From Candidatus Poriferisodalis sp. (GTDB lineage Bacteria > Actinomycetota > Acidimicrobiia > Acidimicrobiales > Poriferisodalaceae): a stretch of 64,000 nt of DNA. The notes below the pieces were generated by a model that was given only the letters and a program-made list of their open reading frames with translations, had not been told where the DNA came from and did not search any database. Positions 1 through 64,000 of this stretch are shown one piece after another (within the stretch, counting starts at the first letter, position 1; each line of letters opens with the position of its first letter). The stretch is taken from positions 1,244,200 to 1,308,199 of the forward strand of contig NZ_OZ240249.1 of assembly GCF_965198245.1 (NCBI RefSeq). Direction: 5' to 3'. Position numbers and translations under genes: made by a program.

Positions 1-687
1 GCACTCATCTGCCCACTCACCGAGCTGAGCCTCGGCGACGGTGCGCACCTCGGCCACCTCACCGTGCAGGAACTCGGCGCTGCCGCGTGGCAGCTCGTCA
101 ACCACTGCTCGGACGTGGGCCGGGATGCCAACCTGCGGATTGGGCACGTGGCGATGGGCGGCGCGTATGCCCGTGCCCGCATCGGCACGGACATGACGGG
201 TCGTGGCGGCCACAGCGAGATCGACGCTGTGTATTTCGGCCGTGGTACTTCCACGCTCGACTTCCGCACTTTCCAGACCCACGTGGCACCCCACACCACC
301 TCTGACCTGTTGTTCAAGGGGGCGGTCGACGACCACGCCCGGGTGGTCTACACCGGGCTGATCCGTATCGAGGCCGATGCCTTCCATGTCGTGGCTGAGC
401 AGACCAACCGGAATCTGAAGCTGTCGCCGCATGCGTGGGCCGAGTCGGTGCCGAACCTCGAGATCGAGAACAACGACGTGCAGTGCAGCCACGCCTCCTC
501 GACCGGTCCCGTCGACGCTGACCAGCGCTTCTACCTCGAGAGCCGTGGCGTGCCGACCGACGTGGCCGAGGCACTCGTGGTGCGGGGCTTCTTCGACGAG
601 GTCCTCGACGCGCTGCCGTCACAGCAGATCTCTGCGTCGGTGCGCCGGCGCATCGATGAACTGGTATCCCCGGCAGGGGCGTCATGA
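1..687 (+). CDS. sufD: Fe-S cluster assembly protein SufD, C-terminal part (5' end lies upstream of the window)
   Basis: Frame 1 is open from nt 1, so the listed ORF 64..687 is only the first Met. SufB/SufD-type C-terminus (LLFKGAVDDHARVVYTGLIRI, EQTNRNLKLS, LEIENNDVQCSHASSTGPVD, QRFYLESRGV). Followed by Rieske and sufC genes with 4-nt ATGA overlaps, as in actinobacterial suf operons. Confidence 0.8.
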   Translation, partial: ALICPLTELSLGDGAHLGHLTVQELGAAAWQLVNHCSDVGRDANLRIGHVAMGGAYARARIGTDMTGRGGHSEIDAVYFGRGTSTLDFRTFQTHVAPHTTSDLLFKGAVDDHARVVYTGLIRIEADAFHVVAEQTNRNLKLSPHAWAESVPNLEIENNDVQCSHASSTGPVDADQRFYLESRGVPTDVAEALVVRGFFDEVLDALPSQQISASVRRRIDELVSPAGAS

Positions 688-1012
688 GCGAAGCAGTCGA
701 GGTCCGCACCGTGGTGCTGTGCCAGCAAGATGATGTGCCTGACGGCGAAGCCCGACGCTTCGATGTCGACGGTCATCGCATCGCGCTCGCTCGCATCGGC
801 GACGACTTCTATGCCATCGGCGATCGATGCACCCACCAGAACTACTCGTTGGCCGACGGCTGGGTCTGGCCCGAAGAATGCGCGCTGGAGTGCCCTCAGC
901 ACTCGTCGAGCTTCGACCTGCGCACCGGGCGGCCGAATTGCTTCCCCGCCACCCAGCCCGTGCCGGTCTACGAGATACGCACTCAAGGCGAAGGCGTAGC
1001 GGTGGTGCTGCC

Positions 1013-1016
<4 letters not shown>
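684..1016 (+). CDS. Rieske [2Fe-2S] ferredoxin-like protein embedded in the suf operon
   Basis: 110 aa with both Rieske boxes (CTHQNYSL and CPQHSSSF). Overlaps the sufD stop and the sufC start by 4 nt each. Confidence 0.8.
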
Positions 1017-1903
<887 letters not shown>

Positions 1904-2133
1904 GCGCCGCTGAATCTTGCTGAGAGGCCGCGCGCACAGGTGAACCTTTCCGTTGTCGCACCAGTCATTTCCCGCTCTTGTTCCCAGTTTCGATTCGATA
2001 CGGGCTCACGGGCCGCTCGGGCCACGGCTTCGCCTATCGGCTCAGCCTCTGGACGCGAGCGGCAGAGCGCGCTTTCGATGTGCCTGCCGGTTGGTGTTGA
2101 CTGGGCAAGGGGAAACATGGGGAGGATGATCCA

Positions 2134-2430
2134 ATGGCACGAGAGCTGTTGTCGCAGGACGAACTTGCAGGACTGGCGGCCGATCTGGGGGAGTGGGCCG
2201 TGTCGGGCAGCGAATTGCGACGCACGTTCCGCTTCGGGAACTTCGTGGAGGCGTTCGGATTTATGACTTCTGCGGCCCTAGTGGCAGAGAAGATGAACCA
2301 TCACCCCAACTGGTCAAACGTGTACAGCACGGTGGAGGTCGCGCTGAACACTCACGACCGTGGCGGCGTGACCGAGCTGGACGCTGCACTGGCGCGCGCG
2401 ATGGACGGCTTGGCGGGCGGCGCAAGCTGA
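2134..2430 (+). CDS. Pterin-4-alpha-carbinolamine dehydratase (PCD/DCoH family)
   Basis: 98 aa with a typical PCD core: FRFGNFVEAFGFMTSAALVAEKMNHHPNWSNVYSTVEVALNTHD. Confidence 0.8.
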   Translation: MARELLSQDELAGLAADLGEWAVSGSELRRTFRFGNFVEAFGFMTSAALVAEKMNHHPNWSNVYSTVEVALNTHDRGGVTELDAALARAMDGLAGGAS

Positions 2431-2440
2431 TCGCTGTTCG

Positions 2441-2986
2441 ATGGCTCGCAGGCGCCTGAAGCGGCGCAAGAGGGGAGAACGGTCCGCAACTCCGCAGATG
2501 GTGGAGGGGACGATCGAATCGAAGCCCGGCGCGCGCCGCCTGCTGCATCAGCTCTTCGAAGCATGGGTGCGCCTGCGGCCGGCTCGGGTCACGCTCGGTG
2601 TGCGCGGACTCGTGGTCGACCCTAAAGGCCGGATCTGCTTGGTCCGCCACACCTACAGGGACGGCTGGTTCCTGCCAGGCGGCGGCGTGAAGCCACGTGA
2701 GACGCTCTCGGAGGCGGCAGCCAGAGAGCTGCGTGAGGAGACCGGCATTGTCGTTGCCGAGGCTCCCCGGAAGGTGCTCGGCGTGTACTCCTCGCGCCAT
2801 GGGCGTCGCAGCGACCACATCGTCGTGTTCGTCGTCACCGATTGGCGGGTTGAAGAGTCCGTCTCGCCGGAAATTGCCGAAGTGGCGTTCTTCCCTCCGG
2901 GCGAACTGCCGCCAGGCACGACGCCAGGCACCTCGCGCCGAATCTCCGAATGGATGACCGGAGTCCCACCCGGCCACCGCTGGTAG
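2441..2986 (+). CDS. NUDIX hydrolase
   Basis: Nudix box GGGVKPRETLSEAAARELREETGI. The true start may be the internal Met at 2498. Confidence 0.75.
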   Translation: MARRRLKRRKRGERSATPQMVEGTIESKPGARRLLHQLFEAWVRLRPARVTLGVRGLVVDPKGRICLVRHTYRDGWFLPGGGVKPRETLSEAAARELREETGIVVAEAPRKVLGVYSSRHGRRSDHIVVFVVTDWRVEESVSPEIAEVAFFPPGELPPGTTPGTSRRISEWMTGVPPGHRW

Positions 2987-3230
2987 AACGAACGACGTGA
3001 CGCGCCGGCACTGGAGTTCCGAAGACGGCAGCCGTGTCGAGATCATCGACCTTGGCTCCGAGGTGCTCAGAGTGCCTGTCGGGCGCTGGCATCGACTTCT
3101 CGGTGACCTCTTGAGCCATGACGATCACGCCGCCTTTGTGCTGACCCTGGACAACGATCCGAACCTTGCCACTACATGAGTCAGACGGACCTCGATGCTC
3201 GCTGTTGGAGCCGACCGCTCGGGCGTGAGT

Positions 3231-3245
3231 TATACTGTTTAGTAT
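3231..3245 (+). promoter_or_regulatory. Candidate -10 box (TATACT) overlapping a 5-bp inverted repeat (ATACT-gttt-AGTAT) immediately upstream of, and overlapping, the vapB start. Possible leaderless promoter or antitoxin operator.
   Basis: Read directly: gagtTATACTgtttAGTATGact. The ATG at 3244 lies 7 nt after the -10-like hexamer. TA operons are typically autoregulated at palindromes overlapping the promoter. Confidence 0.3.
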
Positions 3246-3531
3246 GACTCATCGGGTGGGGCCGAAGGGCCAAGTCGTGATTCCGAAGGAGATCCGTGAC
3301 CAACTCGGCATCCGACCGGGTGATCGTGTGAGCTTCTGGTGCGACGGCGACGCGGTGAGCGTGCGCCGCGTGACCGACCTTTCCTCATTGTTCGGCTGCT
3401 TGCCGAGCGAACCCGACTTGACCGAGGACTTGCTCGCAGAACGGCGAGCCGATCGTGAGCGTGAGGAAGCTCGCTTGGCCCGGTACGGGACATCGCTGGC
3501 CGATGACGAGACCGACGATCACTCTGGCTGA
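3244..3531 (+). CDS. vapB: AbrB/SpoVT/MazE-fold antitoxin (VapB-like)
   Basis: N-terminal swapped-hairpin motif VGPKGQVVIPKEIRDQLGIRPGDRVSF and an acidic C-terminal tail. Its stop overlaps the start of the PIN gene (TGATG). Confidence 0.8.
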   Translation: MTHRVGPKGQVVIPKEIRDQLGIRPGDRVSFWCDGDAVSVRRVTDLSSLFGCLPSEPDLTEDLLAERRADREREEARLARYGTSLADDETDDHSG

Positions 3532-3923
3532 TGGCGGTCGTGCTGGACGCTTGGCCGGTCATGCAGTTCATGCAGGGCAGGGAATCGCTTGAGCGCCGGA
3601 TGTCCGAGTTGCTCGAAGGCAGCGAAGCCGTGATGTCGTGGATCAACGTCGGCGAGGTGTACTACTCGACTCGGCGTCGCTGGGGATCGCCCCTCGCAGA
3701 TCGTGTGCTGCCCCGGCTCTTGGGAAACGTGACGGCTGAGATCCCAACCGCCTCACGAGTCATCGAGGCGGCGACGCTCAAGTCGGAGTATCGAATGTCC
3801 TATGCAGACGCGTTCGCTGCGGCCACCGCCGTGGCCCATGACGCCGAGCTCTGGACGGGTGACCCCGAGTTGCTCATTCCGGACGCGCCCTGGCGCTGGC
3901 GCGACCTCAGCGTAGAACTCTGA
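3531..3923 (+). CDS. vapC: PIN-domain toxin (VapC-like)
   Basis: 130 aa. Starts VVLDAWPVM (first acidic residue), later SYADAFAAATAVAHDAELWTGDPEL (PIN C-terminal acidic motif). Coupled to the upstream AbrB-type gene. Confidence 0.8.
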   Translation: MAVVLDAWPVMQFMQGRESLERRMSELLEGSEAVMSWINVGEVYYSTRRRWGSPLADRVLPRLLGNVTAEIPTASRVIEAATLKSEYRMSYADAFAAATAVAHDAELWTGDPELLIPDAPWRWRDLSVEL

Positions 3924-3924
3924 C

Positions 3925-3940
3925 GCGCTCGGTTGAGCGC
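3925..3940. terminator. Perfect 6-bp hairpin (GCGCTC-ggtt-GAGCGC) in the 26-nt gap between convergent vapC and the ACAD-like gene
   Basis: Read directly from the sequence. There is no U-tract, so this would be an I-shaped terminator as is common in high-GC actinobacteria. Confidence 0.35.
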
Positions 3941-3949
3941 CGCAAATCG

Positions 3950-5131
3950 CTAGAGGCGGGGGGTGCGGGGTGGGTGGCCCATGAGGATGCGGCCGTAACC
4001 TTCCAACGCTGGGTCGAGCGCGGTGATCGCGTGCATGTTGATGGCCTGCAGGTCGGCTTGGAAACGGCCGATGCGGTTGGTGTCGCGCACGCCGCGTCCC
4101 CCGGTTGCCAGGTAGAGCGTTTCTACGGCTTCCAGGCACCGTCGCACGGCGTACGCGCAGTCGAGCCGCACCCGTGCTCGCAGCCCGAGCTCCATGAACT
4201 CCCCGTTGCGTGCGGTCTCCATGATGAGCTCAGCGGCTCGCCGCAGCAGCAGCTCGCCCTGGTCGATGAGCGCATGAGACTCGGCGAACTGCCGGTGTGT
4301 CAGCGGCCAATCGGTTTGCAGCACGTCGACGTGGCTGATGACCTTGCCGTCTACTTCCTCCGCGAACGCTGCGAGCGATGCCCGGGCGGCACCGATCGCG
4401 ACCGGCGTGAGGGCGTACGCCAAAGTCGGCATGAGCGCGCTGCGCTGGATCCAACCCTGGTTGTGGGCCATGCCCGGGGTGTCGCCCGAAGCCAGCACCT
4501 CGCCGGGGACAAAATGGTGTTCGGGCACGAAGACGTCCTTGGCCACGATGCTGCTGCTGCCCGTGGCTCGCAGACCGCTGGCGTGCCAGTCGTCGAGGAA
4601 GGCGATGTCCTTGGCGGGCAGGACGAACATGCCCGAAATGGGCTCGCCGCCGTTTGGTGACGGGATGTGACCGCCCAGGACGACCCAGCCCGCGTGGTCG
4701 ATGCCCGACCCGAACGGCCAGAAGCCGTTGAGCGTCCAGCCTCCGTCGACCGGGACTGTGTCGCCACGATCGGTCAGCACTCCGGCGACGTAGGTGTCCG
4801 GACCGTCGGCGTAGATCTCCTCTTGGCAGGCACTGGGCCAGTGCCCTGCGAGCCAGGCGTGGGCATTGCCCACGCACGCCAGCCAGGCGGTCGAAGGGCA
4901 GCCCTCGGCTAGCGCCGCTTGCACTTCGAGGTAGGTGATCCAGTCGAGTTCCTGACCGCCATTGGCGCTCGGTTGGCCGATCGTGAGCAACTCGGCGGCC
5001 CGCAACTCGTCGATGGCGTCGGGGGCAATCTGACGGGCCCAGGGATCGGCCGCCGCTCGGGCGGCCAGCTTCGGAGCAACCTGCCGCGCCCGCTCGACGA
5101 GTTCAGCGCGGCGATCAGCCTGCTCAGTCAT
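3950..5131 (-). CDS. Acyl-CoA dehydrogenase-fold protein, probably a two-component flavin-dependent monooxygenase (HsaA/HpaH-C2-like)
   Basis: 393 aa with ACAD N/M/C layout. It has the WxxNGxWPFGSG middle-domain motif (WTLNGFWPFGSGIDHAGW) typical of the monooxygenase branch. Confidence 0.65.
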   Translation of the reverse strand: MTEQADRRAELVERARQVAPKLAARAAADPWARQIAPDAIDELRAAELLTIGQPSANGGQELDWITYLEVQAALAEGCPSTAWLACVGNAHAWLAGHWPSACQEEIYADGPDTYVAGVLTDRGDTVPVDGGWTLNGFWPFGSGIDHAGWVVLGGHIPSPNGGEPISGMFVLPAKDIAFLDDWHASGLRATGSSSIVAKDVFVPEHHFVPGEVLASGDTPGMAHNQGWIQRSALMPTLAYALTPVAIGAARASLAAFAEEVDGKVISHVDVLQTDWPLTHRQFAESHALIDQGELLLRRAAELIMETARNGEFMELGLRARVRLDCAYAVRRCLEAVETLYLATGGRGVRDTNRIGRFQADLQAINMHAITALDPALEGYGRILMGHPPRTPRL

Positions 5132-5155
5132 GGTCCCGCCTTATCGCTGTGTGCA

Positions 5156-5171
5156 GGCGGACCGATCCGCC
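5156..5171 (-). terminator. 6-bp hairpin (GGCGGA-ccga-TCCGCC) 8 nt downstream of the sufU stop
   Basis: Read directly. It is positioned at the end of the minus-strand sufC-sufS-sufU block. Confidence 0.3.
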
Positions 5172-5178
5172 GGAAGGC

Positions 5179-5673
5179 TCACTCCGCCCCGGATGTCTCG
5201 TCGAGGCCGCTGGCGAGCGCGTTCCAGCCCAGCGTCGCGCATTTGATTCTCACCGGGAACTTCACCACGCCCCGCAGCGCTTCCAAGTCGCCGAGTTGGA
5301 GCACTCCGCCGTTCGACGCCCCGCCGTCGCGATCGAGGGCCTCGGATCCGTCCCCACCGATGACTTCCTCGTGGATCGACATCATGGCCTTGAAGGCCCG
5401 GGTGAGATCACGGATCTCGTTAGCGGACTTGCCAATAACCGCGGAGGACATCATCGATGCCGATGCCTGGCTGATCGAGCAGCCCTGCCCGCCGACACGC
5501 AAGTCGGTCACCGTGTCGCCATCCATCTCGAAGGTCAGCACGACCTCGTCACCGCACAGGGGGTTGAATCCCTCGCTGCGGTGCGCCGGCGGGCTCTCCA
5601 GCTCGCCGCGGTTGCGCGGGTTCCGGTAGTGGTCGAGGATGATCTCCCGGTACAGGTCTTCGAGCCCAGCCAT
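5179..5673 (-). CDS. sufU: SufU/IscU-like Fe-S scaffold / sulfur acceptor
   Basis: LYREIILDHYRNPRNRGEL, NPLCGDEV, GQGCSISQASASMM, VKFPVRIKCATLGWNAL: the three conserved Cys of SufU. Confidence 0.9.
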   Translation of the reverse strand: MAGLEDLYREIILDHYRNPRNRGELESPPAHRSEGFNPLCGDEVVLTFEMDGDTVTDLRVGGQGCSISQASASMMSSAVIGKSANEIRDLTRAFKAMMSIHEEVIGGDGSEALDRDGGASNGGVLQLGDLEALRGVVKFPVRIKCATLGWNALASGLDETSGAE

Positions 5674-5704
5674 CGGGTTTCGTTCCGCCCCAGTCCTGTT
5701 GCCG

Positions 5705-6964
5705 CTAGCGGCCGAACAGTGCGCCGACTTCGTCGAGCGCCTCAGCCAGCGAATCTACGTCGGAAGTGTCGTTGTACACGTACAGCGATGCCCGCGTCGT
5801 GGCGGTGACGCCGAGGCATCGCATGAGCGGCTTGGCGCAGTGGTGTCCCGCCCGCACGCACACGCCGCTCTGGTCGAGCACTTGGGAGATGTCGTGGGGA
5901 TGCACGTCGCGGTACACGAACGACAGCACGCCGCCGCGCTGGGCCGGCTCCGATGGACCGTGCACGGTGATGTCGTCGCCATGGCGGTCCGTGAGCGTAC
6001 GCAGGGCATACCCGGTGAGGCTGACTTCGTGGGCGCGCACGGCGTCCATGCCGAGCCCTTCCAGGTACCGCACGGCGGCCCCGAGGCCCACGATCTCCGC
6101 GATAGGCGGGGTGCCGGCTTCGAACTTGTGGGGCACCGTGTTGGGCCGGAAGCCCTCCTTGGTGACGTCAAGGATCATCTCGCCGCCACCCAGGAACGGC
6201 GGCATGTCTTCGAGCAGATCGGAACGCGCCCACAGCACGCCCACACCGGTCGGGCCGCACATCTTGTGGCCGGTGAACACCATGAAGTCCGCGCCCAGAG
6301 CGCCCACATCGGTGGGCAGGTGAGGTACGTACTGGCTGGCGTCCACGCTGATCAGCGCGCCTGCGTCGTGGGCGGCGGCCGCGAGCCGGGGGATGGGATT
6401 CAGCGTGCCTAACACGTTGCTCATGGCGGTTACCGACAGCAGCTGCGCCCCATCGAGCAAGCGGTCTAGGTCCGTCAGGTCCAGGCAGCCGTCAGCGGTA
6501 ATCGGAATCCAGCGGATCTCGAAACCCCGCTCGGCGGCCAGGATGTGCCAGGGGACGATGTTGGCGTGGTGCTCCATCTCGGTGAGCACAATCGCATCAG
6601 CCGGGCCCAGGTTGGAGCCGCCCCATGAACGGGCCACCAGGTTCATGGCCTCGGTGGCGTTCTTGGTGAAGATGATTTCGTCGGCACTGGGTGCCGAAAT
6701 GAATCGAGCTACGTCAGCGCGGGCATTCTCCATCAGCTCGGTTGCCGCCGCTGCGATCTCGTACGCGCCGCGATGGACGTTGGCGTTGACGGTGCGGTAG
6801 TAGTCGTCCATGGCGTCGAGCACGGCCGCCGGCTTCTGCGACGACGCGGCAGAGTCCAGGTAGACGATCGGATGGCCGTGGACGCTGCGTTCGAGCAGTG
6901 GGAACTGCGCCTTGACTGTCGTGTCGATAGGGACGTCGATGGCGACGTCGCCCGCGGTGCTCAC
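5705..6964 (-). CDS. sufS: Cysteine desulfurase SufS (class II aminotransferase V)
   Basis: 419 aa. VYLDSAASSQKP, NANVHRG, PLP-Lys motif FTGHKMCGPTG, active-site loop RAGHHCAKP. 4-nt overlap with the upstream sufC. Confidence 0.9.
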   Translation of the reverse strand: MSTAGDVAIDVPIDTTVKAQFPLLERSVHGHPIVYLDSAASSQKPAAVLDAMDDYYRTVNANVHRGAYEIAAAATELMENARADVARFISAPSADEIIFTKNATEAMNLVARSWGGSNLGPADAIVLTEMEHHANIVPWHILAAERGFEIRWIPITADGCLDLTDLDRLLDGAQLLSVTAMSNVLGTLNPIPRLAAAAHDAGALISVDASQYVPHLPTDVGALGADFMVFTGHKMCGPTGVGVLWARSDLLEDMPPFLGGGEMILDVTKEGFRPNTVPHKFEAGTPPIAEIVGLGAAVRYLEGLGMDAVRAHEVSLTGYALRTLTDRHGDDITVHGPSEPAQRGGVLSFVYRDVHPHDISQVLDQSGVCVRAGHHCAKPLMRCLGVTATTRASLYVYNDTSDVDSLAEALDEVGALFGR

Positions 6965-7809
6965 GCCGCCGCCTTCTGCTCGAAGGGCTCGTAGCCGTCG
7001 CGTTCGAGTTCGGCAGCCAGTTCAGGACCGCCCGAGGCCACGATCCGCCCGTCGACCAGCACATGCACATGGTCGGGCTCGATCTCGCCGAGCAGGCGCT
7101 CGTAGTGGGTGATGAGCACGACGCCCATGTGCGGCCGCTCGGCGCGAACCTGCTGCAGACCAGTCGCGACCACCCGCAACGCGTCGATGTCGAGTCCCGA
7201 ATCGGTCTCGTCGAGCACTGCCACATCGGGCTCCAGCAGGGCCAGCTGCAGGATCTCGTTGCGCTTGCGCTCGCCGCCGCTGAACCCTTCGTTGAGGTAG
7301 CGGTCCATGAACGACTCGTCCATGCCGAGCCGTGACATCCATTCGCCCATGGCGACATAGATCTCGATGGCCGACACGTCTTCGCCACGGCGTGCCGAAA
7401 CTGCTTGGCGCAGGAAGTTGCGCACCGACACGCCGGGGATGTGCTGGGGGTACTGGAAGGCCAGGAACAGGCCGGCCTTGGAGCGGGCATCGGGATCCCA
7501 TTCGGAGATGTCGTCGCCTCGATACCGGATCTCACCGCCGGTGACCTGGTACTCGGGCGATCCCAAGATCGTGGTGGCCAGCGTCGACTTACCCGACCCG
7601 TTGGGGCCCATGATGGCGTGGCACTCGCCCGCGTTGACTGTCAGATCCACGCTCCGCAGGATCTGCGGCCCGTCGACAGCTCGGACACCCAAGCCGTCGA
7701 TCTCGAAGAGGGGTGCGCCCCCCGCAGCGTCCGGCGCAATGTCGGCTGCCGCGCCTCCCGGCGCCATATCGGCTGCCGAGCCTCCCGCCGCTGTGTCGCC
7801 CAATGCCAT
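6961..7809 (-). CDS. sufC: SufC ABC ATPase (paralog 2)
   Basis: Walker A GPNGSGKST, FSGGERKRNEILQL, VLDETDSGLDIDAL, ITHY. The start is uncertain: Met at 7809 or 7767. The N-terminal leader is encoded by an imperfect 27-bp duplication (7733..7759 / 7760..7786, 3 mismatches). The rest of the 375-aa listed ORF is Arg/Pro-rich and unlikely to be coding. Confidence 0.85.
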   Translation of the reverse strand: MALGDTAAGGSAADMAPGGAAADIAPDAAGGAPLFEIDGLGVRAVDGPQILRSVDLTVNAGECHAIMGPNGSGKSTLATTILGSPEYQVTGGEIRYRGDDISEWDPDARSKAGLFLAFQYPQHIPGVSVRNFLRQAVSARRGEDVSAIEIYVAMGEWMSRLGMDESFMDRYLNEGFSGGERKRNEILQLALLEPDVAVLDETDSGLDIDALRVVATGLQQVRAERPHMGVVLITHYERLLGEIEPDHVHVLVDGRIVASGGPELAAELERDGYEPFEQKAAA

Positions 7810-7891
7810 CAGACGCAGTGTATGGCTGACCCGAAATGCCCCAACCAGCGCCCCTGATGGAGATGGCGGGCGTCGCCGATCGCCTGCGCCG

Positions 7892-8737
7892 TCAACTGTG
7901 CCGGTCGCGCCTAGCTCGCTCGACGCGCTCGACGATCTGCTCCGAGCTGGATCGGATGGTGCGCATGGCTGCAGCCGCCAACTGCGTGGCGGCTTCGCCA
8001 AGGGTCGGTTCCGACGGCGTCGGAGAATCCGGGGCTTCGGGTTCTGGTTCGGACGCTTCAGGCTCGGCCGACGCGTCTGGTTGGGCATCGGAGACCCGCA
8101 TGAACCGCGCTGTCAGCACCCCGTACCGGCGTTCGGTGTTCGCGTGGTCGAACAAGATGTTCTGCTCGGCGCTCTGGTACGCGCCGTTGCCGAACTTTTC
8201 CAGACAGCGAAACGACTGGATGGCGAATTCGGGCGCGAAGTGCTCGACCACGTCCCAGTCGAAGCAGATCGGCTCTTGCGGCGTCGGGCGATCGTGCACG
8301 TCGGTGATCACGAGCAGCAATCCGCCGGGGGCAGTGAGACGCTTCATCTCGGCGATCGCAGCTTCGAGATCGTCGACGTGGTCGAGCGAGTTGAACGAGC
8401 AGACGATGTCGAAGCTGGCATCGGGATACGGGATTGTCTCCGCGCCGGCTGCGACGTACGTCATCGCGTGTTCGGCAGCTCCCATCTGCAGGTAATCGTC
8501 AGCCAGCGGATCCACGCCTACGCGTTCGCGGGCCATCGTTGCCCACTCCAGCGACCCCCGGGGGCCGCAGCCGATGTCGAGCACCCGCTTGTCGCGGTAG
8601 TCGTCGTGGGTCAGGCCGAAGTGATCGGTGTAGAAGCGCTCGAACCAGTAGTTATCGAGCTTCCCTTCGGCGTCCTTGCGTTTCGACCAGTAGGCCAGCT
8701 CGCCGACGCCCTTGCTGACAACTTCGCCCTCAGACAC
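7892..8737 (-). CDS. Class I SAM-dependent methyltransferase (Methyltransf_11-like) with an acidic Pro/Glu-rich C-terminal tail
   Basis: Motif I VLDIGCGPRG and post-I/II FDIVCSFNSLDHV. GTG start at 8737 (VSEGEVV) is preceded by GGGAG. The longer ORF to 9025 would overlap the upstream peptidase gene. Confidence 0.7.
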   Translation of the reverse strand: MSEGEVVSKGVGELAYWSKRKDAEGKLDNYWFERFYTDHFGLTHDDYRDKRVLDIGCGPRGSLEWATMARERVGVDPLADDYLQMGAAEHAMTYVAAGAETIPYPDASFDIVCSFNSLDHVDDLEAAIAEMKRLTAPGGLLLVITDVHDRPTPQEPICFDWDVVEHFAPEFAIQSFRCLEKFGNGAYQSAEQNILFDHANTERRYGVLTARFMRVSDAQPDASAEPEASEPEPEAPDSPTPSEPTLGEAATQLAAAAMRTIRSSSEQIVERVERARRDRHS

Positions 8738-8766
8738 CCGATCTCGCTCCCATTGCCCAAAGGACG

Positions 8767-10140
8767 CTAGTTCCAGAGGCTGTCGACCACGTCGAGCCAG
8801 AATTGAGTGGTCAGCGCGAGTGATTCGAGGTCGATGCGCTCGTCGTTGCCGTGGAAGCGGGCGCCATAGTCGCCGCCGTCCAGATCGGGGCTGAACAGAC
8901 CGGCCCCATAGGCCACAGCGCCCATGTCGCGGTACACGCGGGAGTCGGTGAATCCGATGATGAGCTGCGGGGTGAGCCGAGCAGTCGGGAACCGCCGCCC
9001 CACCGCCACCTGCAGCGCATCCCACAACGGAGTCTCGACCCGGCTCACCGAACCGGGATCGTTCATGATGATCTCAACCTCGACATCGTCTGCCAGGTCG
9101 CCGAGCGCCTCATCCAGTTGCGCCTGCACCTCCGCTGCGCCCTCACCCGGCAGCGTGCGCACATCCACCTCGATGTCGACGTGGTCGGGGATCACGTTGA
9201 TTTTCATCAACGTGGGCGCGCCGATGACGTTCGGCGAGAACGAGGTATGGGTGCACGAGTACAGGTGCGCTGCCACCGACGCGCTGGGATGGGCATCCAG
9301 CCAGTCCTCGATGAGTGCCTCGTCCAGCATGATCGCCCGGGTCTCGTCGTCGACACCGAGCGTGTCGACCTGTTCCCGCCACAGCTCATGGAACCTCGGC
9401 GGCGGGCGGTACTGCGAGATCCGGTGCACCACTGCGGCTGCCCTGACGAGGGCGTTTTCCTGCCGGAACGGTCGTGAGCCGTGCCCGGGCACGCCCCGTA
9501 CCCGCAGGCGCCGCCAGGCCACGCCCTTCTCACCCACGTTCATGCCGATGAAAGGAGCTTCGGGCGAGCCCGAGTGCAAACCGCCGTTCTCGGTCAGCAC
9601 GTAGTCGGCACCGATTGCATCGGGGTGGTTCTCGGCCATCCAGCGAGCCCCGTAGGCCGAGCCGGCCTCCTCGTCGGCGCAGGCGAAGTAGATGAGGTCG
9701 CCTTTGGGTCGGTAGCCCGTGTCGGCCATGTGCCGGAATGCCACCGCCATCGAGGACGTCAGGTTCAGCATGTCCACCGCGCCGCGGCCCCACACCTCGC
9801 CGTCGATGAGTTCGCCTCCGAAGGGGTCCCGGCTCCAGCCGTCGGGATTCACCGGCACCACGTCGGTGTGACCCATCAGGCACAGAGTGGGCGCATTCGG
9901 ATCGCTGCCTTCGATGCGGGTCACGAGCGACCGTCGGCCCGGCGCCGCATCGAACACCTCAAGATCCAGGCCTGCACCCTCCAGGTAGGCCTGAATGGTG
10001 TCGGAGTTGCGAACCTCGCCCCCGGACTCCGTTGTGCCGTAGTTCACGCACTCATTGCGGATCAGGGTCTGCAGCAGCTCGACGGTTTGGCCCGTGCGGC
10101 GATTCTCGTCGCTGGTCCCTGCAGTAAATGACTGGCTCAT
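8767..10140 (-). CDS. M20 family metallopeptidase (ArgE/DapE/CPG2-like)
   Basis: Start at Met154 of ORF 8767..10599 (MSQSFTAG). LCLMGHTDVVPV, DGEVWGRGAVDM, ADEEAGS and GHGS motifs of M20 dipeptidases. Confidence 0.8.
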   Translation of the reverse strand: MSQSFTAGTSDENRRTGQTVELLQTLIRNECVNYGTTESGGEVRNSDTIQAYLEGAGLDLEVFDAAPGRRSLVTRIEGSDPNAPTLCLMGHTDVVPVNPDGWSRDPFGGELIDGEVWGRGAVDMLNLTSSMAVAFRHMADTGYRPKGDLIYFACADEEAGSAYGARWMAENHPDAIGADYVLTENGGLHSGSPEAPFIGMNVGEKGVAWRRLRVRGVPGHGSRPFRQENALVRAAAVVHRISQYRPPPRFHELWREQVDTLGVDDETRAIMLDEALIEDWLDAHPSASVAAHLYSCTHTSFSPNVIGAPTLMKINVIPDHVDIEVDVRTLPGEGAAEVQAQLDEALGDLADDVEVEIIMNDPGSVSRVETPLWDALQVAVGRRFPTARLTPQLIIGFTDSRVYRDMGAVAYGAGLFSPDLDGGDYGARFHGNDERIDLESLALTTQFWLDVVDSLWN

Positions 10141-10179
10141 GGGCTGCAACCTAGGCGGTGCCTGTGATCGAATGACCCG

Positions 10180-11619
10180 ATGGACACGCGCTCTGGGGAC
10201 GAAGCGGGCATCTGCGGGCTGACGGCGACGCAGATGGCGGCGATGCTGGCGAACGGTGAGATCTCGGCGCGAGAATTGCTCGCGGCACACCTTGAACGCA
10301 TCAGCCGGGTCAATCCGGCCGTGAATGCGATTGTGACATTCACGCCCGAACTGGCCGCCGAGCGGGCGGCTGCGGCCGATGAAGCCCACGCCCGCGGCGA
10401 GTCGCTCGGGTTGCTGCATGGTCTGCCGGTGGCGCACAAGGATCTGGCGCTCACCGCCGGTGTTCGCACCACGTTGGGCTCGCCGCTGTTCGCAGACTTC
10501 GTGCCGGACATCGATGCGCTGGTGGTCGAGCGTCAGCACCAGGCGGGGGCAGTCATGGTGGGCAAGACCAACACACCCGAGTTCGGCGCCGGCTCGCACA
10601 CGTTCAATCCGGTGTTCGGCATCACCCGCAACCCCTACAACGTTGCCAAGACATGCGGAGGTTCCAGCGGGGGAGCAGCGGTTGCACTGGCTACCCGGAT
10701 GCTGCCGCTGTGCGACGGCTCGGACCTCGGTGGCTCGCTGCGCAACCCTGCCGCGTTCTGCAACATCGTGGGCTTCCGGCCATCCCCAGGACGGGTGCCG
10801 TCAACCACCTCGCAGGACGCTTGGTTCCCGTTGGCCGTCGAAGGCCCGATGGGGCGGACCGTGACCGACGTGGCGTTCTTCCTGCAGGCGCTCGCCGGTC
10901 CCGATGCCCGCTCGCCGGTGTCGAACCAGGAGTCGCCGGAGGTCTTTGCAGGCTCGCTGGAGCGAGATCTGCGCGGCGTGCGGGTGGCGTGGTCGCCCGA
11001 TGCGGGCGGACTGCCCATCGATCCTGCGGTGCGGGCCGCGACGGCGAACGTGCCTGATGTGCTCACCGACTTGGGCTGCGAGGTCGTCGAGGCCTGGCCG
11101 GACCTGTCCGATGCCCCGCAGATCTTCCAGGCCCGGCGGGCGTGGCTGTTCGCTGTCGGCTTCGGGCCGCTGCTGGAGCAGTACCGGGGCCAGCTGAAAC
11201 ACACCGTGGCGTGGAACATCGAACAGGGTCTCGCCATGTCCATCGGCGAGTACACCGACATCTGCCGTCGCCACACCCAGCTATACGCCGACATCGATGC
11301 GTTCATGTCCCCTGCCGATGGCGGCTTCGAGTTCCTTGCGTGCCCGACCACTCAGGTGCCGCCGTTCGATGTCGAGGTCGAGTACCCCACCGAGATCGAA
11401 GGTGTCGAATTCGAAACCTACATCGACTGGATGCGCTCGTGCAGCGACATCACTGTCACGACCCACCCGGCCATCTCAGTGCCGGCCGGCTTCACCACCG
11501 ACGGCCTGCCCGTCGGCCTGCAACTGGTAGGCCGCCATCGCGCCGACCGCTCAGTGCTTGAACTCGCTCACGCTTGGGAGTCCGTCACCCGCCACATCGA
11601 CGTGCTCCCTTCGCTCTAG
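10180..11619 (+). CDS. Amidase-signature (AS) family amidase
   Basis: 479 aa. AS signature GGSSGGAAVALA with upstream K (AHKD) and CDGSDLGGSLRNPA. Divergent from the M20 gene with only ~40 bp between them. Confidence 0.85.
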   Translation: MDTRSGDEAGICGLTATQMAAMLANGEISARELLAAHLERISRVNPAVNAIVTFTPELAAERAAAADEAHARGESLGLLHGLPVAHKDLALTAGVRTTLGSPLFADFVPDIDALVVERQHQAGAVMVGKTNTPEFGAGSHTFNPVFGITRNPYNVAKTCGGSSGGAAVALATRMLPLCDGSDLGGSLRNPAAFCNIVGFRPSPGRVPSTTSQDAWFPLAVEGPMGRTVTDVAFFLQALAGPDARSPVSNQESPEVFAGSLERDLRGVRVAWSPDAGGLPIDPAVRAATANVPDVLTDLGCEVVEAWPDLSDAPQIFQARRAWLFAVGFGPLLEQYRGQLKHTVAWNIEQGLAMSIGEYTDICRRHTQLYADIDAFMSPADGGFEFLACPTTQVPPFDVEVEYPTEIEGVEFETYIDWMRSCSDITVTTHPAISVPAGFTTDGLPVGLQLVGRHRADRSVLELAHAWESVTRHIDVLPSL

Positions 11620-11908
11620 CGCCAGTTGTAGGAACATCCGCCCTGGGTTCGTTGAGCACATATGGAGAGCTCGATCAGCCGCGAAGCACATGCACCGCGG
11701 CTAGGTCTTCGCGTGGGCTGTTGCGGGCGGTGTTGGGCCAGCCAATCTCGTTGGATCGCGAACTGGGGTCAGCACACCCGACCTCATCTTCGTCGGCGTG
11801 CTCGCCGTCGCCACCGTCGTGGCCTTCGCGGTCTGCGCCATGTGCAACATCGACATGCGAACAGTGCGCGCTTGCGCCACCCGTCTGCAAAAAGTGCGTA
11901 CGAGGCGG

Positions 11909-13501
11909 CTAGTCGCTCACACTCCGTGCTGGTGACATGACAACGTCGAGTGTCGGGTGCTTCGGGTCGAATCTGATCTTCTGTAGATCGAGAGCGGTGA
12001 GCGGATCGTCGTCTGCCTGCAACCAATCGAGCTCTCGGAGCCACATCGGCTCAAGCACTGACCGGAGTTCATCCGTCAGTCGTGTACCAGCTCGACAGCG
12101 CACGACCGATGCATCCATGCCACCGAGTGCGTAGACGGCCCACCTCCGGGCCGGCTCGTCCTCGTCGCACGCATCGAGAAGTGTCTCAACGTCGTGGATA
12201 CGGGCAAGGACATTTGCTGCGGCTGCGGCCTTGCGCTGATCGCCACTGCCCAACCAGTCCAGCAAGGTCGTTCTGGTCGCGTCGGAGACGGAGTCGATCG
12301 CGCTAACGGCGTGGACGGCAACGAGCGGATTGTCGTCAAGCATGACCGGTATCAAGCGGTCAGGGCTTGCGGCAGCACCCTGACCAACGCCCCATGCAGC
12401 CGCGGCGCGCACATCCTCATGCAGGTCAATGTTTGTCGCGATGTCGAATAGGGCCTCAAGAGCCGCTGATGCATCAACTTCGGTAAGCGCGAGCACGGCC
12501 TCCATCGACCGCTCGTGCTCCTCACTGGCGTCCATCGATGCGGCAATCAGTGGTACCCAATTTCTTGAGTCGCTTCGTGCAAGTGCAACTTGGGCTTCGA
12601 GCCGTATTCGCCAATCCTCCTCAGCGTCATGGGCAACATTTCTGAGGAGCTCGATCACTTGCGCATGAGGCTGGGTACCGACTGCACGCATCGCTGCCAG
12701 GCGTTCAACTTCGTTCGGGTCTTGCAGCGCTGCAGACACGTCCCAAATGGCCCCCGGACACGAGAGCGACTCGGGTGGTGTGACGATGCCTGCGACGATC
12801 TGCTCGCCGGGCTCAAACTTGTCGCCCGGCGCCAAGTAGACGTGACCTTCGCTTGGCCAATCACGCCACTGCCAGTAACTCCGCCGCTCGCCGGTTTCTT
12901 TGCGAACGGCGATCCGGCCATCAGAGTCAACGCACTCGAAGGTGCCTCCGAATTTGGGTGACCAGCTCTTCCACTTCATCATCAGCTCGGATCCATCCGA
13001 CTGTGACTTGCGACCTGAGCGCATGGCGTGTGTCTCACGAGCGCGAAGTGCCGCGGTTGAAAACCAGACGGGATCAGCCACGTCTGGTGGGAACTCGTCC
13101 TGATTCGACCGGACGCGCATGAACGCGTACAAGTCGGAATCGCGCATCCCTCCGTCGTCCCACCGTCGTCCCGGTGTGTCCGAGTGCGAAAGCACGATCT
13201 CCAACGTGGACTTGGCGCGAGCTTCGATCCTGAGACCGCACTGGGTGCAGACGAGGTCGGGCAGGCGGAGGCGCTTCACCTTGGATTGCCAGACCTTGTT
13301 GGCCGTCGCATAACGCTCTAGCTCAATGGGCTGGTGGCCGTGGCGCTCCCGCAGGACATCGGCGGCCACGGCGGCGCCGACGGCACCCATCGCGACGAAG
13401 CGAGCAAATTTCGCATCTTCCTTGAAACCCACTGCCGCGCCTGCTCCCTCCGGCATGATGTGACATATGACCCGACGCGCCAACGCTAGGGCCGCTTCCA
13501 A
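11909..13501 (-). CDS. Hypothetical protein: N-terminal ~240 aa with a tentative PD-(D/E)xK-like signature, C-terminal ~290 aa of HEAT/PBS-lyase-like repeats. Candidate partner of the adjacent DNA methyltransferase.
   Basis: N-terminal segment IELERY...LPDLVCTQCGLRIEARAKS resembles E...PD...ExxxK nuclease cores, though not canonically. The C-terminal half has repeated helical units of the VRxxAAxALG type (DWRIRLEAQVALARS, HEDVRAAAAWGVGQG, QRKAAAAANVLARI, EPARRWAVYALGG). The start is more likely Met16 at 13456, because 13501 overlaps the divergent MTase start. Confidence 0.5.
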   Translation of the reverse strand: MEAALALARRVICHIMPEGAGAAVGFKEDAKFARFVAMGAVGAAVAADVLRERHGHQPIELERYATANKVWQSKVKRLRLPDLVCTQCGLRIEARAKSTLEIVLSHSDTPGRRWDDGGMRDSDLYAFMRVRSNQDEFPPDVADPVWFSTAALRARETHAMRSGRKSQSDGSELMMKWKSWSPKFGGTFECVDSDGRIAVRKETGERRSYWQWRDWPSEGHVYLAPGDKFEPGEQIVAGIVTPPESLSCPGAIWDVSAALQDPNEVERLAAMRAVGTQPHAQVIELLRNVAHDAEEDWRIRLEAQVALARSDSRNWVPLIAASMDASEEHERSMEAVLALTEVDASAALEALFDIATNIDLHEDVRAAAAWGVGQGAAASPDRLIPVMLDDNPLVAVHAVSAIDSVSDATRTTLLDWLGSGDQRKAAAAANVLARIHDVETLLDACDEDEPARRWAVYALGGMDASVVRCRAGTRLTDELRSVLEPMWLRELDWLQADDDPLTALDLQKIRFDPKHPTLDVVMSPARSVSD

Positions 13502-15272
13502 CGGACAGGCCGGGCTTTTCGGCCCGGCCAGCGAATCAGTTCATTCGCTACCAGATTCGGTCACCGTGAAGCGTTCCGATCCGGTGTACATGGCGCACGC
13601 GTACTTGACGAAGGTTCCGGTGGCGGCGGTCGTCCCATTCATCGACGCTATGACCGCACCTGGCGACATCGTGCTCGATCCCTTCGCAGGGTCCGGCATG
13701 ACCGGGGTTGCTGCGCTCGTGGCAGGCCGACGTGCTCGGTTGTTCGATGTATCGGTGCTCGGTCGGCACATTGGTAGCAACTACGCCAATCTCGTCGACA
13801 CAGGATCTCTTCAACGGCATGGCGCGGAAGCGGTTGAACGAGCGCGCGAGGTTGTCGGGGACATCTACGGCTCGACGTGCTCTGCATGCGGAGGACGCGC
13901 CGAGACTGCAAAGGCCATCTGGTCGTGCGTGGTCGAGTGCGGGGGCTGCGATGCCCGCGTCAACTACTACGCGTCCCTTCGAGAAGCCGACTGGCACAAG
14001 GCCGCGATGGCCTGCTTCCGTTGCGGGGAGACAGTTGGCAGCCGTTCATCGAGGACAGGTGAGGAGCCGGTCGTTGACTCGGTCGTATGCTCTTGTGCCG
14101 CAATACAGCGCGAACAACCCTGGTCTGAGCCGCTCGAGGTAGCTCAGGAGGCCGACCTGACTTGGCCCGACGTTCCAATCGAGCCGACACGCCAGATGTA
14201 CCAGGCATCGGCGCTCGGGCGTCACGGCCTCACTTCGACAGCGACCTTCTACAGCACACGGAATCTCTGCGCACTTGCAGCTTTGCGCGACGCGATCGAC
14301 GCAACGGATGACTCTGCGATCCGCCGCAAGCTTCTCTTTGCGTTCACTGCAATCCTGACCCGCGCAAGCAAGCGATACCAGTGGTCGCGTCAACGACCCC
14401 TGAATGCGGCGAACGCGAACTACTACATCGCGCCGGTCTTCTACGAGTGGAACGTGTTCGACCTCTTCACCCGAAAGGTCGATGCAGTTGCCCGGTCGGA
14501 CGAATGGATACGGGCACGTAGATGCGAACGCGGACTGGTCGCCGGAGTGGAGAACGGGGACGTCAGGTACGACGTCGCTTCCGCCACATCCCTGCCGCTA
14601 GAAGACGAGTCTGTCGACTACGTCTTCACCGATCCGCCCTTCGGCTCGAACATCTTCTACTCAGACATGAGCCTGTTCCAAGAGGCGTGGCTGCCAGGTC
14701 ACCAGCTCACTGATGCGGGACTAGAAGCGGTTGTGGACAGGACAGACACCGGGTCGTATCGCTCACCGGATCGGTACGAGGAGATGTTGACGGAGGCGCT
14801 ACGCGAGTGCCGCCGCGTCTTGAAGCCGAACGGCTATATCACTCTGCTCTTCGGCAACAGCAGTGGGGGTGTCTGGCGTCTCTTGCAACGAGCGATTGCT
14901 GCAGCCGATCTCGTTGTCGTGCCCGAACTCATTGCGACGCTCGACAAGGGCCAGCGGTCAGTCAAAGGCCTTGCATCTGGATTCGAGCATGTCTCGACGG
15001 TCGATCTAATGTTGACGATGACCAGCGGTGTTCCACCGGCTTCGGTGGCAGTCCCGATGTCTGCGGAACTCGAAGATGTCGTCCGGGGGATCACCTCGCG
15101 TGATGGTGAGCTCAGCCCGAGCCAGTGCTACGTGGAGGCTGTGCGCGAGGGATTCCGACGTGACTGGGACCTGTCAGCTATCGACCTTGGAGCGGTGACC
15201 AAGCTGCTTCGCGAAGCTGACTATGAGGTTGATCGGCGGACTGGCATGCTTCGCCGCAAGTCGGCCGCCTGA
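13467..15272 (+). CDS. N6-adenine/N4-cytosine DNA methyltransferase. The SAM motif I comes before catalytic motif IV, and a Cys-rich Zn-ribbon insert lies between them.
   Basis: Motif X/I block HAYLTKVPVAAVVPFIDAMTAPGDIVLDPFAGSGMTGVAA near the N-terminus. Catalytic DYVFTDPPFGSNIFYSD at about aa 395, followed by RVLKPNGYITLLFGNS. Four Cys pairs (CSACGG, CVVECGGC, CFRCGE) sit in the presumed target-recognition region. Confidence 0.8.
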   Translation: MTRRANARAASNGQAGLFGPASESVHSLPDSVTVKRSDPVYMAHAYLTKVPVAAVVPFIDAMTAPGDIVLDPFAGSGMTGVAALVAGRRARLFDVSVLGRHIGSNYANLVDTGSLQRHGAEAVERAREVVGDIYGSTCSACGGRAETAKAIWSCVVECGGCDARVNYYASLREADWHKAAMACFRCGETVGSRSSRTGEEPVVDSVVCSCAAIQREQPWSEPLEVAQEADLTWPDVPIEPTRQMYQASALGRHGLTSTATFYSTRNLCALAALRDAIDATDDSAIRRKLLFAFTAILTRASKRYQWSRQRPLNAANANYYIAPVFYEWNVFDLFTRKVDAVARSDEWIRARRCERGLVAGVENGDVRYDVASATSLPLEDESVDYVFTDPPFGSNIFYSDMSLFQEAWLPGHQLTDAGLEAVVDRTDTGSYRSPDRYEEMLTEALRECRRVLKPNGYITLLFGNSSGGVWRLLQRAIAAADLVVVPELIATLDKGQRSVKGLASGFEHVSTVDLMLTMTSGVPPASVAVPMSAELEDVVRGITSRDGELSPSQCYVEAVREGFRRDWDLSAIDLGAVTKLLREADYEVDRRTGMLRRKSAA

Positions 15273-15354
15273 GCGTCCCAAACAACGCGCGCCCTAGCTT
15301 CACAGTGCGAAGAGCCGCACGAAGGGACTCATCGGCATCGGTAGCCTGCCGCCC

Positions 15355-16452
15355 GTGTCTGAGGCGACGTCTGACGGGTCAGTAACGGCCGTTGAGGCCC
15401 ATGGACTCGTCCGCGACTTCGGTTCGGTGAGGGCGGTCGACGGCGTAGATCTGCTGGTCCGCCAAGGTGAGATCTTCGGCTTTCTGGGTCCGAACGGCGC
15501 TGGCAAGAGCACGACCGTGCGCATGCTGTGCACGCTGCTGCGCCCGACGGCGGGCACCGCCAGGGTTGCCGGCTACGACGTGGCGAGAAGCCCCGGTGAG
15601 GTGCGGATCCGCATCGGCGTCGCCATGCAAGACGCAGCGCTCGACGAGAAGCAGACCGGCCGCGAGATCCTTGACCTGCAGGCCCGGCTCTATGGGCTGC
15701 GCCCCGCCGACCGGGCTGCATCCATTGAGCGAGCTATCGACCTCGCCGACATTGGCGACGCCATCGATGCCCGTATCTCCACCTACAGCGGTGGAATGAA
15801 ACGGCGGCTGGACCTAGCGGCGTCGCTGATCCACGCACCGGAGGTGATCTTCTTGGACGAGCCCACAACGGGCCTCGACCCTGTGAGCCGAACCCAGGTG
15901 TGGGACGAGGTGCGCCGCCTCAATGACGAGCTGGGCGTGACGGTCTTCCTGACGACCCAATACCTGGAAGAAGCCGATGTGCTGGCCGATCGCGTGGCGA
16001 TCCTGGCCGATGGGCGCATCGTGCAACAGGGCACCCCCACCGAGCTGAAGCGCGCCGTGGGCGCCGACGTGATCGTGGTGGATCTCGAGCCCGAGGACAT
16101 CGCTAGCGCGACGGAGGCGGCGAAGACCGTGCCTCAGGCTGACGATGTGACTGCGGGTCGCCACGGCATCACCATTGCGACCTCGGACGGTGCCGGCCTG
16201 GTCGGTGCAGTTGCTGTGGCACTGGCCGGTGCCGACGTGCATCCCACAGCGCTCACCGTGCGGACACCCTCGCTCGACGACGTGTTCCTTCAGGCGACGG
16301 GCTACCGCATGGCCGCAGCCGAAGAAGCTGCTGCAGAGAGCGCAGTAGCAGCCGAGGAGGCTGTTGGAGAGGGTGCTGTGGAGCAGGCCGATTCGGTCGC
16401 CCCAAGCACACAGGTGGACGGCCAGCACACCGTTGCGGAACGCGCATCATGA
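15355..16452 (+). CDS. ABC transporter ATP-binding protein (DrrA/ABC-2 exporter type)
   Basis: Walker A GPNGAGKST, signature YSGGMKRRLDLA, Walker B IFLDEPTTGLDP. Long Ala/Glu-rich C-terminal tail. 4-nt overlap with the permease gene. Confidence 0.85.
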   Translation: MSEATSDGSVTAVEAHGLVRDFGSVRAVDGVDLLVRQGEIFGFLGPNGAGKSTTVRMLCTLLRPTAGTARVAGYDVARSPGEVRIRIGVAMQDAALDEKQTGREILDLQARLYGLRPADRAASIERAIDLADIGDAIDARISTYSGGMKRRLDLAASLIHAPEVIFLDEPTTGLDPVSRTQVWDEVRRLNDELGVTVFLTTQYLEEADVLADRVAILADGRIVQQGTPTELKRAVGADVIVVDLEPEDIASATEAAKTVPQADDVTAGRHGITIATSDGAGLVGAVAVALAGADVHPTALTVRTPSLDDVFLQATGYRMAAAEEAAAESAVAAEEAVGEGAVEQADSVAPSTQVDGQHTVAERAS

Positions 16453-17270
16453 CCGACACTGCTGCGGCCGCTGGTGGCCACCTGACGCACGGAGTCAGTT
16501 TCCTCACCGACATAGCGACGATCTCCCGGCGGGCTGTCCGCAGCGTGGTTCGCGAACCCGAGTACATGATCCCGGCGCTGATCATTCCCGTCTTCTTCTT
16601 TGTCGTGAATACCGGCGCTCTGGAGTCGTTCGTGGAGGGTCAGGCGCCTTCGGGGAGCAATGTCGGCCTCGACTACCGGGCTTTCCAGCTTCCCGTCGCG
16701 ATCATCTTTGCCGTCACGGGCATTTCTCGGGCCAGCGTGCTCGTGATCGACATTCAGTCCGGCTATCTCGACCGGATGCTCGTGACGCCGATTCGCCGAT
16801 CCACGCTGCTGTTCGGGCTGATGGTGGCTGACATCGTGATGGCGCTCGGACTGGCCCTGTTCGTGGTCGCGATGGGCCTTGGCTTCGGGGTGTGGTTCGA
16901 GACCGGCTTCTTGGGGTTCTTGGTCTTCTTGCTGCTCGCTATCGCCTGGAGCGTGGCGTACAGCGGCATCCCCTACACAGTTGCGCTGCGCACCGGGAAT
17001 CCGGCCGCGGTGAACTCGTCGTTCTTGATCTTCTTCCCGTTCGCGTTCCTGACGCCGTCATTCCTGCCACGAGAGCTGATGTCAGGCTGGCTGCGCACGG
17101 TGGCGGCGTGGAACCCTGTCACCTATCTCATGGAGGCGATGCGGGCGATCCTGTTCGAGGGCTGGGACGGGCTCATGATCCTCAAGGGAGCCGCCGCCAT
17201 CGTTGGACTCGCCATCGTGACCTTCTACATAGCGTTCAGATCGCTCGGTCGCCGGGTGGCGACGGGTTAG
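16449..17270 (+). CDS. ABC-2 type transporter permease
   Basis: 273 aa with about 6 hydrophobic spans. Translationally coupled to the ATPase. Confidence 0.8.
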   Translation: MTDTAAAAGGHLTHGVSFLTDIATISRRAVRSVVREPEYMIPALIIPVFFFVVNTGALESFVEGQAPSGSNVGLDYRAFQLPVAIIFAVTGISRASVLVIDIQSGYLDRMLVTPIRRSTLLFGLMVADIVMALGLALFVVAMGLGFGVWFETGFLGFLVFLLLAIAWSVAYSGIPYTVALRTGNPAAVNSSFLIFFPFAFLTPSFLPRELMSGWLRTVAAWNPVTYLMEAMRAILFEGWDGLMILKGAAAIVGLAIVTFYIAFRSLGRRVATG

Positions 17271-17331
17271 ACGCAGTCGCCGGGTGGCGACGGGTTAGAC
17301 GCAGTCGCCGGGTGGCGACGGGTTAGACGCA
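17248..17331. repeat. Three perfect tandem copies of a 28-bp unit (GTCGCCGGGTGGCGACGGGTTAGACGCA), each containing the hairpin GTCGCC-gggt-GGCGAC
   Basis: Read directly: units at 17248..17275, 17276..17303 and 17304..17331. Unit 1 is the last 23 nt of the permease gene including its TAG stop. Units 2-3 fill the gap up to the convergent MBL gene stop at 17337. Confidence 0.9.
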
Positions 17332-17336
17332 GCGGC

Positions 17337-17978
17337 TTACCAGCCTCGGTCGATCCACTCCTGCAGATGCGGAGACTCGTTGCCGATCGTGGTGTCGAGG
17401 CCGTGACCGGGCAGCACCATCGTGTCGCCCCCGAACGCCGAGAACATCCGATCCTCGATGCTGCGAACGATCTGATCGAAGTCGCCGCCGAATCCCGTTG
17501 CGCCGGGTCCACCCGGGAAGAGCGTGTCGCCGGTGAAGAGCAGCGGCGTGCCCTCCACATGGAAGCTCATGGAGCCAGCGGTGTGGCCCGGGTTGTGGAT
17601 GGTGCGTATCCGCAGGCGACCCACCTCGATGACCGAGTCGTCCTCGAGAATGAAGTCGTAACTCGGCAGCATCGACGAGTCTTCAGCGGTGATGCCCACC
17701 TCGATGCCCGCGTCGCGAATGGCCGGGACCGCCTGTATGTGGTCCCAATGACCGTGCGTCTCGACAACCTTGGTCACGCCGAGCGCCTGGCACACCTCGA
17801 GCAGACGCTCGTGCTCGTTCGCGGCGTCGATGAGCATCGCCTCGCCGGTCTCGGTACAGCGGATGGTGAAGACGTTGTTGTCGAAGTCGTCGGGGAAGCC
17901 ACTGGGCAAGTCACCTTCGATGGGGCGCACGACGTGCTTGTGGACTTCGATGCCGGTGCCGGACCAGTGCAATGCCAT
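17337..17978 (-). CDS. MBL-fold metallo-hydrolase (glyoxalase II-like)
   Basis: 213 aa with the HxHxDH motif (ETHGHWDHIQA), then HNPGHTAGS and the downstream metal ligands TGDTLF and LPGHG. Confidence 0.8.
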   Translation of the reverse strand: MALHWSGTGIEVHKHVVRPIEGDLPSGFPDDFDNNVFTIRCTETGEAMLIDAANEHERLLEVCQALGVTKVVETHGHWDHIQAVPAIRDAGIEVGITAEDSSMLPSYDFILEDDSVIEVGRLRIRTIHNPGHTAGSMSFHVEGTPLLFTGDTLFPGGPGATGFGGDFDQIVRSIEDRMFSAFGGDTMVLPGHGLDTTIGNESPHLQEWIDRGW

Positions 17979-18049
17979 GTCCGCATCCTAGGAGCGCGGC
18001 AGGCGTGCGTCCCTCGCCCGCCAGCGATAGGGCATCGTCAGGGCGTTGC

Positions 18050-19810
18050 TCAGGCTGCGTCGACCCGCACGGCGACCCGGTGCCAGCCTTCGGCACCATC
18101 GGGCCGGACGTCCTTCGGACCCTCGGGCTGCGTCATGCCGGTGCCGTCGATGGCCCGAACTTGCAGCGAGTGCGTGCCTGCGGTGGGCGTCCAGGCCAGG
18201 TGCCACTGCACCCAGCTCTCGTCACCCAGCGCCTCGCCCAGCTCGCATTGCTGCCACGGGCCGTCGTCGATGCGCACCTCGACAGCGCTGATGCCTCGAG
18301 TCGGCGCCCAGGCGATGCCTGCAATGGCGGTTGGGGTTCCGGCGACGGGGCGATCACCGCTGCCGGGCACGTCGATGCGGCTCTGCGTCTTCATGGGCCC
18401 CCGCTTGGACCATCCCCGCGGCACCCAGTAGCCGTCGAAGCCATCCCAGGTGGTGAGGTGAATCTCCTCGATCCACTTCACGGCCGACACGTAGCCATAC
18501 AGGCCTGCCACCACCAGGCGGGCGGGGAAGCCGTGGGAGGTGGGCAATGGCTCGCCGTTCATGCCGACGGCCAGCACTGCGTTGCGGCCGTCGCGCAGGA
18601 TCCCTGTCGGGAATCCGGCGGTCCAGTCGTCCACCGAGCGACCGACGACCTGGTCGGCACCGTCTCGCACCCCTGCCCGGTCGAGCAGGTCCACCAGCGG
18701 CACACCGGTCCAGATGGCGTTGCCGACGAGACGGCCGCCGACACGATTCGACACGCACGACAGCGTGATGACGTGTTCTTGCAGGTCCATCGCCAAGATC
18801 TCGTCAAAGGTCAGCTCGTAGGGGTTGTCGACCATTCCGGTGAAACGGAGCTTCCAGTTGGCCGGGTCGACCTGCGGCACCGTCAGCGCCGTGTCGATCC
18901 GGTAGAAGTCGTCGTTGGGCGTCAGGTAGCGGGAGATGCCGGCGACCTCGTCGAGCGTGTCCAGCGCGGCCACCTCGGCGGCTGCCGCTCGGCGGGCCGC
19001 AGTCGTAGCGCTTGTCTCTGCTGCAGTCGCGGCACCCGCGGCGGCGGCGGTGGTGGGGGGCGCGGACGGACTCAGGTTGATGTTGGCCCGGGCGGTCTCT
19101 GCCGCTGAGGGGCCGCGTACTCCCCGTCCCAGCGCCACAAGGCCCACAGCCGCCACGCCGGCGCCGCCGACGCCGAGCAGGAACGCCCGTCGGCTGGCAT
19201 CGGGAGCCGGATCCGGAGCTTCCCCAGCGGCAGGTTCGAGCGGCGGTTGATCGTCGCTGTGTGGGGGACTGTGGGCTGGGGCAAGTCGCAAGAGCATTCT
19301 CAGCGTGAGGTAGCCGAGCGCTGCTGCGATCACGGCAACGATCCACGAGCCGACGAACGGGCTCATCGGGTTGCGGGCTGCAGTCCATCCGCCGATGACG
19401 GCGAACGCAGCGAAGCCTGCGAACGGCACCCAGCGTCGGCGCGACGCCATCGCGCAGGCACCCAGCAGGCCGCCGATGAACAGCGAGACCCCGACGATGC
19501 CGATCGCCAGCACCGCCTTGTCCTTCTCGCCGAACAACTCGATGCTCAGCTTCACGGCCCAGTCAGGCGAGTAGTCCACTAACGCCTCGCCGACGGCGAC
19601 CACCAGCGACGGGATCGTGTCGACCAGCCCGTCCATCAGCTCCCCGAACGCCAACGCCACGGCAGCACCCGCAATGCCGGCCAGCAAGCCGGCACCAGCA
19701 CCGGGCCGCCCGATAAGCCGGCGTACCGCGCCGCCATTCGATGCGGTCGACGCGACCGTGCCCGTTTCAGGCGTGTCCGCGTCTGGGGTCTGGCTGGACC
19801 CGTCGCTCAT
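18050..19810 (-). CDS. Membrane-anchored molybdopterin-dependent oxidoreductase (sulfite-oxidase family: Mo-binding plus dimerisation domains)
   Basis: The N-terminal ~200 aa contain several TM helices, followed by an Ala-rich linker. Then the SO-family core (FYRIDTAL, ITLSCVSNRVGG, NGEPLPTSHGFPARLVVAGLYGYVSAVKW) and a C-terminal Ig-like domain. Confidence 0.75.
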   Translation of the reverse strand: MSDGSSQTPDADTPETGTVASTASNGGAVRRLIGRPGAGAGLLAGIAGAAVALAFGELMDGLVDTIPSLVVAVGEALVDYSPDWAVKLSIELFGEKDKAVLAIGIVGVSLFIGGLLGACAMASRRRWVPFAGFAAFAVIGGWTAARNPMSPFVGSWIVAVIAAALGYLTLRMLLRLAPAHSPPHSDDQPPLEPAAGEAPDPAPDASRRAFLLGVGGAGVAAVGLVALGRGVRGPSAAETARANINLSPSAPPTTAAAAGAATAAETSATTAARRAAAAEVAALDTLDEVAGISRYLTPNDDFYRIDTALTVPQVDPANWKLRFTGMVDNPYELTFDEILAMDLQEHVITLSCVSNRVGGRLVGNAIWTGVPLVDLLDRAGVRDGADQVVGRSVDDWTAGFPTGILRDGRNAVLAVGMNGEPLPTSHGFPARLVVAGLYGYVSAVKWIEEIHLTTWDGFDGYWVPRGWSKRGPMKTQSRIDVPGSGDRPVAGTPTAIAGIAWAPTRGISAVEVRIDDGPWQQCELGEALGDESWVQWHLAWTPTAGTHSLQVRAIDGTGMTQPEGPKDVRPDGAEGWHRVAVRVDAA

Positions 19811-20080
19811 TGCTGTACCGCCTTGCTGGCCGCATTGCCCGAACTGTGAGGAATCCGGCGCCGTTGTTGAGTCATGTTCGCTTTCGGATCAGCCTTGCGA
19901 TCTGCCCCGCTCGTATGCGGGAAGCTCGTCACGAAAGCTAACGCCCGGCTCGCACCGCAGGTTCCACGCCGTCTGCGTGAGTCCCACTGAGCCGTTCCTG
20001 TGTCTGGGTGATAGAACTTCGCCTGACTATTGCACCGGTGATCAAATTGCACTGGCTGCACCCGGCCCGGAGGCGCGACC

Positions 20081-21193
20081 GTGAACTTCGCATTCACCGA
20101 GGAGCAGGAAGAGCTCCGCAACTTTGTCCGCTCGTTCCTTGAGGAGAAGTCCCCGGAGACCGCCGTACGCGAGCTGATGGAGACCGACGACGGCTACGAC
20201 ACTGCCGTCTGGTCGCAGATGGCCGAACAGCTCGGCTTGCAGGCGCTGATCATCCCCGAGGAATACGGCGGGCAGGGCGCCAGCTACGTGGAGCTGGGCA
20301 TCGTGCTGGAAGAGATGGGCCGCAGCCTGCTGTGCTCGCCCTACTTCTCCACCGTGGTGCTGGCCGGCAACGCCATCCTGCACTCCGGCAACGAGAAGGC
20401 CAAGGAAGAGCTGCTCGCGGGCATTGCCTCCGGCGACATCATCGCCACGCTGGCCCTGGCAGAGGCCAGTGGTCGCTGGGACGCCGAGGGCGTCGAGGCG
20501 GAGGCCACCGACACAGGCGACTCGGCGACCATCACTGGCGAGAAGATGTTTGTGACCGACGGCGGCACAGCGAACTTGTTCATCGTGGCGGCCCGTTGCA
20601 ACGGCGGCATTCACCTGTTCACCGTCGAGGGCGACGCGGCCGGCCTCAGCCGGGAGAATCTCGCCACGATGGACCAGACCCGCAAGCAGGCCCGGATCTC
20701 ATTCAACAACACGCCTGGGAAGCATCTGTGCGACACCGACAACTTCGCCTACATCGACAGAGTGCTCGACCTGGCCGCTGTGGCCCTCGCGAACGAGCAG
20801 GTGGGCGGTGCGCAATTCGTGCTCGACATGGCGGTGCAGTACGCAAAGGACCGCGTGCAGTTCGGTCGTCCGATCGGTTCGTTCCAGGCCATCAAGCACA
20901 AGTGCGCCGACATGCTGCTCGAGGTCGAGTCGGCCAAGTCGGCTGCGTACTACGCCGCGTGGTGCGCCGCAGAGATGAACGACGAGCTGCCATCGGTGGC
21001 ATCGCTGGCCAAGGCGTACTGCTCGGAGGCCTACTTCCACTGTGCCGCGGAGAACATCCAGATCCACGGCGGCATCGGCTTCACCTGGGAGCACCCTGCG
21101 CACCTCTACTTCAAGCGAGCGAAGAGCTCCGAGCTGATCTTCGGCGATCCCGCATACCACCGGGAGCACCTGGCGCAGCGCATCGGCCTGTAG
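20081..21193 (+). CDS. Acyl-CoA dehydrogenase
   Basis: 370 aa, GTG start. ACAD C-terminal motifs QFGRPIGSFQAIKHKCADM and IQIHGGIGFTWEHPAHLYFKRA. Confidence 0.85.
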   Translation: MNFAFTEEQEELRNFVRSFLEEKSPETAVRELMETDDGYDTAVWSQMAEQLGLQALIIPEEYGGQGASYVELGIVLEEMGRSLLCSPYFSTVVLAGNAILHSGNEKAKEELLAGIASGDIIATLALAEASGRWDAEGVEAEATDTGDSATITGEKMFVTDGGTANLFIVAARCNGGIHLFTVEGDAAGLSRENLATMDQTRKQARISFNNTPGKHLCDTDNFAYIDRVLDLAAVALANEQVGGAQFVLDMAVQYAKDRVQFGRPIGSFQAIKHKCADMLLEVESAKSAAYYAAWCAAEMNDELPSVASLAKAYCSEAYFHCAAENIQIHGGIGFTWEHPAHLYFKRAKSSELIFGDPAYHREHLAQRIGL

Positions 21194-21260
21194 ACCCGAC
21201 AACACAGAACGCAACGCGGCCGGTGCGCCGCATGACACGCTTGAGGCCGAGGAGGCATCG

Positions 21261-21716
21261 GTGATCGTCACGGTCATCGTCATCTCATTGGTGATCGGCT
21301 TCGTCGTTGCCGCGGGCGTGGTCGGCACGCAGGCGCAGCGGCTTGGCCGCCAGCGACGGGAGCCGGTGTGGCGTCTCGCCGAGGCAGCGGAGTTCGTCTC
21401 CGATCTGCTGCCGTTCGACATCGCTGCCTCGCTGGACGCCGACGAGCTTGAAGCGCTGCTTCGGCAGCATCTCAATCAGCTGCAGTTCGGTCCCGCTGAG
21501 TCGGCTGGCGTCGCGGCAGGCGACACCGACGGGACTGCCAGTGACGGGAGCACGACGATCACCGAGGATCGTTCGTCTGCGGCCGACCTGTACCGCTCCG
21601 CCCGTCGCGATGGCCTCGAAGTGACGCTCGAACAGGTCTACGCCGTCGTGGACGCGCACCTGGAATACCTGCGCCGGATCGGCGCCCTCGCCGCCGTCTC
21701 CCCCAACGGCAGGTGA
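21261..21716 (+). CDS. Hypothetical membrane-anchored protein
   Basis: N-terminal TM helix (IVTVIVISLVIGFVVAAGVVG) followed by an acidic soluble domain. No family recognised. Confidence 0.5.
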   Translation: MIVTVIVISLVIGFVVAAGVVGTQAQRLGRQRREPVWRLAEAAEFVSDLLPFDIAASLDADELEALLRQHLNQLQFGPAESAGVAAGDTDGTASDGSTTITEDRSSAADLYRSARRDGLEVTLEQVYAVVDAHLEYLRRIGALAAVSPNGR

Positions 21717-21800
21717 GCCTTGGGCCGAATCTCTCCCGTTCGGGCCACGTTGGCCACGGCTCGGGTGAGGGGAGCGTCCGCTGGACGGCAGAATGTGAAC

Positions 21801-22022
21801 ATGGACATCCCGAGGGAGCTCGCCGGCTGTCGATTCGTCGGCGACAAGCGCAACCAGATCGTCTACGACATGGAAGTGGCGTCCGACGATCCCGCCGTTG
21901 ACGAACAGCTGGCTGCGGCCGTCGCCGACATCGTGACGGCGCAGTCCTACGCCACTTTCGGACCCGACGAGCTGCCTGAAGCGCGCAACCGCGGCTATCG
22001 CCTTTCGCGGCTCTGTGGCTAG
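21801..22022 (+). CDS. Small hypothetical protein
   Basis: Internal ATG of ORF 21720..22022 (MDIPRELAGCRFVGDKRNQIVYDM). Fills the gap between neighbouring genes. No family recognised. Confidence 0.35.
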   Translation: MDIPRELAGCRFVGDKRNQIVYDMEVASDDPAVDEQLAAAVADIVTAQSYATFGPDELPEARNRGYRLSRLCG

Positions 22023-22057
22023 GAGTCGCCGATGCTCCCCCCTACAGCGCTGCCGTC

Positions 22058-22849
22058 GTGCCGCCCCGGTCGAAACGCAGCGCGGTGAGCACCACCGTCA
22101 CCGAGATCACGATCGAGGGCAGCCCGCATCTTGCGGCGTTGATGGTTCGGCCGTCACGCTCGACGGGAAGCGGACCGGCGGTGTTGCTGTGTCATGGGTT
22201 CCCCTCCAAGCAGCGACCTGGCATACCGAACCGCACGTACCAGCTCTTCGCGGAGCGCATTGCCGAAGCGCAGGGCTGGACGGTGCTCGCGGTCAGCATG
22301 CGAGGCTGCGGCGAGTCCGACGGCGACTTTTCCCTGCTCGGATGGATCGACGATGTCGGGCGCTCGATCGAGCACGTCTTGGAAGACGGCTGCCGCGGTG
22401 TGTGGCTGGTGGGCTCCACGACCGGAGGCTCGGTGGCCATCCTTGCTGCTGCACGCGACCCCCGGGTGCGCGGCGTGGCAGCCATGGCGCCGAGGGCCGA
22501 CTTCGACGACTGGGCAGGCGACCCCAAAGCTTTCCTGGCGCACTGCCGCAATGTCGGTGTCATCAGGTCCGAGGACTTCCCGCGCTCGCCAAGCACGTGG
22601 AACCGTGAGTTGAAGCAGAACAGGGCGGTGGACGCAGTGCAGCGACTTACCGACCGGCCGCTGCTGATCCTGCACGGCATCAATGACCGGCAGGTGCCCT
22701 ACGAGGAGGCCCGCCACCTGGCGGAGCAGCATCCCAGTGCAGAGCTGCGCCTCATCGCGGGGGCAGATCACCGCATCCGCCACGACCCCCGAGCCGTCGC
22801 CATCCTGCTGGGCTGGCTGGAACACCAGGCTGCTGCCCGGTACGCCTAG
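22058..22849 (+). CDS. Alpha/beta hydrolase (dienelactone hydrolase / BAAT-like)
   Basis: 263 aa. LLCHGFPS, nucleophile elbow LVGSTTGGSVA, C-terminal ILHGINDRQVP and GADHR (Asp/His of the triad). Confidence 0.75.
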   Translation: MPPRSKRSAVSTTVTEITIEGSPHLAALMVRPSRSTGSGPAVLLCHGFPSKQRPGIPNRTYQLFAERIAEAQGWTVLAVSMRGCGESDGDFSLLGWIDDVGRSIEHVLEDGCRGVWLVGSTTGGSVAILAAARDPRVRGVAAMAPRADFDDWAGDPKAFLAHCRNVGVIRSEDFPRSPSTWNRELKQNRAVDAVQRLTDRPLLILHGINDRQVPYEEARHLAEQHPSAELRLIAGADHRIRHDPRAVAILLGWLEHQAAARYA

Positions 22850-23097
22850 GGGACCTCGCGACCTGCTGCATCGGGGTGGCGGGCGATCATCATGTTGGCG
22901 ATGGAGCGCACCACCGTGGTGCCGTCCTGGTTGACGAGTGCGTGGGTCATCTTGATGATGCCGCGGTCGGGTTTGGAGCGGCTCGGGCGAAGCTCCAGAA
23001 TCTCGATCACGATTGTGAGACGGTCGCCTGGGTGCACCGGTGCCAGCCAGCGCAACTCGTCGAGGCCGGGCGAACCCATGCTTGACGGCCCCAGCAC
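22846..23097 (-). pseudogene. 3'-terminal fragment (last ~72 codons) of a MaoC-like dehydratase gene. Duplicate of the 3' end of 32703..33179 and left boundary of the island.
   Basis: 63/72 aligned residues are identical to aa 85-156 of the intact gene. It lacks the N-terminal 84 codons, including the hot-dog helix. DNA copies are 22879..23094 and 32712..32927. Confidence 0.8.
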
Positions 23098-23283
23098 GTG
23101 ATCTCCCTCGGCGCGCGGACCGCGCAGGTTTGATTCTGACCAGCGGAAACCGAAATGAACGTGTCGTCAGAGCGACGGCGAAACCGAGGAAACCCCGGCA
23201 GGAGCAGCAATTCTCCGTTCAGTTCGCCGTGGGGGGTGCGGCCGCGATTTCTGATCCGAGAGCCCTTCTGCGGCCACTCAGTT

Positions 23284-23652
23284 TCACCAGATTGGCAAGT
23301 CTCGGACCCGAATCCTCGTGGGACTGAGCGAGACGACAGCGCCGGCTTCCAGTGCCTCCGCCAAGACCGGGAGGCTCTCCACAAGCAGAGCCGCATGCGC
23401 ATCCGGCGACTGGTGAGACACGCCTCGCAAGTGGATGACTGAAGGACTCACCGAGCGGCGCCGAAACAGGAGTGCTCCGAAATCCGAATCAGACGTGGCC
23501 ACGACGTACCCATGCTCCGCAGCCCATTCCAGGATGGTCTCATCCGCTGCGGTAAGCATGTCCACGTCGCCGACATGGAGGGTTTCATGGCCGCCAGCCC
23601 TGAGTGCTCCTGCGACTCGTGGAGACAGGTTGGCGTCGAGGAGGATTCTCAC
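23284..23652 (-). CDS. DUF5615-family PIN-like (Mut7-C-type) putative toxin
   Basis: MRILLDANLSPRVAGALRAGGHETLHVGDVDMLTAADETILEWAAEHGYVVATSDSDF is the typical DUF5615 N-terminus. 4-nt overlap with the upstream DUF433 gene. Confidence 0.7.
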   Translation of the reverse strand: MRILLDANLSPRVAGALRAGGHETLHVGDVDMLTAADETILEWAAEHGYVVATSDSDFGALLFRRRSVSPSVIHLRGVSHQSPDAHAALLVESLPVLAEALEAGAVVSLSPTRIRVRDLPIW

Positions 23653-23885
23653 GCAGACAGGGAAGCGGAGAGTTCTCTCTCGCTGACCCGGGCGGCGGCA
23701 AACTCAAGTGCCGCCGTGATGTCGTCCGTCTCGAGATACGGATAGTCGGATAGCAACTCCTCACGGGTCCTGCCAGCGGCAAGCTGTCCCAGCACCGTTG
23801 CAACGGTCACCCGCAGATCCCTGATGCAGGGCAGACCGCCCATGCGGTGAGGATCAACAGTGATCCGGTCCAAGAGCACGGCCAC
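23649..23885 (-). CDS. DUF433-family putative antitoxin
   Basis: 78 aa. ITVDPHRMGGLPCIRDLRVTVATVLGQLAAGRTREELLSDYPYLETDDITAAL matches the DUF433 pattern. Confidence 0.7.
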   Translation of the reverse strand: MAVLLDRITVDPHRMGGLPCIRDLRVTVATVLGQLAAGRTREELLSDYPYLETDDITAALEFAAARVSERELSASLSA

Positions 23886-23969
23886 AGGCTAATCCGCGCA
23901 CGCCCGAAGCACTGCCAGCAATGCTGTCGTGAGATTGCTGGCTGTTCTGCCGTGATTCTGAGCCAACTT

Positions 23970-24075
23970 CTACCGTGAAATCGGCTAACAGGTTCTCGTC
24001 CGCTGCGAACAGCATGTCCACCTGACCGACATGCATCGCCTCGTGGCAGTTAGCACGGGCCCCCTGTTCTCGCGT
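23970..24075 (-). pseudogene. Decayed remnant of a second DUF5615-type toxin gene
   Basis: Minus-strand translation NCHEAMHVGQVDMLFAADENLL parallels GGHETLHVGDVDMLTAADETIL of 23284..23652. The DNA is also visibly similar (about 23990-24045 vs 23555-23600). There is no intact N-terminus or partner antitoxin. Confidence 0.5.
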
Positions 24076-24228
24076 CGGACTTCGTCGGCGCTGGCCCTCA
24101 GTGCGTGGCTTCGGACCAACCATCGGGCCCCCGTCACCTGTCCGGTACGTCTAACCGACCACCCGGCTTGGAGTCCATGGTCGCATTCTCGCCCACTCCA
24201 CGCCGCCAAGAACTTCAAGGACAATGAG

Positions 24229-27200
24229 TCATGACGCGTACGCAAGCAGAGCATCGAGGACTCTGAATGCTTCACCGCGAACCAGTTCGTCGTGATGAGC
24301 CTGATTGCGGTAGGTCCGCAGGCAGCCATAGCAACTCGCTTTCAGGGCGCACGCGCAATCGCCGACGATTTTCCTTGCCTGATCCGTGAGTTGCGCGAGT
24401 TCCTCACGAATCAGGCGGACGTAGCCGGCGCCGCCCGGCACCGAGTCGAAGATGATCAACGCAGTGCCGCCGCCATCAGGAAGAGGACGCAGTGTTCCGT
24501 CGACGTCATCGGTGGGAATGCCGAGCACCGGGGTTGCGGCAAGCAACGATTGCAGGGTGCTGCGCGCTTCGATTCGGCTAAGCGGCCTCTTCAAGTCAAG
24601 TTCGAGTACGTCGGTCAGAAAAGTATGTCCAAGGTCAAGAACGCGCGGTCGTCCGCTGCATTCTCGTTGAGAACCAGGCCTGTTGTGGGTTCTCGGAGGC
24701 TTCTTTCGGTCTTGGTTGACGAGTGGTTCTCCATACCCGCACGTCAGACACATTCGAAAGCCTCGTGATGCCGGTCCAGCGTTGATGGCGGTGATCTGTC
24801 CCTGCCGACTGAAGCGAGCACCGATCGTGACGTTTTCTATCGGTGCCTGCTCCCACGGGGGCTGTTCCCCTTCGTAGTCACTGAAGAACGAACGTGCCCA
24901 ACCCGCTCGAGGCGGCCGGGTCTCCCCAGGCTGTTCCCGACTCCTGTAGCCGATGAAACCGAATTGCGGTACGACGAATTGCCGCTCGGCGATTGGGTTG
25001 CTGCAGGCACTGCACGGTGGCGCGAGGTGATGATCCTCGGCATCGAAATCGCGTCGTACACGAAAATCGCCGCACTTCTGACACTCGGAGTAGGAGCGTG
25101 CATAGAGTGCCCGACCCGGCGGGGCTCGCAATCCGTCGGATTCCCAGATGGCCTTCTTCGCCACCACCTTGGAACCTGGTGCGTACTCGGTGATGCCCCA
25201 GCGCAGGTCTCTGTTGAGATCGAGCGCTCCGGCGTCACGGTCGCCGTCGCGCCAAAGATCCAGTACGGCGACGTCGACCGGGAACCCGTACTTGGGCAGA
25301 ACAACGCGCGTCGCCAAGTAGTCAATCAATGGTCGCTTCTCCAAGGTGGCTTGGACCCGCCTCAGGGCACCTCGGCGGTGGGCTTGCTTGGACGCGGCGT
25401 CGCTATGTCCTTGGTTGGACAATTGGCGCTCTTGTTGGTCTGCGTCTTCGATTGCACGTTCGATCTCTGCCAGATCCTCTCGAATCGATTCAGCGGCGCG
25501 CCTGAGCGAGCCAGCGGGTTCGTCGGCTTGGTTACCAGTAGTGCCTGCGGTCAAGTGGTCGACCCATTCCCACGTCTGAACACCGAGTTCTGGGGCCACA
25601 GCCTCCGGCGTAATGCGAGCTATCGCCCGTCCGAGTTCCTCCGGATATGAACGCAGCCAGTCGACAAATTCGTCGACCGCAGCCGGTCGGCCATCTGTGG
25701 GGCGAAAGAACGACGCCACATCCCTGTGCGGTTCGCGCCCCGTGGTCGCGATGCGGCGCTCGAATGCCGCGAACGCCACGGCGTGAATATGCCGTCGCAC
25801 AATCTGCGAATTCCGTAGCGACACGATCGGCACCTCGACGTGTCCGTCGATGAGACGCTGAGGCTCTCTGAAGTGATGGAGGTCGTGGCTGCGGCGCTGC
25901 GCGAATGTGACAACCAAGGCCGACTTGCCGGCTCGCCGGCCGGCCCGGCCGGCCCTCTGCACATAGTTGGCCGGCGTCGGCGGTACGTTGCGCATCAATA
26001 CCGCCTGCACGTCGCCGACATCGACGCCAAGTTCGAACGTCGTCGTGCAGCTCAGAGCGTTTATCCGGCCATCGAGGAAGTCCTGCTGATATGTGCGGGC
26101 TTGGTCGGCTGAGAGCTGACCTGTGTGCTCTTGAACGCTCATGCCCGAAGGAACCAGCGTCGTGTAGAGCCGCCCATAGTGATCGGAGGCAGACAAGTCG
26201 ACATCGGTCACGGGACGCAGCGAACCCGCGCACTGCCAAGTGGGACATACGTCGTTCACACTTCGCCATGCAACCTGCCGACAGGTACGGCACACATAGG
26301 CGGGATGTCCTTCTCGGGCTGGCACGAACCGGATCCACTCGGGGTCGATTGCGAAGGTGTGTCCCGTTTGTCTTCCGCTGCGGGACGGGAATGCCTTGTC
26401 CCAACCGCTGCCCCGGTCGGTGAGCCATCTCCATAGGCCGTCGAGAATCACCCGCTCGTCGGCCACTGCACCGCGACGGTCCAGGACCTTGTGCAGGTAA
26501 TCCATGCGACGATTCGTGCCACGGGTGGGCAGCCATGACAGCACCTTCCCGGCGCTGCCTTCCGCGCGAACCGTGGTCACGACGTTTCGCGGAGCGAACA
26601 CCTGCTCATCGATGCTCACGCCGTCAGGCAGCCAGACAGCGGCCTGCATTCGCAATGTGTCCAGCAAGACCGCCACGATGTCGAATACCTCGGCATCGCT
26701 GAAACCGAGCTGTCTCAGAGGCTCGGGCGGTCGAGCGCGTCGCGGCACGGCGACAGTGATCTCGCCGAGCCCGCTGCCGTCGAGGCTTTGACGACGATCT
26801 GTCGCCAATACCTCGGCCATCAGCCACGTTCGCACTTGTCGCCGCTTGGAGTCGCCGCTGGCATCTGGGTCGAGAACAAGATGGTCTTCTGCGAGCCTCT
26901 GGATAGGCAACACGAGATCGTCGAACCGCAAGTCGTCATCGCTGTCCCGGTCAATTGCCAGCCAGATCATCCGGCGCTGGACGGCGCGGGCGTAGGTGCG
27001 TTCGAGGTACGGCGCGAAGAAGGCCGCGTCTTGGCGGCTGTCCGCAAACATCAGCAGCTTGCGACCCTCGCCGATCTCAGGCACGACACCAGCCGGGATG
27101 TCTCCGGGCGGCAGCGCCTGATACAGGCTGGTTGCGGCCACTGCGACGGGCGCGTCTTGCCCGGTGAAGAAGCGCAGCACGATCTGGCCGTTCGTGCGCC

Positions 27201-28764
27201 CGGAACAAGTGGGACATCGGCGGAGCGGGTCATTTGGGCGCTTGGGCTTGGCGAAGACGATTCGTTCTGAGGCACCGGTCGCTCCGCAAGGACAACGTTC
27301 CTCCCCTGAGTCGCTCAGGCGACCGCAAGCAGTACAGACATGTCGGTAGTCGACCTCAGCCTCCACCTCTTCGTCGTCGACAACAGCGGCCTCGTCCTCG
27401 TCGTCGGTTTCGAGTTGTCGGCCGATCAGCAGGTAGGCCAGATTGGTTCGCTGCGGCGGTGCTTGGACCAGCCGGTCCGAGTGCTCAGGTTCTGCGGCAT
27501 CGATAGTGGCATCTTGGAGACTTCCCACGAGGAAACCCGCACCACAGCGAACGCAAAGGCCGAGTTCGAACATCTGCGAGTCGACACCGCTGTCGTCACA
27601 GCTCGGGCAGGTGTGATGTCGCTCAAGTTGCACCCTCGGTGTCGCGGGGTCGTGTGCCGGTGATCGGCACACGAAGGCGCCTTCTAGAGCCCGCAGCATG
27701 TAATGGAAGCGAGCTGGTGCATCGGTATCCGGCTCATCGACGGACGGTGTCACGATGTCCTGTCGCGCAGATTCGGTTTCGTGGTGCTCGATCAGCTCAC
27801 CAAACAGATCGGAGGCGAATCTCGCGATTCGGGACGAGGCACCCGTGCCGGTACCGAGCGTCGCAGAGGTGCCAACGAACTGCAGGCGACCGGGCTGGCT
27901 TTGCACCACGCGGTCGCGCAGACGCCGCAGCAGCATGGCGATTTCAGCGCCACGCGCGCCGTTGTATACGTGCATCTCGTCGAGCACGATCCAGCGCCAA
28001 TGCTCTCCGGTCGGGCCGTCGAACAGTGTCGTATCAACGGGCCGCAGCAGCAGATACTCGAGCATTGCGTAGTTCGTGAGCAGAATGTGGGGCGGGCGCT
28101 CTCGCATCTCTTCCCTCGACACAAGTTCGCCGTTATCGGGGTCAGCGCCCGTAGCGCCACGATGTGCTTCTACGCCCTCGCGGTGCCGCTCTCGCGTTGC
28201 GCCGATATACCGCCCGAACGTGATCTGGGGAAAGGGCCGCAGTAGATCGCGTAAGCGCTGCATCTGATCGTTGGCGAGCGCATTCATCGGGTAGAGCAAC
28301 AACGCTCGCACCCCGGGTTGACTCAGCGTCCCGGCATCGCCTTCGGTAAGGAGTTGATGCAGAATCGGGAAGAGATAGCACTCGGTCTTACCCGATCCCG
28401 TGCCAGTCGCGATGACTAGATTGCGACGCGCCACAGCCTTGCGCAGAGCGCCTTCCTGATGCTGATACAGAGGTCGCGCTGGCGGGAACACGCCCGGGTC
28501 CAGTTGAGTGAAGCGCTCATGCAGCAGCCCTGTCGAGACAAGATCACTCAGCGAGGCGCCGGTGGCATAAGCGGGAGTCGGTTGACGAAATGGGCCCTTC
28601 TCGCTCTGGAATCGCTCGTCCAGAGCAAGATGAACTTCTGCGCGCAGCGACGCGTCGGCCGGCGAGTAGCGGGTCTTCAAGTAGCGCCGATACGACTCGC
28701 CGATGCTCTTCGCAGCGGCGGCAGGATCGAATCCTGCTGCGTCGGAGTTGCGGTACTCAGTCAC
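24229..28764 (-). CDS. Large (1511 aa) SF2 DExH-box helicase with a multi-Zn-ribbon insert between the RecA lobes and a C-terminal DUF1998 (MrfA-type Zn-binding) domain. DruE/DrmA+DrmB-like.
   Basis: Motif Q/I YQHQ...ATGTGSGKTE, motif II DEMH, motif III TSATLG, motifs V-VI TTTFELGVDVGD and QRAGRAGRR. CxxC pairs (HHTCPSCDD..CVRCG, CTACG..CPCG, CPTCSG) lie between the lobes. C-terminus CLTCGYGE ... CACALKASCYGCLRTYRNQAHHDELVRGEA is the DUF1998 signature. Confidence 0.85.
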   Translation of the reverse strand: MTEYRNSDAAGFDPAAAAKSIGESYRRYLKTRYSPADASLRAEVHLALDERFQSEKGPFRQPTPAYATGASLSDLVSTGLLHERFTQLDPGVFPPARPLYQHQEGALRKAVARRNLVIATGTGSGKTECYLFPILHQLLTEGDAGTLSQPGVRALLLYPMNALANDQMQRLRDLLRPFPQITFGRYIGATRERHREGVEAHRGATGADPDNGELVSREEMRERPPHILLTNYAMLEYLLLRPVDTTLFDGPTGEHWRWIVLDEMHVYNGARGAEIAMLLRRLRDRVVQSQPGRLQFVGTSATLGTGTGASSRIARFASDLFGELIEHHETESARQDIVTPSVDEPDTDAPARFHYMLRALEGAFVCRSPAHDPATPRVQLERHHTCPSCDDSGVDSQMFELGLCVRCGAGFLVGSLQDATIDAAEPEHSDRLVQAPPQRTNLAYLLIGRQLETDDEDEAAVVDDEEVEAEVDYRHVCTACGRLSDSGEERCPCGATGASERIVFAKPKRPNDPLRRCPTCSGRTNGQIVLRFFTGQDAPVAVAATSLYQALPPGDIPAGVVPEIGEGRKLLMFADSRQDAAFFAPYLERTYARAVQRRMIWLAIDRDSDDDLRFDDLVLPIQRLAEDHLVLDPDASGDSKRRQVRTWLMAEVLATDRRQSLDGSGLGEITVAVPRRARPPEPLRQLGFSDAEVFDIVAVLLDTLRMQAAVWLPDGVSIDEQVFAPRNVVTTVRAEGSAGKVLSWLPTRGTNRRMDYLHKVLDRRGAVADERVILDGLWRWLTDRGSGWDKAFPSRSGRQTGHTFAIDPEWIRFVPAREGHPAYVCRTCRQVAWRSVNDVCPTWQCAGSLRPVTDVDLSASDHYGRLYTTLVPSGMSVQEHTGQLSADQARTYQQDFLDGRINALSCTTTFELGVDVGDVQAVLMRNVPPTPANYVQRAGRAGRRAGKSALVVTFAQRRSHDLHHFREPQRLIDGHVEVPIVSLRNSQIVRRHIHAVAFAAFERRIATTGREPHRDVASFFRPTDGRPAAVDEFVDWLRSYPEELGRAIARITPEAVAPELGVQTWEWVDHLTAGTTGNQADEPAGSLRRAAESIREDLAEIERAIEDADQQERQLSNQGHSDAASKQAHRRGALRRVQATLEKRPLIDYLATRVVLPKYGFPVDVAVLDLWRDGDRDAGALDLNRDLRWGITEYAPGSKVVAKKAIWESDGLRAPPGRALYARSYSECQKCGDFRVRRDFDAEDHHLAPPCSACSNPIAERQFVVPQFGFIGYRSREQPGETRPPRAGWARSFFSDYEGEQPPWEQAPIENVTIGARFSRQGQITAINAGPASRGFRMCLTCGYGEPLVNQDRKKPPRTHNRPGSQRECSGRPRVLDLGHTFLTDVLELDLKRPLSRIEARSTLQSLLAATPVLGIPTDDVDGTLRPLPDGGGTALIIFDSVPGGAGYVRLIREELAQLTDQARKIVGDCACALKASCYGCLRTYRNQAHHDELVRGEAFRVLDALLAYAS

Positions 28765-29626
28765 CCCAGAAATCCTCGGCGGAGTTCTCGATGTGATGCA
28801 GGCCTAGGGCGAGCAGGATGCTGCGCGTCGTCAACAGTGGGGCGATCTCGGCAGCGTCACGTAACGCAGTCGCAGCCTCAGCCGTGTCTGCCCGTCCTGA
28901 CGAGCTGTCGATCAGGTGAAATGCGGCTGCGAGGACATCTGCGGGGAACTTGTGCCACGCAGGCCTTTCCGACTCAGGCCGGACCAAGTCGAGCAGGGTG
29001 AGTTGCCGGGCGCTGAACCTCTGGGCGTAGGAGTAGACCGCATTGTGCGATGAGCGCCAATGCCTGATGCGCTCACGGTCTGGTGACCTGCGGCTGCCCG
29101 GTGCTCGGGCTGGCTCGTGCCAAGTGTTGGTCAGCATCTCGAACGCCGCATCGAGGTAGCCGCCCCACTGCAGCGGCAATGAACCGGATGGCGGCAAGGC
29201 CTGCTGCAATTCCCGCAACCTCTCTGGCCCGAACTCGTCGAGCGGAGGGGTGACGGGCTCGATTCGACCTTCAATTGGTGCCGCGCCAGTTGCGGGTCGC
29301 CAACCGCTGAAGCGTTGCCACCGGTCGAGGCTCGCGTCGGCGAGATCGCTCGGACTACTGCCGACGAACGGATTGTCTAGCGCCGCGGCTACGGTCGGGA
29401 GGGTCTTCCACAGGCGCTCCAGATCCCAATCTGTGTATCCGGCCGAGCCGTGAGCGGATGCGACGATGGCTAACTCGAGCTTGCGGAGAACCTGCGCCGG
29501 AAGCTCGGCGAGCATCGGGGCCAGACGCGGCAACAGACTGTCAGAGGTCAACACCAACTCGACGAGGTCGACCAAGGTATTCGATGCTCCTGCATTCGTC
29601 GCACTGAGCTGTGCCGCGGCCTCCAT
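28757..29626 (-). CDS. Hypothetical 289-aa protein, middle gene of the helicase operon
   Basis: Its stop overlaps the helicase start by 8 nt. Mostly helical-looking, with no motif recognised. Confidence 0.6.
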   Translation of the reverse strand: MEAAAQLSATNAGASNTLVDLVELVLTSDSLLPRLAPMLAELPAQVLRKLELAIVASAHGSAGYTDWDLERLWKTLPTVAAALDNPFVGSSPSDLADASLDRWQRFSGWRPATGAAPIEGRIEPVTPPLDEFGPERLRELQQALPPSGSLPLQWGGYLDAAFEMLTNTWHEPARAPGSRRSPDRERIRHWRSSHNAVYSYAQRFSARQLTLLDLVRPESERPAWHKFPADVLAAAFHLIDSSSGRADTAEAATALRDAAEIAPLLTTRSILLALGLHHIENSAEDFWGD

Positions 29627-29680
29627 GGCACTAGCGAGTTCGTCGGTTGCGGAGGCTGCTGCGCTGATATCCAGGCTCTT

Positions 29681-32335
29681 TTAACGGGCGGCACCTGCGA
29701 CGACAAGCTCGAGCGCCTCGAGTGGGGCCTCGGTGCGAAGACCCTCAAGTCGGATCCGCCGCTGCAGTTCCGATCCGACGAGCACATCGCGTGTGCCTGC
29801 TTGGCCGGGAATCGGCAACGTTGGCGAGGACCACTCATCGGCCAAGGTGACTTCGGCCACGTAGGGACCCGGCGGCAGCAGCAGGATTGCCTCGCATCGG
29901 CCAGCGACGTCGTCCTCCACTTCGACGCAAACGGGCTGCTCCCACGGCCGATGCTCTGACCAGAGCCGGAGTTGGCGACCAGTGAACTGGCGGTTCTCCG
30001 TCCACTCGGCGCTGACAAGGCACTCGGCGGTCTCCGGGTCGAGTTCCGTGCTGATCTCCAAGTCGCTCACAATGAACTGTGCCTCTACCACGGCGATGGG
30101 CTCGCTCAGGTCGTCGACATGGAGGATGAGATCTAGCCGAGGAGCCGTCGCAGCGGCGATTGTCGTCCGCAGTTCGGCAAGCGAGAAGGACCACCACCCG
30201 ACCGGGCTATTGGTTTGCAGAGGCCCGATCTCGTAAGGGCTTGCGTCACTGCGCAGTTCAAGTCGCAGTGTTGCCGGCCGACCGCATCGAACCAAGACCG
30301 ACCCGACTGCGCCTGATTCAATCTCGTCGAGTCCGATTCGCAGCCGCTCAACTCCGAGGGTTGGGAAGGATCCGTCGGTTCGGCGAAGCGCCCAGGTCAA
30401 TCGAGGAATCGTGACAGCGAAGGCGGTGCCGCCGGCTGTGAGGGGAACGGTGTCCTGGCCTGCCTCAAACGACAACCTCGCTTCTGAAACTCGCGCACCG
30501 CCTTCGAGAAGGAGTTCGGCATCCGCGGTGACGCGAACCTCGACGACCTCGCGCGGTACGAAGATGCGATCAGGGACATCGACGGCGAGTCCCTGAATGA
30601 CGGTTATGTCCTCGCGAATGTCGCTGCCCAATGGGCCAGACACCTCGATCGTGCCCGCGAATGCAGGGGCAGAAGGCAAGAGCGCCGCCAATTCAAATGC
30701 GCCCTCCGCACACGGCAAGTCTGCGAGTCGCGTAGTGGTCGGCGAGCGATTCTCGGCCGACGCATCTGTGGCAGGTTCGCTTTCGCTTCGAATCTCGCGC
30801 CAACGGACGCGCCACCTTTGTGGATCGGCGTCCTCGGGCATCGCAATACTCGGTGGCTCAGCGAACACGCCGCCGCCGAGCATCCCTCTTGTGCCACTGA
30901 CCGGCGCCGTCGCCAATTTGGGCCGTGCGGGGGCTCGGGCCACGGCCAGCTCCGTCAATTCCTCATCGCCGCCCGGCCCAGGAGGAGGCTTCACCAGCAC
31001 GGCAGCTACCCCCTCGAGGTCGAAGCTTCTCAGCACCCAGCCATTCCATGCGCCTGCCCGCGGAGGAAGTTCCTCTGGACTCGGGATGGGCATTCCATCG
31101 GAGTCGGTGATGGCTACGCCTGGTGATGTCAGAATCAACGCTTGGCTGGCGGGCAGCCGGTGCTGCTGACGTGTGAGATTGCCGGAGGCATCGAACACGT
31201 ATGCGTGAACCCGCTCCAAACCCGCAAACTGTCGCTCCGACTGCCGGTTGGCCGAGTGCTCGCGCCACTCAAGCGTTGCAGTCCAGCCATGCGACGGCGC
31301 GAGCGGGATATCGCGCGGATCATGCCTGCGCGTCGCGAATCTGTGTGTCATAGCACCCTGGATCAGCCACCCGCCTTCATGCGGAAAAGGCGGAAGCGTC
31401 ATGTACGGACCATCACACGAGTAGCGGTCGATTCGGACAGTGGGTCGAGGCGGACGTCGCCCACGCCGGGCCGAACGTCGTTCGTCGTTGAGCAGGGCCC
31501 GCGTCAAGTACCGGGGCAGTCCTGCGTCGGCAGAGAGTTCTGCGATGAGGTCGGTCGCGTCACGTCCGAGTTCGGCGATGTCGGCGGCCGTGTCGATCAC
31601 CCGCTGCAGAAGGTCGCTGGCAAATTCGTCGCCATACTCGAAGAAGCGTTGTACTGGCTTCGCAAGTCCTGACCAGCGGGTGCTGGACTGTCGTATGCGA
31701 CCGATGAGCTCGTCGGCATCCCAGATGCCATCGCGCAATCCGGCAAACACCAAATCTGCGACTTCGTCTGCGCACGCAGCAGGGATGCCTCCGTGCATGA
31801 GAATCGGGCTCACATACGCGAGCCAGCGTTCTCGAGCCGCCGCGTAGCTGAAGTTCTCGAGTCCGAGTTCGTCCAGTGCCGACAGAAACGCCCTGCCTAC
31901 CTTGGACTGATCGACACCTGATGAGAGGTACGGGGCAATGGCAATGTTGGGCCAGAACGTACCTTCGTCGTAACAGCGCGCACCTTCGGCGGCGAGAAAT
32001 GCTGCAGTCGAGGCGGGGTAGCGCTTCAGGCGATCAGGCACACCGTGCTGGGCGACCTTGAGGACGACGTCTCTAGCCCTCTTGAGAATCGATCCATCAG
32101 CGGAGAGGTCGAGTTCGCTGACAATGCGAATGCCGTCGAAATGACGTCGAAGCTCGCGTTCGACGAAGTACGGGTTGTCGGTGGATTGCCGCGGTGCTTG
32201 CTGTTCATCATCCGCATTACCCGTGGACATATGTGAAACGTATCCGGCTTGCATCAGCCGATGCCCGATGTGTGGCCGCAGGATCTCGAGGCCAGAGCTG
32301 TCCGTGCTGGTGCACTGGGCAGTCGATGGGCCCAA
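29681..32335 (-). CDS. Hypothetical large protein (up to 884 aa), first gene of the helicase operon. Helical N-terminal half and a beta-rich (Ig-like?) C-terminal half.
   Basis: Long ORF with coding-like composition, 54 nt upstream of the 289-aa gene. I could find no Walker, nuclease or methylase motif. The listed start is a TTG; Met28 (32254) or Met36 (32230) are alternatives. Confidence 0.6.
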   Translation of the reverse strand: MGPSTAQCTSTDSSGLEILRPHIGHRLMQAGYVSHMSTGNADDEQQAPRQSTDNPYFVERELRRHFDGIRIVSELDLSADGSILKRARDVVLKVAQHGVPDRLKRYPASTAAFLAAEGARCYDEGTFWPNIAIAPYLSSGVDQSKVGRAFLSALDELGLENFSYAAARERWLAYVSPILMHGGIPAACADEVADLVFAGLRDGIWDADELIGRIRQSSTRWSGLAKPVQRFFEYGDEFASDLLQRVIDTAADIAELGRDATDLIAELSADAGLPRYLTRALLNDERRSARRGRRPPRPTVRIDRYSCDGPYMTLPPFPHEGGWLIQGAMTHRFATRRHDPRDIPLAPSHGWTATLEWREHSANRQSERQFAGLERVHAYVFDASGNLTRQQHRLPASQALILTSPGVAITDSDGMPIPSPEELPPRAGAWNGWVLRSFDLEGVAAVLVKPPPGPGGDEELTELAVARAPARPKLATAPVSGTRGMLGGGVFAEPPSIAMPEDADPQRWRVRWREIRSESEPATDASAENRSPTTTRLADLPCAEGAFELAALLPSAPAFAGTIEVSGPLGSDIREDITVIQGLAVDVPDRIFVPREVVEVRVTADAELLLEGGARVSEARLSFEAGQDTVPLTAGGTAFAVTIPRLTWALRRTDGSFPTLGVERLRIGLDEIESGAVGSVLVRCGRPATLRLELRSDASPYEIGPLQTNSPVGWWSFSLAELRTTIAAATAPRLDLILHVDDLSEPIAVVEAQFIVSDLEISTELDPETAECLVSAEWTENRQFTGRQLRLWSEHRPWEQPVCVEVEDDVAGRCEAILLLPPGPYVAEVTLADEWSSPTLPIPGQAGTRDVLVGSELQRRIRLEGLRTEAPLEALELVVAGAAR

Positions 32336-32378
32336 AATGCGTTGCCGAACCGGGCGGCGTGTGTTCTAGCGTGAGGTC

Positions 32379-32651
32379 ATGACAGCGGGCATGATGGCAG
32401 CGACACAGCTTGTCGTCGAGGCGTGGGCGGTACTCGTAGCCGCCGCGGGCATCGTCGCCAGCGTGCTCGGCACCGGCTTGGGCATCACCTTCCACCTCAG
32501 CGGACGCATCGACCACCAGTCGGATCGCATCGACCACCAGTCCGACCGCATCGACGGCGTGACCGCCGAGGTCGCCTTGGTGCGTGAGCGCGTAGCACGC
32601 CTGGAAGGCAGCTCCGGCACACCCGATCCGGGTCCGTTGCAGCTCGCCTGA
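32379..32651 (+). CDS. Small (90 aa) membrane-anchored protein with a tandem heptad repeat (RIDHQSD x2.5)
   Basis: N-terminal TM helix (AVLVAAAGIVASVLGTGLGI). The repeats are encoded by 21-bp units at 32505..32525, 32526..32546 and a partial unit at 32547..32555. Divergent from the 884-aa gene (44-bp gap). Confidence 0.4.
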   Translation: MTAGMMAATQLVVEAWAVLVAAAGIVASVLGTGLGITFHLSGRIDHQSDRIDHQSDRIDGVTAEVALVRERVARLEGSSGTPDPGPLQLA

Positions 32652-32702
32652 GCAAGCCCCTCTCGACGCTGCCCGCAGTGAGCGATCAGCACTTCGAGGG
32701 CT

Positions 32703-33179
32703 TCATGTGCGGCGGGCCATCATCATGTTCGCCACCGCGCGCACCACCGTGGTGCCGTCCTGGTTGACGAGTTCGTGGGTCATCTTGATGATGCCGCGGT
32801 CGGGCTTGGAGCGGCTCGGGCGAACCTCCAGAATCTCGACCACGAGGGTGAGAGGGTCGCCTGGATACACCGGTGCCAGCCAGCGCAGTTCGTCGAGACC
32901 AGGCGAACCCATGCTCGATGGCCCCAACAGGTATTCACCCAGCATCCTCATCATGATCGAGCCGGTATGCCATCCCGACGCGATGATCCGGCCATAGACG
33001 GTGTTTCGGGCTGCCTGGGGATCGATGTGGAAGGGCTGCGGGTCGAACTTACGGCCGAATTCGATGATCTCGGCCTCGTCGATGGTCGTCGTTCCGAACG
33101 TAAAACGTTCACCGGCCTCGTAGTCGTCGAACCATCGCTGCGGGCAGGGAATGTCGCTGGGCATCGTGACAGTCTGCAC
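32703..33179 (-). CDS. MaoC-like (R)-hydratase / hot-dog fold dehydratase, intact copy
   Basis: 158 aa. FDPQPFHIDPQAA...GRIIASGWHTGS is the MaoC hydratase motif. Lies directly downstream of aceE on the same strand. Confidence 0.8.
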   Translation of the reverse strand: MQTVTMPSDIPCPQRWFDDYEAGERFTFGTTTIDEAEIIEFGRKFDPQPFHIDPQAARNTVYGRIIASGWHTGSIMMRMLGEYLLGPSSMGSPGLDELRWLAPVYPGDPLTLVVEILEVRPSRSKPDRGIIKMTHELVNQDGTTVVRAVANMMMARRT

Positions 33180-33221
33180 GCGCCGCCCTCGCAGCGTCGG
33201 GAATCGTCGGCACCGGCTAGC

Positions 33222-35924
33222 TCAGTGCGTTGCCGAGGACCAGGGGTCGGCGCTGTCGGTGGCCAGGCCGTAGCGCTTGATGGCCTCGGCCGCCGCAGTC
33301 GCGTCGATCTCGCCGAGCTCGGCAAGGCGCCACAGCACCGCCACTGTGGTGTGCTCGGCAGTCACCTCGAAGTGCTCCCGCAGCCGGCTGCGGGTGTCGC
33401 TGCGGCCGAATCCGTCGGTGCCCAGCGAGGTGTAGTCGCGGCCGATCCAGCGTGACACCTGGTCGGGCACGGCTCGCATGAAGTCGGTCACGGCCACGAC
33501 CGGCCCGGAGCCGTCGGCCAGCTGCCGGGTCACGAACGGCACCTGCTGGGGATCGTCGGGATGCAGCGTGTTCCACCGCTCGCACGACAGTGCTTCTTCA
33601 CGCAACGCCTTGTACGAGGGGGCGCTCCACAGGTCCACCCCAACGTCGTGCTCGGCGGCCAGCAGGTCGGCCGCGGCCCGGGCAGCACCTTGCGCCGAAC
33701 CCGAGAACAGGATGGTGCCGGCGTGCGAGCGACCTTCCGGAGCCGGGGCGAAGCGATACAGCCCAGCCAGCAGATCCGATGTCGAGAGGTCGTCCGGCTC
33801 AGGGGGCTGGACGTAGTTCTCGTTGTAGATCGTCAGGTAGTAGAAGATGTCCTCGCCCACGCCGTACATGCGCCGGATCCCGTCGCGCACGATCGTCGCG
33901 AGCTCGTAGGCGAACGCCGGGTCGTATGCCTGACATGGCGGCACGACCGAGGCCAGCAGCGGCGAGTGGCCGTCCTGGTGCTGGAGACCCTCGCCCATCA
34001 AGGTGGTGCGCCCGGCCGTGGCCCCCATGAGGAAACCGCGACCCCTCATGTCGGCCAGCGCCCAGATCATGTCGCCCACACGCTGGAAGCCGAACATCGA
34101 ATAGAAGGTGTAGAAGGGCACCATCGCCACGCCGCGGACGGCATAGGAGGTGGCGGCGGCGGTGAAGCTGGCCAGCGCCCCGGCCTCGGTGATGCCCTCC
34201 TCAAGGATCTGGCCGTCGATGTGCTCGGTGTAGGACAGCAGCAGGTCGTGGTCGACGGGCTCGTACAGCTGGCCCTGGCTGGCGTAGATGCCGAGCTCGC
34301 GAAACAGCGAGTCCATGCCGAACGTGCGGGCCTCGTCGGGAATGATCGGCACCACACGGTCGCCGAAGCCCGGCTCTCGCGTCATCGCCCGCAGCATCCG
34401 GGTGAAGGCCATGGTGGTCGACACCGCAAACTTGCCCGAGCCCGCCGAGAACTCCTCGAACGGCTTCGAGCTCGGCATCGGCAGTGCCTTGCGGCACCAG
34501 TTGCCCATGCGTTTGGGCAACGGACCGCCCAGAGCCTTCCGGCGGGCCACCAAGTACTCGTGCTCGGCACTGCCGGGCTGGGGGCGGCAATAGGGCGGAT
34601 CGTCAGGGTCGAACTCGGCGTCGATCTCGTTGTGGAGCCGCAAGCGCTCCCGGATGGTCATGAGCTGGGTCCGGTTCAGCTTCTTGATCTGATGGGTGGC
34701 ATTGCGTGCTTCGAGGTCAGGTCCCAACGACCAGCCCTTCACAGTCTTGGTCAAGATGACGGTCGGGCTGCCCTCATGCTCCACGGCCGCCTGGTAGGCC
34801 GCGTACAGCTTCTTGTAGTCGTGACCGCCTCGGGGCAGGGTCTGCAGGTCCTCGTCGGAGAGGTGCTGGACCATCTCTCGCAACCGGGGATCGGGCCCGA
34901 AGAACCGCTCGCGGATGTAGGCCCCGCTTTCCACCGAGTAGCGCTGGTACTCGCCGTCGATGGTCTCGTTCATCTTGTTGAGCAGTGCGCCGTCACGGTC
35001 CCGGGCCAGCAGGTCGTCCCAGCGGCCTCCCCAGATCACCTTGATGACGTTCCACCCAGAGCCGCGGAAGTTGGCCTCGAGCTCCTGGATGATCTTCCCG
35101 TTGCCACGCACGGGCCCGTCGAGACGCTGCAGGTTGCAGTTCACGACGAAGATGAGGTTGTCGAGGCGTTCCCGTGCGGCGAGGTGCAGCGCACCGAGGG
35201 TTTCGGGCTCGTCGGTTTCGCCGTCGCCCACGAAACACCACACCTTCGACTCGGCCGTGTTGTCGATACGACGGTTGTGCAGGTAGCGGTTGAAGCGGGC
35301 GTGGTAGATCGCCATGATCGGCCCGAGGCCCATCGACACCGTCGGGTACTCCCAGAAGTCGGGCATGAGACGCGGATGGGGGTACGACGACAGCCCGGTG
35401 CGGCCGATCTCGCGCCGGAAGTGCTCGAGGTCGGTGTCGTCGAGGCGGCCCTCGAGATAGGCCCGTGCGTAGATGCCAGGTGCGGCATGGCCCTGGATGT
35501 AGATGTGGTCGCCGGGCTCGCCGTCATCCTTGCCTTGCCAGAAGTGGTTGAAGCCCACGTCATAGAGCGCCGCGGAGCTGGCAAACGTGGACAGGTGGCC
35601 GCCGATGCCGTCCGCCCAGGAGTTGGCGTGGGTGACCATTGCGACGGCGTTCCAGCGGATGAAAGCTCGAAGGCGCTTCTCAATCCCTTCATCGCCCGGG
35701 AACCACGGCTCGTCTTCGGGGGCGATGGTGTTGATGTACGGGGTCGAGACGGTGGCGGGAAAGTCGACCTGCAGCTCGCGGGCCTTGGACATCAGACGCC
35801 GGATCAGAAAGCGTGCCCGGTTCTTGCCCCGTTCCTCGACAACTGCTTTGAACGACTGCAGCCAGTCGTCGGTCTCGTCGGGATCGATGTCGGGGATCTG
35901 CTCATGCAACCCGTCAAAGAGCAT
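33222..35924 (-). CDS. aceE: Pyruvate dehydrogenase E1 component, homodimeric type
   Basis: Start at Met95 of ORF 33222..36206 (MLFDGLHEQIPDIDPDETDDWLQSF), giving 900 aa. ThDP motif GDGETDEPE...NLIFVVNCNLQRLDGPVRGN. Confidence 0.9.
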   Translation of the reverse strand: MLFDGLHEQIPDIDPDETDDWLQSFKAVVEERGKNRARFLIRRLMSKARELQVDFPATVSTPYINTIAPEDEPWFPGDEGIEKRLRAFIRWNAVAMVTHANSWADGIGGHLSTFASSAALYDVGFNHFWQGKDDGEPGDHIYIQGHAAPGIYARAYLEGRLDDTDLEHFRREIGRTGLSSYPHPRLMPDFWEYPTVSMGLGPIMAIYHARFNRYLHNRRIDNTAESKVWCFVGDGETDEPETLGALHLAARERLDNLIFVVNCNLQRLDGPVRGNGKIIQELEANFRGSGWNVIKVIWGGRWDDLLARDRDGALLNKMNETIDGEYQRYSVESGAYIRERFFGPDPRLREMVQHLSDEDLQTLPRGGHDYKKLYAAYQAAVEHEGSPTVILTKTVKGWSLGPDLEARNATHQIKKLNRTQLMTIRERLRLHNEIDAEFDPDDPPYCRPQPGSAEHEYLVARRKALGGPLPKRMGNWCRKALPMPSSKPFEEFSAGSGKFAVSTTMAFTRMLRAMTREPGFGDRVVPIIPDEARTFGMDSLFRELGIYASQGQLYEPVDHDLLLSYTEHIDGQILEEGITEAGALASFTAAATSYAVRGVAMVPFYTFYSMFGFQRVGDMIWALADMRGRGFLMGATAGRTTLMGEGLQHQDGHSPLLASVVPPCQAYDPAFAYELATIVRDGIRRMYGVGEDIFYYLTIYNENYVQPPEPDDLSTSDLLAGLYRFAPAPEGRSHAGTILFSGSAQGAARAAADLLAAEHDVGVDLWSAPSYKALREEALSCERWNTLHPDDPQQVPFVTRQLADGSGPVVAVTDFMRAVPDQVSRWIGRDYTSLGTDGFGRSDTRSRLREHFEVTAEHTTVAVLWRLAELGEIDATAAAEAIKRYGLATDSADPWSSATH

Positions 35925-35945
35925 GGGTTCTAGTGTCGCACTTGG

Positions 35946-37010
35946 ATGAGTCCCCAGCCGAACACCCAAGCCCGCGAAGTCTTCACTGACGGGTCGTGCC
36001 TGGGCAATCCGGGACCGGGCGGCTGGGCGTACGTGATTGACGGCGGGCCGTGGGCGTGCGGTCACGAACCCAGGACAACGAACCAGCGGATGGAGGTCAC
36101 CGCTGCGGCTCAGGCCGTCGAGGTGCTGGATGGGCCGCTGCGCATCATGAGCGACTCCACCTACGTGGTGAAGTGCTTCACCGACGAATGGTGGAAGGGC
36201 TGGCACCGGCGCAATTGGCTGAACACGTCACGCAAGCCGGTGGCCAACCGAGACCTGTGGGAGCCGTTCATCGATGCCGTGCTGGCGCGGGGCGACGTCG
36301 AGTTTGCTTGGGTGAAAGGTCACGCCGGCCAGCGGTTGAATTCCGCCGCCGATGCCCTGGCCGTGCACGCTGCGAGCGCTGGTGCTGGGCTCCGGGGCAA
36401 GCGATTCGACGATGACGTGCTCGATCAGCTCGCTGACGGGCGGTCGGGGTCGCACGGCTCCCCGAAGGGCACCGTCAGCACCGACGAGCCGACATCGGGG
36501 AACCGGGAAATCGCCGGTCACGTCGTGACCGTGCTGGGCCACCGGCCGCCGGAGCTCGGCGGGTACAACGAGAACCCGATCTTGCGCAAGGTGCTCCGGC
36601 AGCTGAGCGACGTACTCGCTGCCAAGCGCCAGATGCATCCCGATCTCGTGGTCGCGACGGGCCTCGGGCTTGGTGCCGAGACGCTGGGTGCCGAGGCTGC
36701 GCTGGCGGCTGGTGTGCCATATGCCGTGGTGCTTGCGTTCGAGGGCGTCGAACGACGGTGGCCGGGGACGTCGCGTCAACGCTTCGCCGAGCTCCGGCAG
36801 CAAGCAGCTCAAGAATTCATGCTCGGTGCCAAGTCACCAGTCGACGGAGAGGCGTTCGGCAAGGCGATGCGGCGGCGGGACACGTGGTTCATGCACAACT
36901 GCGACGAAGCGATCCTCGTTCGCCGAGCCGGCGACCGCACGCTGGCGGACCTGCACCGGCGCCTGGAAGAAGCGCTCGGCGGGGACGTGTGGGTCATCGA
37001 GCCCGACTAG
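35946..37010 (+). CDS. rnhA: RNase HI fused to a C-terminal YpsA/DUF1273-type SLOG domain
   Basis: N-terminus: FTDGSCLGNPGPGGWAY, TNQRMEV, IMSDSTYV, WVKGHAG..LNSAADALA (the DEDD residues of RNase HI). C-terminus: VTVLGHRPPELGGYNENP, VVATGLGLGAETLGAEAALAAGVPYAVVLAFEGVERRW parallels B. subtilis YpsA (ITGYKPHELG...ISGQLGVELWAAE...AVITPF). Only 21 bp separate it from the divergent aceE start. Confidence 0.75.
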   Translation: MSPQPNTQAREVFTDGSCLGNPGPGGWAYVIDGGPWACGHEPRTTNQRMEVTAAAQAVEVLDGPLRIMSDSTYVVKCFTDEWWKGWHRRNWLNTSRKPVANRDLWEPFIDAVLARGDVEFAWVKGHAGQRLNSAADALAVHAASAGAGLRGKRFDDDVLDQLADGRSGSHGSPKGTVSTDEPTSGNREIAGHVVTVLGHRPPELGGYNENPILRKVLRQLSDVLAAKRQMHPDLVVATGLGLGAETLGAEAALAAGVPYAVVLAFEGVERRWPGTSRQRFAELRQQAAQEFMLGAKSPVDGEAFGKAMRRRDTWFMHNCDEAILVRRAGDRTLADLHRRLEEALGGDVWVIEPD

Positions 37011-37037
37011 CAGCAGCGGGCCATCCGGGCCGGTTGC

Positions 37038-37523
37038 TCAGGCGGCGTTCTCAGCGTCTGTGTCGGGGGTCGCGGCGGGAGGCGTCTCGACGATGGCTGC
37101 CAGTCGCTCGAGCGTGACTTCCATGGACAGCACGTTCTTCTTGTGAGCTCCCGCAAGTTCGATGCTGCGCGGCCAGCGTGCAGTTCCCCATTCGAAGGTC
37201 TCGCGCACCAGCGTGCCGCCGTCGTCGGAGGGCTCGAGCTCGTATCGCCAGCGTTGCCCCTGCCAGTGCGCCCACGCGATCAGCCGGTTCTCCTCGAACT
37301 CCAGGACCCGGTTCTTGGTGGGGTACGTGACGCCGAGACGCACGCGCATCGAAAATGTGCTGCCGAGCGTCAATGGGATGTTGCTGCTGGTTGCCCGAAC
37401 CAGCCTCCCCGAGCCGTCGATCTCGCAGTGACGGCTGGCATCGGCTAGCACCGTAAAGATCGCCTCAGCCGGCGCGGCGATGTGGCGCTCGACGCTGACG
37501 CTGCGCTGCTCGCTCCTGGCCAT
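37038..37523 (-). CDS. SRPBCC (polyketide cyclase/START-like) family protein
   Basis: 161 aa. The N-terminus ERHIAAPAEAIFTVLADASRHCEIDGSG and the overall size are typical of Polyketide_cyc2-type SRPBCC proteins. Confidence 0.6.
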   Translation of the reverse strand: MARSEQRSVSVERHIAAPAEAIFTVLADASRHCEIDGSGRLVRATSSNIPLTLGSTFSMRVRLGVTYPTKNRVLEFEENRLIAWAHWQGQRWRYELEPSDDGGTLVRETFEWGTARWPRSIELAGAHKKNVLSMEVTLERLAAIVETPPAATPDTDAENAA

Positions 37524-37531
37524 GGCTTCGG

Positions 37532-38236
37532 TCAGGCCGGTGACAGCGCGTCGGTGACGATTTCGCCGGGAATATGGCCCTGGCCGCGCTCAGTAGTGCC
37601 GTCGGCTCGTACAAGCATCCAGGTGGGTTGAGATCGGACGCCGAACGCATCCCACAGATCCCCGCTCTCGTCACCGAAGTGGGGCATCTGCTCGAGTCCG
37701 TGAGAGCTCACGAATCCCTCGAAGGAAGCGATGGAGTCGTGCGCGGCGACGCCCACGATCACCAAGTCATCCCCGTGTTCTGCTTTCAGCTCTGCGACCG
37801 CAGGAGCTTCTCTCCGGCAGGCCGGTCACCACGGAGCCCAGAACCACAGCAGCACGTCGTTGCCTGCTGCAGCAGCCAGCTCGAAGGGCTGCCCGTCAAC
37901 CTGGCTCGTGTCGAGCAGGAGTATCTCGGGCCGGGTCTCGGCCGCTGAGGCGCTCTCGTCTGCCGATGATCCTTCAGTGGCGGAGGCATTTGCGCCACCG
38001 TCGGCTGCTACGGGTTCGACACTCTCGGCGGCAGATGCCGGTTCGACGCTCTCGGCGGCAGATGCCGGTTCGACACTTTCAGCAGCGGCTGCGCTCGAAG
38101 GCTCGTACGTCTCGGCGACATCCGTCGGAGACGCTGTCGAAGACGCGTCGTCATCGGTACCGCAACCCGCCAACACCATGAGGCTGATGGCGCACGCAGC
38201 CAAGCCGACAGTCCGGCGGCGGGCGAATGCGGTCAC
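37532..38236 (-). CDS. TlpA/ResA-like thioredoxin-fold lipoprotein with an in-frame TGA (37826..37828) replacing the first Cys of the WAPW-C-PAC active site. Candidate selenoprotein (UxxC) or recent pseudogene.
   Basis: GTG start at 38236, lipobox LMVLAGC, and a repeat-rich Ala/Glu/Ser linker. Then ...NDVLLWFWAPW-TGA-PACRREAPAVAELKAEHGDDLVIVGVAAHDS...GVRSQPTWMLV (cis-Pro loop). ORFs 37826..39217 (C-terminal part) and 37532..37765 are in the same frame, 20 codons apart. Confidence 0.55.
38013..38093. repeat. 27-bp coding tandem repeat x3 (GGTTCGACACTCTCGGCGGCAGATGCC) giving (ESVEPASAA)3 in the lipoprotein linker
   Basis: Units at 38013..38039 and 38040..38066, and a diverged unit at 38067..38093. 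Read directly. Confidence 0.8.
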
Positions 38237-38464
38237 GGTGCGAATCTTACCCGTGGGGACATGGGGGTCCCGGTAGCGACCGTCGCTACATTCGTCCGCG
38301 TGAGCACCCGGGCGTTGCTTGTCACAGCGCTTGTCACGGGCGTCGTCATCCTGGTGGCGTTCGCGATCCGGGTGCTGATCTGGTTGTAGCGCTTCGGCGC
38401 CGGTCTGGACAGATGATCGCCCCGGTGCAAACGGCTGAGCCCCGAGGCGTACCCTCGTCGCGCG

Positions 38465-39928
38465 ATGGCAGATGAAGCGAATTCCGGCGAATCGAGCGCC
38501 CCGGTTCGTTACGACCTCGTCGTGATCGGCGGCGGGCCCGCGGGCTACGGGGCGGCGCTGTATGCCGGCGCGGCGGGCATGAAGGTCGCGCTGGTGGAGC
38601 GGGACCGGCTGGGCGGCACGTGCTTGCACCGGGGCTGCATACCCGCCAAGGAGTTGCTTGAGACAGCAGCCGTGTGGCGCACGGTGAGCGAAGCAGCCGA
38701 GTTCGGCGTGAACACCGAGCCGCCCGAGCTGGACTTCAGCGTCTCGCAGGGCCGCAAGCAACGCATCGTGGACGGCCTCGAAACCGGGGTGAAGGGACTG
38801 CTGCGGCGCCGCAAAGTCGCGGTGCACGAGGGGACGGGCCGGCTGGGCACCGACCGGTCGGTCGCGGTGCGCAACGGCGAGTCCGAGACCCAGACGCTGC
38901 ATGGTGACCATGTCTTGCTGGCGGCGGGTTCGGTGCCCATCACACTGCCGGGATTCGATCGCGACGGGACGCTCGTGATGACTTCGGACGAAGTCTTGGC
39001 GCTGGACGAGGTGCCAGGTCGCGTCGCCGTGATTGGCGGCGGGGCCATCGGCTGCGAATTCGCTTCGATGCTGGCCGACCTCGGCGCCGACGTGACCGTG
39101 CTCGAGTACGCGCCACAGATCATTCCCGGCGTCGATGGGGACATCTCCAAGGCCCTGACCCGGGCGTTTGCCAAGCGGGGCATCAACGTGCGGACGGGCT
39201 GCGGGGTCACTGGTCACACGCCGCTCGACGATGGCGGCACGACCGTGCGATACACGGCAGCTGCGTCAGAGGGCGACGACGCCGACACGGCCGAGCTGGA
39301 AGTGGACGCGGTGGTGGTGTCGGTGGGACGGCGGCCGTACCCAGACCACCTCGGCCTCGATGACACCGAAGTCAAAGTCGATGAACGAGGCTTCGTCGTC
39401 GTTGACGAGCTGTGCCGAACGACGATGGCCGGCGTCTACGCCGTGGGCGACCTCATCAATACGCCTCAGCTTGCCCATGTCGGCTTCGCAGAGGCGATCG
39501 TTGCGGTGAAGGACATCCTGGGCGAAGACCCCGCGCCGGTGGACTACCCCAATGTGCCGTGGGCGATCTACTGCCATCCCGAGGTGGCCTTCACCGGGCT
39601 GTCCGAAGCAGCGGCTCGCGAAGCCGGCTACGACGTGGTGTCGTCCAAGCACCGCTACAGCGGCAATTCCCGGGCGATGATCGTCAACGACACCGAGGGC
39701 CTCGTCAAGATCGTGGCCGAGCGTGATGCCGACGGCTCCGCCGGGCGCGTGCTCGGCGTTCACATGATGGGGCCGTGGGTCACCGAGCAGCTCGGTCAGG
39801 GCTACCTGGCGGTCAACTGGGAGGCCACGGTCTCCGAGGTGGCCGCATTGGTGCAGCCGCATCCAACGTTGTCCGAGCTGTTCGGCGAGACGATGATGGC
39901 GCTCACAGGTCGGGGGCTCCACGGATGA
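38465..39928 (+). CDS. lpd: Dihydrolipoyl dehydrogenase (E3)
   Basis: GGGPAGYGAALYAG, redox-active disulfide GGTCLHRGCIPAK, NAD site VIGGGAIGCEF, C-terminal HPHPTLSE. Confidence 0.9.
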   Translation: MADEANSGESSAPVRYDLVVIGGGPAGYGAALYAGAAGMKVALVERDRLGGTCLHRGCIPAKELLETAAVWRTVSEAAEFGVNTEPPELDFSVSQGRKQRIVDGLETGVKGLLRRRKVAVHEGTGRLGTDRSVAVRNGESETQTLHGDHVLLAAGSVPITLPGFDRDGTLVMTSDEVLALDEVPGRVAVIGGGAIGCEFASMLADLGADVTVLEYAPQIIPGVDGDISKALTRAFAKRGINVRTGCGVTGHTPLDDGGTTVRYTAAASEGDDADTAELEVDAVVVSVGRRPYPDHLGLDDTEVKVDERGFVVVDELCRTTMAGVYAVGDLINTPQLAHVGFAEAIVAVKDILGEDPAPVDYPNVPWAIYCHPEVAFTGLSEAAAREAGYDVVSSKHRYSGNSRAMIVNDTEGLVKIVAERDADGSAGRVLGVHMMGPWVTEQLGQGYLAVNWEATVSEVAALVQPHPTLSELFGETMMALTGRGLHG

Positions 39929-39967
39929 GCCGGCGTGCGGGCACTCGACGCCGTTCGAGGCAGCGAT

Positions 39968-41362
39968 ATGGCTGACCTGGTGCTGCCGCAGCTCGGCGAG
40001 ACGGTCACCGAAGGGACCATCACCCGCTGGTTCAAAGGCGTCGGCGACTCGATCACGGTGGGCGAGTTGCTCTATGAGGTGTCCACCGACAAGGTGGACA
40101 GCGAGGTGCCCTCGCCCATGGAGGGGGTCATCAGCGAAATCCGTGTGCCCGAGGGCGAGACGGTGGACGTCGGAACGGTGCTGGCCATTGTCGAGGTAAG
40201 CGAGGGTGCCGTCGTGCCGCCGCCGGCTGCGCCCGTCGCCGACACCAGCGCAGCCGCGGCCCCAGCACCCGTTTCGCCGCCGGCGGAACCGGCCCCCGTA
40301 GCGCCATCTGAGGTCCCAGTGGCCGCAGCCGCTGCGGCCGCATCGATTGATGGCGCAGCCAGCGGGTCGGCGCGCAATGGAAGTGGTCGGCTGCTGTCTC
40401 CGGTGGTGCGGCGCCTCGTGCGAGAGCACAGCCTGGATCCCGCTGCACTGGTCGGCACAGGTGTAGGCGGTCGCATCACCCGGTCCGATGTGCTCAACGC
40501 CATCGACGAGCAGAAACGCTCGGCGGCTGCAACCGCCCCGACCGCGCCAGCACGAGCAACATCGCCAGCAGGCGAACGCGCCGCCGCTCCGAGCCCGCCT
40601 TCGGTGCCGGCACCGGTGGCAGCCGCTGCAGCGGCTGAGTGGACCGACGGCGACTCACGTTTCGAGGCGTTCAACAACATCCGGCGCCGCACCGGCGAGC
40701 ACATGGTCAACTCGGTGGCCACCTCGCCCCACGCTCTCACCGTCGTCGAGGTCGACTACGAGAACGTCGAGCAGGTGCGCCGGGCGCACCGCGAAGCGTG
40801 GCGAGCATCAGAGGGATTCAGCCTCACCTACCTGCCCTTCATCGTCATTGCCGTCGCCGACGCATTGGCTCACTGGCCCCGGCTCAACGCCTCGGTGGAA
40901 GACGACGGGTTGCGCATCCGGCGGCGTCGCAACATCGGCGTTGCCGTCGACCTCGATTACGACGGCCTCATCGTTCCGGTGCTGCGGGACGCCGACTCGC
41001 TGAGTTTGCGAGGGGTCGCCCGCACCATGAACGAACTCGCGACGAGGGCCCGCGAGCGACGCCTGACCCCCGACGACATCACCGGCGGCACCTTCACCAT
41101 CTCCAACAACGGCTCGTTCGGCACCTACACGACGGCGGCCATCATCAACCAGCCCCAGGTTGCGGTGCTCTCGACCGACGGCGTTGCCCGCCGCCCGGTC
41201 GTGGTCGCAGATCGATTCGGCAATGAGAGCATCGTGGTGCACTCGGTAGGCCACCTGGCGATGGGCTGGGATCACCGTGCGTTCGACGGCAGCTATGCCG
41301 CGGGATTCTTGGGGCACATCCGCCAGATGCTGGAACAGCACGACTGGGGAGCGGAGCTCTGA
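39968..41362 (+). CDS. Dihydrolipoamide acyltransferase (E2) of a 2-oxoacid dehydrogenase complex
   Basis: Start at MADLVLPQLGETVTEGTI. Lipoyl-Lys motif EVSTDKVDSEVP, Ala/Pro linkers, PSBD (LSPVVRRLVREHSLD), catalytic DHRAFDG. Confidence 0.9.
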   Translation: MADLVLPQLGETVTEGTITRWFKGVGDSITVGELLYEVSTDKVDSEVPSPMEGVISEIRVPEGETVDVGTVLAIVEVSEGAVVPPPAAPVADTSAAAAPAPVSPPAEPAPVAPSEVPVAAAAAAASIDGAASGSARNGSGRLLSPVVRRLVREHSLDPAALVGTGVGGRITRSDVLNAIDEQKRSAAATAPTAPARATSPAGERAAAPSPPSVPAPVAAAAAAEWTDGDSRFEAFNNIRRRTGEHMVNSVATSPHALTVVEVDYENVEQVRRAHREAWRASEGFSLTYLPFIVIAVADALAHWPRLNASVEDDGLRIRRRRNIGVAVDLDYDGLIVPVLRDADSLSLRGVARTMNELATRARERRLTPDDITGGTFTISNNGSFGTYTTAAIINQPQVAVLSTDGVARRPVVVADRFGNESIVVHSVGHLAMGWDHRAFDGSYAAGFLGHIRQMLEQHDWGAEL

Positions 41363-41468
41363 GGCCGAGCGAGTTTGCAGTGGATTCGGGTTGCAGAACA
41401 ACGCCGCCAGCGAGGCCGGGGCCCGAGCGGCCCGTGAGCGTAGCGAACATGAGCGGAGCGTTCGTCTG

Positions 41469-43130
41469 ATGCTGCAGGTGCGGTGGCTGGGGCGGGTTCG
41501 CTTCCGCGAGGCGCTGGATTTGCAGCGACGCCTGTGGACGCACAGTCGGGATGACTACTTGCTGCTGCTCGAACACGATCACGTCTTCACCGCAGGCCCG
41601 AGTGCCGACGAGGCGAACTTGCTGGTCGATCCGGCTGAGGTCGGCGCCGACTGCGTGCGTATCGACCGTGGCGGCGACTTCACCTACCACGGTCCCGGCC
41701 AACTCGTTGGCTACCCGATCCTGTCCTTGCCAAGCAACCGGGGCGGCGGACTGGCGGAGACGGCCGCGTACGTGTGCGACTTGGAACAAGTGCTCATCGA
41801 CGCGCTGGCTGACCTCGGTCTCGCCGGCTGCGGTCGGCTGCGGGGCTATCCGGGCGTGTGGCTCGACCTCGACGGCACGCCCCGCAAGCTCGCCGCGATC
41901 GGCGTACGACTCAGCCGTGGTCGCACCATGCACGGCTTCGGGCTGAACGTCGACACCGACTTGGCGTGGTTCGAGCGGATCATCCCGTGCGGCATCCGTG
42001 ATTTCCGACCGACATCGCTGCGGGCTGAGGGCTGCACTGCGACGATGCGCGAGGTGGCAGATGCGGTGGTCCGGCGTGCAGCCGAACGGTGGTCGCCCAC
42101 AGGCTTCGAGCGTGCAGATGTGGCGTGGCGGCGCCGCCCGTCCGATCTCAGCGCCTTCAGCCGTGGCCTGGGTCCCGGTCAGGTCGAGATCCCTCCGCCG
42201 CGCAGCCGAGCCAGGTTGGCGCAAGCTGGTGTGAACGGCGGCCTCGGTCTCGCTGAGCGGAAACCCCCGTGGCTGCGTGCCCGCATGGACCCCAATGAGG
42301 GTTACCTGCGGCTGCGCCGGGTGATGCGCCGGCACGACTTGGTGACGGTGTGCGAGGAGGCGGGCTGCCCGAACATCTTCGAGTGCTGGGGTGCGGGCAC
42401 AGCCACTTTCATGCTCAACGGCGAGCGGTGCACGCGGGCGTGCGGTTTCTGCTTGGTCGACACCAGCCAGCCGGCACCGCTCGATCCCGATGAGCCTCGC
42501 CGGGTGGCCGACGCGGTCGCCGAGATGGAACTCGACCATGCGGTCGTCACCGCGGTTGCCCGGGATGATCTACCCGACGGTGGGGCGGCTGCGTTCGCCG
42601 AGACCATCGCGGCGATCAAGGCGCAATCGCCAAGCACGACAGTCGAGGTGCTGGTGCCCGATTTCGGCGGCGATGCCGCGGCGCTCCAGACAATCCTCGA
42701 CGCGGGCCCCGACATCGTGAACCACAACATTGAGACCGTCGCTCGGTTGCAGCGAGCCGTTCGCCCATCGGCGGGCTATGCCCGCAGCCTGGCGTTGCTG
42801 GCCCGCAGCGCATCGGCCGGGCTCGTCACGAAATCGGGCATCATCGTCGGCATGGGCGAGGACGATGCCGAGGTCGACGTCACCTTGGCCGATCTCGCGG
42901 CAGTCGGCGTCAGCATCGTGACGATCGGCCAGTACTTGCGGCCGACCAGCCATCACATCCCTGTCGCCCGCTGGGTGCCGCCTACCTCGTTCAGCCGTTG
43001 GCGAGAGGTCGGAACTGCTTTGGGGCTTGATCACGTCGAGTCCAGCCCGCTGACCCGCTCCAGCTACCACGCCGCCGAATCGGCCGCAGCCGTGCAGCTC
43101 GGACCAAGCCGCCAGCAAGTGCCGGCGTAG
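41469..43130 (+). CDS. lipB/lipA: Apparent LipB (octanoyltransferase) - LipA (lipoyl synthase) fusion in one continuous reading frame
   Basis: LipB part: LLLLEHDHVFTAG, RGGDFTYHGPGQLVGYPIL, RKLAAIGVR, HGFGLNV. There is no stop codon before the LipA part (ERKPPWLRARM, CEEAGCPNIFECW, radical-SAM CTRACGFCLV, NHNIETV, YLRPT). An internal GTG at 42231 could also start a separate LipA. Confidence 0.8.
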   Translation: MLQVRWLGRVRFREALDLQRRLWTHSRDDYLLLLEHDHVFTAGPSADEANLLVDPAEVGADCVRIDRGGDFTYHGPGQLVGYPILSLPSNRGGGLAETAAYVCDLEQVLIDALADLGLAGCGRLRGYPGVWLDLDGTPRKLAAIGVRLSRGRTMHGFGLNVDTDLAWFERIIPCGIRDFRPTSLRAEGCTATMREVADAVVRRAAERWSPTGFERADVAWRRRPSDLSAFSRGLGPGQVEIPPPRSRARLAQAGVNGGLGLAERKPPWLRARMDPNEGYLRLRRVMRRHDLVTVCEEAGCPNIFECWGAGTATFMLNGERCTRACGFCLVDTSQPAPLDPDEPRRVADAVAEMELDHAVVTAVARDDLPDGGAAAFAETIAAIKAQSPSTTVEVLVPDFGGDAAALQTILDAGPDIVNHNIETVARLQRAVRPSAGYARSLALLARSASAGLVTKSGIIVGMGEDDAEVDVTLADLAAVGVSIVTIGQYLRPTSHHIPVARWVPPTSFSRWREVGTALGLDHVESSPLTRSSYHAAESAAAVQLGPSRQQVPA

Positions 43131-43229
43131 GGCACCCCTCTCAAACACCCCGAAACGTTCCGCGTAGCGAACCCTGGACTTACCTATGCTGCCGACAGGT
43201 TTCGAACTCGACTTGTTTGGTGAGGCCGT

Positions 43230-44771
43230 GTGGCGGCAGTTGCCGATGATCTGCTTGCGGCTGGACCGTTGACGCGTGCCGAGCAACGCCGCATCGCGCA
43301 GGCTGAGGGACTGACTGCGGAATGTCGTTCGGAGCTTGGGCAGTACTTCACTCCTGCCCCCATAGCGAGACTGTTGGCCGACATGTTCGAACCGCCGGAG
43401 GGACGGGTACGCGTCCTGGACCCCGGTGCCGGCGTCGGTTCGCTCTCGGCTGCACTAGTTGAACGCGCAGCCAGCGAGGGATGGCACTGCTTGCTGGACG
43501 TAACAGCCCTGGAAGTCGACGATCGCCTGCTGGAAGGTCTCGAAGCGACCCTCAGTGACTGCTGCGATGTAATGCCCTCAGTTCAGGGTCGTGTCGAGCA
43601 TTCGGATTTTTTGACATGGGCTGCGGCCCAGGCAGCGCCAGAGATGTTCCAGCGAGAACGTCTGCCGTTCGATCTCGTCATCATGAACCCGCCATACGGC
43701 AAGCTGCGCACAGCTTCGGCGACTCATGAGCGGCTTCGACGTCTTGGTGTTCGTACGAGCAACCTGTATTCGGCCTTTGTCTGGCTTGCTAGCCGCTTGC
43801 TCGTTCCCGGTGGCCAGCTGGTCGCGATCACCCCGAGGAGTTTCTGCAACGGGTCGTATTTCAGGCCATTCCGGCAGGCCCTGCTGGACGATTGTGTGCT
43901 ACGGGACATCCACGTCTTCGAATCCCGCGACACCGCATTTCGCGACGGCGCGGTGCTGCAAGAGAACATCATCTTCAGGATCGTTCGGTCCGCTCAGCGC
44001 CCCCCGGTGCAGATCGCCGTCAGTTCGGGTTCGGGTCTCGACGAACCTCGCCGGCATGAAGTCAGCGCCGACTCGGTCGTCCACCCGAAGGATCCACGGC
44101 TCTTTATTCGCATACCCGAGGACCCCGCGAGCGTCGTGCTGGCGGAGCACGTAGGAGGCCTCCCGCAGACGCTGGCAGGATTGGGTGTCACAGCCTCGAC
44201 AGGCCGGGTGGTGGACTTTCGGTCGCGGGAGCACCTGCGTGAAGACTGCGACGGCGACGGCGACGCGATCCCGTTGATCTACCCCGGACACTTGCGGCGA
44301 GGCAGGATCAACTGGCCGGGTGAGTCCAACTCCAAGCCGTGCGCGATTGCGGTAACGCCGGCAACCAAAGGCATGTTCCTGCCTTCGGGTGAGTACGTGC
44401 TGGTCAAACGTTTCTCATCGAAAGAGGAACGCCGACGGGTAGTCGCGGCCGTGCTGGAATCCTTGGATCTGCCGAGCGATGTCGTCGCCATGGAGAATCA
44501 CGTCAACGTGCTGCACGTCTCGAACCGAGGCATGGAACGCTATCTCGCATGGGGATTGGCGGCCTACCTCAACTCGACGATTGTCGACCTGTTCTTCCGG
44601 CAGTTCAACGGGCATACACAAGTGAACGCTGCCGACTTGGAGTCGCTTCGGTATCCGGACGTTCAGTCCCTCCTGGCCTTGGGTGCCGAGGCACGCTCAG
44701 CTAATTTCGAGCAGGCAGCCACGGACTTGCTGGTGGAACGCCACGTCCCGGCTCTCGAAGGTGTGCGGTGA
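43230..44771 (+). CDS. N6-adenine DNA methyltransferase of the M.PstI/M.BsuBI (Eco57I-like, gamma-class) type
   Basis: 513 aa. GQYFTPAPIARLL, motif I VLDPGAGVGSLS, motif IV DLVIMNPPYGK. Size and partner gene match the PstI family (M.PstI is about 507 aa). 4-nt overlap with the downstream endonuclease gene. Confidence 0.75.
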   Translation: MAAVADDLLAAGPLTRAEQRRIAQAEGLTAECRSELGQYFTPAPIARLLADMFEPPEGRVRVLDPGAGVGSLSAALVERAASEGWHCLLDVTALEVDDRLLEGLEATLSDCCDVMPSVQGRVEHSDFLTWAAAQAAPEMFQRERLPFDLVIMNPPYGKLRTASATHERLRRLGVRTSNLYSAFVWLASRLLVPGGQLVAITPRSFCNGSYFRPFRQALLDDCVLRDIHVFESRDTAFRDGAVLQENIIFRIVRSAQRPPVQIAVSSGSGLDEPRRHEVSADSVVHPKDPRLFIRIPEDPASVVLAEHVGGLPQTLAGLGVTASTGRVVDFRSREHLREDCDGDGDAIPLIYPGHLRRGRINWPGESNSKPCAIAVTPATKGMFLPSGEYVLVKRFSSKEERRRVVAAVLESLDLPSDVVAMENHVNVLHVSNRGMERYLAWGLAAYLNSTIVDLFFRQFNGHTQVNAADLESLRYPDVQSLLALGAEARSANFEQAATDLLVERHVPALEGVR

Positions 44772-45718
44772 ACCACCAGATCACCCAGCGCATCTCCGAG
44801 GCGCAGTGGATTCTCAAGGAACTCGGATTCCCTCCTGCGCAGAGCAACGAGCGCTCTGCACTTGCCTTTCTCGCGCTTCTTGACGTGAAGCCCGACATGC
44901 CATGGGCGGCGGCGGGCACCCCGCTGCGGGGCATCACCGAGATGATGAAGTTCATGCGTGTCCACTACGGCAAGGACTATGCGCCCAATACCCGCGAGAC
45001 GGTTCGACGGCAGACAATTCACCAGTTCTGCGCCGCCGGTTTGGCTACAAAGAACCCCGACGATCCCGACCGCCCCACCAACAGCGGCAAGACCGTCTAC
45101 CAGGTCAACGGCATTGCCTGGACGCTGGCCAAGGCCTACGGCACCGACGCTTGGTCAGAACGCCTGGCCACCTATCTCGAGCGGGTAGGGACGCTCGCCG
45201 ACCAGCTTGAGCGCCAGCGCCGGCTGCGTCGCATTCCGGTGCGTTTGCCTGATGGCACCTCCGTCGATCTCTCGCCAGGAGGTCAGAACCCGCTCATTAG
45301 GGAGATCATCCAAGGGTTCTGCCCAAGATTCACGCCCGGAGGAGCCGTTTGGTACATCGGCGATGCCGATGAGAAGTTCGCGGTCTACGACGAAAACGCA
45401 TTCATGCGAGCTCGTATCAGCGTTCCCCATCACGGCAAGATGCCCGATGTCATCGTCGAGCATGTGGACGAGTCGTGGCTCGTCGTTGTCGAGGCCGTGA
45501 CATCTCACGGACCCATCGATCCGAAGCGCCGAGCCGAGTTGGACCAGCTCTTGCAATCGCCGCGTCTCGGACTCGTCTACGTCACGGCGTTCTCAGATCG
45601 AGCGACCTTCCGTCAATACGTCGCAGACATCGCGTGGGAAACCGAAGTTTGGATTGCCGAATCGCCTGACCATCTCATTCACTTCGACGGATCCAAGTTC
45701 TTGGGTCCCTACGACTGA
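44768..45718 (+). CDS. BsuBI/PstI-family type II restriction endonuclease
   Basis: 316 aa (R.PstI is about 326 aa). The N-terminal region ISEAQWILKELGFPPAQSNERSALAFLALL and the C-terminal catalytic half (...PDVIVEHVDESWLVVVEAVTSHGPIDPKRR) resemble that family as I recall it. Not verified by search. Confidence 0.6.
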   Translation: MNHQITQRISEAQWILKELGFPPAQSNERSALAFLALLDVKPDMPWAAAGTPLRGITEMMKFMRVHYGKDYAPNTRETVRRQTIHQFCAAGLATKNPDDPDRPTNSGKTVYQVNGIAWTLAKAYGTDAWSERLATYLERVGTLADQLERQRRLRRIPVRLPDGTSVDLSPGGQNPLIREIIQGFCPRFTPGGAVWYIGDADEKFAVYDENAFMRARISVPHHGKMPDVIVEHVDESWLVVVEAVTSHGPIDPKRRAELDQLLQSPRLGLVYVTAFSDRATFRQYVADIAWETEVWIAESPDHLIHFDGSKFLGPYD

Positions 45719-45730
45719 GATTGGCCCCCT

Positions 45731-46582
45731 GTGGGTGAGGGTGCACCCGTCGATGTGGCAACGGTGCTTTGCCAGTGGGCCACCGGGGGCCTGGCGTACC
45801 TGTGGGTGACCACTCGGCGACGCGAAGTCGGGCTGGGCTACGGGTGGCTGTTGCGCTCGCTGTATGGGGTGATCGCAGTCATTGCAGCCGTCGCCGGCTT
45901 CGTGTTCCAGCTGAACGCGGTGCGCGACTTCGCCTGCATCGCGATGGCGCTCTGCGCAGGCGCGACGCTCGTGCGCTCGGCACTGCCCAACGTGTCCCCA
46001 GCGGGCCCCCGTGAGCCAGCCGGAAGCATCGACAGCGACGGTGCAGCACCAGCTGAGTCCTCCCCGCGGAGGACGATCGAGGTCTTCGACTCGCGCTGGG
46101 ATCTTGCGGCACCGCTCGCCGGCGTGGTGGGCGTGGTGGCTGCGGGACTCGGCGCCAGCGGAGACATCAACCCGGTTCTGCACCTCGCGCGCGTTGTCGT
46201 CGGCGCTGCGTTCCTGGGTGCCGTCAGCGATTCGATGCTGCTGGGTCACTGGTACCTCGTGCAGCCGGGACTGCGGCGGGAACCGCTGCGGGAACTGGTG
46301 CGCCATCTTGGCGGGATCTGGCCCGTCGAAGTGGGGCTGCTGTTGCTGCCCACGGGAATGATGGCTGTGCTCACCGGCAGCATCGATGATGGCTATGGCG
46401 GGCTGCTGGGCTGGTTCTGGGCCGCGTGCGCCATCACCACGGTGGCGCTCGCATCGCTAGCCATGGCTGCGCTGCGCGAACGCCAGTACGCGGCCGTCAT
46501 GGCCGCCACCGGGCTGCTCTACCTAGCGATCCTTACCGGCTTCGGCACCGACCTCGTGGCTCGCGTCACTCTCGCCGGTTAG
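45731..46582 (+). CDS. Polytopic membrane protein of unknown function
   Basis: 283 aa with about 7-8 hydrophobic spans, high GC3, GTG start. Confidence 0.55.
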   Translation: MGEGAPVDVATVLCQWATGGLAYLWVTTRRREVGLGYGWLLRSLYGVIAVIAAVAGFVFQLNAVRDFACIAMALCAGATLVRSALPNVSPAGPREPAGSIDSDGAAPAESSPRRTIEVFDSRWDLAAPLAGVVGVVAAGLGASGDINPVLHLARVVVGAAFLGAVSDSMLLGHWYLVQPGLRREPLRELVRHLGGIWPVEVGLLLLPTGMMAVLTGSIDDGYGGLLGWFWAACAITTVALASLAMAALRERQYAAVMAATGLLYLAILTGFGTDLVARVTLAG

Positions 46583-46585
46583 TGG

Positions 46586-46900
46586 ATGGCGTTTCGAGCT
46601 TCTGGCTCGATGTCCCGCGTTAGTCCTGCGGCGACGTCTCGTCGGTACTCGGCTGAGCAACGGGAGCACGCTGTGCCGATGGTGCTGGCGCTGCGAGAGG
46701 AGCTGGGCGCCTCGGCGGGGACGGTAACGCGTGTGGCTCCGCAGCTCGGCTACGGCGTGGAATCGGTCCGCAAGTGGGTGGCTCAGGCCGAGATCGACGC
46801 AGGCGTCCGTGCAGGGCTGAGCTCGGCGGAGAGCGAGGAGCTACGACGGTTGCGCCAGGAGAACCGCGAGCTGCGTCGGGCGAACGAGATCGTGCAGGGG
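46586..46900 (+). mobile_element. Remnant of an IS3-family transposase orfA (HTH plus leucine-zipper part only)
   Basis: RRYSAEQREHAVPMVLAL...TVTRVAPQLGYGVESVRKWVAQAEIDAGVRAGLSSAESEELRRLRQENRELRRANEIV is the canonical IS3/IS911 OrfA pattern. Similarity ends at about 46894, where the frameshift window and orfB should follow. No orfB or DDE domain is present. Confidence 0.7.
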
Positions 46901-47227
46901 GCGACGACTCGTGCCCGGACGCGCGGGACACCGAGGACGAAGCCCAGACCGAAGTGCGGGCAGTTTGCAAGTTTGACGAGCGGCAGTTCGGCATCGGAGA
47001 CGATGTGGAATACGACGTTGACGCGTGCGATGCCGCCCAGCACGCCTTTGAGATCGCCGGCTACGCGGCATTGCGCGCGTGCACGAGATAATTGATCTGC
47101 TTGCTGCACAAGCACCCCGTCGAGCATCGACGTACAGCCGATACCCGGCGCCATCCAAGCAGAAGCCATCTGCGGAGCACGTGGCTGGCAGTCGTTCCGT
47201 CATCGCTGCAGCAGTCGAGAGCCACGC

Positions 47228-47923
47228 ATGGGCGCACTGGCAAGGAACGGCGAGACGACAACGGCAGCCGCATCGCACCTCCAACGCAGTCGTAGCATTT
47301 GGCTGGTGAAGCAAGCAGAGCAGGCACCGGGCTGGGAGCCACTCGAACCCGTGTGGGAGATGGTCGGCAGATTCTGGAGAATCCAATACGGCTTGGAGAG
47401 CATGTTGCGGAACACGTTGCCGATGTTCACCGACGAAGACTGGACACTGCTGACTGCTGGTCAACTGAGGACCAAGTGCGAACGATGGTACCGCTCTCTC
47501 GGTATCAACGAATTCGTTCAACTTGACGAGGGGCTTCAATGGATCAAGCAGAGCGTCGCCAACCGAAACTGCGTTGCCCACGCCAAGCTCGAGGGCGAGT
47601 ACCTATGGGGCATCTTCAAGCCGATCAACGGCGAAGAAGGACAACGGCTAGAAATCACCCAACAATGGCTTGAAATCGCGTACGCCACAGCGTGGGTTGC
47701 TTTGCGCATGATCCATGATCTCGGCTTGGCCGTCATGGCTGCTGAATTCAGCAACGCCTTCTCTGCTGGCTTGGAGAAGATCCCCGATGAGGAACTGGCC
47801 CAAGCAGAGAGGGCTATTGCGAATCTGCCTCCCGAGCGGCGTCAATGGTTGGAGTCACTTACAGAGCCTCTGTTGTTCCCTGCGGGCCGACCAAAGTACA
47901 TAGCGCGAAGTCCATCGCCTTGA
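47228..47923 (+). CDS. Hypothetical protein with a HEPN-like RNxxAH motif, in a visibly AT-richer segment
   Basis: 231-aa ORF. The motif SVANRNCVAHAKLEG fits Rx4-6H / RN..AH of HEPN RNases, in an all-helical-looking context. Start uncertain (alternative Met at 47360). Confidence 0.4.
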   Translation: MGALARNGETTTAAASHLQRSRSIWLVKQAEQAPGWEPLEPVWEMVGRFWRIQYGLESMLRNTLPMFTDEDWTLLTAGQLRTKCERWYRSLGINEFVQLDEGLQWIKQSVANRNCVAHAKLEGEYLWGIFKPINGEEGQRLEITQQWLEIAYATAWVALRMIHDLGLAVMAAEFSNAFSAGLEKIPDEELAQAERAIANLPPERRQWLESLTEPLLFPAGRPKYIARSPSP

Positions 47924-47954
47924 CCTTTCTCAACAGGCCTTAGCAAGACTCACC

Positions 47955-48779
47955 TCAGGCGCCGGTCCATTCGGGCGGGCGCTTCTCCGCGAAGGCACGT
48001 CCGCCCTCTTTGGCATCGTCGCTGTCGCCCACGATCCTGCGAATCGACTCGCCCATGCGCAGGGCCTCGGTCCAGCCCATCCGCTGGCTTCGCCACGCCA
48101 CTTCCTTGACGGCCCGTACTGCCAGCGGCGCTCCCTGGCACAGGCGCGCCGCCAGCGAACGTGCTTCGTCCATGAGCGTGTCGTGCGGCACGACCTTCCA
48201 TGCCAGGCCCATCTCGCGGGCGCGTTCGGCGTCGATGTTGTCGCCCGTCAGCAGGATCTCCATGGCGTTCGCCCAGCCGATCTTGTGCGGCATCCGCATC
48301 GATCCCACGATGGTCGGCACGCCGATCTTCACCTCGGGCATGCCGAATACGGCGCGGTCCGACGCGATTAGGAAGTCCGCCACCAGTGCCCCTGTTAGCC
48401 CGTAGCCGATGCATGCACCGTTGACGGCCGCAATGACGGGCTTGAACAGTTCAAGACCACTCTCGAGGCTGTTGACGGTCGGGACCTCGAAGTACGACCC
48501 CGACCACGATCCCGCCGAGCCCCGGGTCGGGTCGCGCAGGTCGGCACCGGCACAGAACGCCCGCCCGGTGCCGGTCATGATCGCCACCCAGGCGTCGGGG
48601 TCGTTATAGAACTCCATCCACGCCGCATTCAGGCACTGGCGCATGTCGCCGTTGATGGCGTTCATGGCCTCGGGCCGGTTGTAGGTGATGGTGGCGATGT
48701 GCCCGCCGAGTTGGTACGTGGCAGCCGCGTCGGGGTCCGAGGTGTCAGGCACAGGGCCCCTGTAAGAAGGATCGGTCAT
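47955..48779 (-). CDS. Enoyl-CoA hydratase/isomerase (crotonase) family protein
   Basis: Start at Met93 of ORF 47955..49055 (MTDPSYRG). ITYNRPEAMNAIN, oxyanion-hole FCAGADL, AAVNGACIGYG. Confidence 0.85.
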   Translation of the reverse strand: MTDPSYRGPVPDTSDPDAAATYQLGGHIATITYNRPEAMNAINGDMRQCLNAAWMEFYNDPDAWVAIMTGTGRAFCAGADLRDPTRGSAGSWSGSYFEVPTVNSLESGLELFKPVIAAVNGACIGYGLTGALVADFLIASDRAVFGMPEVKIGVPTIVGSMRMPHKIGWANAMEILLTGDNIDAERAREMGLAWKVVPHDTLMDEARSLAARLCQGAPLAVRAVKEVAWRSQRMGWTEALRMGESIRRIVGDSDDAKEGGRAFAEKRPPEWTGA

Positions 48780-48873
48780 GCGAGTCGTTCTAGCGCACCC
48801 GCTGCGCCGGGACGATTTCAGCGGCCTCCCCCATTGACCGGTCAGTTCGAAGCACGGCAGGTACGTTGAGCAG

Positions 48874-49827
48874 GTGAGCGGCGGCACCGATGACAATGCG
48901 GTGATCGTCGAGACATCGGCGCTCACGCAACGCTTCGGGTCGACCGTGGCGCTTGACACGCTGGACGTGCGCATGCGACCCGGAGTCACCGGGCTGGTGG
49001 GCGCGAACGGCGCGGGCAAGACCACCTTGCTCAACGCCCTGCTCGGCCTGCGCATCCCGACCTCGGGCTCGGCGACGGTGCTGGGACTGGATCCACGCAG
49101 CCAGGGTGCGGCCTTACGGGCGAAAGTGGGGTTCGCTCCCGAACGTGACGTGCTACCCGACGAGATGCGCGCCGTGGACTTCGTGCGTCACCTGTCGCAG
49201 GTGCGTGGCCTGCCTCGTAGCGAGGCGCGCACCCGTGCCTCGGACAGCCTGTGGCTGGTCGGCTTGGGCGAGGAGCGCACACGCACGCTCGGCACGATGT
49301 CCACCGGTCAGCGCCAGCGGGTCAAGCTGGCACAAGCCATGGCGTCAGATCCGCAACTGGTGCTGCTCGACGAGCCGACGTCCGGGCTCGACCCAACGCA
49401 GCGCAGCGACATGCTGACCCTGATCGGCGAGATCAGCAACGAGCACTCGGTGAGCGTCGTGCTGTCGTCGCACCTGCTCGAGGAGGTCGAACGGGTCTGC
49501 GACCACATCGTGGCACTCGACGCGGGTCGCCTGGTCGCCGAAGGGCCGATCGCCGAGCTGATCGGCGACGGCGACGGCGAGGGCGTCACCTTGGAACTCG
49601 TCGACATTGCCGTGCCCTCGGGATCGGTGGACGCGGTCGTAAGCATGCTGCTCGGTGCCGGCATCGAGGTGGAGCGCTCGGGCACCACGCTGCGGCTGGG
49701 AGGCGTTGACCGCGACGAGCTGTGCGACCGGGCTCGCGACGCGGTAGCGGAAGCAGGAGCGCGTATCCGGCGTCTCGAGACCCGCCGCCGCACCTTGGCC
49801 GACCTGTTCGAAGCGTCAGCCATATGA
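48874..49827 (+). CDS. ABC transporter ATP-binding protein (ABC-2 exporter type)
   Basis: GANGAGKTT, MSTGQRQRVKLA, VLLDEPTSGLDP. Confidence 0.85.
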   Translation: MSGGTDDNAVIVETSALTQRFGSTVALDTLDVRMRPGVTGLVGANGAGKTTLLNALLGLRIPTSGSATVLGLDPRSQGAALRAKVGFAPERDVLPDEMRAVDFVRHLSQVRGLPRSEARTRASDSLWLVGLGEERTRTLGTMSTGQRQRVKLAQAMASDPQLVLLDEPTSGLDPTQRSDMLTLIGEISNEHSVSVVLSSHLLEEVERVCDHIVALDAGRLVAEGPIAELIGDGDGEGVTLELVDIAVPSGSVDAVVSMLLGAGIEVERSGTTLRLGGVDRDELCDRARDAVAEAGARIRRLETRRRTLADLFEASAI

Positions 49828-50771
49828 ACGACATGAACGACGCCCGCACGATGGCGACCGAAGCCGCCGACGACGCTGCACAGATTCTCGACCAGCGCTA
49901 CCGGCCCTACAACGGCCCCCGCCGCGGACTTGCCGGCGCGATGCGCGCCGTCGTCGGGTCGTCATTCAGGTTCACGCTGGGATTCGGGCGACCGGCGCGC
50001 CACAAGTTCCTGCCGTGGCTGGCTGTGGTGATCGCACTGGTTCCTGCCATTGTGTTCGTCGGCATCGCCACCGTGATCGACGTCGACATGATCTCCGAGC
50101 AGATCCTGCCCGACTACCACCAGTACTACGGCTTGATTGAGGCGGCGCTGTTCTTCTACTGCGGCATCGTGGTGCCGGAGATCCTGGTCGCCGACCGCCG
50201 CAACGGGATGCTGCCGCTGTACTTGTCGACGCCGCTGCGGCTGTGGAGCTATCTCGTCTCGAAGTCGGCCGCGGTGGCCGTCACGTTGGCGGTCATCACC
50301 ATCGGGCCGCTGCTGTTCCTGCTCATTGCCTACACCGTGGAGGGATCGGGTCCTGATGGGCTGGGGGACTGGCTGATCGTGCTCGTGCGCATCTTGGGTT
50401 CCGGCATCGCCATCGCCGCCACCATCACCGCGGCCAGCCTGGCCATTTCGAGCCTCACCGACCGGCGCGCCTTCGCAGTGATCGGCGTCGTCCTGCTCTT
50501 GCTGGGCAGCAATCTCGTCACCAGCGTGCTCGTCGAAACCGCCGAGCTCGACGCCCGGTTGTACGCGTTCAACCTCGGCGAAATCGGTGCGGCGCTGAAG
50601 GACCGCATCTACGGCGTCGGTCCGCCGACCCCGTTGGGGGCGGGTGAAGCGTCGCAGGGCCAGCGCCTCAGCGAGCTGTCGACGATCTTCGTCGTGGCGG
50701 TGAACGCGGCTTGGGTCGCAGCAGGCGCGGCAGTGGTTTGGTGGCGCTACCGGCGGATCGAGGGGAGCTGA
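49824..50771 (+). CDS. ABC-2-type membrane permease
   Basis: Start at MNDMNDAR (ATGA overlap with the ATPase stop). About 6 TM spans. Confidence 0.7.
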   Translation: MNDMNDARTMATEAADDAAQILDQRYRPYNGPRRGLAGAMRAVVGSSFRFTLGFGRPARHKFLPWLAVVIALVPAIVFVGIATVIDVDMISEQILPDYHQYYGLIEAALFFYCGIVVPEILVADRRNGMLPLYLSTPLRLWSYLVSKSAAVAVTLAVITIGPLLFLLIAYTVEGSGPDGLGDWLIVLVRILGSGIAIAATITAASLAISSLTDRRAFAVIGVVLLLLGSNLVTSVLVETAELDARLYAFNLGEIGAALKDRIYGVGPPTPLGAGEASQGQRLSELSTIFVVAVNAAWVAAGAAVVWWRYRRIEGS

Positions 50772-51802
50772 TGAACGCGCGCCCCCATCCGGTGCCTGCA
50801 CCCGAACCCGATTCGACGACCGGACGGCCCTCGCCCTGCAGCGGATCCGCTGACCCCTCGACGGACTCCCCGAATGACGCCACGCCCTCCGGCATGGTCG
50901 AGGTGCATGGAGTGTCGAAGTTCTTCGGTGACGTGGTGGCCGTGTCGGACGTGACGTTCACGGTTCGCGCCGGCGTCACCGCGCTGCTCGGTCCCAACGG
51001 TGCGGGCAAGTCGACGCTCTTTCGCATGATGTGCGGGCTCACCCCGCCATCGCGTGGAACGGTGCGAGTGCTGGGAGCCGACGCCCGGGGAGATCGCGAC
51101 GTGCGAGGCCGCATCGGTCTCTCGCCCCAGCAGGACGCCCTCTTCGACCGGCTCGACGCACTCGACTTCGTGAGCATTGCCGCGGCAACCCAGGGCGTGG
51201 CTGACCCGAGAGCTGCCGGACGCCATGCACTGGGAGTTGTCGAACTCGACCCGGACGATCATCGGCCGGTGTCGGGCTATTCCAAGGGCATGCGCCAGCG
51301 CACCAAGTTGGCTGCCGCACTCGTCCACGATCCTGAGGTGCTGATCTTGGACGAGCCGCTCAACGGCCTCGATCCAGTCCAGCGACGTCGCATGATCGAA
51401 CTGCTCGAGGGCTTGGGCGCGCAGGGACGCTGCGTGCTCGTGTCCTCGCATGTGCTCGAAGAGGTCGCTCGCCTGGGGTCACGCATCCTGGTGATCGCCC
51501 AAGGCCGTCTGGTGGCGAGCGGCGACTACCGCGATCTCCGGGAGCTGATGGACGATCGCCCGCACCGCATCAGCATCGAAGCAGACCAGCCTCGTGCTCT
51601 CGCCGCTGCGCTTGTCAGCTCGGGCACCGTCGTGGGCGTGCGCATCGACGGCGACGTGGTGGTGGCAGACACGCTGGAGGTGGATCGGCTCGGGCGTGAG
51701 ATCGCGCCATTGGCGAAGGGCCTCGGCACCCGTCTGCGACGCGTCATACCGCTGGACGAGGACCTCGAATCGGTATTCCGCTACCTGGTGGAACGACGAT
51801 GA
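50771..51802 (+). CDS. Second ABC transporter ATP-binding protein of the same cluster
   Basis: Start at MNARPHP (1-nt overlap with the previous stop). GPNGAGKST, YSKGMRQRTKLA, LILDEPLNGLDP. Confidence 0.85.
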   Translation: MNARPHPVPAPEPDSTTGRPSPCSGSADPSTDSPNDATPSGMVEVHGVSKFFGDVVAVSDVTFTVRAGVTALLGPNGAGKSTLFRMMCGLTPPSRGTVRVLGADARGDRDVRGRIGLSPQQDALFDRLDALDFVSIAAATQGVADPRAAGRHALGVVELDPDDHRPVSGYSKGMRQRTKLAAALVHDPEVLILDEPLNGLDPVQRRRMIELLEGLGAQGRCVLVSSHVLEEVARLGSRILVIAQGRLVASGDYRDLRELMDDRPHRISIEADQPRALAAALVSSGTVVGVRIDGDVVVADTLEVDRLGREIAPLAKGLGTRLRRVIPLDEDLESVFRYLVERR

Positions 51803-52599
51803 GCGAAGCCATCGACACGGGGCAGACGACCGTGCAACGCCGTCGTGTCGGATCCGTACGGGCGACCGTGCTGTGCTACCGAGTCCTGATCCGCCAGATC
51901 GTGACGGCCGGCCGGCTCGCGGCACTCGCCGCTCTCGGAGCAATCATGATCGTGGTCGGCTGGGTCGCGGGGATCGCTGCGGCTGACCGGGACCTCAGCG
52001 CAGCGGAGATGTTGCGTGACGGGGCGGGCTACGCCGATGCGTTCGGCTTGATCGTGATCGTCCCGATCGTGTCGTTGGTGTTCGCCGCGGCCTCGCTGGG
52101 TGATGCCCGCGATGACGGCACGCTCGTGTACTTGTGGCTGCGTCCGATGGGTCGCGCGCCTGTGGCAGCCGCCGCGGCCGCGGTCGCCATGACGGCGGCG
52201 CTGCCGCTGTGCGTTGCACCGACGGTGCTGGGGGGCTGGCTGGCATCAGGCGGCGCTGCAGGGTCGGGAGACCTTGCAGTCGGGATCTTGGCTGCGGCGG
52301 CGCTGGGGACGGTGGCGTATTCGTGCTTGTTCGTGCTCGTCGGGCTGCTGTTCCGCAAGGCGGTGCTGTGGGGGATCGCCTACGTATTGCTGTGGGAGGG
52401 ACTCGCTGTGGGTCTCGGCGAGTTCGCTGCGCGGCTCTCGCTGCGCGGCTATGCCCGTTCGGTGCTCGCCCAGATCGCCGACGTCGACCTGGGTTTCGAT
52501 CCCAACCGTGGGGTCACGGCCATCGTGGTGCTCGCCTGCGTGTCGGTCGCGAGCCTCGGTCTCGCCGCGTTGCGCCTCAGGCATATCAACGTGGACTAA
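51799..52599 (+). CDS. Second ABC-2-type membrane permease
   Basis: 266 aa, 4-nt overlap with the ATPase, about 6 TM spans. Confidence 0.7.
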   Translation: MSEAIDTGQTTVQRRRVGSVRATVLCYRVLIRQIVTAGRLAALAALGAIMIVVGWVAGIAAADRDLSAAEMLRDGAGYADAFGLIVIVPIVSLVFAAASLGDARDDGTLVYLWLRPMGRAPVAAAAAAVAMTAALPLCVAPTVLGGWLASGGAAGSGDLAVGILAAAALGTVAYSCLFVLVGLLFRKAVLWGIAYVLLWEGLAVGLGEFAARLSLRGYARSVLAQIADVDLGFDPNRGVTAIVVLACVSVASLGLAALRLRHINVD

Positions 52600-52757
52600 G
52601 TGCCTCAGCGGATAGGCGGCGATGCCCGGCAGCCCCGACGGCTTGGACTTTGCGCAGAAATGCCGCCACAGACGGCAAAATTGCACAAAGAAAGCGTGAC
52701 AGCAACTTTCCGAGACGTCGACTATCCGCGCGGCCTCTCAGAGCCCGAGTTCCCCCA

Positions 52758-52777
52758 GTGTCGGGTTGACCCGACAC
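52758..52777 (+). promoter_or_regulatory. Perfect 8-bp hairpin/palindrome GTGTCGGG-ttga-CCCGACAC just upstream of the likely glycosyltransferase start
   Basis: Read directly. It overlaps the listed TTG start (52766), which argues that the real start is the GTG at 52781 or 52787. It could be an operator, a 5'-UTR structure or the terminator of the ABC operon. Confidence 0.3.
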
Positions 52778-53809
52778 AATGTGCGGGTGCGCTTGGTGAT
52801 CCAGATCCCCTGTCTCGATGAGGCAGAGACGCTAGGTGAGACCCTGAGCGCGCTGCCACGCCAAGTGGAGGGCTTCAGCGAAGTGCTGTGGCTGGTCATC
52901 GACGACGGCTCAACCGATGACACGGTCGACGTGGCATGGACTCATGGCGCCGACGCAGTCGTGAGCCTGACGCAGAACAAGGGGCTCGCGGTGGCCTTCG
53001 CCAGCGGCGTCGACGCAGCGCTGCGCATGGGTGCCGACGTCATCGTCAACACCGACGGCGACAACCAGTACAACGCGGGAGACATCAGCCGGCTCACCGA
53101 ACCGATCGTCGCGGGTCGGGCCGACCTGGTCATCGGCTCACGGGACATCCGCAATCACCCTGAGTTCTCACCGCTCAAGAAGCGGCTGCAACGACTCGGC
53201 TCGTGGACCGTGCGCCAGGCCTCGGCCACCGATGTGGCCGACGTCACCTCCGGATTCCGTGCCTACAACCGGGAGGCGGCGCTCGCAGCGAACGTGGTGT
53301 CGCGCTTCACGTACACGCTCGAGACGGTGATCCAGGCCGGCAAGTCGGACTTGGCCGTCACCGATGTGCCGGTTCGGGTGAATCCCACCACCCGCCCGTC
53401 CCGCCTTTTCAAATCCAAGCGGCAGTACGTGCGCAGGGCCGCGGGCACCATCGTCCGCGTGTACGCCATGCACGAGCCACTGCGGGTTTTTGCCGTGTTG
53501 GCTGCGGGGTTCGCGGCGGTCGGCGTCTTGCTGTTCGCCCGCTTCGGATGGTTCCTGGTGACCTCAGACGGTTCGGGCCACGTGCAGTCGCTCATCATCG
53601 GCGCGGTTGCGTTGCTGGTGGCGATGCAGTTGCTGATGCTCGGTGTCCTAGCGGACCTGCTGCGAGCCAACCGGGTGATTGCCGAGCGAACGCTGCGCCG
53701 GGTGCGTGCCATCGAGCTCGACGTCGGCACCCTTACTAGTGACAAGCGGGTGGCGGAGGAGAGTTCTTCCCCACCCGCCGCGCCAGGGGGCTCCGCAGCT
53801 ACGAGATAA
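52766..53809 (+). CDS. Family 2 glycosyltransferase (polyprenol-phosphate sugar synthase-like) with C-terminal TM helices
   Basis: VIQIPCLDEAETLGETL, VIDDGSTDDT, NTDGDNQY (DxD region), C-terminal hydrophobic spans. The start is probably 52781 or 52787. Confidence 0.8.
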   Translation: MTRHNVRVRLVIQIPCLDEAETLGETLSALPRQVEGFSEVLWLVIDDGSTDDTVDVAWTHGADAVVSLTQNKGLAVAFASGVDAALRMGADVIVNTDGDNQYNAGDISRLTEPIVAGRADLVIGSRDIRNHPEFSPLKKRLQRLGSWTVRQASATDVADVTSGFRAYNREAALAANVVSRFTYTLETVIQAGKSDLAVTDVPVRVNPTTRPSRLFKSKRQYVRRAAGTIVRVYAMHEPLRVFAVLAAGFAAVGVLLFARFGWFLVTSDGSGHVQSLIIGAVALLVAMQLLMLGVLADLLRANRVIAERTLRRVRAIELDVGTLTSDKRVAEESSSPPAAPGGSAATR

Positions 53810-55571
53810 CGACCACCACGTCGCCGGCGCCCACGGTGTCGCCCGGCGCGACCTTGATCTCGGTGACGGTTCCGGAGCGGTCCGCGTTGATGCTGTTCTC
53901 CATCTTCATGGCTTCGAGCACGACCACGCCGTCGCCGCTGGTGACCTCTTGGCCGACCTCAACAAGGATCTCGACGATGGTGCCTTGCATCGGGACGGTC
54001 ACCTGACCCGTACCGGTGCCGGCTGAGGCGGCGCTGCTCGCGCGCCTCGGGCGCGCCGAAGCAGTTGCAGCGCCGGACGAGGCTGCCTCGGGCACCCATG
54101 CGCTCACCGAGAATCGCTTGCCATCGACCTCGACGACGACGTCGCGCCGCACGCGCGGCATGTCGTCGCTGTCGGATGTGCCACCAGACCCGACGGGGGG
54201 CTCGGCGTCGGCCTTGCCGCTCACACCACTCAGGTCGAGTTGTTCCTCAACCCATCTGGTGCTGTGGGTGCCGGCCCGGAAATCTTCCGACGCCATGATC
54301 ACGGTGTGGGCGGCAACAGTTGTCGCAACGCCGCCGATGCTCAATTCGCCCAGCGCCCGCTGCATGCGAGCGATTGCTGTCGGGCGGTCCGAGCCCCACA
54401 CGATGAGCTTGCCGATGAGGTTGTCGTAGTACTGGCTGATGGTGTCGCCTGCCTCGTACCCGCCGTCCCAGCGAACGCCGAAACCGTCGGGCACACGCAG
54501 TGACGTCAGCGACCCGGGTGAGGGCAGGAATCGCCCGCCCGCGGGATCCTCGGCGTTGATACGCGCCTCGATGGCGTGCCCGACCGAGGTCACCTCCGAC
54601 TGCGTGAACGACAGCCGCTCGCCGGCGGCCACCCGGATCTGTTCGCGGACCAGATCGACGCCGGTCACCATCTCCGTTACCGGGTGCTCCACCTGCAGCC
54701 GGGTGTTCATTTCCAAGTAGAAGAACTCGCCGTCTTGATAGAGAAATTCGACGGTGCCTGCGTTCGTGTAGTCGCAGCCGCGGGCAACCGCCACCGCTGC
54801 GTCTCCCATCGCCTTGCGAACGGCGTCATCGAGAAGCGGCGCGGGACTTTCTTCAACCAGCTTCTGGTGCCGGCGCTGAGCGGAGCAGTCGCGCTCGCCC
54901 AGCCAGACGGCGTTGCCGTGATGGTCGGCGATGATCTGCACCTCGATGTGGCGCGGCCAGGTGAGGTAGCGCTCCATGTAGCACTCGCCGCGCCCGAAGA
55001 ACGCCTCGGCCTCGCGCTGCGCAGACTCCAGCGCGGCTTCGATCTCGTCAGGCCCGCCAACGACCTTCATGCCGCGGCCGCCGCCGCCGTAAGCCGCCTT
55101 GATGGCGATGGGGTAGCCATGGGTTGCCCCAAAAGCAGCGACCTCGTCGGTCGAGGTGATCACTTCGGTGGTGCCCGGAACGCCGGCGACCCCGGACCGT
55201 TGGGCAGCGAGGCGCGCCGAGATCTTGTCGCCCATCACCTCGATGGCTTCCGGTGGCGGTCCCACGAAGGTCACACCCCGGGAGGTGATGGCCCGCGCGA
55301 AGTCGGCGTTTTCGGAGTAGAAGCCGTAGCCGGGATGGACTGCGTCAGCCCCGCTGCGGGAGATCACGTCCAGGATTGCTTCGGTGTTGAGGTAGCTCTC
55401 GGCTGCCGTCCGGCCGCCGAGGGCGAACGCCTCATCCGCGAGCCGCACATGCATGGCGTCGCGGTCCAGTTCGCTGTAGACGGCGACCGATGAGATGCCC
55501 AGCTCGCGGCAGGTCCGGATGACACGCACAGCGATCTCGCCCCGGTTGGCGATGAGGAGCTTGCTGAACAC
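53799..55571 (-). CDS. accA: Acyl-CoA carboxylase alpha subunit (biotin carboxylase plus biotin carboxyl carrier domains)
   Basis: MFSKLLIANRGEIAVRVIRT, ATP-grasp motifs, C-terminal biotinylation motif VLEAMKMEN. Confidence 0.9.
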   Translation of the reverse strand: MFSKLLIANRGEIAVRVIRTCRELGISSVAVYSELDRDAMHVRLADEAFALGGRTAAESYLNTEAILDVISRSGADAVHPGYGFYSENADFARAITSRGVTFVGPPPEAIEVMGDKISARLAAQRSGVAGVPGTTEVITSTDEVAAFGATHGYPIAIKAAYGGGGRGMKVVGGPDEIEAALESAQREAEAFFGRGECYMERYLTWPRHIEVQIIADHHGNAVWLGERDCSAQRRHQKLVEESPAPLLDDAVRKAMGDAAVAVARGCDYTNAGTVEFLYQDGEFFYLEMNTRLQVEHPVTEMVTGVDLVREQIRVAAGERLSFTQSEVTSVGHAIEARINAEDPAGGRFLPSPGSLTSLRVPDGFGVRWDGGYEAGDTISQYYDNLIGKLIVWGSDRPTAIARMQRALGELSIGGVATTVAAHTVIMASEDFRAGTHSTRWVEEQLDLSGVSGKADAEPPVGSGGTSDSDDMPRVRRDVVVEVDGKRFSVSAWVPEAASSGAATASARPRRASSAASAGTGTGQVTVPMQGTIVEILVEVGQEVTSGDGVVVLEAMKMENSINADRSGTVTEIKVAPGDTVGAGDVVVVIS

Positions 55572-55625
55572 GAATCAGGTCCTAACAGGCCGCGCGGATA
55601 GGCAGAACATCGATCGGCGACGTTA

Positions 55626-56546
55626 TTGCTCTCCGCTCCTGTTCGCTACCGATACTGTCGCTGCGTGCCTGCCGAGCAGGATCCGGGGCAGTTCGACTCA
55701 CCGCACTTCAGCAGTGTCGACGGCACCCGCTTCACCGATGTCGAGTGGCACGACGAGATCGGCTCCACCAATACCGAACTGCTCGATCGGGCCCGACGCG
55801 GCGCACCCGAAGGGGTCGTGCTGATTGCGGACCGCCAGACCGCCGGTCGCGGTCGCCGTGGTCGCAGGTGGACGGCGCCGCCGGGCAGCTCGTTGATGAT
55901 GTCCGTGCTGCTGCGACCGCCAGCGGGTCCGCTGCCTCCTGCTCGTGCGGCCTTGGTGACGCTCGCAGTCGCGCTTGCTGCAGCCGACGCATGCGAGCAG
56001 ACGAGCGGCATTCGACCCCAGCTGAAGTGGCCCAACGACCTTGTGATCGCTGGCGATGCGGGCCTTGGCACAACTCGTCAAGACCGCAAGCTCGCCGGCA
56101 TCCTGGCTGAGTCCATCAGCACCCAAGGACAGATCACGGCACTTGTTGTGGGCATGGGCCTCAACACCGGGTGGCCGGAGGTGCCCGCAGAACTGGACGG
56201 CATCGCGACCAGCCTCAACCTGGAATCTGGTGTTCCAGTGGACCGAACTCTGCTGGCGCGCCGGGTGCTTGCGGGACTCGAAGCTCGATACGGGCGCCTC
56301 TGCCACAGCGGCGAAGGTGCCAGCGACGCCACCGGGACAACCAAAGTGCTGGAAGAAGCGCGGCAGAATTCGGCCACGCTCGGCCGTCGAGTTCGCATCT
56401 CGCTTGATGCCACGACGATGTCGCGTGTCCTCGAAGGACTCGCGACTGACCTCGATGCCCAAGGGCGATTGTTGGTCACCGATGACGCCGGCGCTGCCCA
56501 CACTGTGGCCGTCGGCGATGTCGTGCATCTGCGGTCGGCCCAGTAG
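55626..56546 (+). CDS. birA: Biotin--[acetyl-CoA-carboxylase] ligase
   Basis: GSTNTELL, signature QTAGRGRRGRRW, KWPNDL. The start may be the GTG at about 55665. Divergent from accA. Confidence 0.85.
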   Translation: MLSAPVRYRYCRCVPAEQDPGQFDSPHFSSVDGTRFTDVEWHDEIGSTNTELLDRARRGAPEGVVLIADRQTAGRGRRGRRWTAPPGSSLMMSVLLRPPAGPLPPARAALVTLAVALAAADACEQTSGIRPQLKWPNDLVIAGDAGLGTTRQDRKLAGILAESISTQGQITALVVGMGLNTGWPEVPAELDGIATSLNLESGVPVDRTLLARRVLAGLEARYGRLCHSGEGASDATGTTKVLEEARQNSATLGRRVRISLDATTMSRVLEGLATDLDAQGRLLVTDDAGAAHTVAVGDVVHLRSAQ

Positions 56547-56656
56547 TGGTCGAGGCTGGGCGAAACTCTTCTGTGCCCGGACTCGGCGTCGGGTAGAACC
56601 GCGCTGCGGGACCGCGCCCGCTAACGCCGCGTCAACACCAACAGAGCGAGGATGCC

Positions 56657-58153
56657 GTGCCGCTGACCATATCGACCGACGAATTCGAGGTTGTCACCGA
56701 CCCTGCTGCTGGGCCGCCCACGGCCGCCAGCGACCGGCCGGTGCGCAGCGATGCCCTGGACACGCTGGGTGCGACGCCCAACTACTTGGCCGCCAGCGGA
56801 TTCGACGGCTCCGTGGGCAGCACGGCGCTCATGGCCGGCGCGTCCGATACTGCAGACGACATGCTGCCGATTGCAGTCGGGCTGGGTTCAGGGGATCTGA
56901 CCACGGCAGACATCCGCAAGGCGTCGGCTTCGTTGTGGCGTGCCGCCTCGAAGCTGGACTCATTGACCTCGGCGCTGGCGGCTGCAGCGTCTGACGACGT
57001 TGGCGCCGATGTCGCTCTCGGCGCAGTCGTCGAAGGCATGCTGCTGGCGTCCTACGGGTTCAACGAGCACAAGGGCGACCCGCCGGCGCCGGCTGCGCTC
57101 GAGCGGGTAGCGCTCGCGGCGCCCGATGGCACCGATGTGGCAGCAGCCATTGCACGTGCCGCTGCCGTGGCCGGCGGGATCGCACTGGCCCGTGACCTCG
57201 TGAACCAGCCGGCCGGGGCGCTCACCGCGAGCGGCCTCGCCTCTGCCGCAGTGGATGTAATCGAAGCAGCTGCGGCAGAGGGCGATCCCGCAGCGGGCAC
57301 GGCGTCGGTCGAGGTATGGGACCGCGAACGGCTCGCAGCAGAACGATGCGGCGGGCTGCTCGGTGTCAACGCTGGCTCGACAGAGCCCCCCGCCCTCATC
57401 CGCATGCGATGGCAGCCGGCGGCCACTCCACGTGCGGTTGTGCATCTCGTCGGAAAAGGCATCACTTTCGATACCGGCGGGCTCAACCTCAAGTCCTTCG
57501 AAGGCATGGAGTGGATGAAGGTGGACATGGGCGGCGCCGCCGCAGTCATCGGGGCGATGAGCGCCATCGCTCGATTGGCACCCGACGTCGCGGTCACCGG
57601 TATCTGCTGCTGCACGGACAATCAACCCGGACCCACGGCCACCAAGCCCGGCGACGTGCTGCGCATCCGCAACGGCAAGACGGTCGAGGTGCTGAACACG
57701 GACGCCGAGGGCCGGCTCGTCCTCGCGGACGGCCTCTCGCTGGCCGTCGAAGAGGAGCCTGACCTCGTGGTAGATCTCGCCACGTTGACGGGTGCCTGCC
57801 TCGTGGCGTTGGGCGACAAGTACGCGGGACTCATGGGCAATGACTCGGCGGCGATCGAACGGGCCGAGGCAGCAGCCCGCGCCGCAGGAGAACCTCTCTG
57901 GCACCTGCCGCTGCCGCCGGAGTATCGCGAGCAACTCGACTCTCCGATTGCCGACCTGCGCAACATCGGCAAGGGCCGCTACGGGGGCACGCTTGTCGCC
58001 GGCATCTTCCTGTCGGAGTTCGTCGGCGAGACCCCCTGGGTGCATCTCGACATTGCCGGTCCAGTGCGAACCGATGCCGATGCTGGCGAGCTGTCCAAGG
58101 GTGCGACCGGCTTTGGCGTGCGCACGCTGGTCGAACTGGTGTGCAATTGGTAA
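56657..58153 (+). CDS. pepA: Leucyl aminopeptidase (M17)
   Basis: VGKGITFDTGG, signature NTDAEGRLVLAD, DLATLTGA. GTG start preceded by GAGG. Confidence 0.9.
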   Translation: MPLTISTDEFEVVTDPAAGPPTAASDRPVRSDALDTLGATPNYLAASGFDGSVGSTALMAGASDTADDMLPIAVGLGSGDLTTADIRKASASLWRAASKLDSLTSALAAAASDDVGADVALGAVVEGMLLASYGFNEHKGDPPAPAALERVALAAPDGTDVAAAIARAAAVAGGIALARDLVNQPAGALTASGLASAAVDVIEAAAAEGDPAAGTASVEVWDRERLAAERCGGLLGVNAGSTEPPALIRMRWQPAATPRAVVHLVGKGITFDTGGLNLKSFEGMEWMKVDMGGAAAVIGAMSAIARLAPDVAVTGICCCTDNQPGPTATKPGDVLRIRNGKTVEVLNTDAEGRLVLADGLSLAVEEEPDLVVDLATLTGACLVALGDKYAGLMGNDSAAIERAEAAARAAGEPLWHLPLPPEYREQLDSPIADLRNIGKGRYGGTLVAGIFLSEFVGETPWVHLDIAGPVRTDADAGELSKGATGFGVRTLVELVCNW

Positions 58154-58205
58154 TCGGGTGCCGCCCTGCGTCTGGCGGACAGTGACCGCGCCCCGGCTGG
58201 ACGCG

Positions 58206-58949
58206 TCATACATTTCGGGTGGCGTGAGGCCGTACGCAACGGTCGGCCCACGCCCATGCAGTTGCCTCGTTGGCAGCCCTCGGCGCCAACCCCAGCATCA
58301 CGAGCCGCTCTGCGGATTCGTGAAGGCCGTGACCAAGCATCAGCATGCATGTCGCAAGCAGCCGAGTTTCGCCCACGGAAAAGTCCGTATGTCCAACGGT
58401 GCGAGTCCAGCGACCGATCTCGTCGCGCAGTTCGCGCGGCATGCGAACGTGCAGCTTGCGCGGTACCGGCGGCATCTGCCTGCGCACAATCAGAACAGCG
58501 TCGTTCTCGAAGTGGGCCAGATCGAACATGCGGCAGCGGTCGATGGTTCTCATGAACGTGCTCTGGCGACCGCCGCGGTGTTGAAGACCGAGTCGCTGCG
58601 CAGTGGACTCGAGGTTTAGGCGCAGAATCTCACCCGGGGCCAGTTCGTCGAATTCGCGCGCAAGCAGCCGCAGCAGCCAGACCGCACTGGGGCCGAGCAC
58701 AGCGATCCAGAAGCGCTCCACGTAGGCCGAGCGCGGGTCGTGGCCATCGCGGTGCAGTTTGGGGTCGTCCCAGGGCCGCACCTGCAGGACCCGCAGTGGC
58801 TCCGCCGCCGCTCCGATGTGCGCAGTGCTGCCCGGCCCGGTTGCAGTGCCGCCGACTAGTTGCAGTGTGGCTGGGGTGGCCCCATCTGGAGCGGCCGAGT
58901 GGATGGGGACTGTGGGCCTCTGTTCAGCTGGCACTGGGATCTCCCTCAC
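58206..58949 (-). CDS. Conserved-looking hypothetical protein (possible winged-helix DNA-binding protein); start uncertain
   Basis: The C-terminal ~190 aa of ORF 58206..59531 look like a real protein (YVERFWIAVLGPSAVWLLRLLAREF...). The upstream part crosses an AT-rich block and the sirtuin gene region and is rejected. Candidate GTG at 58949, or ATG at 58988. Confidence 0.45.
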   Translation of the reverse strand: MREIPVPAEQRPTVPIHSAAPDGATPATLQLVGGTATGPGSTAHIGAAAEPLRVLQVRPWDDPKLHRDGHDPRSAYVERFWIAVLGPSAVWLLRLLAREFDELAPGEILRLNLESTAQRLGLQHRGGRQSTFMRTIDRCRMFDLAHFENDAVLIVRRQMPPVPRKLHVRMPRELRDEIGRWTRTVGHTDFSVGETRLLATCMLMLGHGLHESAERLVMLGLAPRAANEATAWAWADRCVRPHATRNV

Positions 58950-58980
58950 GTTCGCTTGCGACTGCCATTCACTTGGAACG

Positions 58981-59028
58981 TAATACATATATATCAAAAT
59001 AGATGAAAATAATATGAAAATTATTGGA
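58981..59028. other. ~50-bp strongly AT-rich block (taatacatatatatcaaaatagatgaaaataatatgaaaattattgg) in an otherwise GC-rich divergent intergenic region
   Basis: Read directly; unique in this window. Lies between the hypothetical gene (minus strand) and the sirtuin gene (plus strand). Confidence 0.8.
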
Positions 59029-59141
59029 AGTGCCACAACGCTCGTGAAATTGACTCCTGCGCAATAGGTCAGAATGGGCAACATGAACGCCGCGATCTCG
59101 CTCGACGGCTCCGGCATGCTGAGCGCTATCGTCATCGGGCG

Positions 59142-59969
59142 TTGGTCAGAATGGGTGAGATGAACCCGGATGAGATGAACACTGGGGCCGATTCGAGTTC
59201 CGCAGTCGACGACGTGCGATCTGTGGCTGGATGGATCGACGAGGCACGTGCCATCACGGTGCTCACCGGTGCAGGCATCTCCACCGATTCGGGCATTCCG
59301 GACTTTCGCGGTCCAAATGGCGTGTGGACGAAGAACCCCGCCGCCGAGAAGCAGGCGACGCTGCAGAACTACTTGGCCGATCCCGAGGTGCGCGCCTTGG
59401 CGTGGCGAGCTCGCATGGACCACCGGGCCTGGGGCGCCGAGCCCAACGACGGTCACAGGGCCCTCGTGCAGCTGGAGCGCCGTCGCAAGCTGGTGTCGCT
59501 CTTGACGCAGAACGTGGATGGGCTGCACCACGACGCCGGATCAGATCCCGACAAGATCGTGGAGGTGCACGGCACCATCCGCGAGGTTGCGTGCCTGGAG
59601 TGCGACTACCGCGACGACATGGGAATCGCGCTGGACCGGGTGCGGCTCGGCGAGGACGACCCACCATGCCCCGAGTGCGGCGGGATTCTCAAGAGCGCCA
59701 CGATCAGCTTCGGTCAGCAGCTCGTTGCACGAGACCTGCTGCGCGCTCAGATCGCAGCCGAGAATTGCGACCTGATGCTGGCCGTGGGCACGACGCTGGC
59801 CGTGTACCCCATCGCTGCGGTTGTACCCACAGCCAAGTCGGCCGGTGCACGCGTGGTGATCGTCAACGCCGAGCCCACCGAGATGGATCACCTAGCCGAC
59901 ATGGTCCTGCGGATGTCCATCTCTGAGGTACTGCCGCGAATCTGCGGCCGCACCTCCCGCCTGAGGTGA
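59142..59969 (+). CDS. cobB: NAD-dependent protein deacylase, Sir2/CobB family
   Basis: GAGISTDSGIPDFRGPNGVW, QNVDGLH, catalytic VEVHGT, Zn ribbon CLECDY...CPECGG, VVIVNAEPT. Start is TTG 59142 or ATG 59151/59160. Confidence 0.85.
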   Translation: MVRMGEMNPDEMNTGADSSSAVDDVRSVAGWIDEARAITVLTGAGISTDSGIPDFRGPNGVWTKNPAAEKQATLQNYLADPEVRALAWRARMDHRAWGAEPNDGHRALVQLERRRKLVSLLTQNVDGLHHDAGSDPDKIVEVHGTIREVACLECDYRDDMGIALDRVRLGEDDPPCPECGGILKSATISFGQQLVARDLLRAQIAAENCDLMLAVGTTLAVYPIAAVVPTAKSAGARVVIVNAEPTEMDHLADMVLRMSISEVLPRICGRTSRLR

Positions 59970-60030
59970 CACCCGCGTGGCGTCCGGGGTGACTAATTCC
60001 TGACTAGATAGGTAGGATTTAGGATCCGAG

Positions 60031-60048
60031 CCTGATCGGTTGATCAGG
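60031..60048 (+). promoter_or_regulatory. Perfect 7-bp hairpin CCTGATC-ggtt-GATCAGG between cobB and the moeZ-like gene, preceded by an AT-richer stretch
   Basis: Read directly. It could terminate cobB or act as an operator for the downstream gene. Confidence 0.3.
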
Positions 60049-60090
60049 TCGTACCGCACGCGACGCCGAGTCACGAACAGGGAGGCCCAG

Positions 60091-61254
60091 ATGCCCTCGT
60101 TCCGCGAACTGCTGACAGCGACCAAACGCGAGATCACCGAGATCGACACGGCCACCGCCGCCGAGTGGATCTCCGACCGCTCACCGGTCGTGCTCGACGT
60201 GCGCGAGCCCGACGAGTACACCCAGGGTGCGCTCGTCGAGGCGATCCATATCCCGCGCGGGCATCTCGAGGCGCAGATCGAGAACCGAGTGCTCGATCAC
60301 GACGCCGAGATCATCATCTATTGCGCCGGCGGCGTTCGCTCGGCCTTTGCGGCCAAGACACTCGCCGAACTCGGGTACCCCAACTCGGTCTCCATGGATG
60401 GCGGCTTTGGCCGCTGGAAGGACGAAGGTCGTCCGTGGGCCACGCCTGCCTCCCTCGGCGCCGAACAGCGCAACCGCTACCTGCGTCACCTGCTGCTGCC
60501 CGAGGTGGGCGAGGCCGGACAGCTCAAGCTGCTTGACGCCAAGGTGCTCATGCTGGGCGCCGGCGGCCTCGGCTCTCCCGCAGCGCTGTACCTGGCTGCG
60601 GCCGGCGTCGGCACCATCGGCATCATCGACATGGATGTGGTCGACGAATCCAACCTGCAGCGCCAGATCCTCCACAACGTCGACCGGGTGGGCGACCGCA
60701 AGGTGGATTCGGCTAAGAAGACCCTCACTGCCCTGAACCCTGACGTCAACGTGGTCACCTACGACACCCGGCTCGGTGCCGACAACGTGCTCGACATCTT
60801 GTCGGGCTGGGATGTCGTCGTGGACGGCGCCGACAACTTCCCGAGCCGCTACCTGCTCAATGACGCGTCGGTGAAGCTGGGCATTCCGGTGGTGCACGGT
60901 TCGATCTTCCGCTTCGAGGGCCAGATCACGGTCTTCGACCCGCACAACGGTCCGACCTATCGCGATTACCTGCCCGAGCCCCCGCCGGCAGAACTTGCTC
61001 CCTCGTGCGCTGAAGCTGGCGTGCTCGGCGTGCTGCCAGGCATCGTCGGGTCGATCCAGGCGCTCGAGACGATCAAGCTGATCCTGGGCATCGGCGACGG
61101 CTTGGCGGGTCGCATCATCGCGTTCGACTCCCTGGAGATGTCGTTCCGCGAGTTCCGGTTGCGGCCCGACCCCTCCAACGAGGTGACCTACGCCAATCGC
61201 GAGCGCATCACGGTCAGCGAGCTCGACGGTCTCTGCAGCCCCACGCTGAGCTGA
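60091..61254 (+). CDS. ThiF/MoeB-type adenylyltransferase with an N-terminal rhodanese domain (MoeZ-like sulfur-carrier activating enzyme, permuted domain order)
   Basis: ATG at 60091 preceded by GGGAGG. Rhodanese active site IIYCAGGVRS at about aa 85. ThiF domain LGAGGLGSPAALYLAAAGVG, DESNLQRQ, CAEAGVLG. Confidence 0.8.
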   Translation: MPSFRELLTATKREITEIDTATAAEWISDRSPVVLDVREPDEYTQGALVEAIHIPRGHLEAQIENRVLDHDAEIIIYCAGGVRSAFAAKTLAELGYPNSVSMDGGFGRWKDEGRPWATPASLGAEQRNRYLRHLLLPEVGEAGQLKLLDAKVLMLGAGGLGSPAALYLAAAGVGTIGIIDMDVVDESNLQRQILHNVDRVGDRKVDSAKKTLTALNPDVNVVTYDTRLGADNVLDILSGWDVVVDGADNFPSRYLLNDASVKLGIPVVHGSIFRFEGQITVFDPHNGPTYRDYLPEPPPAELAPSCAEAGVLGVLPGIVGSIQALETIKLILGIGDGLAGRIIAFDSLEMSFREFRLRPDPSNEVTYANRERITVSELDGLCSPTLS

Positions 61255-61277
61255 GCCGGCCCCGCTCCGGGGTCGGC
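61255..61277 (+). terminator. 10-bp stem (one G-U pair), 3-nt loop hairpin starting immediately after the moeZ-like stop codon
   Basis: GCCGGCCCCG-ctc-CGGGGTCGGC, read directly. No U-tract. Confidence 0.45.
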
Positions 61278-61318
61278 GACGACAGAGGGGCCGGGAGCCA
61301 CCGGTACGCTGCCCACTC

Positions 61319-62686
61319 ATGGCCCAGAAGCGCTTCGTCGTGATCGGCGGTGGCCCAGCGGGCCATTCGGCGGCAACCTACGCGGCGCGCTACGGCGCAG
61401 AAGTGACGCTCATCGAGCGTGACATCGTCGGCGGTTCTGCACACCTGCGGGATTGCGTGCCCTCCAAGACCATGATCGCGACGGGTTCCGCGCTCAGCTT
61501 CGCCGGCCGCCTCGACGACTTGGGCTTGGCCAACGTCTCCACGTCGGTCGACACGCCGCACTTGCGCCAGCGCATCGGCGACATCGAGGACCGCCTCGCG
61601 GAAGTCGCCCGTCAGATGTTGGTCAGCCAGGGTGTGCGGATCCTGTCGGGCTCAGGTCGCCTGCTCGGGCCCAACGACGTCTGCGCCGACACATCGGACG
61701 GAGCGGTCGAGCTGTCCGCCGACGTCATCGTGCTGTCGACCGGCAGCCGTCCCCGGATCCCCGACTGGGCACCCATCGACGGTGAGCGGATTCTCACCAC
61801 CCGTGACGCGTACCCGCCCGCGGAGCTTCCTGAACATCTCGTTGTCGTGGGCTCAGGCGTGACCGGTGTGGAGTTCGTGCACATGTTCACCTCGCTGGGC
61901 TCGAAGGTGACGCTGATCGTCAGCCGCCAGCAGGTGCTGCCGCACAAGGATCCCGAGGCCGCCGCTGTGCTTGAGCAGACCTTCGGCGATCTCGGCGTGC
62001 ACATGCTCAAGGGCGCACGTGCGGTGAGCATCGTGCGTGACGGCGACGCCGTGGAGGTCGTCTGCAGCGATGGGCGAACGGTGCAGGCATCTCATGCGCT
62101 GCTCGCCATCGGCTCGATCCCCAACAGCGACGGGCTGGGTCTCGAGAACACCGATGTGCGCGTCGACGAGCACGGATTCGTCGAGGTCGATCACAACCTC
62201 TGCTCGTCGGGTCCGGGCATTTATGCGGCCGGCGACTTGTCCGGCAAGCTGCCGCTGTCGTCGGTGGCGGCCATGCAGGGGCGCAAGATCGTCGAGCATT
62301 CGATGGGCCTGCACGACAGCCGGCCCCATCGACACCTCGACTACGACAAGGCCGCGTCGGCCATCTTCACCGAGCCCGAGATCGCCGATGTCGGACTTGC
62401 CGAGGCCGAGGCGTTTGCCACGGGCCGCAAGATCCGCGTCACCAAGGTGCCGTTCGGTGCCAATGCCAAGGCGCTGATCGAGGAGAATCCGCGTGGCTTT
62501 GTCAAGATCGTCTCTGATCCGCTGACCGGCCAGGTCCTGGGCGGATCGATCGTGGGCCGCCATGCAGCCGAGTTGATCTCGGTCGTGGCGCTGGCTGTGA
62601 GCGCGAACCTGCGAGTCCAGGACATCGCCGAGAGCCTGTTCGTATATCCATCCCTGAGCGAGGCCCTCTGCGAGGCAGCCGAGTGA
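61319..62686 (+). CDS. Pyridine nucleotide-disulfide oxidoreductase of the Lpd-like family that lacks the first redox Cys (like mycobacterial LpdA/Rv3303c NAD(P)H quinone reductase)
   Basis: GGGPAGHSAA. GGSAHLRDCVPSK replaces the canonical GGTCLxxGCIPSK. VVGSGVTGVEF. C-terminal dimerisation domain ending YPSLSEA. Confidence 0.75.
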   Translation: MAQKRFVVIGGGPAGHSAATYAARYGAEVTLIERDIVGGSAHLRDCVPSKTMIATGSALSFAGRLDDLGLANVSTSVDTPHLRQRIGDIEDRLAEVARQMLVSQGVRILSGSGRLLGPNDVCADTSDGAVELSADVIVLSTGSRPRIPDWAPIDGERILTTRDAYPPAELPEHLVVVGSGVTGVEFVHMFTSLGSKVTLIVSRQQVLPHKDPEAAAVLEQTFGDLGVHMLKGARAVSIVRDGDAVEVVCSDGRTVQASHALLAIGSIPNSDGLGLENTDVRVDEHGFVEVDHNLCSSGPGIYAAGDLSGKLPLSSVAAMQGRKIVEHSMGLHDSRPHRHLDYDKAASAIFTEPEIADVGLAEAEAFATGRKIRVTKVPFGANAKALIEENPRGFVKIVSDPLTGQVLGGSIVGRHAAELISVVALAVSANLRVQDIAESLFVYPSLSEALCEAAE

Positions 62687-62705
62687 GTAGGCCTGAGGCC
62701 GCCGA

Positions 62706-64000
62706 GTGAGCCACCGCAGTTGGCGGGCTCGCCTCATTCTTATTTCGCTGGCGGCGTTGACCCTGCTGGGAGCAGTCGCGACCGCTGGCTCTGCATTCGT
62801 GCTGCTCCAGCTCGGGCGGATCGAACGTCACGAATTGGCAGACGTGCTCACCTCAGCGCCTCAGCAGCCAGTGACGGCGGCCGATGTCGTGATCGGCCAG
62901 ACGTCGACAGCGCTCGGGAATCCCGATGGTGAGCCCCCTGGACACACAGCTGAGGGCGGCGGAGGCGGCACGACGGGAGATGGCGACGGAGCAGCCGATG
63001 AGGCCGACGCGGCATCGGGATCGGCTGGTACAGACAACCAATCCCCAGGGCAGCCAGTGCTCCCAGGCAGCCCGACGGGCGAGAACTACCTGCTCGTGGG
63101 CATCGACAGCACGTTGGGGCTCTCAGCGGACGACCCTTTGCGCGCGGGCCATTCAGACTTCAGCCGACTCGCAGACGTGATCATGGTGATTCGGCTGCGC
63201 AATGACGGGACGGCCGCAATGATGTCGATCCCGCGCGATCTCGCCGCCGAGATCGCAGGCACCAGCGACATCACAGGCATCAGTCAGATTGCCAAGATAA
63301 ATAGCGCCTACAACCGCGACCGAACGACCGCTGGTCGCGCTGCACGAATGATCGACACCGTGGAGGAGAATCTCGAGATCACCTTGCAGCACTTCATCGA
63401 AGTCGACTTCCAGGCCTTCCTGCGACTCGTGGACGCAGTCGGCGGCGTTCAGATGACGTTTAGCCAGCCCCTCAGAGATCAACCGAACGGCGGTACGAGC
63501 AGCCCGACTGAGAGCCGTAGTGGCTTCGTCACCAAGGCTGGCACGCACGTCCTCGACGGCCGGCAGGCACTGGCGTACGTACGGAGCCGCCACCTCGAAG
63601 AGCAGTCTCCTGACGGCACGTGGCAACGCCATGGCATCTGGAATGATCTCGCTCGCAACGACCGCCAACGCGAGTTCATGCGTATTGCCGCCGAGCAAGT
63701 CGCACCGGGACTTCTCGCGAGTCCGATCAAGTTGCTCTCGATTCTTGACATCGCAGCCGACCATCTGTCGACCTCTGACACTCTGAGCATTGTGAACGAT
63801 GGCCGGCGTCTCGCGTCGAGATTCCCGGGCATCGACTTCGATACCGACTTCGAGGAATATGAGCTGCGGGTGCAGGATGTCCACGATCCCGTGCGGTGGT
63901 CGCTGGGGCTCACGCCCGACCCCCACAACCAGCGGGTGCTGGATGTGTTCCGGGGCATCGGCTGGGACGACATCGTGGAGTCACGCGTGACGGTGAAGGT
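62706..64000 (+). CDS. LytR-CpsA-Psr (LCP) family protein, 3'-truncated by the window end
   Basis: This frame-3 ORF is not in the supplied track because it runs off the window. GTG at 62706, TM helix (RLILISLAALTLLGAVATAGSAFVLL), a Gly/Asp-rich linker, then the LCP core NYLLVGIDS...RLADVIMVIRL...MMSIPRDL...INSAY...QHFIEVDFQAFLRLVDAVGGV...GRQALAYVRSR. Confidence 0.75.
   Translation, partial: MSHRSWRARLILISLAALTLLGAVATAGSAFVLLQLGRIERHELADVLTSAPQQPVTAADVVIGQTSTALGNPDGEPPGHTAEGGGGGTTGDGDGAADEADAASGSAGTDNQSPGQPVLPGSPTGENYLLVGIDSTLGLSADDPLRAGHSDFSRLADVIMVIRLRNDGTAAMMSIPRDLAAEIAGTSDITGISQIAKINSAYNRDRTTAGRAARMIDTVEENLEITLQHFIEVDFQAFLRLVDAVGGVQMTFSQPLRDQPNGGTSSPTESRSGFVTKAGTHVLDGRQALAYVRSRHLEEQSPDGTWQRHGIWNDLARNDRQREFMRIAAEQVAPGLLASPIKLLSILDIAADHLSTSDTLSIVNDGRRLASRFPGIDFDTDFEEYELRVQDVHDPVRWSLGLTPDPHNQRVLDVFRGIGWDDIVESRVTVK

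Follow-up and report, generated by a model that had tools for sequence, protein, structure and literature searches.

We find that two divergently transcribed genes in the window, a stretch of 64,000 nucleotides from a Candidatus Poriferisodalis genome, very probably constitute a Type II restriction-modification system, an ordinary sort of bacterial defence, borne by a small mobile cassette. One gene encodes a DNA methyltransferase (M). The other encodes a candidate restriction endonuclease (R), a predicted DNA-cutting enzyme that would belong to an undescribed family with a catalytic part unlike known nucleases and an acidic HEAT tail. An earlier note on this DNA had proposed an unusual restriction-modification pair, and this proposal is strongly supported by the linkage of R to a methylase, by the operon position of a controller (C) protein and its C-boxes in relatives, and by the decay of R in genomes where M is intact. 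The features discussed are listed in Table 1.

Table 1. Positions in the window of the cassette, its two genes and their parts
Feature	Position	Strand	Remarks
Inserted cassette, ~3.7 kb	11616..15329	.	Between amidase stop (11619) and ABC ATPase start (15355)
Non-coding spacer 3′ of R, within the insert	11620..11908	.	289 bp
R gene, candidate restriction endonuclease, 507 aa	11909..13432	-	GTG start; ATG 13456 alternative
Acidic HEAT/PBS-type repeat solenoid, residues ~232–500	11930..12739	-	HEAT_2, alphaRep, AlphaFold model
N-domain, residues 1–135	13028..13432	-	Candidate module for catalysis and DNA binding
Gap between the divergent start codons	13433..13466	.	34 bp
M gene, 601-aa DNA methyltransferase	13467..15272	+	Pfam N6_N4_Mtase, PADLOC MTase_II, motifs
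Cys-rich insert of the methylase, residues ~137–211	13875..14099	+	Two predicted Cys4 metal sites

The cassette and its insertion site

As had been described, the two genes lie between an amidase gene and an ABC exporter; 289 bp separate R from the amidase stop, and 82 bp lie between M and the ABC ATPase start. The site is empty in all three relatives examined for it (G001, G017 and G023), with about 66 bp between their amidase and ABC genes, and the blastn match to these empty sites ends at 11615 and restarts at 15330. The earlier note had also considered that the methylase might be an orphan conserved in all relatives at this locus, and these same three genomes are without the cassette. GC content is 0.60–0.64 within the cassette and 0.65–0.69 in the flanks. 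The 289-bp spacer holds no open frame and gave no blastn match in 59 related loci, including carriers of the cassette at the same site. In two other genomes (G016 and G021) the cassette occupies other chromosomal sites, and elsewhere CBASS, McrBC, GmrSD and integrases are found as neighbours of the cassette or of the family. Searches of plasmid and phage collections gave no match. Judged by the clean empty sites and the varied chromosomal positions, the two-gene cassette is mobile.

The methylase

The SAM-binding motif I and the catalytic DPPF that had been noticed in M are both present, as FAGSG at residue 73 and as motif IV at residue 389, and Pfam N6_N4_Mtase matches the protein (E=2e-19) in two pieces of permuted order. 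Residues 44–90 align to profile positions 160–206, while the DPPF segment aligns close to the N-terminal end of ordinary beta-class models. The order motif I, Cys-rich insert, motif IV is thus borne out, unlike that of beta-class N6_N4_Mtase enzymes, in which motif IV precedes motif I. By its motifs and profile matches, M is an N6/N4-type methyltransferase that is sequence-related to the beta class but circularly permuted, and its product is predicted from DPPF to be N6-methyladenine. Eight cysteines in the insert (138, 141, 158, 161, 183, 186, 208 and 210) are invariant or nearly so among 57 orthologues, and Pfam gives a weak LIM-domain match at residues 158–194.

In PADLOC M matches MTase_II (E=1e-96) and PglXI (E=6e-70), and NCBIfam DUF1156_antiphage matches at E=6e-7; the PglXI and DUF1156 matches cover the catalytic half. 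M thereby resembles the DUF1156/PglXI methyltransferases of BREX type 3, but it is without the DUF1156 N-terminal region, and PglZ, BrxC and the other BREX genes are absent from what is a two-gene insert flanked by an amidase and an ABC exporter.

R and its N-terminal domain

The longest R frame (11909..13501) starts at TTG and encodes 530 aa, which is the size first given for the divergent open reading frame. The frame exists and is divergent, but alignment with the MGFKED N-terminus conserved in all homologues makes GTG 13432 the most likely start, and R is more likely a protein of 507 aa. The AlphaFold model of R is confident (pLDDT 86) and divides the protein into an N-domain (residues 1–135), a small beta-barrel (about 140–230) and a HEAT solenoid (232–500).

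The N-domain is basic (pI 8.7). Across 85 family members with 25–43% identity, D59, E70 and K74 do not vary, position 72 holds either R or K in every sequence, and E37 and E39 are conserved in 95–98%; P58, S82, R89, W91 and D100 are further invariant or near-invariant positions. The residues of the IELE..PD..EARAK pattern to which attention had been drawn are therefore conserved in the family. In the AlphaFold model D59 opens a predicted strand (60–62), and E70, R72 and K74 lie on the strand 68–74 of a predicted beta-hairpin. A zinc site at C62/C65 was considered and rejected, since 24 of the 85 sequences have T or S in place of C65. The R family comprises about 315 clusters at 50% identity, and the members that we met carry the NCBI names 'HEAT repeat domain-containing protein' or 'hypothetical protein'. 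Searches with the N-domain across proteins returned the same architecture or its fragments and nothing else.

The earlier note had compared this region to PD-(D/E)xK cores, and here the motif pattern is present, but the fold could not be confirmed. An acidic residue at a strand start together with an E-x-(R/K)-x-K strand makes up a PD-(D/E)xK-like arrangement of residues, which is a pattern only. The N-domain shares with EcoRV, PvuII and Mrr the series E..PD..E-x-(K/R)-x-K, placed on a predicted hairpin after a long N-terminal helix; it differs from these enzymes in that structural or profile similarity was not detected, and in that the R model has no helix between the E-x-K strand and the next strand. 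Foldseek with residues 1–235, that is, N-domain and barrel together, gave nothing below E=1e-3 against PDB and BFVD; the best matches were segments of about 66 residues in RNA polymerase beta and beta′, which probably correspond to the barrel of R. No nuclease match to R was found in Pfam, PHROGs, NCBIfam or PADLOC, and 28 N-terminal pieces searched against Pfam at E<=10 gave weak Zn-ribbon, DUF4314 and SH3-like matches only. The N-domain profile had a single match in PDB (E=1.3), to the zinc region of RNA polymerase beta′. With hhalign, the probability was 0.5% for the N-domain against an Mrr_cat alignment built from relatives and 0.05% for R against R.PvuII.

The HEAT solenoid

The HEAT/PBS-lyase-like repeats reported earlier are confirmed by Pfam HEAT_2 (E=4e-13), by alphaRep (E=4e-26) and by the helical repeats of the AlphaFold model. 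Foldseek with the whole R model returned HEAT/alphaRep and importin matches only, with a probability of 1.0 to alphaRep proteins. HEAT repeats usually serve protein-protein contacts. The HEAT part of R has a net charge of -24 and a pI of about 4.5 (the family median net charge is -13), and because it is so strongly acidic, it is unlikely to read DNA; a repeat-based sensor had been suggested, and for the repeats a role as sensor or reader of DNA is not supported by these values. An alpha-solenoid is joined to DNA chemistry in AlkC and AlkD, DNA glycosylases made of HEAT-like repeats, in which the solenoid has a basic DNA-binding surface. In R, by contrast, the solenoid is strongly acidic, and its repeats are of the PBS/alphaRep type and not of the DNA_alkylation family. 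A glycosylase-like catalytic function of the solenoid was considered and rejected, since D273 and W274 are not conserved and the other conserved residues are generic HEAT consensus.

Linkage of R to methylases

We surveyed 59 loci of relatives in genome contigs from four groups (Acidimicrobiia, Dehalococcoidia, Streptomyces and Cryobacterium), 57 of them with readable upstream DNA. In 57 of these 57 an orthologous methylase (52–79% identity) is divergent from the HEAT gene, and the pairwise distances of R and M are correlated (r=0.94). Remote members of the HEAT family (25–34% identity) have an N6_N4 methylase adjacent in seven of seven cases checked, in tandem M-R, tandem R-M, convergent or divergent order, and the methylases are of three types, five of the seven being M.PvuII orthologues (up to 62% identity, E=4.5e-134). 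An intact R without a methylase was not seen in the loci examined. The earlier note had asked whether the HEAT protein occurs mostly without a methylase, and among the 57 and the seven loci it never does.

This pairing bears on the alternative that the HEAT protein is not a nuclease at all but an accessory or regulatory partner, i.e., a factor for specificity, targeting or stability, beside an epigenetic or orphan-like methylase. We regard this alternative as improbable. It would fit that neither a nuclease fold nor a nuclease family was detected in R, and that its HEAT domain is acidic and of a kind that mostly contacts proteins. However, partnership with methylases of three unrelated types, in four different gene orders, would be odd for a factor serving one methylase, and the invariant acidic and lysine residues in a basic N-domain, as well as the patchy, mobile and defence-island contexts of the cassette, also speak against it, as does the controller circuit described below.

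Controller gene and C-boxes

In 17 loci, and in L022–L024, a 78-aa HTH gene lies directly upstream of R, its 3′ end at, or a few bases from, the R start. Its nearest solved proteins are C.AhdI (E=4e-17) and C.BclI (E=7.5e-17; PDB 1Y7Y and 2B5A); this likeness is found in relatives, and the window's clade is without that gene. The C-box of PvuII is GACT-N3-AGTC-N4-GACT-N3-AGTC (PMC2175313). Upstream of the controller gene in locus L046 we find GACTCATCGTCTGTAGACTCGAAGTC, which agrees with the PvuII C-box at 24 of 26 positions, and the C-boxes of basal family members agree with it at 22–24 of 26. The basal members also share the PvuII layout, in which pvuIIM is divergent from pvuIIC-pvuIIR with the C-boxes in between. 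For the alternative of a non-nuclease partner, it is a difficulty that C protein and C-boxes stand exactly before R, as this circuit is known to delay toxic restriction enzymes.

The loci without C, including that of the window, group as a single derived clade in the tree of methylases, and in our reading the window's cassette is a C-less derivative whose clade lost C. By inspection, the 34-bp gap between its start codons contains neither a controller gene nor a C-box, and both a sigma-70-like site and GACT-N3-AGTC are absent from the window's cassette. The promoters of R and M must therefore lie within the opposite genes.

The likeness to PvuII is a partial one. M.PvuII orthologues are the partners of five remote R-family members, and yet R is without detectable homology to R.PvuII, has three times its length, and contains a barrel and a HEAT solenoid in addition. 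Similarly, M.PvuII is a 336-aa SPPF N4-cytosine enzyme, whereas the window's M is a 601-aa permuted DPPF enzyme, and both C gene and C-box are missing from the window's copy.

Asymmetric decay and a test of the target site

R is disrupted while M is intact in L050, L063, L064, L065, L069, L078, L079, L082, G005 and G018. In L069 R was hit by an IS insertion, and R residues 15–337 and 1–408 are deleted in G005 and G018, respectively. Disruption of M alone was not seen, against about ten genomes with disruption of R alone, and in L072 the 5′ ends of R and M are both missing. By our own calculation, the chance that ten of ten independent lesions fall in the shorter gene, R, is about 4e-4. Many truncated R fragments are on long contigs. 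In metagenome-assembled genomes, some frameshifts in R may stem from faulty assembly. Survival of the methylase after decay of its partner would also be compatible with R as an accessory partner, which we nevertheless consider improbable on the grounds given above.

In the genome of the window CAGCTG is the most under-represented 6-bp palindrome, with the most negative z-score. Deducing the target from palindrome avoidance was rejected, as the CAGCTG/GTCGAC ratio in 31 genomes of the genus follows phylogeny and not the cassette.

Proposed mechanism

In the restriction-modification reading that we favor, the methylase would mark the host copies of a specific DNA sequence, and the HEAT protein would be the restriction endonuclease that cuts DNA with unmarked sites. 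DNA recognition and cleavage most likely fall to the basic N-terminal 230 residues (N-domain and small barrel), with the cluster of E37/E39, D59, E70, K/R72 and K74 as the probable metal-dependent active site; for the acidic HEAT solenoid a part in dimerisation, regulation or autoinhibition is most likely, and not in the reading of DNA. Expression of R would be delayed in the older family branches by a PvuII-type C protein with its C-boxes, and in the window's branch C would have been lost and the start codons brought to within 34 bp.

A quite improbable alternative is a methylation-linked defence of a non-classical kind, in which the HEAT part senses a phage protein or the state of the cell, the N-domain is a toxic effector, acting on DNA or on another target, and the methylase is a self-marker or antidote: an acidic alpha-solenoid resembles a sensor that binds proteins more than it does a reader of DNA, the N-domain has no fold match and other defence systems adjoin the cassette, but nothing demands such a system, the neighbourhood has no conserved NTPase or other signalling component, and a content of two genes, a C-box circuit and partners orthologous to M.PvuII are textbook Type II features.

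Within the restriction-modification reading we can also speculate further, in a tentative proposal that is rather unlikely to hold as a whole: the N-terminal module may be a nuclease with a fold new among restriction enzymes, the acidic HEAT part may be its built-in regulator, and the branch paired with M.PvuII may cut CAGCTG. The regulator might then be an autoinhibitor that mimics DNA, or act as a sensor and set the nuclease free, and the M.PvuII-paired branch would be a non-homologous counterpart of PvuII.

Significance

The diversity of restriction enzymes is great, and the majority of those predicted are unassigned. R belongs to a recognisable family, for which the genomic evidence points to the cutting half of restriction-modification systems, and the family could thus supply a new rule for REBASE-type annotation. 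It is a candidate for a new restriction-enzyme architecture, composed of a catalytic domain without a family match, a barrel and an acidic alpha-solenoid. As its partners are either M.PvuII orthologues or a large permuted adenine methylase, the family would offer one nuclease scaffold on which different methylases can be compared, and it records how one lineage lost its controller-protein circuit. The cassette is common to Actinomycetota and Chloroflexota, and its carriers look like sponge symbionts, judged by names such as Ca. Poriferisodalis. Its presence in both phyla points to exchange of defence genes in the sponge-symbiont community.

Results

Both of the divergent reading frames described in the earlier note are present, one encoding a DNA methyltransferase (M) and the other its partner R, a candidate restriction endonuclease with HEAT repeats. 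The R frame is open from 13501, as a 530-aa product would require, but every R homologue begins with MGFKED, and this N-terminus falls on the GTG at 13432 (-), the most likely start, for a product of 507 aa; the ATG at 13456 could also serve. With R starting at 13432 (or 13456), 34 bp (or 10 bp) separate the start codons of the two genes. The spacers have the proposed values, 289 bp between the pair and the amidase stop and 82 bp before the start of the ABC ATPase. For the former, the non-coding stretch 11620-11908 between the amidase and R stops within the insert, no DNA match was found in relatives carrying the cassette at the same site.

Features of the cassette, tandem methylase pairs in related genomes, and damaged R genes
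Feature	Location	Strand	Description
Cassette	about 11616-15329		holds R and M
R gene	11909-13432	-	candidate restriction endonuclease
M gene	13467-15272	+	ORF, 601 aa
R N-domain	residues 1-135		AlphaFold model
R small beta-barrel	residues about 140-230		AlphaFold model
R HEAT solenoid	residues 232-500		AlphaFold model
Tandem methylase pair	G019:C108:9524-12798		
Tandem methylase pair	G018:C68:34311-37525		
Tandem methylase pair	G022:C238:1438-4613		
L050 R	residue 297		stop; M intact
L063 R			stop and frameshift; M intact
L064 R	about residue 377		truncated; M intact
L065, L078, L082 R			frameshifts; M intact
L069 R	L069:6804-8424		broken at about residue 270 by 1.6-kb insertion; M intact
L079 R	residue 188		cut, other genes in its place; M intact
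G005 R	residues 15-337		deleted; M intact
G018 R	residues 1-408		deleted; M intact

Scanning one genome per species, we found the R family at 59 loci in Acidimicrobiia, Dehalococcoidia, eight Streptomyces species and Cryobacterium. The co-occurrence survey proposed in the earlier note placed a methylase beside the HEAT gene throughout: an M orthologue (52-79% identity) adjoins it divergently at 57/57 loci with readable upstream DNA, and an N6_N4 methylase is adjacent in 7/7 remote R members looked up (25-34% identity). R and M distances are correlated (r=0.94), R evolving about 1.2 times faster. Among the remote members the two genes are in tandem, either with M first or with R first and overlapping M, or they are convergent or divergent. 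Five of their seven methylases are M.PvuII orthologues carrying SPPF (that of L115 is 62% identical to M.PvuII over its full length, E=4.5e-134; that of L092 matches with E=1.8e-101). Of the other two, one is a different enzyme, with SPPY, and the second is a permuted DPPF enzyme of 628 aa that shares 32% identity with the window's M. Such pairing of one R family with methylases of three types, in four gene arrangements, is the classical signature of a restriction enzyme.

At 17 of the loci found by the scan, and also at L022-L024, a gene for a 78-aa HTH protein runs up to the start of the HEAT gene or to within a few bases of it. The best solved relatives of its product are C.AhdI (E=4e-17) and C.BclI (E=7.5e-17), both controller (C) proteins of restriction-modification (R-M) systems. 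Upstream of this gene lie GACTCATCGTCTGTAGACTCGAAGTC in L046 and TACTCATAGTCTGTAGACCCATAGTC in L051, which match 24/26 and 22/26 positions, respectively, of the symmetrised operator (C-box) of PvuII, GACTCATAGTCTGTAGACTCAAAGTC (consensus GACT-N3-AGTC-N4-GACT-N3-AGTC; PMC2175313), and such C-box-like sequences occur across phyla. The HTH gene and these sequences thus give the HEAT gene the place of R in a classical M / C-R unit. Loci with C branch basally in the methylase tree, and those lacking it, the window among them, make up a single derived clade; a search for a C-box in the window found none.

M is intact but R damaged in ten genomes, while M was never damaged alone; by our own calculation, 10/10 lesions falling in the shorter gene gives p about 4e-4. 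In L072 a single deletion removed the 5' ends of both genes. Assembly errors could account for some of the R frameshifts, though not for the deletions and insertions. The many short N-terminal R fragments on long contigs agree with decay of R only. Translations read by eye show a transposase-like 450-aa ORF in the L069 insertion and, after the cut R of L079 (L079:6558-11437), a 619-aa SWIM zinc-finger-like protein and a 976-aa helicase resembling a Type I/III restriction subunit; here another system seems to have taken the place of a defence gene.

The cassette is absent from the window's site in 3/3 relatives checked (G001, G017 and G023; amidase 98%, 96% and 92% identical), where the amidase-ABC gap is about 66 bp, and homology of the window to these empty sites stops at 11615 and restarts at 15330. 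The presence/absence comparison suggested earlier also found the site filled in G003, G005, G018 and G019; G016 and G021 carry the cassette elsewhere. GC content is slightly lower within the insert, and no copies were found in plasmid and phage collections. Neighbours in other lineages include CBASS genes, an integrase with McrBC, and GmrSD. On a 2.9-Mb Acidimicrobiia contig (L019:2101-6060), a CBASS-like operon with a SMODS cyclase, a TIR-SAVED effector and a ThiF-like gene directly adjoins it.

Pfam matches N6_N4_Mtase to M in two pieces (E=2e-19). Residues 44-90 align to the motif I end of the profile (positions 160-206), and the DPPF region matches near the N-termini of PADLOC models for ordinary short beta-class enzymes. 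From these match positions motif I (FAGSG at 73) comes before an insert of ~290 residues and motif IV (DPPF at 389), which bears out the order described earlier, with its Cys-rich insert; M is circularly permuted compared with the beta class. Among 57 orthologues, eight Cys of the insert (138, 141, 158, 161, 183, 186, 208, 210) show no or almost no variation, suggesting two putative Cys4 metal sites, and by established motif rules DPPF would point to N6-adenine methylation. The best library matches of M come from two PADLOC models, MTase_II (E=1e-96) and PglXI (E=6e-70), and its neighbourhood contains no BREX genes. Tandem paralogous methylases of the same permuted family (~593 aa each, 34-39% identical to the window's M) may be part of a different, two-methylase R-M system.

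In R, Pfam detects HEAT_2 only (E=4e-13), and a confident AlphaFold model based on 39 homologues (mean pLDDT 86, pTM 0.83) contains a solenoid, so the HEAT-like repeats reported earlier are confirmed. The modelled N-domain has a long helix (3-31) and strands at 35-37, 60-62, 68-74, 79-84, 101-108 and 122-125. Across 85 family members (25-43% identity to the window protein), R40, W48, K51, K53, R56, D59, E70, K74, S82, R89, W91, D100, E149 and W154 are invariant, conservation of E37 and E39 is 95-98%, and only R or K occurs at position 72. In a predicted hairpin D59 opens one strand and E70/R72/K74 lie on the other, matching the residue placement expected of a PD-(D/E)xK site. The CxxC was ruled out as a zinc site because C65 varies across the 85 members. 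The N-domain profile matches about 315 clusters at 50% identity; every full-length member examined has the HEAT part, and none has an alternative architecture.

Foldseek with the whole R model returned only alphaRep, HEAT and importin structures. The search proposed for the N-terminal part, run against PDB and BFVD with residues 1-235 modelled separately (pLDDT 84.5), gave no nuclease match and nothing below E=1e-3; its top matches were RNA polymerase beta / beta' segments of ~66 residues, which probably correspond to the barrel. The N-domain had no matches in Pfam, PHROGs, NCBIfam or PADLOC, and in hhalign the family profile reached a probability of 0.5% with an Mrr_cat alignment and of 0.05% with R.PvuII. 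Searching PDB sequences by profile yielded a single match (E=1.3), a weak likeness of residues 46-73 (13214-13297, KVWQSKVKRLRLPDLVCTQCGLRIEARA) to a zinc-binding segment of RNA polymerase beta', probably chance or a common small motif. Thus, of the PD-(D/E)xK-like N-terminus proposed earlier, the residue pattern stands but the fold is unproven, and as these searches found nothing, the catalytic assignment of R is drawn solely from residue pattern and genomic context.

Discussion

The earlier note also raised a repeat-based sensor. The solenoid is unlikely to read DNA directly, given the strong acidity of the HEAT part (pI about 4.5; net charge -24 in the window, with a median of -13 across the family); the N-domain is basic in most members (pI 8.7-9.7). 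The conserved HEAT residues (R342, A344, A345, W347, G350 and several Glu) match the generic PBS-HEAT consensus. We suggest that the solenoid could serve dimerisation, regulation or autoinhibition.

Since some R relatives pair with M.PvuII orthologues, CAGCTG was tested as a target. In the window's genome, which has no M.PvuII or R.PvuII orthologue, its O/E is 0.67 and its z-score the lowest among all 64 six-base palindromes. Across 31 genomes of the genus, however, its ratio to the reversed control GTCGAC tracks phylogeny, not cassette carriage. In the nearest subclade two carriers have 0.45 versus 0.47-0.51 in five non-carriers, a difference too small, between genomes too closely related, to serve as evidence that CAGCTG is the cassette's target. 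Most of the genus lies at 0.32-0.51. Over its whole genome G004, of the same genus, has CAGCTG 101 times against 957 for the control (0.11), suggesting long-standing selection against it, perhaps by a resident CAGCTG-specific system; G015 shows the opposite (0.96).

The occurrence of the same M / C-R cassette in Chloroflexota (Dehalococcoidia MAGs L046, L048, L052 and L060) and Actinomycetota (Acidimicrobiia loci) points to exchange across phyla, and names such as Ca. Poriferisodalis suggest that the carriers come from sponge-associated communities. Our literature search found no description of a HEAT-repeat restriction enzyme. Methylase linkage, the C circuit and R-only decay support the earlier idea of an unusual R-M system, and we consider it very probable that the window's cassette is a Type II restriction-modification system. 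R would then belong to an undescribed restriction-enzyme family, with a candidate catalytic domain that matched no nuclease in the fold and profile searches and an acidic HEAT tail.

Follow-up and report, generated by a model that had tools for sequence, protein, structure and literature searches.

Integrase-poor transfer and defence hotspots between core genes keep a fixed position, hold defence cargo that varies from strain to strain, lack mobility genes and have a lower GC content. Kirchberger et al. (2017; PMC5361080) have described orphan 3' ends, attributed to homology-facilitated illegitimate recombination, at the effector loci of Rhs, CDI and T6SS systems, and Jackson et al. (2009), as cited in that paper, are also credited for 3'-end displacement arrays. 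In E. coli, integrase elements at the genes for tRNA-Phe and for tRNA-Leu carry Druantia III, ARMADA II and Zorya II, and a mostly nuclease-less 'Type III-like' branch of Druantia has been described in the same work (PMC12458937). The type III Druantia of M. smegmatis is formed by MSMEG_1253/1254, and DruH is reported to be toxic when expressed alone (PMC13316683), while in the DruH of E. coli an N-terminal globular domain is followed by six Ig-like subdomains and then by a C-terminal domain (bioRxiv 10.64898/2026.05.12.722862).

The locus described here lies in a 64-kb window (the whole stretch of DNA analysed, 64,000 nucleotides), which is part of a metagenome-assembled genome of Candidatus Poriferisodalis, a sponge-associated member of the Acidimicrobiia. 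In Candidatus Poriferisodalis the interval between two convergent core genes, a MaoC-like dehydratase gene (maoC) and an alpha/beta hydrolase gene (hyd), is a hypervariable hotspot. The close relatives used for comparison were obtained from ENA, NCBI or Logan, and the matches found in JGI were distant only. The features of the locus and its flanks are as follows.

22058..22849, plus strand: alpha/beta hydrolase ('hyd'), the conserved left flank (Pfam Hydrolase_4/Abhydrolase_6).
22846..23107, minus strand: orphan maoC 3' fragment, whose repeat copy (22878-23107) corresponds to maoC nt 240-469 (gene length 477 nt).
23108..23283, minus strand: 176-nt spacer, with the palindrome GCGCGGTCCGCGC at 23113-23125.
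23284..23652, minus strand: DUF5615/PIN_10 PIN-like putative toxin (Pfam DUF5615 6e-24, PIN_10 1.5e-08).
23649..23885, minus strand: DUF433 putative antitoxin (Pfam 2.4e-22), with a 4-nt overlap with the toxin gene.
23989..24047, minus strand: core of a decayed DUF5615 5' fragment (direct repeat, 74%), inside 23886-24137.
24138..24154, minus strand: hyd 3'-end remnant of 17 nt, TTAGACGTACCGGACAG, matching 22833-22849 at 14 of 17 positions.
24229..28764, minus strand: DruE-type YprA-family helicase, 1511 aa (PADLOC DruE1 2.8e-181, DruE3 7.4e-170).
28757..32230, minus strand: DruH-like partner of ~1157 codons, with an 8-nt overlap with DruE and an in-frame TAA at 29681-29683.
32320..32337, minus strand: possible short remnant of the hyd stop region, TTTTGGGCCC..., at the p90-proximal edge of the module.
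32379..32651, plus strand: p90, a small protein with DRIDHQS repeats, found at the empty site.
32703..33179, minus strand: intact MaoC-like dehydratase, 158 aa (Pfam MaoC_dehydratas 2e-15, residues 26-125).
33222..35924, minus strand: aceE (pyruvate dehydrogenase E1), the conserved right flank.

The maoC fragment, the toxin-antitoxin (TA) pair with its neighbouring toxin pseudogene, and the DruE and DruH-like genes together use up all coding capacity between 22849 and 32342. At the right flank, the 994-aa aceE ORF is probably over-extended, the calls in relatives being 900 aa.

A sequence-only reading of this DNA had proposed one integrative element of ~9.8 kb (22879-32933) that had entered at the 3' end of maoC and was bounded by direct repeats of ~216 bp copying that end. 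The repeat itself was borne out and is slightly longer than proposed, as the direct copies at 22878-23107 and 32711-32940 are identical at 204 of 230 nt (88.7%), with longest exact runs of 34, 31, 20 and 19 nt. A chance origin is ruled out, because, with both strands of the window searched, the left copy finds no second ungapped match better than 104/230. The right copy belongs to an intact gene, which contains the complete hot-dog domain, including the N-terminal half, that a MaoC-like (R)-specific enoyl-CoA hydratase requires, and which is 97.9% (nucleotide) and 99% (amino acid) identical to the maoC of a conspecific genome, L001. The ORF of the left copy (22846-23097) begins at codon 80, and the fragment is non-functional because its N-terminal half is missing; a Pfam scan of it returned no match, and the complete hot-dog domain is not present. 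After the repeat copy the fragment continues into a 30-nt tail of its own, reading ...ARHPDAAGREVP, and then into a stop that overlaps the stop of hyd.

The two maoC copies differ by a dS of 0.28 at a dN/dS of 0.27 (true orthologue pairs, 0.08-0.22), and the divergence of the fragment, which took place under purifying selection, looks like that of functional orthologues. In the insert-free relatives L004/6/7/11/13/14 the maoC/hyd junction can be aligned without a break to the segment 22800-23107, and both the tail of the fragment and its fusion to the hyd stop match the genuine junction in these six. The fragment could alternatively be an old, decayed in-situ duplication or a mixed-strain assembly artefact, unrelated to the arrival of the island; it is closest to the maoC of the resident species (88.7%, other species at most 87.8%), and a strain chimera is conceivable in a metagenome assembly. 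We nevertheless hold such an origin to be very unlikely, as the mainly synonymous divergence is unlike neutral decay, the fragment is absent from L001 and from all other relatives compared, the tail and the hyd-stop fusion reproduce a genuine junction, and a copy of 89% identity whose C-terminal tail differs is not something that an assembler would make. The proposal that a displaced end stayed at the far junction while an incoming end completed the gene fits these observations, the fragment being still fused to the hyd end. The further idea of a foreign replacement copy stands in so far as the copies are of different lineages; either of them may be the native one, because no sampled lineage is closer to the fragment than the resident maoC. 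A protein search with the fragment for a donor lineage scored 86 candidates, none closer than 71%, and exact-sequence look-ups of the MaoC and DUF5615 proteins found no record.

The limits of the insertion are given by L001, which is ~96-97% identical in the flanks and whose empty site reads hydrolase / p90 / maoC / aceE with a single maoC 3' end, so that the predicted synteny break is confirmed. Relative to L001 the insertion extends from 22849 to ~32342; an accessory insertion is therefore real, but its limits are not those of the two maoC copies, and p90 and the right copy lie outside it. Its presence at the empty site shows that p90 does not belong to the insertion; it was found without the helicase module in L001, L002, L008 and L009, and its GC3 (0.82) is core-like. 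The composition of the insert agrees with the lower GC that had been noted for parts of it, both overall (62.9% versus 66.7-66.9% in the flanks) and in codon usage (GC3 of 0.68-0.71 in island genes versus 0.80-0.89 in core genes). On the left side hyd shares 96.8% identity with L001 as far as its stop codon, with 2 differences in the last 19 nt and then none over 89 nt, a pattern that would be compatible with a homologous crossover near the hyd stop. Identity between the window and L001 varies from 73 to 100% in 200-nt windows, and this mosaic is a sign of frequent recombination only. The whole window was scanned with Rfam and for tRNA genes without a match, so no tRNA or tmRNA target is involved. 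Flank duplications were also sought at two other strain-specific inserts in the window, and none were found.

Related loci indicate how the insert is built up. In L081, L083 and L088 the order is aceE-maoC-p90-DruH-DruE-hyd, with one maoC copy, no TA pair and no maoC fragment, and L089/L090 follow the same order up to DruE, inside which their contigs end. The helicase module thus occupies the same p90 junction in three complete related loci and in a fourth cut off in DruE, and the p90/DruH junction sequence is the same in L081/L083 and in the window. No integrase, transposase or recombinase domain was found in the scanned hotspot genes of the window, L002, L003, L005 and L081-L090, which upholds the earlier remark that such genes are absent and extends it to all scanned variants of the hotspot.

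These comparisons bear directly on the single ~9.8-kb element, which would have been integrated by a site-specific recombinase at the maoC 3' end, with the two copies as attL and attR and the integrase since lost. Such an element would account for a direct repeat of a gene 3' end flanking foreign-looking DNA with the gene kept intact, a crossover core could lie within the 34- and 31-nt exact runs, the two maoC copies differ in lineage, and Druantia III defence islands ride integrase-bearing elements at tRNA genes of E. coli (PMC12458937). It is however highly improbable and has been largely refuted by the module-bearing relatives with one maoC copy, since the repeats do not delimit the polymorphic unit, as is also evident from the break in L001 (22849/~32342). 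Moreover, p90 lies inside the proposed unit and yet is kept at the empty site, the maoC fragment is located in a layer of its own with repeats of the hyd end on either side, two lineages are combined in the mosaic module, the maoC remnants in L003 (37 nt) and L005 (54 nt) have other breakpoints, and no recombinase was present in any variant examined.

The separate layer measures 1.29 kb (22850-24137), contains the maoC fragment together with the DUF433/DUF5615 pair and the toxin pseudogene, and is bracketed by the hyd 3' end and a 17-nt remnant of that end. DUF433 and DUF5615 are encoded by two small, adjacent and overlapping genes with the domains expected of a type II TA system, and are accordingly named putative antitoxin and toxin; the same pair is present in L003, L005 and L085. 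The decayed toxin noted earlier is a real remnant (blastn, 82.5% over 40 nt to the intact toxin gene), but it comprises only ~60-130 nt, derived from a DUF5615 gene's 5' part. The 176-nt spacer had no significant match in any locus compared, and its junction with the maoC fragment (23107/23108) would be an illegitimate joint.

The 17-nt remnant was established by a mismatch-limited pattern search combined with a conserved 74-nt spacing. Besides the real hyd end it is the sole match with at most 3 mismatches in the 64-kb window (0.22 expected by chance), and it is located 74 nt past the DruE stop, the distance from the DruE stop to the hyd stop being 74 nt in L083 and 73 nt in L085. Gapped local alignment of the region downstream of DruE with the hyd end and with the spacers of L083, L081, L085 and L086 was noisy and not significant. 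A possible third hyd remnant directly upstream of the window's DUF433 gene was not significant against hyd; its equivalents in L005 (57 nt) and L003 (47 nt), likewise directly upstream of DUF433, are clear. In the intergenic region between p90 and the DruH-like gene, a decayed hyd 3' remnant was sought by local alignment, which was not significant; only a short positional match, of 32320-32337 with TTTAGGCGTAC in the p90-upstream regions of L001, L009 and L002, is seen there, and the feature is listed as possible.

The helicase genes, previously taken as a three-gene operon, are two, as an in-frame TAA divides what is a single gene into the ORFs of 884 and 289 aa. DruE carries the Pfam domains DEAD, Helicase_C and MZB, and YjiV_N is found in all close homologues, which together give the YprA-family domain set (DEAD, Helicase_C, MZB/DUF1998, YjiV_N) of the DruE helicase of Druantia type III. 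The C-terminal PLD nuclease domains of type III-A are absent from it, the Pfam matches ending with MZB at residues 1411-1482. Homologues of the DruH-like partner are single proteins of ~1157 aa, and the codon at 29681-29683 is TCA in L083 and L085, so that a TCA->TAA nonsense change breaks the gene and the present genome does not have the intact gene pair of Druantia type III. The partner has been knocked out independently at least two times, which fits the reported toxicity of DruH expressed alone (PMC13316683).

The window's DruH-like protein gave no match in Pfam, PADLOC and NCBIfam scans, no DruH profile in PADLOC was matched by any of 33 members of the DruH-like family, and comparison of the family with PDB chains by sequence returned a chance-level match only. 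An AF2 model of P0002 (pLDDT 82) displays a beta-sandwich array between two helical domains, one N-terminal and one C-terminal, and this predicted architecture matches the published description of DruH. Foldseek, run against a PDB copy that did not yet include the newly deposited DruH structures 28XY, 28YA and 28YB (bioRxiv 10.64898/2026.05.12.722862), retrieved generic multi-Ig arrays (TM ~0.12); such matches would support the beta-sandwich array, and not homology to any solved protein. The two-gene module is an actinobacterial, Druantia type III-like system whose DruH-like partner escapes current profiles. Nucleotide identity of DruE is 87.5% to L085/L086/L090 and ~77-78% to L081/L083/L088, whereas the DruH-like gene is ~91% identical to L083, to which DruE is ~77% identical, a pattern that identifies the window module as a recombinant of two module lineages.

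The explanation that we consider probable, with moderate confidence, is serial accretion of cassettes without an integrase, each by one homologous and one illegitimate crossover that leave displaced 3' ends behind. Each layer would arrive on DNA of another strain or species. One crossover would be homologous and fall within a flanking core gene, which acts as the anchor, and the other joint would be illegitimate and fall within the recipient's 3' end of the same anchor gene; the incoming DNA would then provide the whole 3' end, and that of the recipient would be pushed outward as an orphan remnant, a process termed homology-facilitated illegitimate recombination or '3'-end displacement'. The arrangement that characterizes it, an intact gene accompanied by same-orientation orphan 3' fragments with cargo between them, is found for maoC, hyd and DruE.

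As to the order and direction of events, we infer that the first layer is p90, a gene of core-like character that the empty site contains too, and that the second is the Druantia type III-like module, an old pair of genes (DruE plus its DruH-like partner, the latter knocked out here), which has the same junction in relatives. The third layer, the 1.29-kb block between the intact hyd end and the 17-nt hyd remnant, would have come later, with the toxin pseudogene, the DUF433/DUF5615 pair, the 176-nt spacer and the 230-nt maoC 3' fragment as its cargo. The maoC fragment may represent the displaced native maoC end of the lineage in which the TA block was first acquired through a maoC anchor, and may then have been carried into the present genome, still fused to hyd, by a second event anchored in hyd. 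This two-step history is a reconstruction, because no donor genome with the junction of TA pair, spacer and maoC fragment was found.

Comparable remnants recur among the relatives, and the cargo of the hotspot includes Druantia, TA pairs, AAA_14/DUF4143, Fic, PIN and an HNH-motif protein. The maoC 3' remnants of L005 and L003 differ in tail type as well as in breakpoint, hyd 3' remnants of 102-106 nt lie beside the AAA_14/DUF4143 ATPase in L002 and L005, and L084 contains a 381-nt duplicate of the DruE 3' end. In L005 a joint from DruH nt 331 to maoC nt 424 displays 2 nt of microhomology, which is weak evidence of an illegitimate joint, and it is the only joint with both parents known. A recombinase acting in trans, whose gene lies at another place in the genome or on a helper element, could also insert integrase-less cassettes serially at the hyd and maoC 3' ends; the cassettes would bring a copy of the target end, in the manner of integron cassettes or tRNA-gene satellites, and old att remnants would accumulate. 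It could likewise produce the observed clustering, in which all hyd remnants fall in the last ~106 nt of the gene (17, 47-57 and 102-106 nt, within ~100 nt of the stop) and those of maoC in the last 240 nt. In its favour, the same cargo is always associated with the same remnant length (ATPase409 in L002/L005, the TA pair in L003/L005), and the cassettes, of one or two genes each, are too small for autonomy. We regard such a recombinase as unlikely, given that no conserved motif or inverted repeat was seen at the inner remnant ends, that remnant lengths vary between cargo types, that like scars occur in DruE (L084) and DruH (L005), which are implausible att sites, and that the examined regions of the 64-kb window contain no candidate recombinase. 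An as yet unrecognised cassette-capture mechanism serving the hotspot, whether such a trans recombinase or a self-perpetuating cycle of loop-out and re-insertion through the duplicated gene ends, appears quite doubtful; if it existed, capture would act again and again on the two convergent housekeeping genes, within their final ~100-240 nt, and the locus would be an integron-type collector of defence cassettes. Overall, recombination scars account for the remnant pattern better than att sites do.

The case is instructive and fairly ordinary, namely a layered patchwork of anti-phage and TA genes between two housekeeping genes without an integrase. A duplicated gene 3' end beside foreign DNA is usually taken as an att scar, and the lesson for annotation, drawn here from comparison with relatives, is that the same footprint can arise without an integrase, probably as a by-product of recombination-driven cassette turnover. 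With its readable stack of scars, comprising remnants of maoC, hyd, DruE, DruH and a toxin gene, the locus is a possible worked example of how an integrase-free defence hotspot is built up and eroded in an unculturable sponge symbiont. It also contributes an actinobacterial Druantia III-like module with a DruH-like partner outside current profiles.

Compared with the type III Druantia systems of M. smegmatis and E. coli, the module shares the two-gene operon with overlapping genes, a partner of similar size (~1157 aa versus 1132 and 1119 aa) and a DruE with DEAD, Helicase_C, MZB/DUF1998 and YjiV_N domains, and the predicted N-terminal helical domain, beta-sandwich array and C-terminal helical domain of the partner resemble E. 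coli DruH. It differs in that the partner lies outside the PADLOC DruH profiles and carries a nonsense codon in the present genome. Its DruE is short (1511 aa) and without PLD nuclease domains, like the 'Type III-like' branch (PMC12458937).

With integrase islands and satellites, which enter a tRNA or protein gene at its 3' end and bring a replacement end with them, the locus has in common a defence cargo that includes a Druantia III-type system, a duplicated gene 3' end, an intact target and an atypical composition. Unlike these islands, neither the locus nor the related hotspot variants examined contain an integrase, the repeat is not the boundary of the polymorphic unit, and the present locus is layered, with remnants of three different genes. 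The Rhs, CDI and T6SS arrays offer a closer parallel in arrangement, as they also consist of an intact gene followed downstream by same-orientation orphan 3' fragments of earlier alleles, with serial additions, strain-variable breakpoints, no integrase and one conserved anchor side. The displaced ends here come however from housekeeping genes on both sides of the hotspot and not from polymorphic toxins, and the cargo consists of defence and TA cassettes instead of effector-immunity pairs; the mechanism is inferred in both. The fixed site between core genes, strain-varying cargo, lack of mobility genes and lower GC are those of integrase-poor hotspots, from the usual form of which the locus is set apart by unusually legible, nested 3'-end remnants of both flanking genes, which make the order of events partly reconstructable.

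The island is layered rather than a single element, as comparison with related loci shows. A scan of species-representative genomes with MaoC returned 15 close loci, of which most belong to Candidatus Poriferisodalis and all to sponge-associated Acidimicrobiia. The flanks of one of them, L001 (NZ_OZ244925.1), are 96-97% identical to those of the window, and L001 is therefore conspecific. Its gene order is acyl-CoA dehydrogenase / two small genes / hyd / p90 / maoC / aceE, where hyd encodes an alpha/beta-hydrolase (22058-22849, plus strand, in the window), p90 a small protein with DRIDHQS repeats and maoC a MaoC-like dehydratase. Because the window holds extra DNA from 22849 to ~32342 and L001 only 13 nt in its place, the accessory insertion proposed by the sequence-only reading is real, and its lower GC content was also correctly called (62.9% vs 66.7-66.9% in the flanks; GC3 of 0.68-0.71 in insert genes vs 0.80-0.89 in core genes). 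Alignment to L001, however, puts its limits at the stop codon of hyd and in the region upstream of p90, not at the two maoC copies that had been taken to bound one ~9.8-kb integrative element. The p90 gene (32379-32651, plus strand), previously assigned to that element, lies outside the insertion, has a core-like GC3 of 0.82 and occurs without any helicase genes in three relatives (L002, L008 and L009). The anticipated empty site of hydrolase / maoC / aceE with a single maoC end exists in L001, where p90 stands between hyd and maoC; in L004, L006, L007, L011, L013 and L014, maoC and hyd are directly convergent. The p90 protein contains tandem DRIDHQS heptads, and its L001 copy is longer by 7 residues (21 nt; indel at ~32522), so that repeat number varies within the species. 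Scans for tRNA genes and Rfam families found none in the window. The aceE ORF (33222-36206; 994 aa, GTG start) overlaps the divergent RNase H-domain gene 35946-37010 by a 5' extension; it is probably over-extended, as relatives' calls of 900 aa would place its start near 35924.

Further loci, from sponge metagenomes, were found via close homologues of the helicase genes, which form a two-gene Druantia-like module.
24229-28764, minus strand: DruE helicase (PADLOC DruE1 2.8e-181, DruE3 7.4e-170; Pfam DEAD, Helicase_C, MZB)
The three-gene operon described earlier does not hold, because the 884-aa and 289-aa ORFs share one frame and their homologues are single proteins of ~1157 aa, which makes them one gene (true start near 32230), split by a TAA at 29681-29683 where L083 and L085 read TCA. 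The product of this DruH-like gene and 33 family members have no matches in Pfam, PADLOC or NCBIfam. The AlphaFold model of the intact homologue P0002 (pLDDT 82) has an N-terminal helical domain (~20-246), a beta-rich stretch (~264-818), for which Foldseek matches were multi-Ig/FN3 arrays only, and a C-terminal helical domain. Cryo-EM of Escherichia coli DruH (1119 aa) shows a globular domain at the N terminus, then six Ig-like subdomains and a domain at the C terminus (bioRxiv 10.64898/2026.05.12.722862), and the M. smegmatis type III system pairs a DruH of 1132 aa with a DruE of 1667 aa, encoded by overlapping genes (PMC13316683). Since partner length and predicted architecture resemble those of published DruH, we take the module for a Druantia type III-like pair in which the partner would be DruH-like and too diverged for current DruH profiles. 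The window DruE is without PLD nuclease domains, as in the mostly nuclease-less 'Type III-like' branch (PMC12458937). The nonsense codon in the DruH-like gene has probably rendered the module inactive in the window genome. In-frame stops arose independently at codon 850 in the window (TCA to TAA) and at codon 109 in L088 (~9869-9871); they may reflect a fitness cost, given a report that DruH alone is toxic when expressed in M. smegmatis (PMC13316683). The module is also mosaic: its DruH-like gene is ~91% identical to that of L083, its DruE is ~77% identical to that of L083 and 87.5% to those of L085, L086 and L090, and identity switches near 28.8-29.1 kb, a pattern that marks it as a recombinant.

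In L081, L083 and L088, the order is aceE / maoC / p90 / DruH-like / DruE / hyd, with a 74 nt spacer between the DruE and hyd stops; L089/L090 follow the same order up to DruE, where the contigs end. These loci (L089/L090 as far as DruE) carry one maoC copy and lack the TA pair, and the p90-to-DruH junction sequence is identical in the window, L081 and L083. The module is thus an old occupant of this site in several lineages, unconnected with the maoC duplication, which speaks against a single element. In the window, the sequence TTAGACGTACCGGACAG (24138-24154) lies exactly 74 nt past the DruE stop and matches the hyd end (22833-22849) at 14/17 positions; besides hyd, it is the sole match with at most three mismatches in the 64 kb (0.22 expected by chance). 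This remnant indicates that the window once held DruE-74 nt-hyd, like L083 and L085, and the block 22850-24137 reads as a later insertion 17 nt inside the hyd end. Besides a unique 176-nt spacer, the block comprises:
22878-23107, minus strand: maoC fragment
23284-23652, minus strand: DUF5615 (Pfam), PIN-like toxin candidate
23649-23885, minus strand: DUF433 (Pfam), antitoxin candidate of the PIN-like pair
~23989-24047, minus strand: toxin pseudogene, a decayed 5' fragment of a second DUF5615 gene (sequence similarity)

The duplicated maoC 3' end itself was borne out by a repeat search of the window, which gave a 230-nt direct repeat (22878-23107 / 32711-32940) identical at 204/230 positions, the longest exact matches being 34, 31, 20 and 19 nt; the runner-up ungapped match of the left copy in the window, on either strand, reached 104/230.
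32703-33179, minus strand: intact maoC (158 codons; Pfam MaoC_dehydratas 2e-15)
The right copy is nt 240-469 of this gene, and the left copy, which lacks the 5' part of the gene, runs into its own 30-nt tail and a stop codon overlapping that of hyd; it has no Pfam match. The stretch 22800-23107, hyd end plus fragment, aligns contiguously to the maoC/hyd junction of six insert-free relatives (79-82% identity). This agrees with the topology suggested before, in which the displaced end sits at the far junction while the incoming one completes the gene, and by alignment the stretch is a genuine ancestral-type junction, carried along. Fragment and intact copy differ at 10, 2 and 14 sites in codon positions 1, 2 and 3 (dS 0.28, dN 0.077). 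The resulting dN/dS is 0.27, against 0.08-0.22 for true orthologue pairs over the same codons, indicating that the fragment diverged mostly inside a working gene of another lineage and not by in-place decay; the foreign origin of one copy was accordingly a sound call. The fragment is closest to the maoC of the resident species itself (88.7%), ahead of the other species sampled (82-88%), and a protein search with the fragment identified no donor lineage among the 86 candidates scored. The window hyd is L001-like: the two copies differ at two sites within the final 19 nt, one of them in the stop codon (TAG vs TAA), and agree across the preceding 89 nt, which is consistent with a homologous crossover very close to the hyd end. 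A perfect 13-nt palindrome, GCGCGGTCCGCGC (23113-23125), lies 5 nt from the fragment's inner end in the 176-nt spacer, which is otherwise without matches.

The most economical model would give each event one homologous and one illegitimate joint. Linear donor DNA carrying an anchor gene and cargo would replace recipient DNA, and an illegitimate joint inside the recipient anchor gene, downstream of the homologous crossover, would leave intact anchor / new cargo / orphan 3' remnant / older content. A layout of intact gene, cargo and orphan 3' remnant is found for hyd in the window, L002, L003 and L005, and its mirror image for maoC in the window, L003 and L005. Layers and remnants are directly observed in the sequences; from them we infer the mechanism and event order, and two steps would suffice for the window. 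In a lineage with a plain maoC/hyd junction, a maoC-anchored event would have put the TA block at maoC nt 240, leaving that lineage's native maoC end joined to hyd; a hyd-anchored event would then have brought maoC fragment, spacer, TA pair and pseudogene into a genome already holding the Druantia module.

Comparable scars recur in relatives. In L005, a hyd 3' remnant of 57 nt lies immediately upstream of DUF433, a piece of DruH (nt 162-331) adjoins a maoC 3' remnant of 54 nt, and a hyd 3' fragment of 106 nt is next to an AAA_14/DUF4143 ATPase, the ATPase that in L002 adjoins a 102-nt hyd fragment. In L003, DUF433 is preceded by a 47-nt hyd remnant, and a maoC remnant of 37 nt is still joined to hyd. 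The three breakpoints of the maoC remnants and their differing tail types indicate independent events, and the sole joint with both parental sequences known shares 2 nt. In the more distant L084, the module (10001-18011) lies upstream of aceE, between it and RNase H, neighboured by VapBC, AbiEii and an IS1595-type zinc-ribbon gene. Upstream of the module, 381 nt of the DruE 3' end are duplicated (8653-9033), the same kind of scar in a different gene. Cargo of the hotspot variants examined consists of Druantia, TA pairs, AAA_14/DUF4143 ATPases, Fic, PIN, an HNH-motif protein and p90. As the earlier reading had reported for the island, none of the hotspot genes scanned in these variants yielded an integrase, transposase or other recombinase domain, and a trans-acting or self-perpetuating cassette-capture mechanism at the hotspot seems to us quite unlikely. 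The sole cargo between maoC and hyd in L012 is a 225-aa protein (10565-11242) with zinc-ribbon and HNH-type motifs by eye. The ATPase genes, some truncated, turn up repeatedly in relatives as single-gene cargo, to either side of maoC, perhaps with a role in defence or possibly mobility:
L002: 10957-12186
L003: 13387-14085
L005: 8522-9811, 10631-11941 and 16612-17841
L081: 7638-8903
L086: 4619-4966
L088: 7182-8447

Two other strain-specific inserts are absent from L001, at 11616-15332 (GC 61.7%; neither flank duplication nor mobility gene) and 43131-45731 (GC 61.6%; no flank duplication), the latter beginning right after the stop of a lipoate ligase / lipoyl synthase fusion gene (41277-43130).
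11909-13501, minus strand: HEAT-repeat protein
13467-15272, plus strand: N6/N4 DNA methylase
43230-44771: Eco57I/N6 methylase
44768-45718: PstI/BsuBI-type restriction endonuclease
Short patches at 71-89% identity to L001 (16233-16632, 17133-17432, 22705-22741, 35622-35921 and 37022-37621; background 96-100%) suggest frequent recombination with diverged alleles.

For orphan 3' ends at Rhs and T6SS loci, the same logic as in the proposed mechanism has been advanced under the name C-terminal displacement (PMC5361080). The locus is a new, well-documented instance of phenomena that are already known, namely defence hotspots without an integrase, 3'-end displacement and, in Actinomycetota, Druantia III-like systems, and it includes a DruH-like partner missed by current profiles.

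What the first reader, a model, noticed from the sequence alone, without database searches (positions are those of the whole stretch)
24229..28764. 1511-aa DExH helicase with a Zn-ribbon insert and a fused DUF1998 domain: a defence-type helicase core (DruE / DrmA+DrmB-like)
All SF2 motifs are visible: ATGTGSGKTE, DEMH, TSATLG, QRAGRAGRR. At least three CxxC...CxxC Zn-ribbon-like modules sit between RecA lobe 1 and lobe 2. The C-terminus ends in the DUF1998/MrfA Zn motif (CLTCGYGE ... CYGCLRTYRNQAHHDEL). Helicase plus DUF1998 defines DISARM (DrmA plus DrmB as separate genes), Druantia DruE (fused, very large) and the repair helicase MrfA/YprA (about 750 aa). This protein is twice MrfA's size. 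It sits in a horizontally acquired island next to TA modules, and it has no adjacent methylase, PLD nuclease (DrmC) or MrfB-type exonuclease. So it fits neither DISARM nor MrfAB. It is closest in logic to Druantia type III, whose mechanism is essentially unknown.
Basis: partly seen in the sequence, partly recalled or inferred. Interest (0 to 1): 0.8.

Follow-up and report, generated by a model that had tools for sequence, protein, structure and literature searches.

The report
Druantia III-like defence pair, partner gene broken
The big helicase is DruE, the signature protein of the known Druantia type III anti-phage system, in its compact nuclease-free form; the two "extra" genes upstream are one DruH-like partner gene cut in two by a very recent stop codon, so this is an ordinary and probably impaired copy of a known defence system.

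Summary
ORF 24229-28764(-) encodes a 1511-aa SF2 helicase with every quoted motif, conserved Cys clusters between the RecA lobes, and a C-terminal MrfA Zn domain. PADLOC calls it DruE (E 2.8e-181), and its closest solved relative is a 2108-aa helicase that I take to be E. coli-type DruE (9tu7, 7.6e-82).

It ends right after the Zn domain, so it has no PLD nuclease. That matches the published compact "type III-B" form. It also lacks the roughly 105-aa helical domain that follows RecA1 in all other relatives.

The "three-gene operon" is really two genes. The 849-aa and 289-aa upstream ORFs are one 1157-codon gene interrupted by a single in-frame TAA. A metagenomic near-twin (13 substitutions) has Ser at that codon.

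This partner sits directly upstream of a DruE in every one of 44 related loci that were long enough to check, across about six phyla. Its predicted fold (helical N-domain, about six Ig-like domains, helical C-domain) matches published DruH. No DruH sequence profile detects it.

The source is a sponge symbiont, Ca. Poriferisodalis. The mechanism of Druantia III was described in several 2026 papers.

Verdict: a new member of a known kind, of modest interest.

The parts
24229..28764 (-). druE: 1511-aa YprA-family SF2 helicase. Layout: RecA1 about residues 99-323; Zn-module and cap insert about 345-870; RecA2 about 872-1057; OB-CON-MZB about 1184-1503. It has no C-terminal nuclease and lacks the BrxA-like/five-helix domain after RecA1. 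RefSeq WP_419552286.1.
   Evidence: PADLOC DruE 2.8e-181; PDB 9tu7_Y 7.6e-82; deletion after residue 344; Cys conservation.
28757..32230 (-). Complete DruH-like partner reading frame: 1157 codons from ATG 32230, with one internal TAA. It overlaps the druE start by 8 nt.
   Evidence: Homologues are 1155-1165 aa. P0327 is intact and 98.8% identical.
29681..32230 (-). Partner N-terminal fragment: 849 aa plus the premature stop. By homology to the P0002 model it contains the helical N-domain and all of the roughly six Ig-like domains. RefSeq WP_419552288.1. The longer TTG start at 32335 in the ORF list is probably not used.
   Evidence: (P0001 is 100% identical, 849 aa).
29681..29683 (-). In-frame TAA nonsense codon at codon 850 of the partner gene. 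Every intact homologue inspected at this position (P0002, P0003, P0006, P0327) has Ser here.
28757..29626 (-). Partner C-terminal fragment: a 289-aa ORF starting at an internal ATG 18 codons after the stop. It equals most of the helical C-domain. RefSeq WP_419552287.1. No obvious Shine-Dalgarno sequence precedes it.
   Evidence: (81% identity to P0002 residues 869-1153).
23284..23652 (-). DUF5615/PIN-like toxin (122 aa), downstream of druE inside the same island.
   Evidence: PF18480, 6e-24.
23649..23885 (-). DUF433 antitoxin (78 aa). It overlaps the toxin start by 4 nt.
   Evidence: PF04255, 2.4e-22.
22875..23097 (-). Duplicated 3' end of maoC, about 225 bp and about 90% identical to 32706-32930. 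It forms one border of the roughly 9.6-kb island.
32706..32930 (-). 3' end of the intact maoC gene (32703..33179), the other copy of the flanking direct repeat.

Best explanation
This is a Druantia type III-like (III-B style) two-gene anti-phage module. It is carried on a roughly 9.6-kb island inserted at the 3' end of maoC in a sponge-symbiont actinobacterium (Ca. Poriferisodalis sp.).

Gene 1 is a DruH-like partner of about 1157 aa: a helical N-domain, about six Ig-like domains and a helical C-domain. Gene 2 is a minimal DruE, translationally coupled to gene 1 through an 8-nt overlap. This DruE is an SF2 helicase with Zn modules and the OB-CON-MZB canopy. It lacks the PLD nuclease domains of E. 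coli DruE and also the BrxA-like/five-helix domain.

The mechanism is inferred from work on characterised type III systems. DruE would load as a dimer on exposed ssDNA or on fork and 3'-overhang junctions of replicating phage DNA, then unwind 3'-to-5'. The partner would bind or process ssDNA ends, or sense phage structural proteins, and would license or complete destruction of the phage DNA. Because this DruE carries no nuclease, any DNA cleavage must come from the partner or from host enzymes.

In this particular genome the partner gene carries a very recent TCA-to-TAA type nonsense mutation at codon 850, near the boundary between the Ig array and the C-domain. The system is therefore probably inactive or weakened here, unless the 289-aa C-domain is re-initiated and reassembles with the rest.

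Shown here: the identities, the architecture, the gene linkage, the split and the island borders. Inferred: the biochemical mechanism and the loss of function.
For: DruE identity:
- PADLOC DruE models score 2.8e-181 to 6e-109. DrmA, DpdJ and BrxH models are at least 150 orders of magnitude weaker in E-value.
- PDB 9tu7 (2108-aa helicase) aligns over RecA1, RecA2 and OB-CON-MZB, and the window protein stops 8 residues after that alignment ends.

Linkage:
- All 44 related loci with DNA reaching past the partner gene have a DruE homologue next on the same strand. Most abut or overlap it (L026 is 0.4 kb away; L044 has a 531-aa ORF between).
- The loci come from Acidimicrobiia and other Actinomycetota, Chloroflexota, Bacillota, Planctomycetota, Acidobacteriota and Binatia.

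Partner architecture:
- The AlphaFold model has mean pLDDT 82.4. It shows helices at 20-247, strands at 264-818 and helices at 821-1154.
- Foldseek returns only tandem Ig/FN3/MG arrays.

Type III-B definition:
- It is described as a compact DruE without PLD, plus one partner called DruH (PMC12458937; 10.64898/2026.05.13.724758).

The split:
- There is a single in-frame TAA.
- P0327 is intact with Ser850 and only 13 other differences.
- dN/dS is about 0.2 on both sides of the stop, and all 39 family-conserved residues are retained.

Island:
- GC3 is low and a maoC 3' direct repeat flanks the segment.
Against: - No DruH sequence model recognises the partner. Twelve PADLOC DruH3 models hit the E. 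coli YjiT control, but none hit any of 45 partner-family members.
- NCBIfam YjiT_fam scores 1272 bits on E. coli DruH and nothing on the partner.
- Profile-profile comparison gives probability 7.6%.
- I could not obtain the M. smegmatis DruH or the published III-B reference sequence for a direct comparison.
- The best PADLOC DruE model is a type I model (604 bits), slightly ahead of the type III model (566 bits).
- The missing BrxA-like domain is described as shared by the whole Druantia/ARMADA lineage.
- Nothing about activity was measured.
- A split partner might still work.
Confidence: 0.75

Rival explanations
1. A distinct Druantia-like subtype whose partner is an analogue of DruH, not a homologue. 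On this view a different Ig-array protein was recruited independently to a nuclease-free DruE, so the sensing or effector step may differ from type III-A.
For: Every DruH profile fails on 45 family members while the positive controls work. hhalign gives probability 7.6%. The partner family is large and coherent on its own, with 1669 clusters at 50% identity. Some distant members carry extra domains, such as an MzaA-like C-terminus in L025 and SMC/LmuB-like coiled coils in L053.
Against: The partner has the same length, the same three-part architecture, and the same position and overlap with druE as DruH. The full-length hhalign alignment is collinear (26-647 against 31-673). There are weak but repeated matches in the first Ig-like domain at equivalent positions, the best being 10.5 bits with E 5.7e-4 among 115 sequences. 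Published work notes that DruH diverges much faster than DruE (PMC13192584).
Confidence: 0.2
2. A working three-polypeptide system. The split partner (849 aa plus a re-initiated 289-aa C-domain) reassembles non-covalently and still cooperates with DruE, so the locus is functional as annotated.
For: The stop lies near a predicted domain boundary; the C-domain begins at about residue 821. An in-frame ATG follows 18 codons later. In published DruH the C-domain packs against the N-domain through a large interface. All conserved residues are intact in both pieces. RefSeq annotates both pieces as proteins.
Against: There is no Shine-Dalgarno-like sequence before the ATG. The first two helices of the C-domain are separated from the rest. 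A near-identical strain has the intact gene, so the split is too recent to have been tested by selection. Among the other loci only L002 is split, and its stop is at a different place (codon 101) that leaves no sensible domain split. Deleting either end of E. coli DruH abolishes defence.
Confidence: 0.15
3. A housekeeping MrfA/YprA-type DNA-repair helicase, not a defence gene.
For: It shares the YprA core and the MZB domain. It hits PDB 6znp YprA at 3.7e-23. It lies next to aceE in three related genomes.
Against: It is twice the size of MrfA and carries the Zn-module insert typical of defence clades. DruE models beat the YprA-type NCBIfam model by far: 604 bits against 154 bits, where that model's cutoff is 874. 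It is always paired with the large partner across six phyla in unrelated contexts. GC3 is low and flanking repeats are present. There is no MrfB.
Confidence: 0.03

Closest known systems
Druantia type III-B (compact DruE + DruH; Bell et al. 2025, PMC12458937; Himpich et al. 2026)
   Same: It is a two-gene module with one partner of about 1100-1200 aa directly upstream of DruE. The DruE has NTR-RecA1, Zn-module/cap insert, RecA2, OB-CON-MZB and no C-terminal PLD nuclease. The published type III-B example comes from an actinobacterium, like this locus.
   Different: This DruE (1511 aa) also lacks the BrxA-like/five-helix domain after RecA1 that is listed for the III-B reference and is present in all other relatives checked. 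Direct sequence comparison with the III-B reference (GIH50614.1) was not possible. The partner here is broken by a stop codon.
Druantia type III-A of E. coli / P. aeruginosa (DruH = YjiT family, DruE about 2100 aa; PDB 9tu7 series)
   Same: DruE is homologous over RecA1, RecA2 and OB-CON-MZB (7.6e-82). The gene order and coupling are the same. The partner has the same predicted architecture as cryo-EM DruH.
   Different: E. coli DruE has about 390 extra C-terminal residues (two PLD-like domains), about 200 more residues in the insert, and the five-helix domain. The E. coli DruH profiles (PADLOC DruH3, NF038336, PF27205/PF27201) do not detect the partner.
M. smegmatis DruH-DruE (MSMEG_1253/1254; PMC13316683), experimentally validated
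   Same: Same phylum (Actinomycetota). It is a two-gene system with a 1132-aa partner and a 1667-aa DruE that overlap. These sizes match the relatives of this locus (partner 1100-1200 aa, DruE 1600-1670 aa).
   Different: The sequences could not be retrieved, so homology of the partners is untested. The spacing between the Walker A Lys and the DExH Asp differs: K119/D225 in M. smegmatis against K126/D262 here.
MrfA/YprA repair helicase and DISARM DrmA+DrmB
   Same: They share the YprA-family helicase core and the MZB/DUF1998 Zn domain.
   Different: MrfA is 751 aa, has no Zn-module insert, and pairs with the MrfB exonuclease. DISARM splits the MZB canopy into DrmB and adds DrmC and a methylase. 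None of these partners is present here.

Membership tests
DruE (Druantia signature helicase, YprA family) | SF2 helicase motifs with DEAD and Helicase_C domains | tested here: met
   Pfam DEAD 1.2e-21 and Helicase_C 8.1e-13. Motifs at 121, 262, 299 and 936.
DruE (Druantia signature helicase, YprA family) | C-terminal MZB/DUF1998 four-Cys Zn domain fused to the helicase | tested here: met
   PF09369 1.1e-10 at residues 1411-1482. C1339, C1342, C1478 and C1481 are invariant in 15 homologues.
DruE (Druantia signature helicase, YprA family) | Matches curated DruE profiles better than other YprA-family defence helicases | tested here: met
   PADLOC DruE1 2.8e-181 and DruE3 7.4e-170, against BrxHI 1e-30, DpdJ 8e-27 and DrmA 8e-18.
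DruE (Druantia signature helicase, YprA family) | BrxA-like / five-helix domain immediately after RecA1 (stated to be shared by the ARMADA-Druantia lineage) | tested here: not met
   About 105-125 aa are absent after residue 344 in the window, L001 and L002. The segment is present in 12 other relatives and in E. coli DruE at about residues 343-445.
DruE (Druantia signature helicase, YprA family) | Zn-binding modules inserted between RecA1 and RecA2 | tested here: met
   Conserved CxxC pairs at 386-407, 477-493, 517-520 and 825-845. Described in PMC12458937.
Druantia type III-A | Two C-terminal PLD-like domains on DruE | tested here: not met
   The protein ends 8 residues after the MZB alignment, whereas E. 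coli DruE continues for about 390 aa. No PLD hit in Pfam or PADLOC.
Druantia type III (A or B) | A single large partner gene (DruH) directly upstream, co-directional with DruE, and no other system genes | tested here: met
   One 1157-codon frame overlaps druE by 8 nt. The same pairing is seen in 44 of 44 informative loci.
Druantia type III (A or B) | Partner belongs to the DruH/YjiT (STY4851/ECs_5259) sequence family | tested here: not met
   No PADLOC DruH hit for 45 members, while the E. coli control hits 12 models. NF038336 is negative, with the control at 1272 bits. hhalign probability is 7.6%. Weak collinear signal only.
Druantia type III (A or B) | Partner architecture: helical N-domain, six Ig-like domains, helical C-domain | tested here: met
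   AlphaFold model with pLDDT 82. Fold hits go only to Ig/FN3/MG arrays. This matches the published DruH descriptions. Superposition on DruH coordinates was not possible because they are not in the PDB copy.
Druantia type III (A or B) | Protects against phage, and both genes are required | not testable with these tools
   This needs plaque assays. In this genome the partner carries a premature stop.
Druantia types I and II | DruA-D or DruM/F/G genes beside DruE | tested here: not met
   PADLOC finds nothing in the upstream ORFs. The flanks are a toxin-antitoxin pair, maoC, aceE and a hydrolase.
DISARM | Separate DrmB (DUF1998), DrmC (PLD) and an adjacent methylase | tested here: not met
   The MZB domain is fused. 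There is no PLD. The nearest methylase (13467-15272) lies 9 kb away beyond housekeeping genes.
MrfAB / YprAB repair | A helicase of about 750 aa paired with the MrfB exonuclease | tested here: not met
   The protein is 1511 aa. TIGR03817 scores 154 bits against a cutoff of 874. No exonuclease neighbour.
ARMADA | [quoted passage not shown] | tested here: not met
   Neither is present within the island 23098-32702.

The most novel reading that the evidence does not exclude
The partner may not be a diverged DruH. It may instead be an independently recruited Ig-array protein family (at least 1669 clusters at 50% identity, invisible to the PADLOC DruH, NCBIfam and Pfam profiles). If so, it defines a widespread, unannotated Druantia subtype. 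The Poriferisodalis DruE, which lacks both the PLD and the BrxA-like/five-helix domains, would then be the smallest natural DruE. It would show which accessory domains are dispensable, and it would place the nuclease step in the partner's conserved N-domain (E39, H146, D206, R210).
Probability: 0.2. Interest if true: 0.5.

Novelty: new member of a known kind. Interest (0 to 1): 0.3.

Why it matters
1. Standard defence finders would report an orphan DruE here, because their DruH profiles miss this large partner family. Druantia III-like systems in Actinomycetota, Chloroflexota and Bacillota are therefore probably under-counted. The alignments made here could seed a new profile.

2. This clade's DruE is a natural minimal version with no PLD and no five-helix domain. 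That is useful for asking which accessory domains the helicase mechanism really needs.

3. Two related sponge symbionts carry independent nonsense mutations in the partner while druE stays intact. This hints at recurrent loss of the partner, or a cost of keeping it, in symbiont populations.

None of this changes the picture of how Druantia works.

Tried and rejected
- PDB sequence and profile searches with the partner found nothing.
- Foldseek against PDB and BFVD gave only generic Ig arrays. DruH coordinates are not in the April 2026 copy.
- Word-indexed homologue searches with the partner alignment reached no named actinobacterial protein.
- Cluster look-ups of ten 1128-1137-aa family members gave no organism link to Mycobacterium.
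- I tried matching the mutated residues of M. smegmatis DruH (D240, R536, E842 and others) by rigid offset. The result was at chance level, and the method is too crude to count as evidence either way.
- tblastn of the partner against plasmids gave no match. DruE against plasmids gave only hits of 33% identity or less.
- The supplements of Bell et al. do not list this clade or the III-B partner in the stored part.
- The local Pfam copy lacks PF27205/PF27201: the E. coli DruH control gave no hit. Pfam silence on the partner is therefore uninformative.
- The promoter and terminator scan found no more sites than shuffled sequence.
- Domain-wise hhalign (N-domain, Ig array and C-domain separately) was not significant.
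- Structure prediction of DruE was not attempted. It exceeds 1200 aa, and no permitted homologue set was available for an alignment.
Full report
**Observation**

The minus-strand ORF 24229..28764 is real and encodes 1511 aa. Pfam finds DEAD, Helicase_C and the MrfA Zn-binding domain (PF09369, residues 1411-1482). In an alignment with 14 homologues from other genomes, the Cys clusters that lie between the RecA lobes (404-407, 477-493, 517-520, 825-845) and in the OB-CON-MZB region (1228-1254, 1339-1369, 1472-1481) are invariant; C386/C389 and C1470 are conserved in 73-93% of sequences. The Zn modules are therefore genuine conserved features.

**Identity of the helicase**

PADLOC places the protein in DruE: DruE1 at 2.8e-181, DruE3 at 7.4e-170, and seven DruE models below 1e-108. 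BrxH, DpdJ and DrmA models score at 1e-30 or weaker. The YprA-type NCBIfam model TIGR03817 reaches only 154 bits against a cutoff of 874.

The closest solved structure by sequence is 9tu7, a 2108-aa DEAD/DEAH helicase (7.6e-82) that I take to be E. coli-type DruE. It aligns over RecA1 (99-323), RecA2 (872-1057) and OB-CON-MZB (1184-1503). The window protein stops 8 residues after that last block, whereas the solved protein continues for about 390 residues. In the E. coli protein these residues form two PLD-like domains (10.64898/2026.05.12.722862). So there is no nuclease domain here.

The literature already describes this compact form. [quoted passage not shown] The Zn-module insert is likewise described for all defence YprA helicases.

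**A further deletion in DruE**

Compared with 12 relatives and with E. coli DruE, the window protein and its two closest orthologues (L001, L002) lack about 105-125 residues right after residue 344. The missing segment corresponds to E. coli residues of about 343-445. This is the helical domain immediately after RecA1 that Bell et al. call BrxA-like and Hu et al. call the five-helix domain. All three orthologues are intact ORFs of 1511-1513 aa with dN/dS of about 0.12-0.14. This is therefore a lineage-specific minimal DruE, not decay.

**The upstream genes**

A homologue search with the 884-aa ORF returned one identical 849-aa protein (hypothetical, Candidatus Poriferisodalis sp.) and many homologues of 1110-1230 aa. 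The 289-aa ORF aligns with residues 869-1153 of such a homologue. The DNA shows one in-frame TAA at 29681-29683, in the context ...AGAAR*KSLDIS; the intact homologues inspected at that position (P0002, P0003, P0006, P0327) all have Ser. Read from ATG 32230, the frame has 1157 codons with this single internal stop.

A metagenomic protein, P0327, is intact. It has Ser850 and differs at only 13 other positions, so the mutation is very recent. dN/dS is about 0.2 on both sides of the stop, and all 39 family-conserved residues are retained.

The syntenic orthologue in L002 (OZ246894.1) has an independent in-frame TAA at codon 101. L001 is intact. RefSeq annotates the three window products as WP_419552288.1, WP_419552287.1 and WP_419552286.1. 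The "three-gene operon" is thus two genes.

**Linkage of partner and DruE**

A scan of one genome per species found 61 loci encoding relatives of the partner. In all 44 loci where the held DNA reaches beyond the partner gene, a DruE homologue comes next on the same strand, in most cases overlapping or abutting it. Partner lengths are 1013-1716 aa. DruE is mostly 1580-1670 aa, with one of 2023 aa. The hosts span Acidimicrobiia and other Actinomycetota, Chloroflexota, Bacillota, Planctomycetota, Acidobacteriota and Binatia. A full HMMER search finds 1669 clusters at 50% identity for the partner family. This is a mobile, conserved two-gene module.

**Is the partner DruH?**

By architecture, yes.
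- The AlphaFold model of the intact homologue P0002 has mean pLDDT 82.4. It shows an N-terminal helical domain (20-247), about six beta-sandwich domains (264-818) and a C-terminal helical domain (821-1154).
- Foldseek returns only tandem Ig/FN3/macroglobulin arrays.

By sequence, no.
- Twelve PADLOC DruH3 models hit the E. coli YjiT control, but none of 45 partner-family members.
- NCBIfam YjiT_fam scores 1272 bits on E. coli DruH and nothing on the partner.
- Profile-profile comparison of 80 partner sequences with 29 canonical DruH sequences gives probability 7.6% (E 0.0046). The alignment is collinear over 557 columns.
- A direct profile search gives only 10.5 bits, in the first Ig-like domain at equivalent positions.

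I therefore call homology inconclusive and describe the protein as DruH-like. Published work notes that DruH diverges much faster than DruE, which fits this result. I could not obtain M. smegmatis DruH (1132 aa, experimentally validated) or the III-B reference sequence for a direct test.

**Context**

The window comes from a 4.39-Mb contig of Ca. Poriferisodalis sp.. The dru genes have GC3 of 0.68-0.73 against about 0.80-0.85 for their neighbours. Downstream of druE lie an intact DUF433/DUF5615 toxin-antitoxin pair and a remnant of a second toxin.

A direct repeat of about 225 bp and about 90% identity, the 3' end of maoC, flanks the segment 23098-32702. This suggests an island inserted into the end of maoC, although no integrase is present. 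The module sits next to aceE in L001 (rearranged) and next to maoC/aceE in L002, so it was acquired before these lineages split. No methylase, PLD, MrfB, BrxHII, PglX or DruA-D/M/F/G gene is in the island.

**Mechanism (inferred from the literature, not shown here)**

DruE of type III-A is a dimeric 3'-to-5' helicase that loads on exposed ssDNA, 3' overhangs and forks. DruH has been reported in four ways:
- as an ssDNA binder at the Ig5/C-domain interface, competed by ATP;
- as a 3'-5' exonuclease with its active site in the N-domain;
- as a dimer-dependent nuclease and probable sensor of late phage proteins;
- in M. smegmatis, as activated by a phage minor tail protein, with a required DruH-DruE interaction.

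In this nuclease-free DruE system any cleavage must come from the partner or the host. The partner's N-domain has nearly invariant E39, H146, D206 and R210.

The stop at codon 850 removes the C-domain and breaks translational coupling to druE. In E. coli, deleting either end of DruH abolishes defence. I therefore consider the system probably inactive in this strain. A split but functional partner is a minority alternative.

**Verdict**

The helicase observation is confirmed. The three-gene reading, the claimed lack of fit to any system, and the "unknown mechanism" are not. This is a new member of a known kind, with some modestly interesting peculiarities.

Noticed in passing
window 22875-23097 and 32706-32930: A direct repeat of about 225 bp and about 90% identity, formed by a duplicated 3' end of the maoC dehydratase gene. 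It brackets the toxin-antitoxin pair plus the druE-druH segment (about 9.6 kb), like an att-type target duplication. No integrase lies between the copies. In L002 only one copy exists and the toxin-antitoxin pair is absent.
   Followed up: partly
L002:8301-8303 (OZ246894.1, Acidimicrobiales MAG): The syntenic orthologue of the partner gene carries an independent in-frame TAA at codon 101 (Tyr in the other sequences), while its druE is intact. This is a second, separate knockout of the partner in a related sponge-associated genome.
   Followed up: partly
window 24229-32230 compared with L001 and L002: The divergences of the two genes disagree. The partner gene of the window is much closer to L002 (dS 0.26-0.39, 83-89% aa identity across the two gene parts) than to L001 (dS about 0.9). 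Yet druE is about equally distant from both (dS 0.84 and 0.91). This suggests recombination that shuffles partner and helicase alleles.
   Followed up: no
window 23284-23885 and 23854-24123: An intact DUF433 antitoxin and DUF5615/PIN toxin pair lies directly downstream of druE. A degraded fragment of a second DUF5615 toxin is also present (HEAMHVGQVDMLFAADENLL).
   Followed up: yes
window 32379-32651 (+): A 90-aa ORF with host-like GC3 (0.82) lies in the 470-bp gap between maoC and the partner gene, on the opposite strand. It has a hydrophobic N-terminus and the heptad DHQSDRI two to three times in tandem. It has no Pfam hit. Whether it is a real gene is unclear.
   Followed up: no
window 11909-15272: A HEAT-repeat protein (11909-13501, minus strand) and an N6/N4 DNA methylase (13467-15272, plus strand; GC3 0.69) lie 9 kb from druE in a stretch of lower G+C (0.62-0.63). 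This may be a separate foreign segment. It is not adjacent to the Druantia genes.
   Followed up: no
L062:12415-16856 (E. coli K-12 MG1655 4572414-4576855): K-12 yjiT (a 505-aa truncated DruH) and the pseudogene yjiV, which other K-12 annotations label DEAD/DEAH box helicase, sit beside mcrBC and look like the remains of a Druantia type III system. In strain N61 the same druH is interrupted by a Mu-like Gin/Mom segment, followed by an intact 2114-aa druE.
   Followed up: partly
L001:6653-7033: A duplicated copy of the 3' end of druE (80% identity to window 24256-24636) lies upstream of the partner gene in L001, and aceE is on the opposite side of the module. The locus has been rearranged in that genome.
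   Followed up: no
L025:7989-12026, L053:7935-12926, L037:11642-17713: Distant members of the module carry extra domains. The Chloroflexota partner has an MzaA-like C-terminal region (1.7e-57). The Bacillota partner has an SMC/LmuB-like coiled-coil insert. One Planctomycetota DruE has a C-terminal extension of about 350 aa.
   Followed up: no
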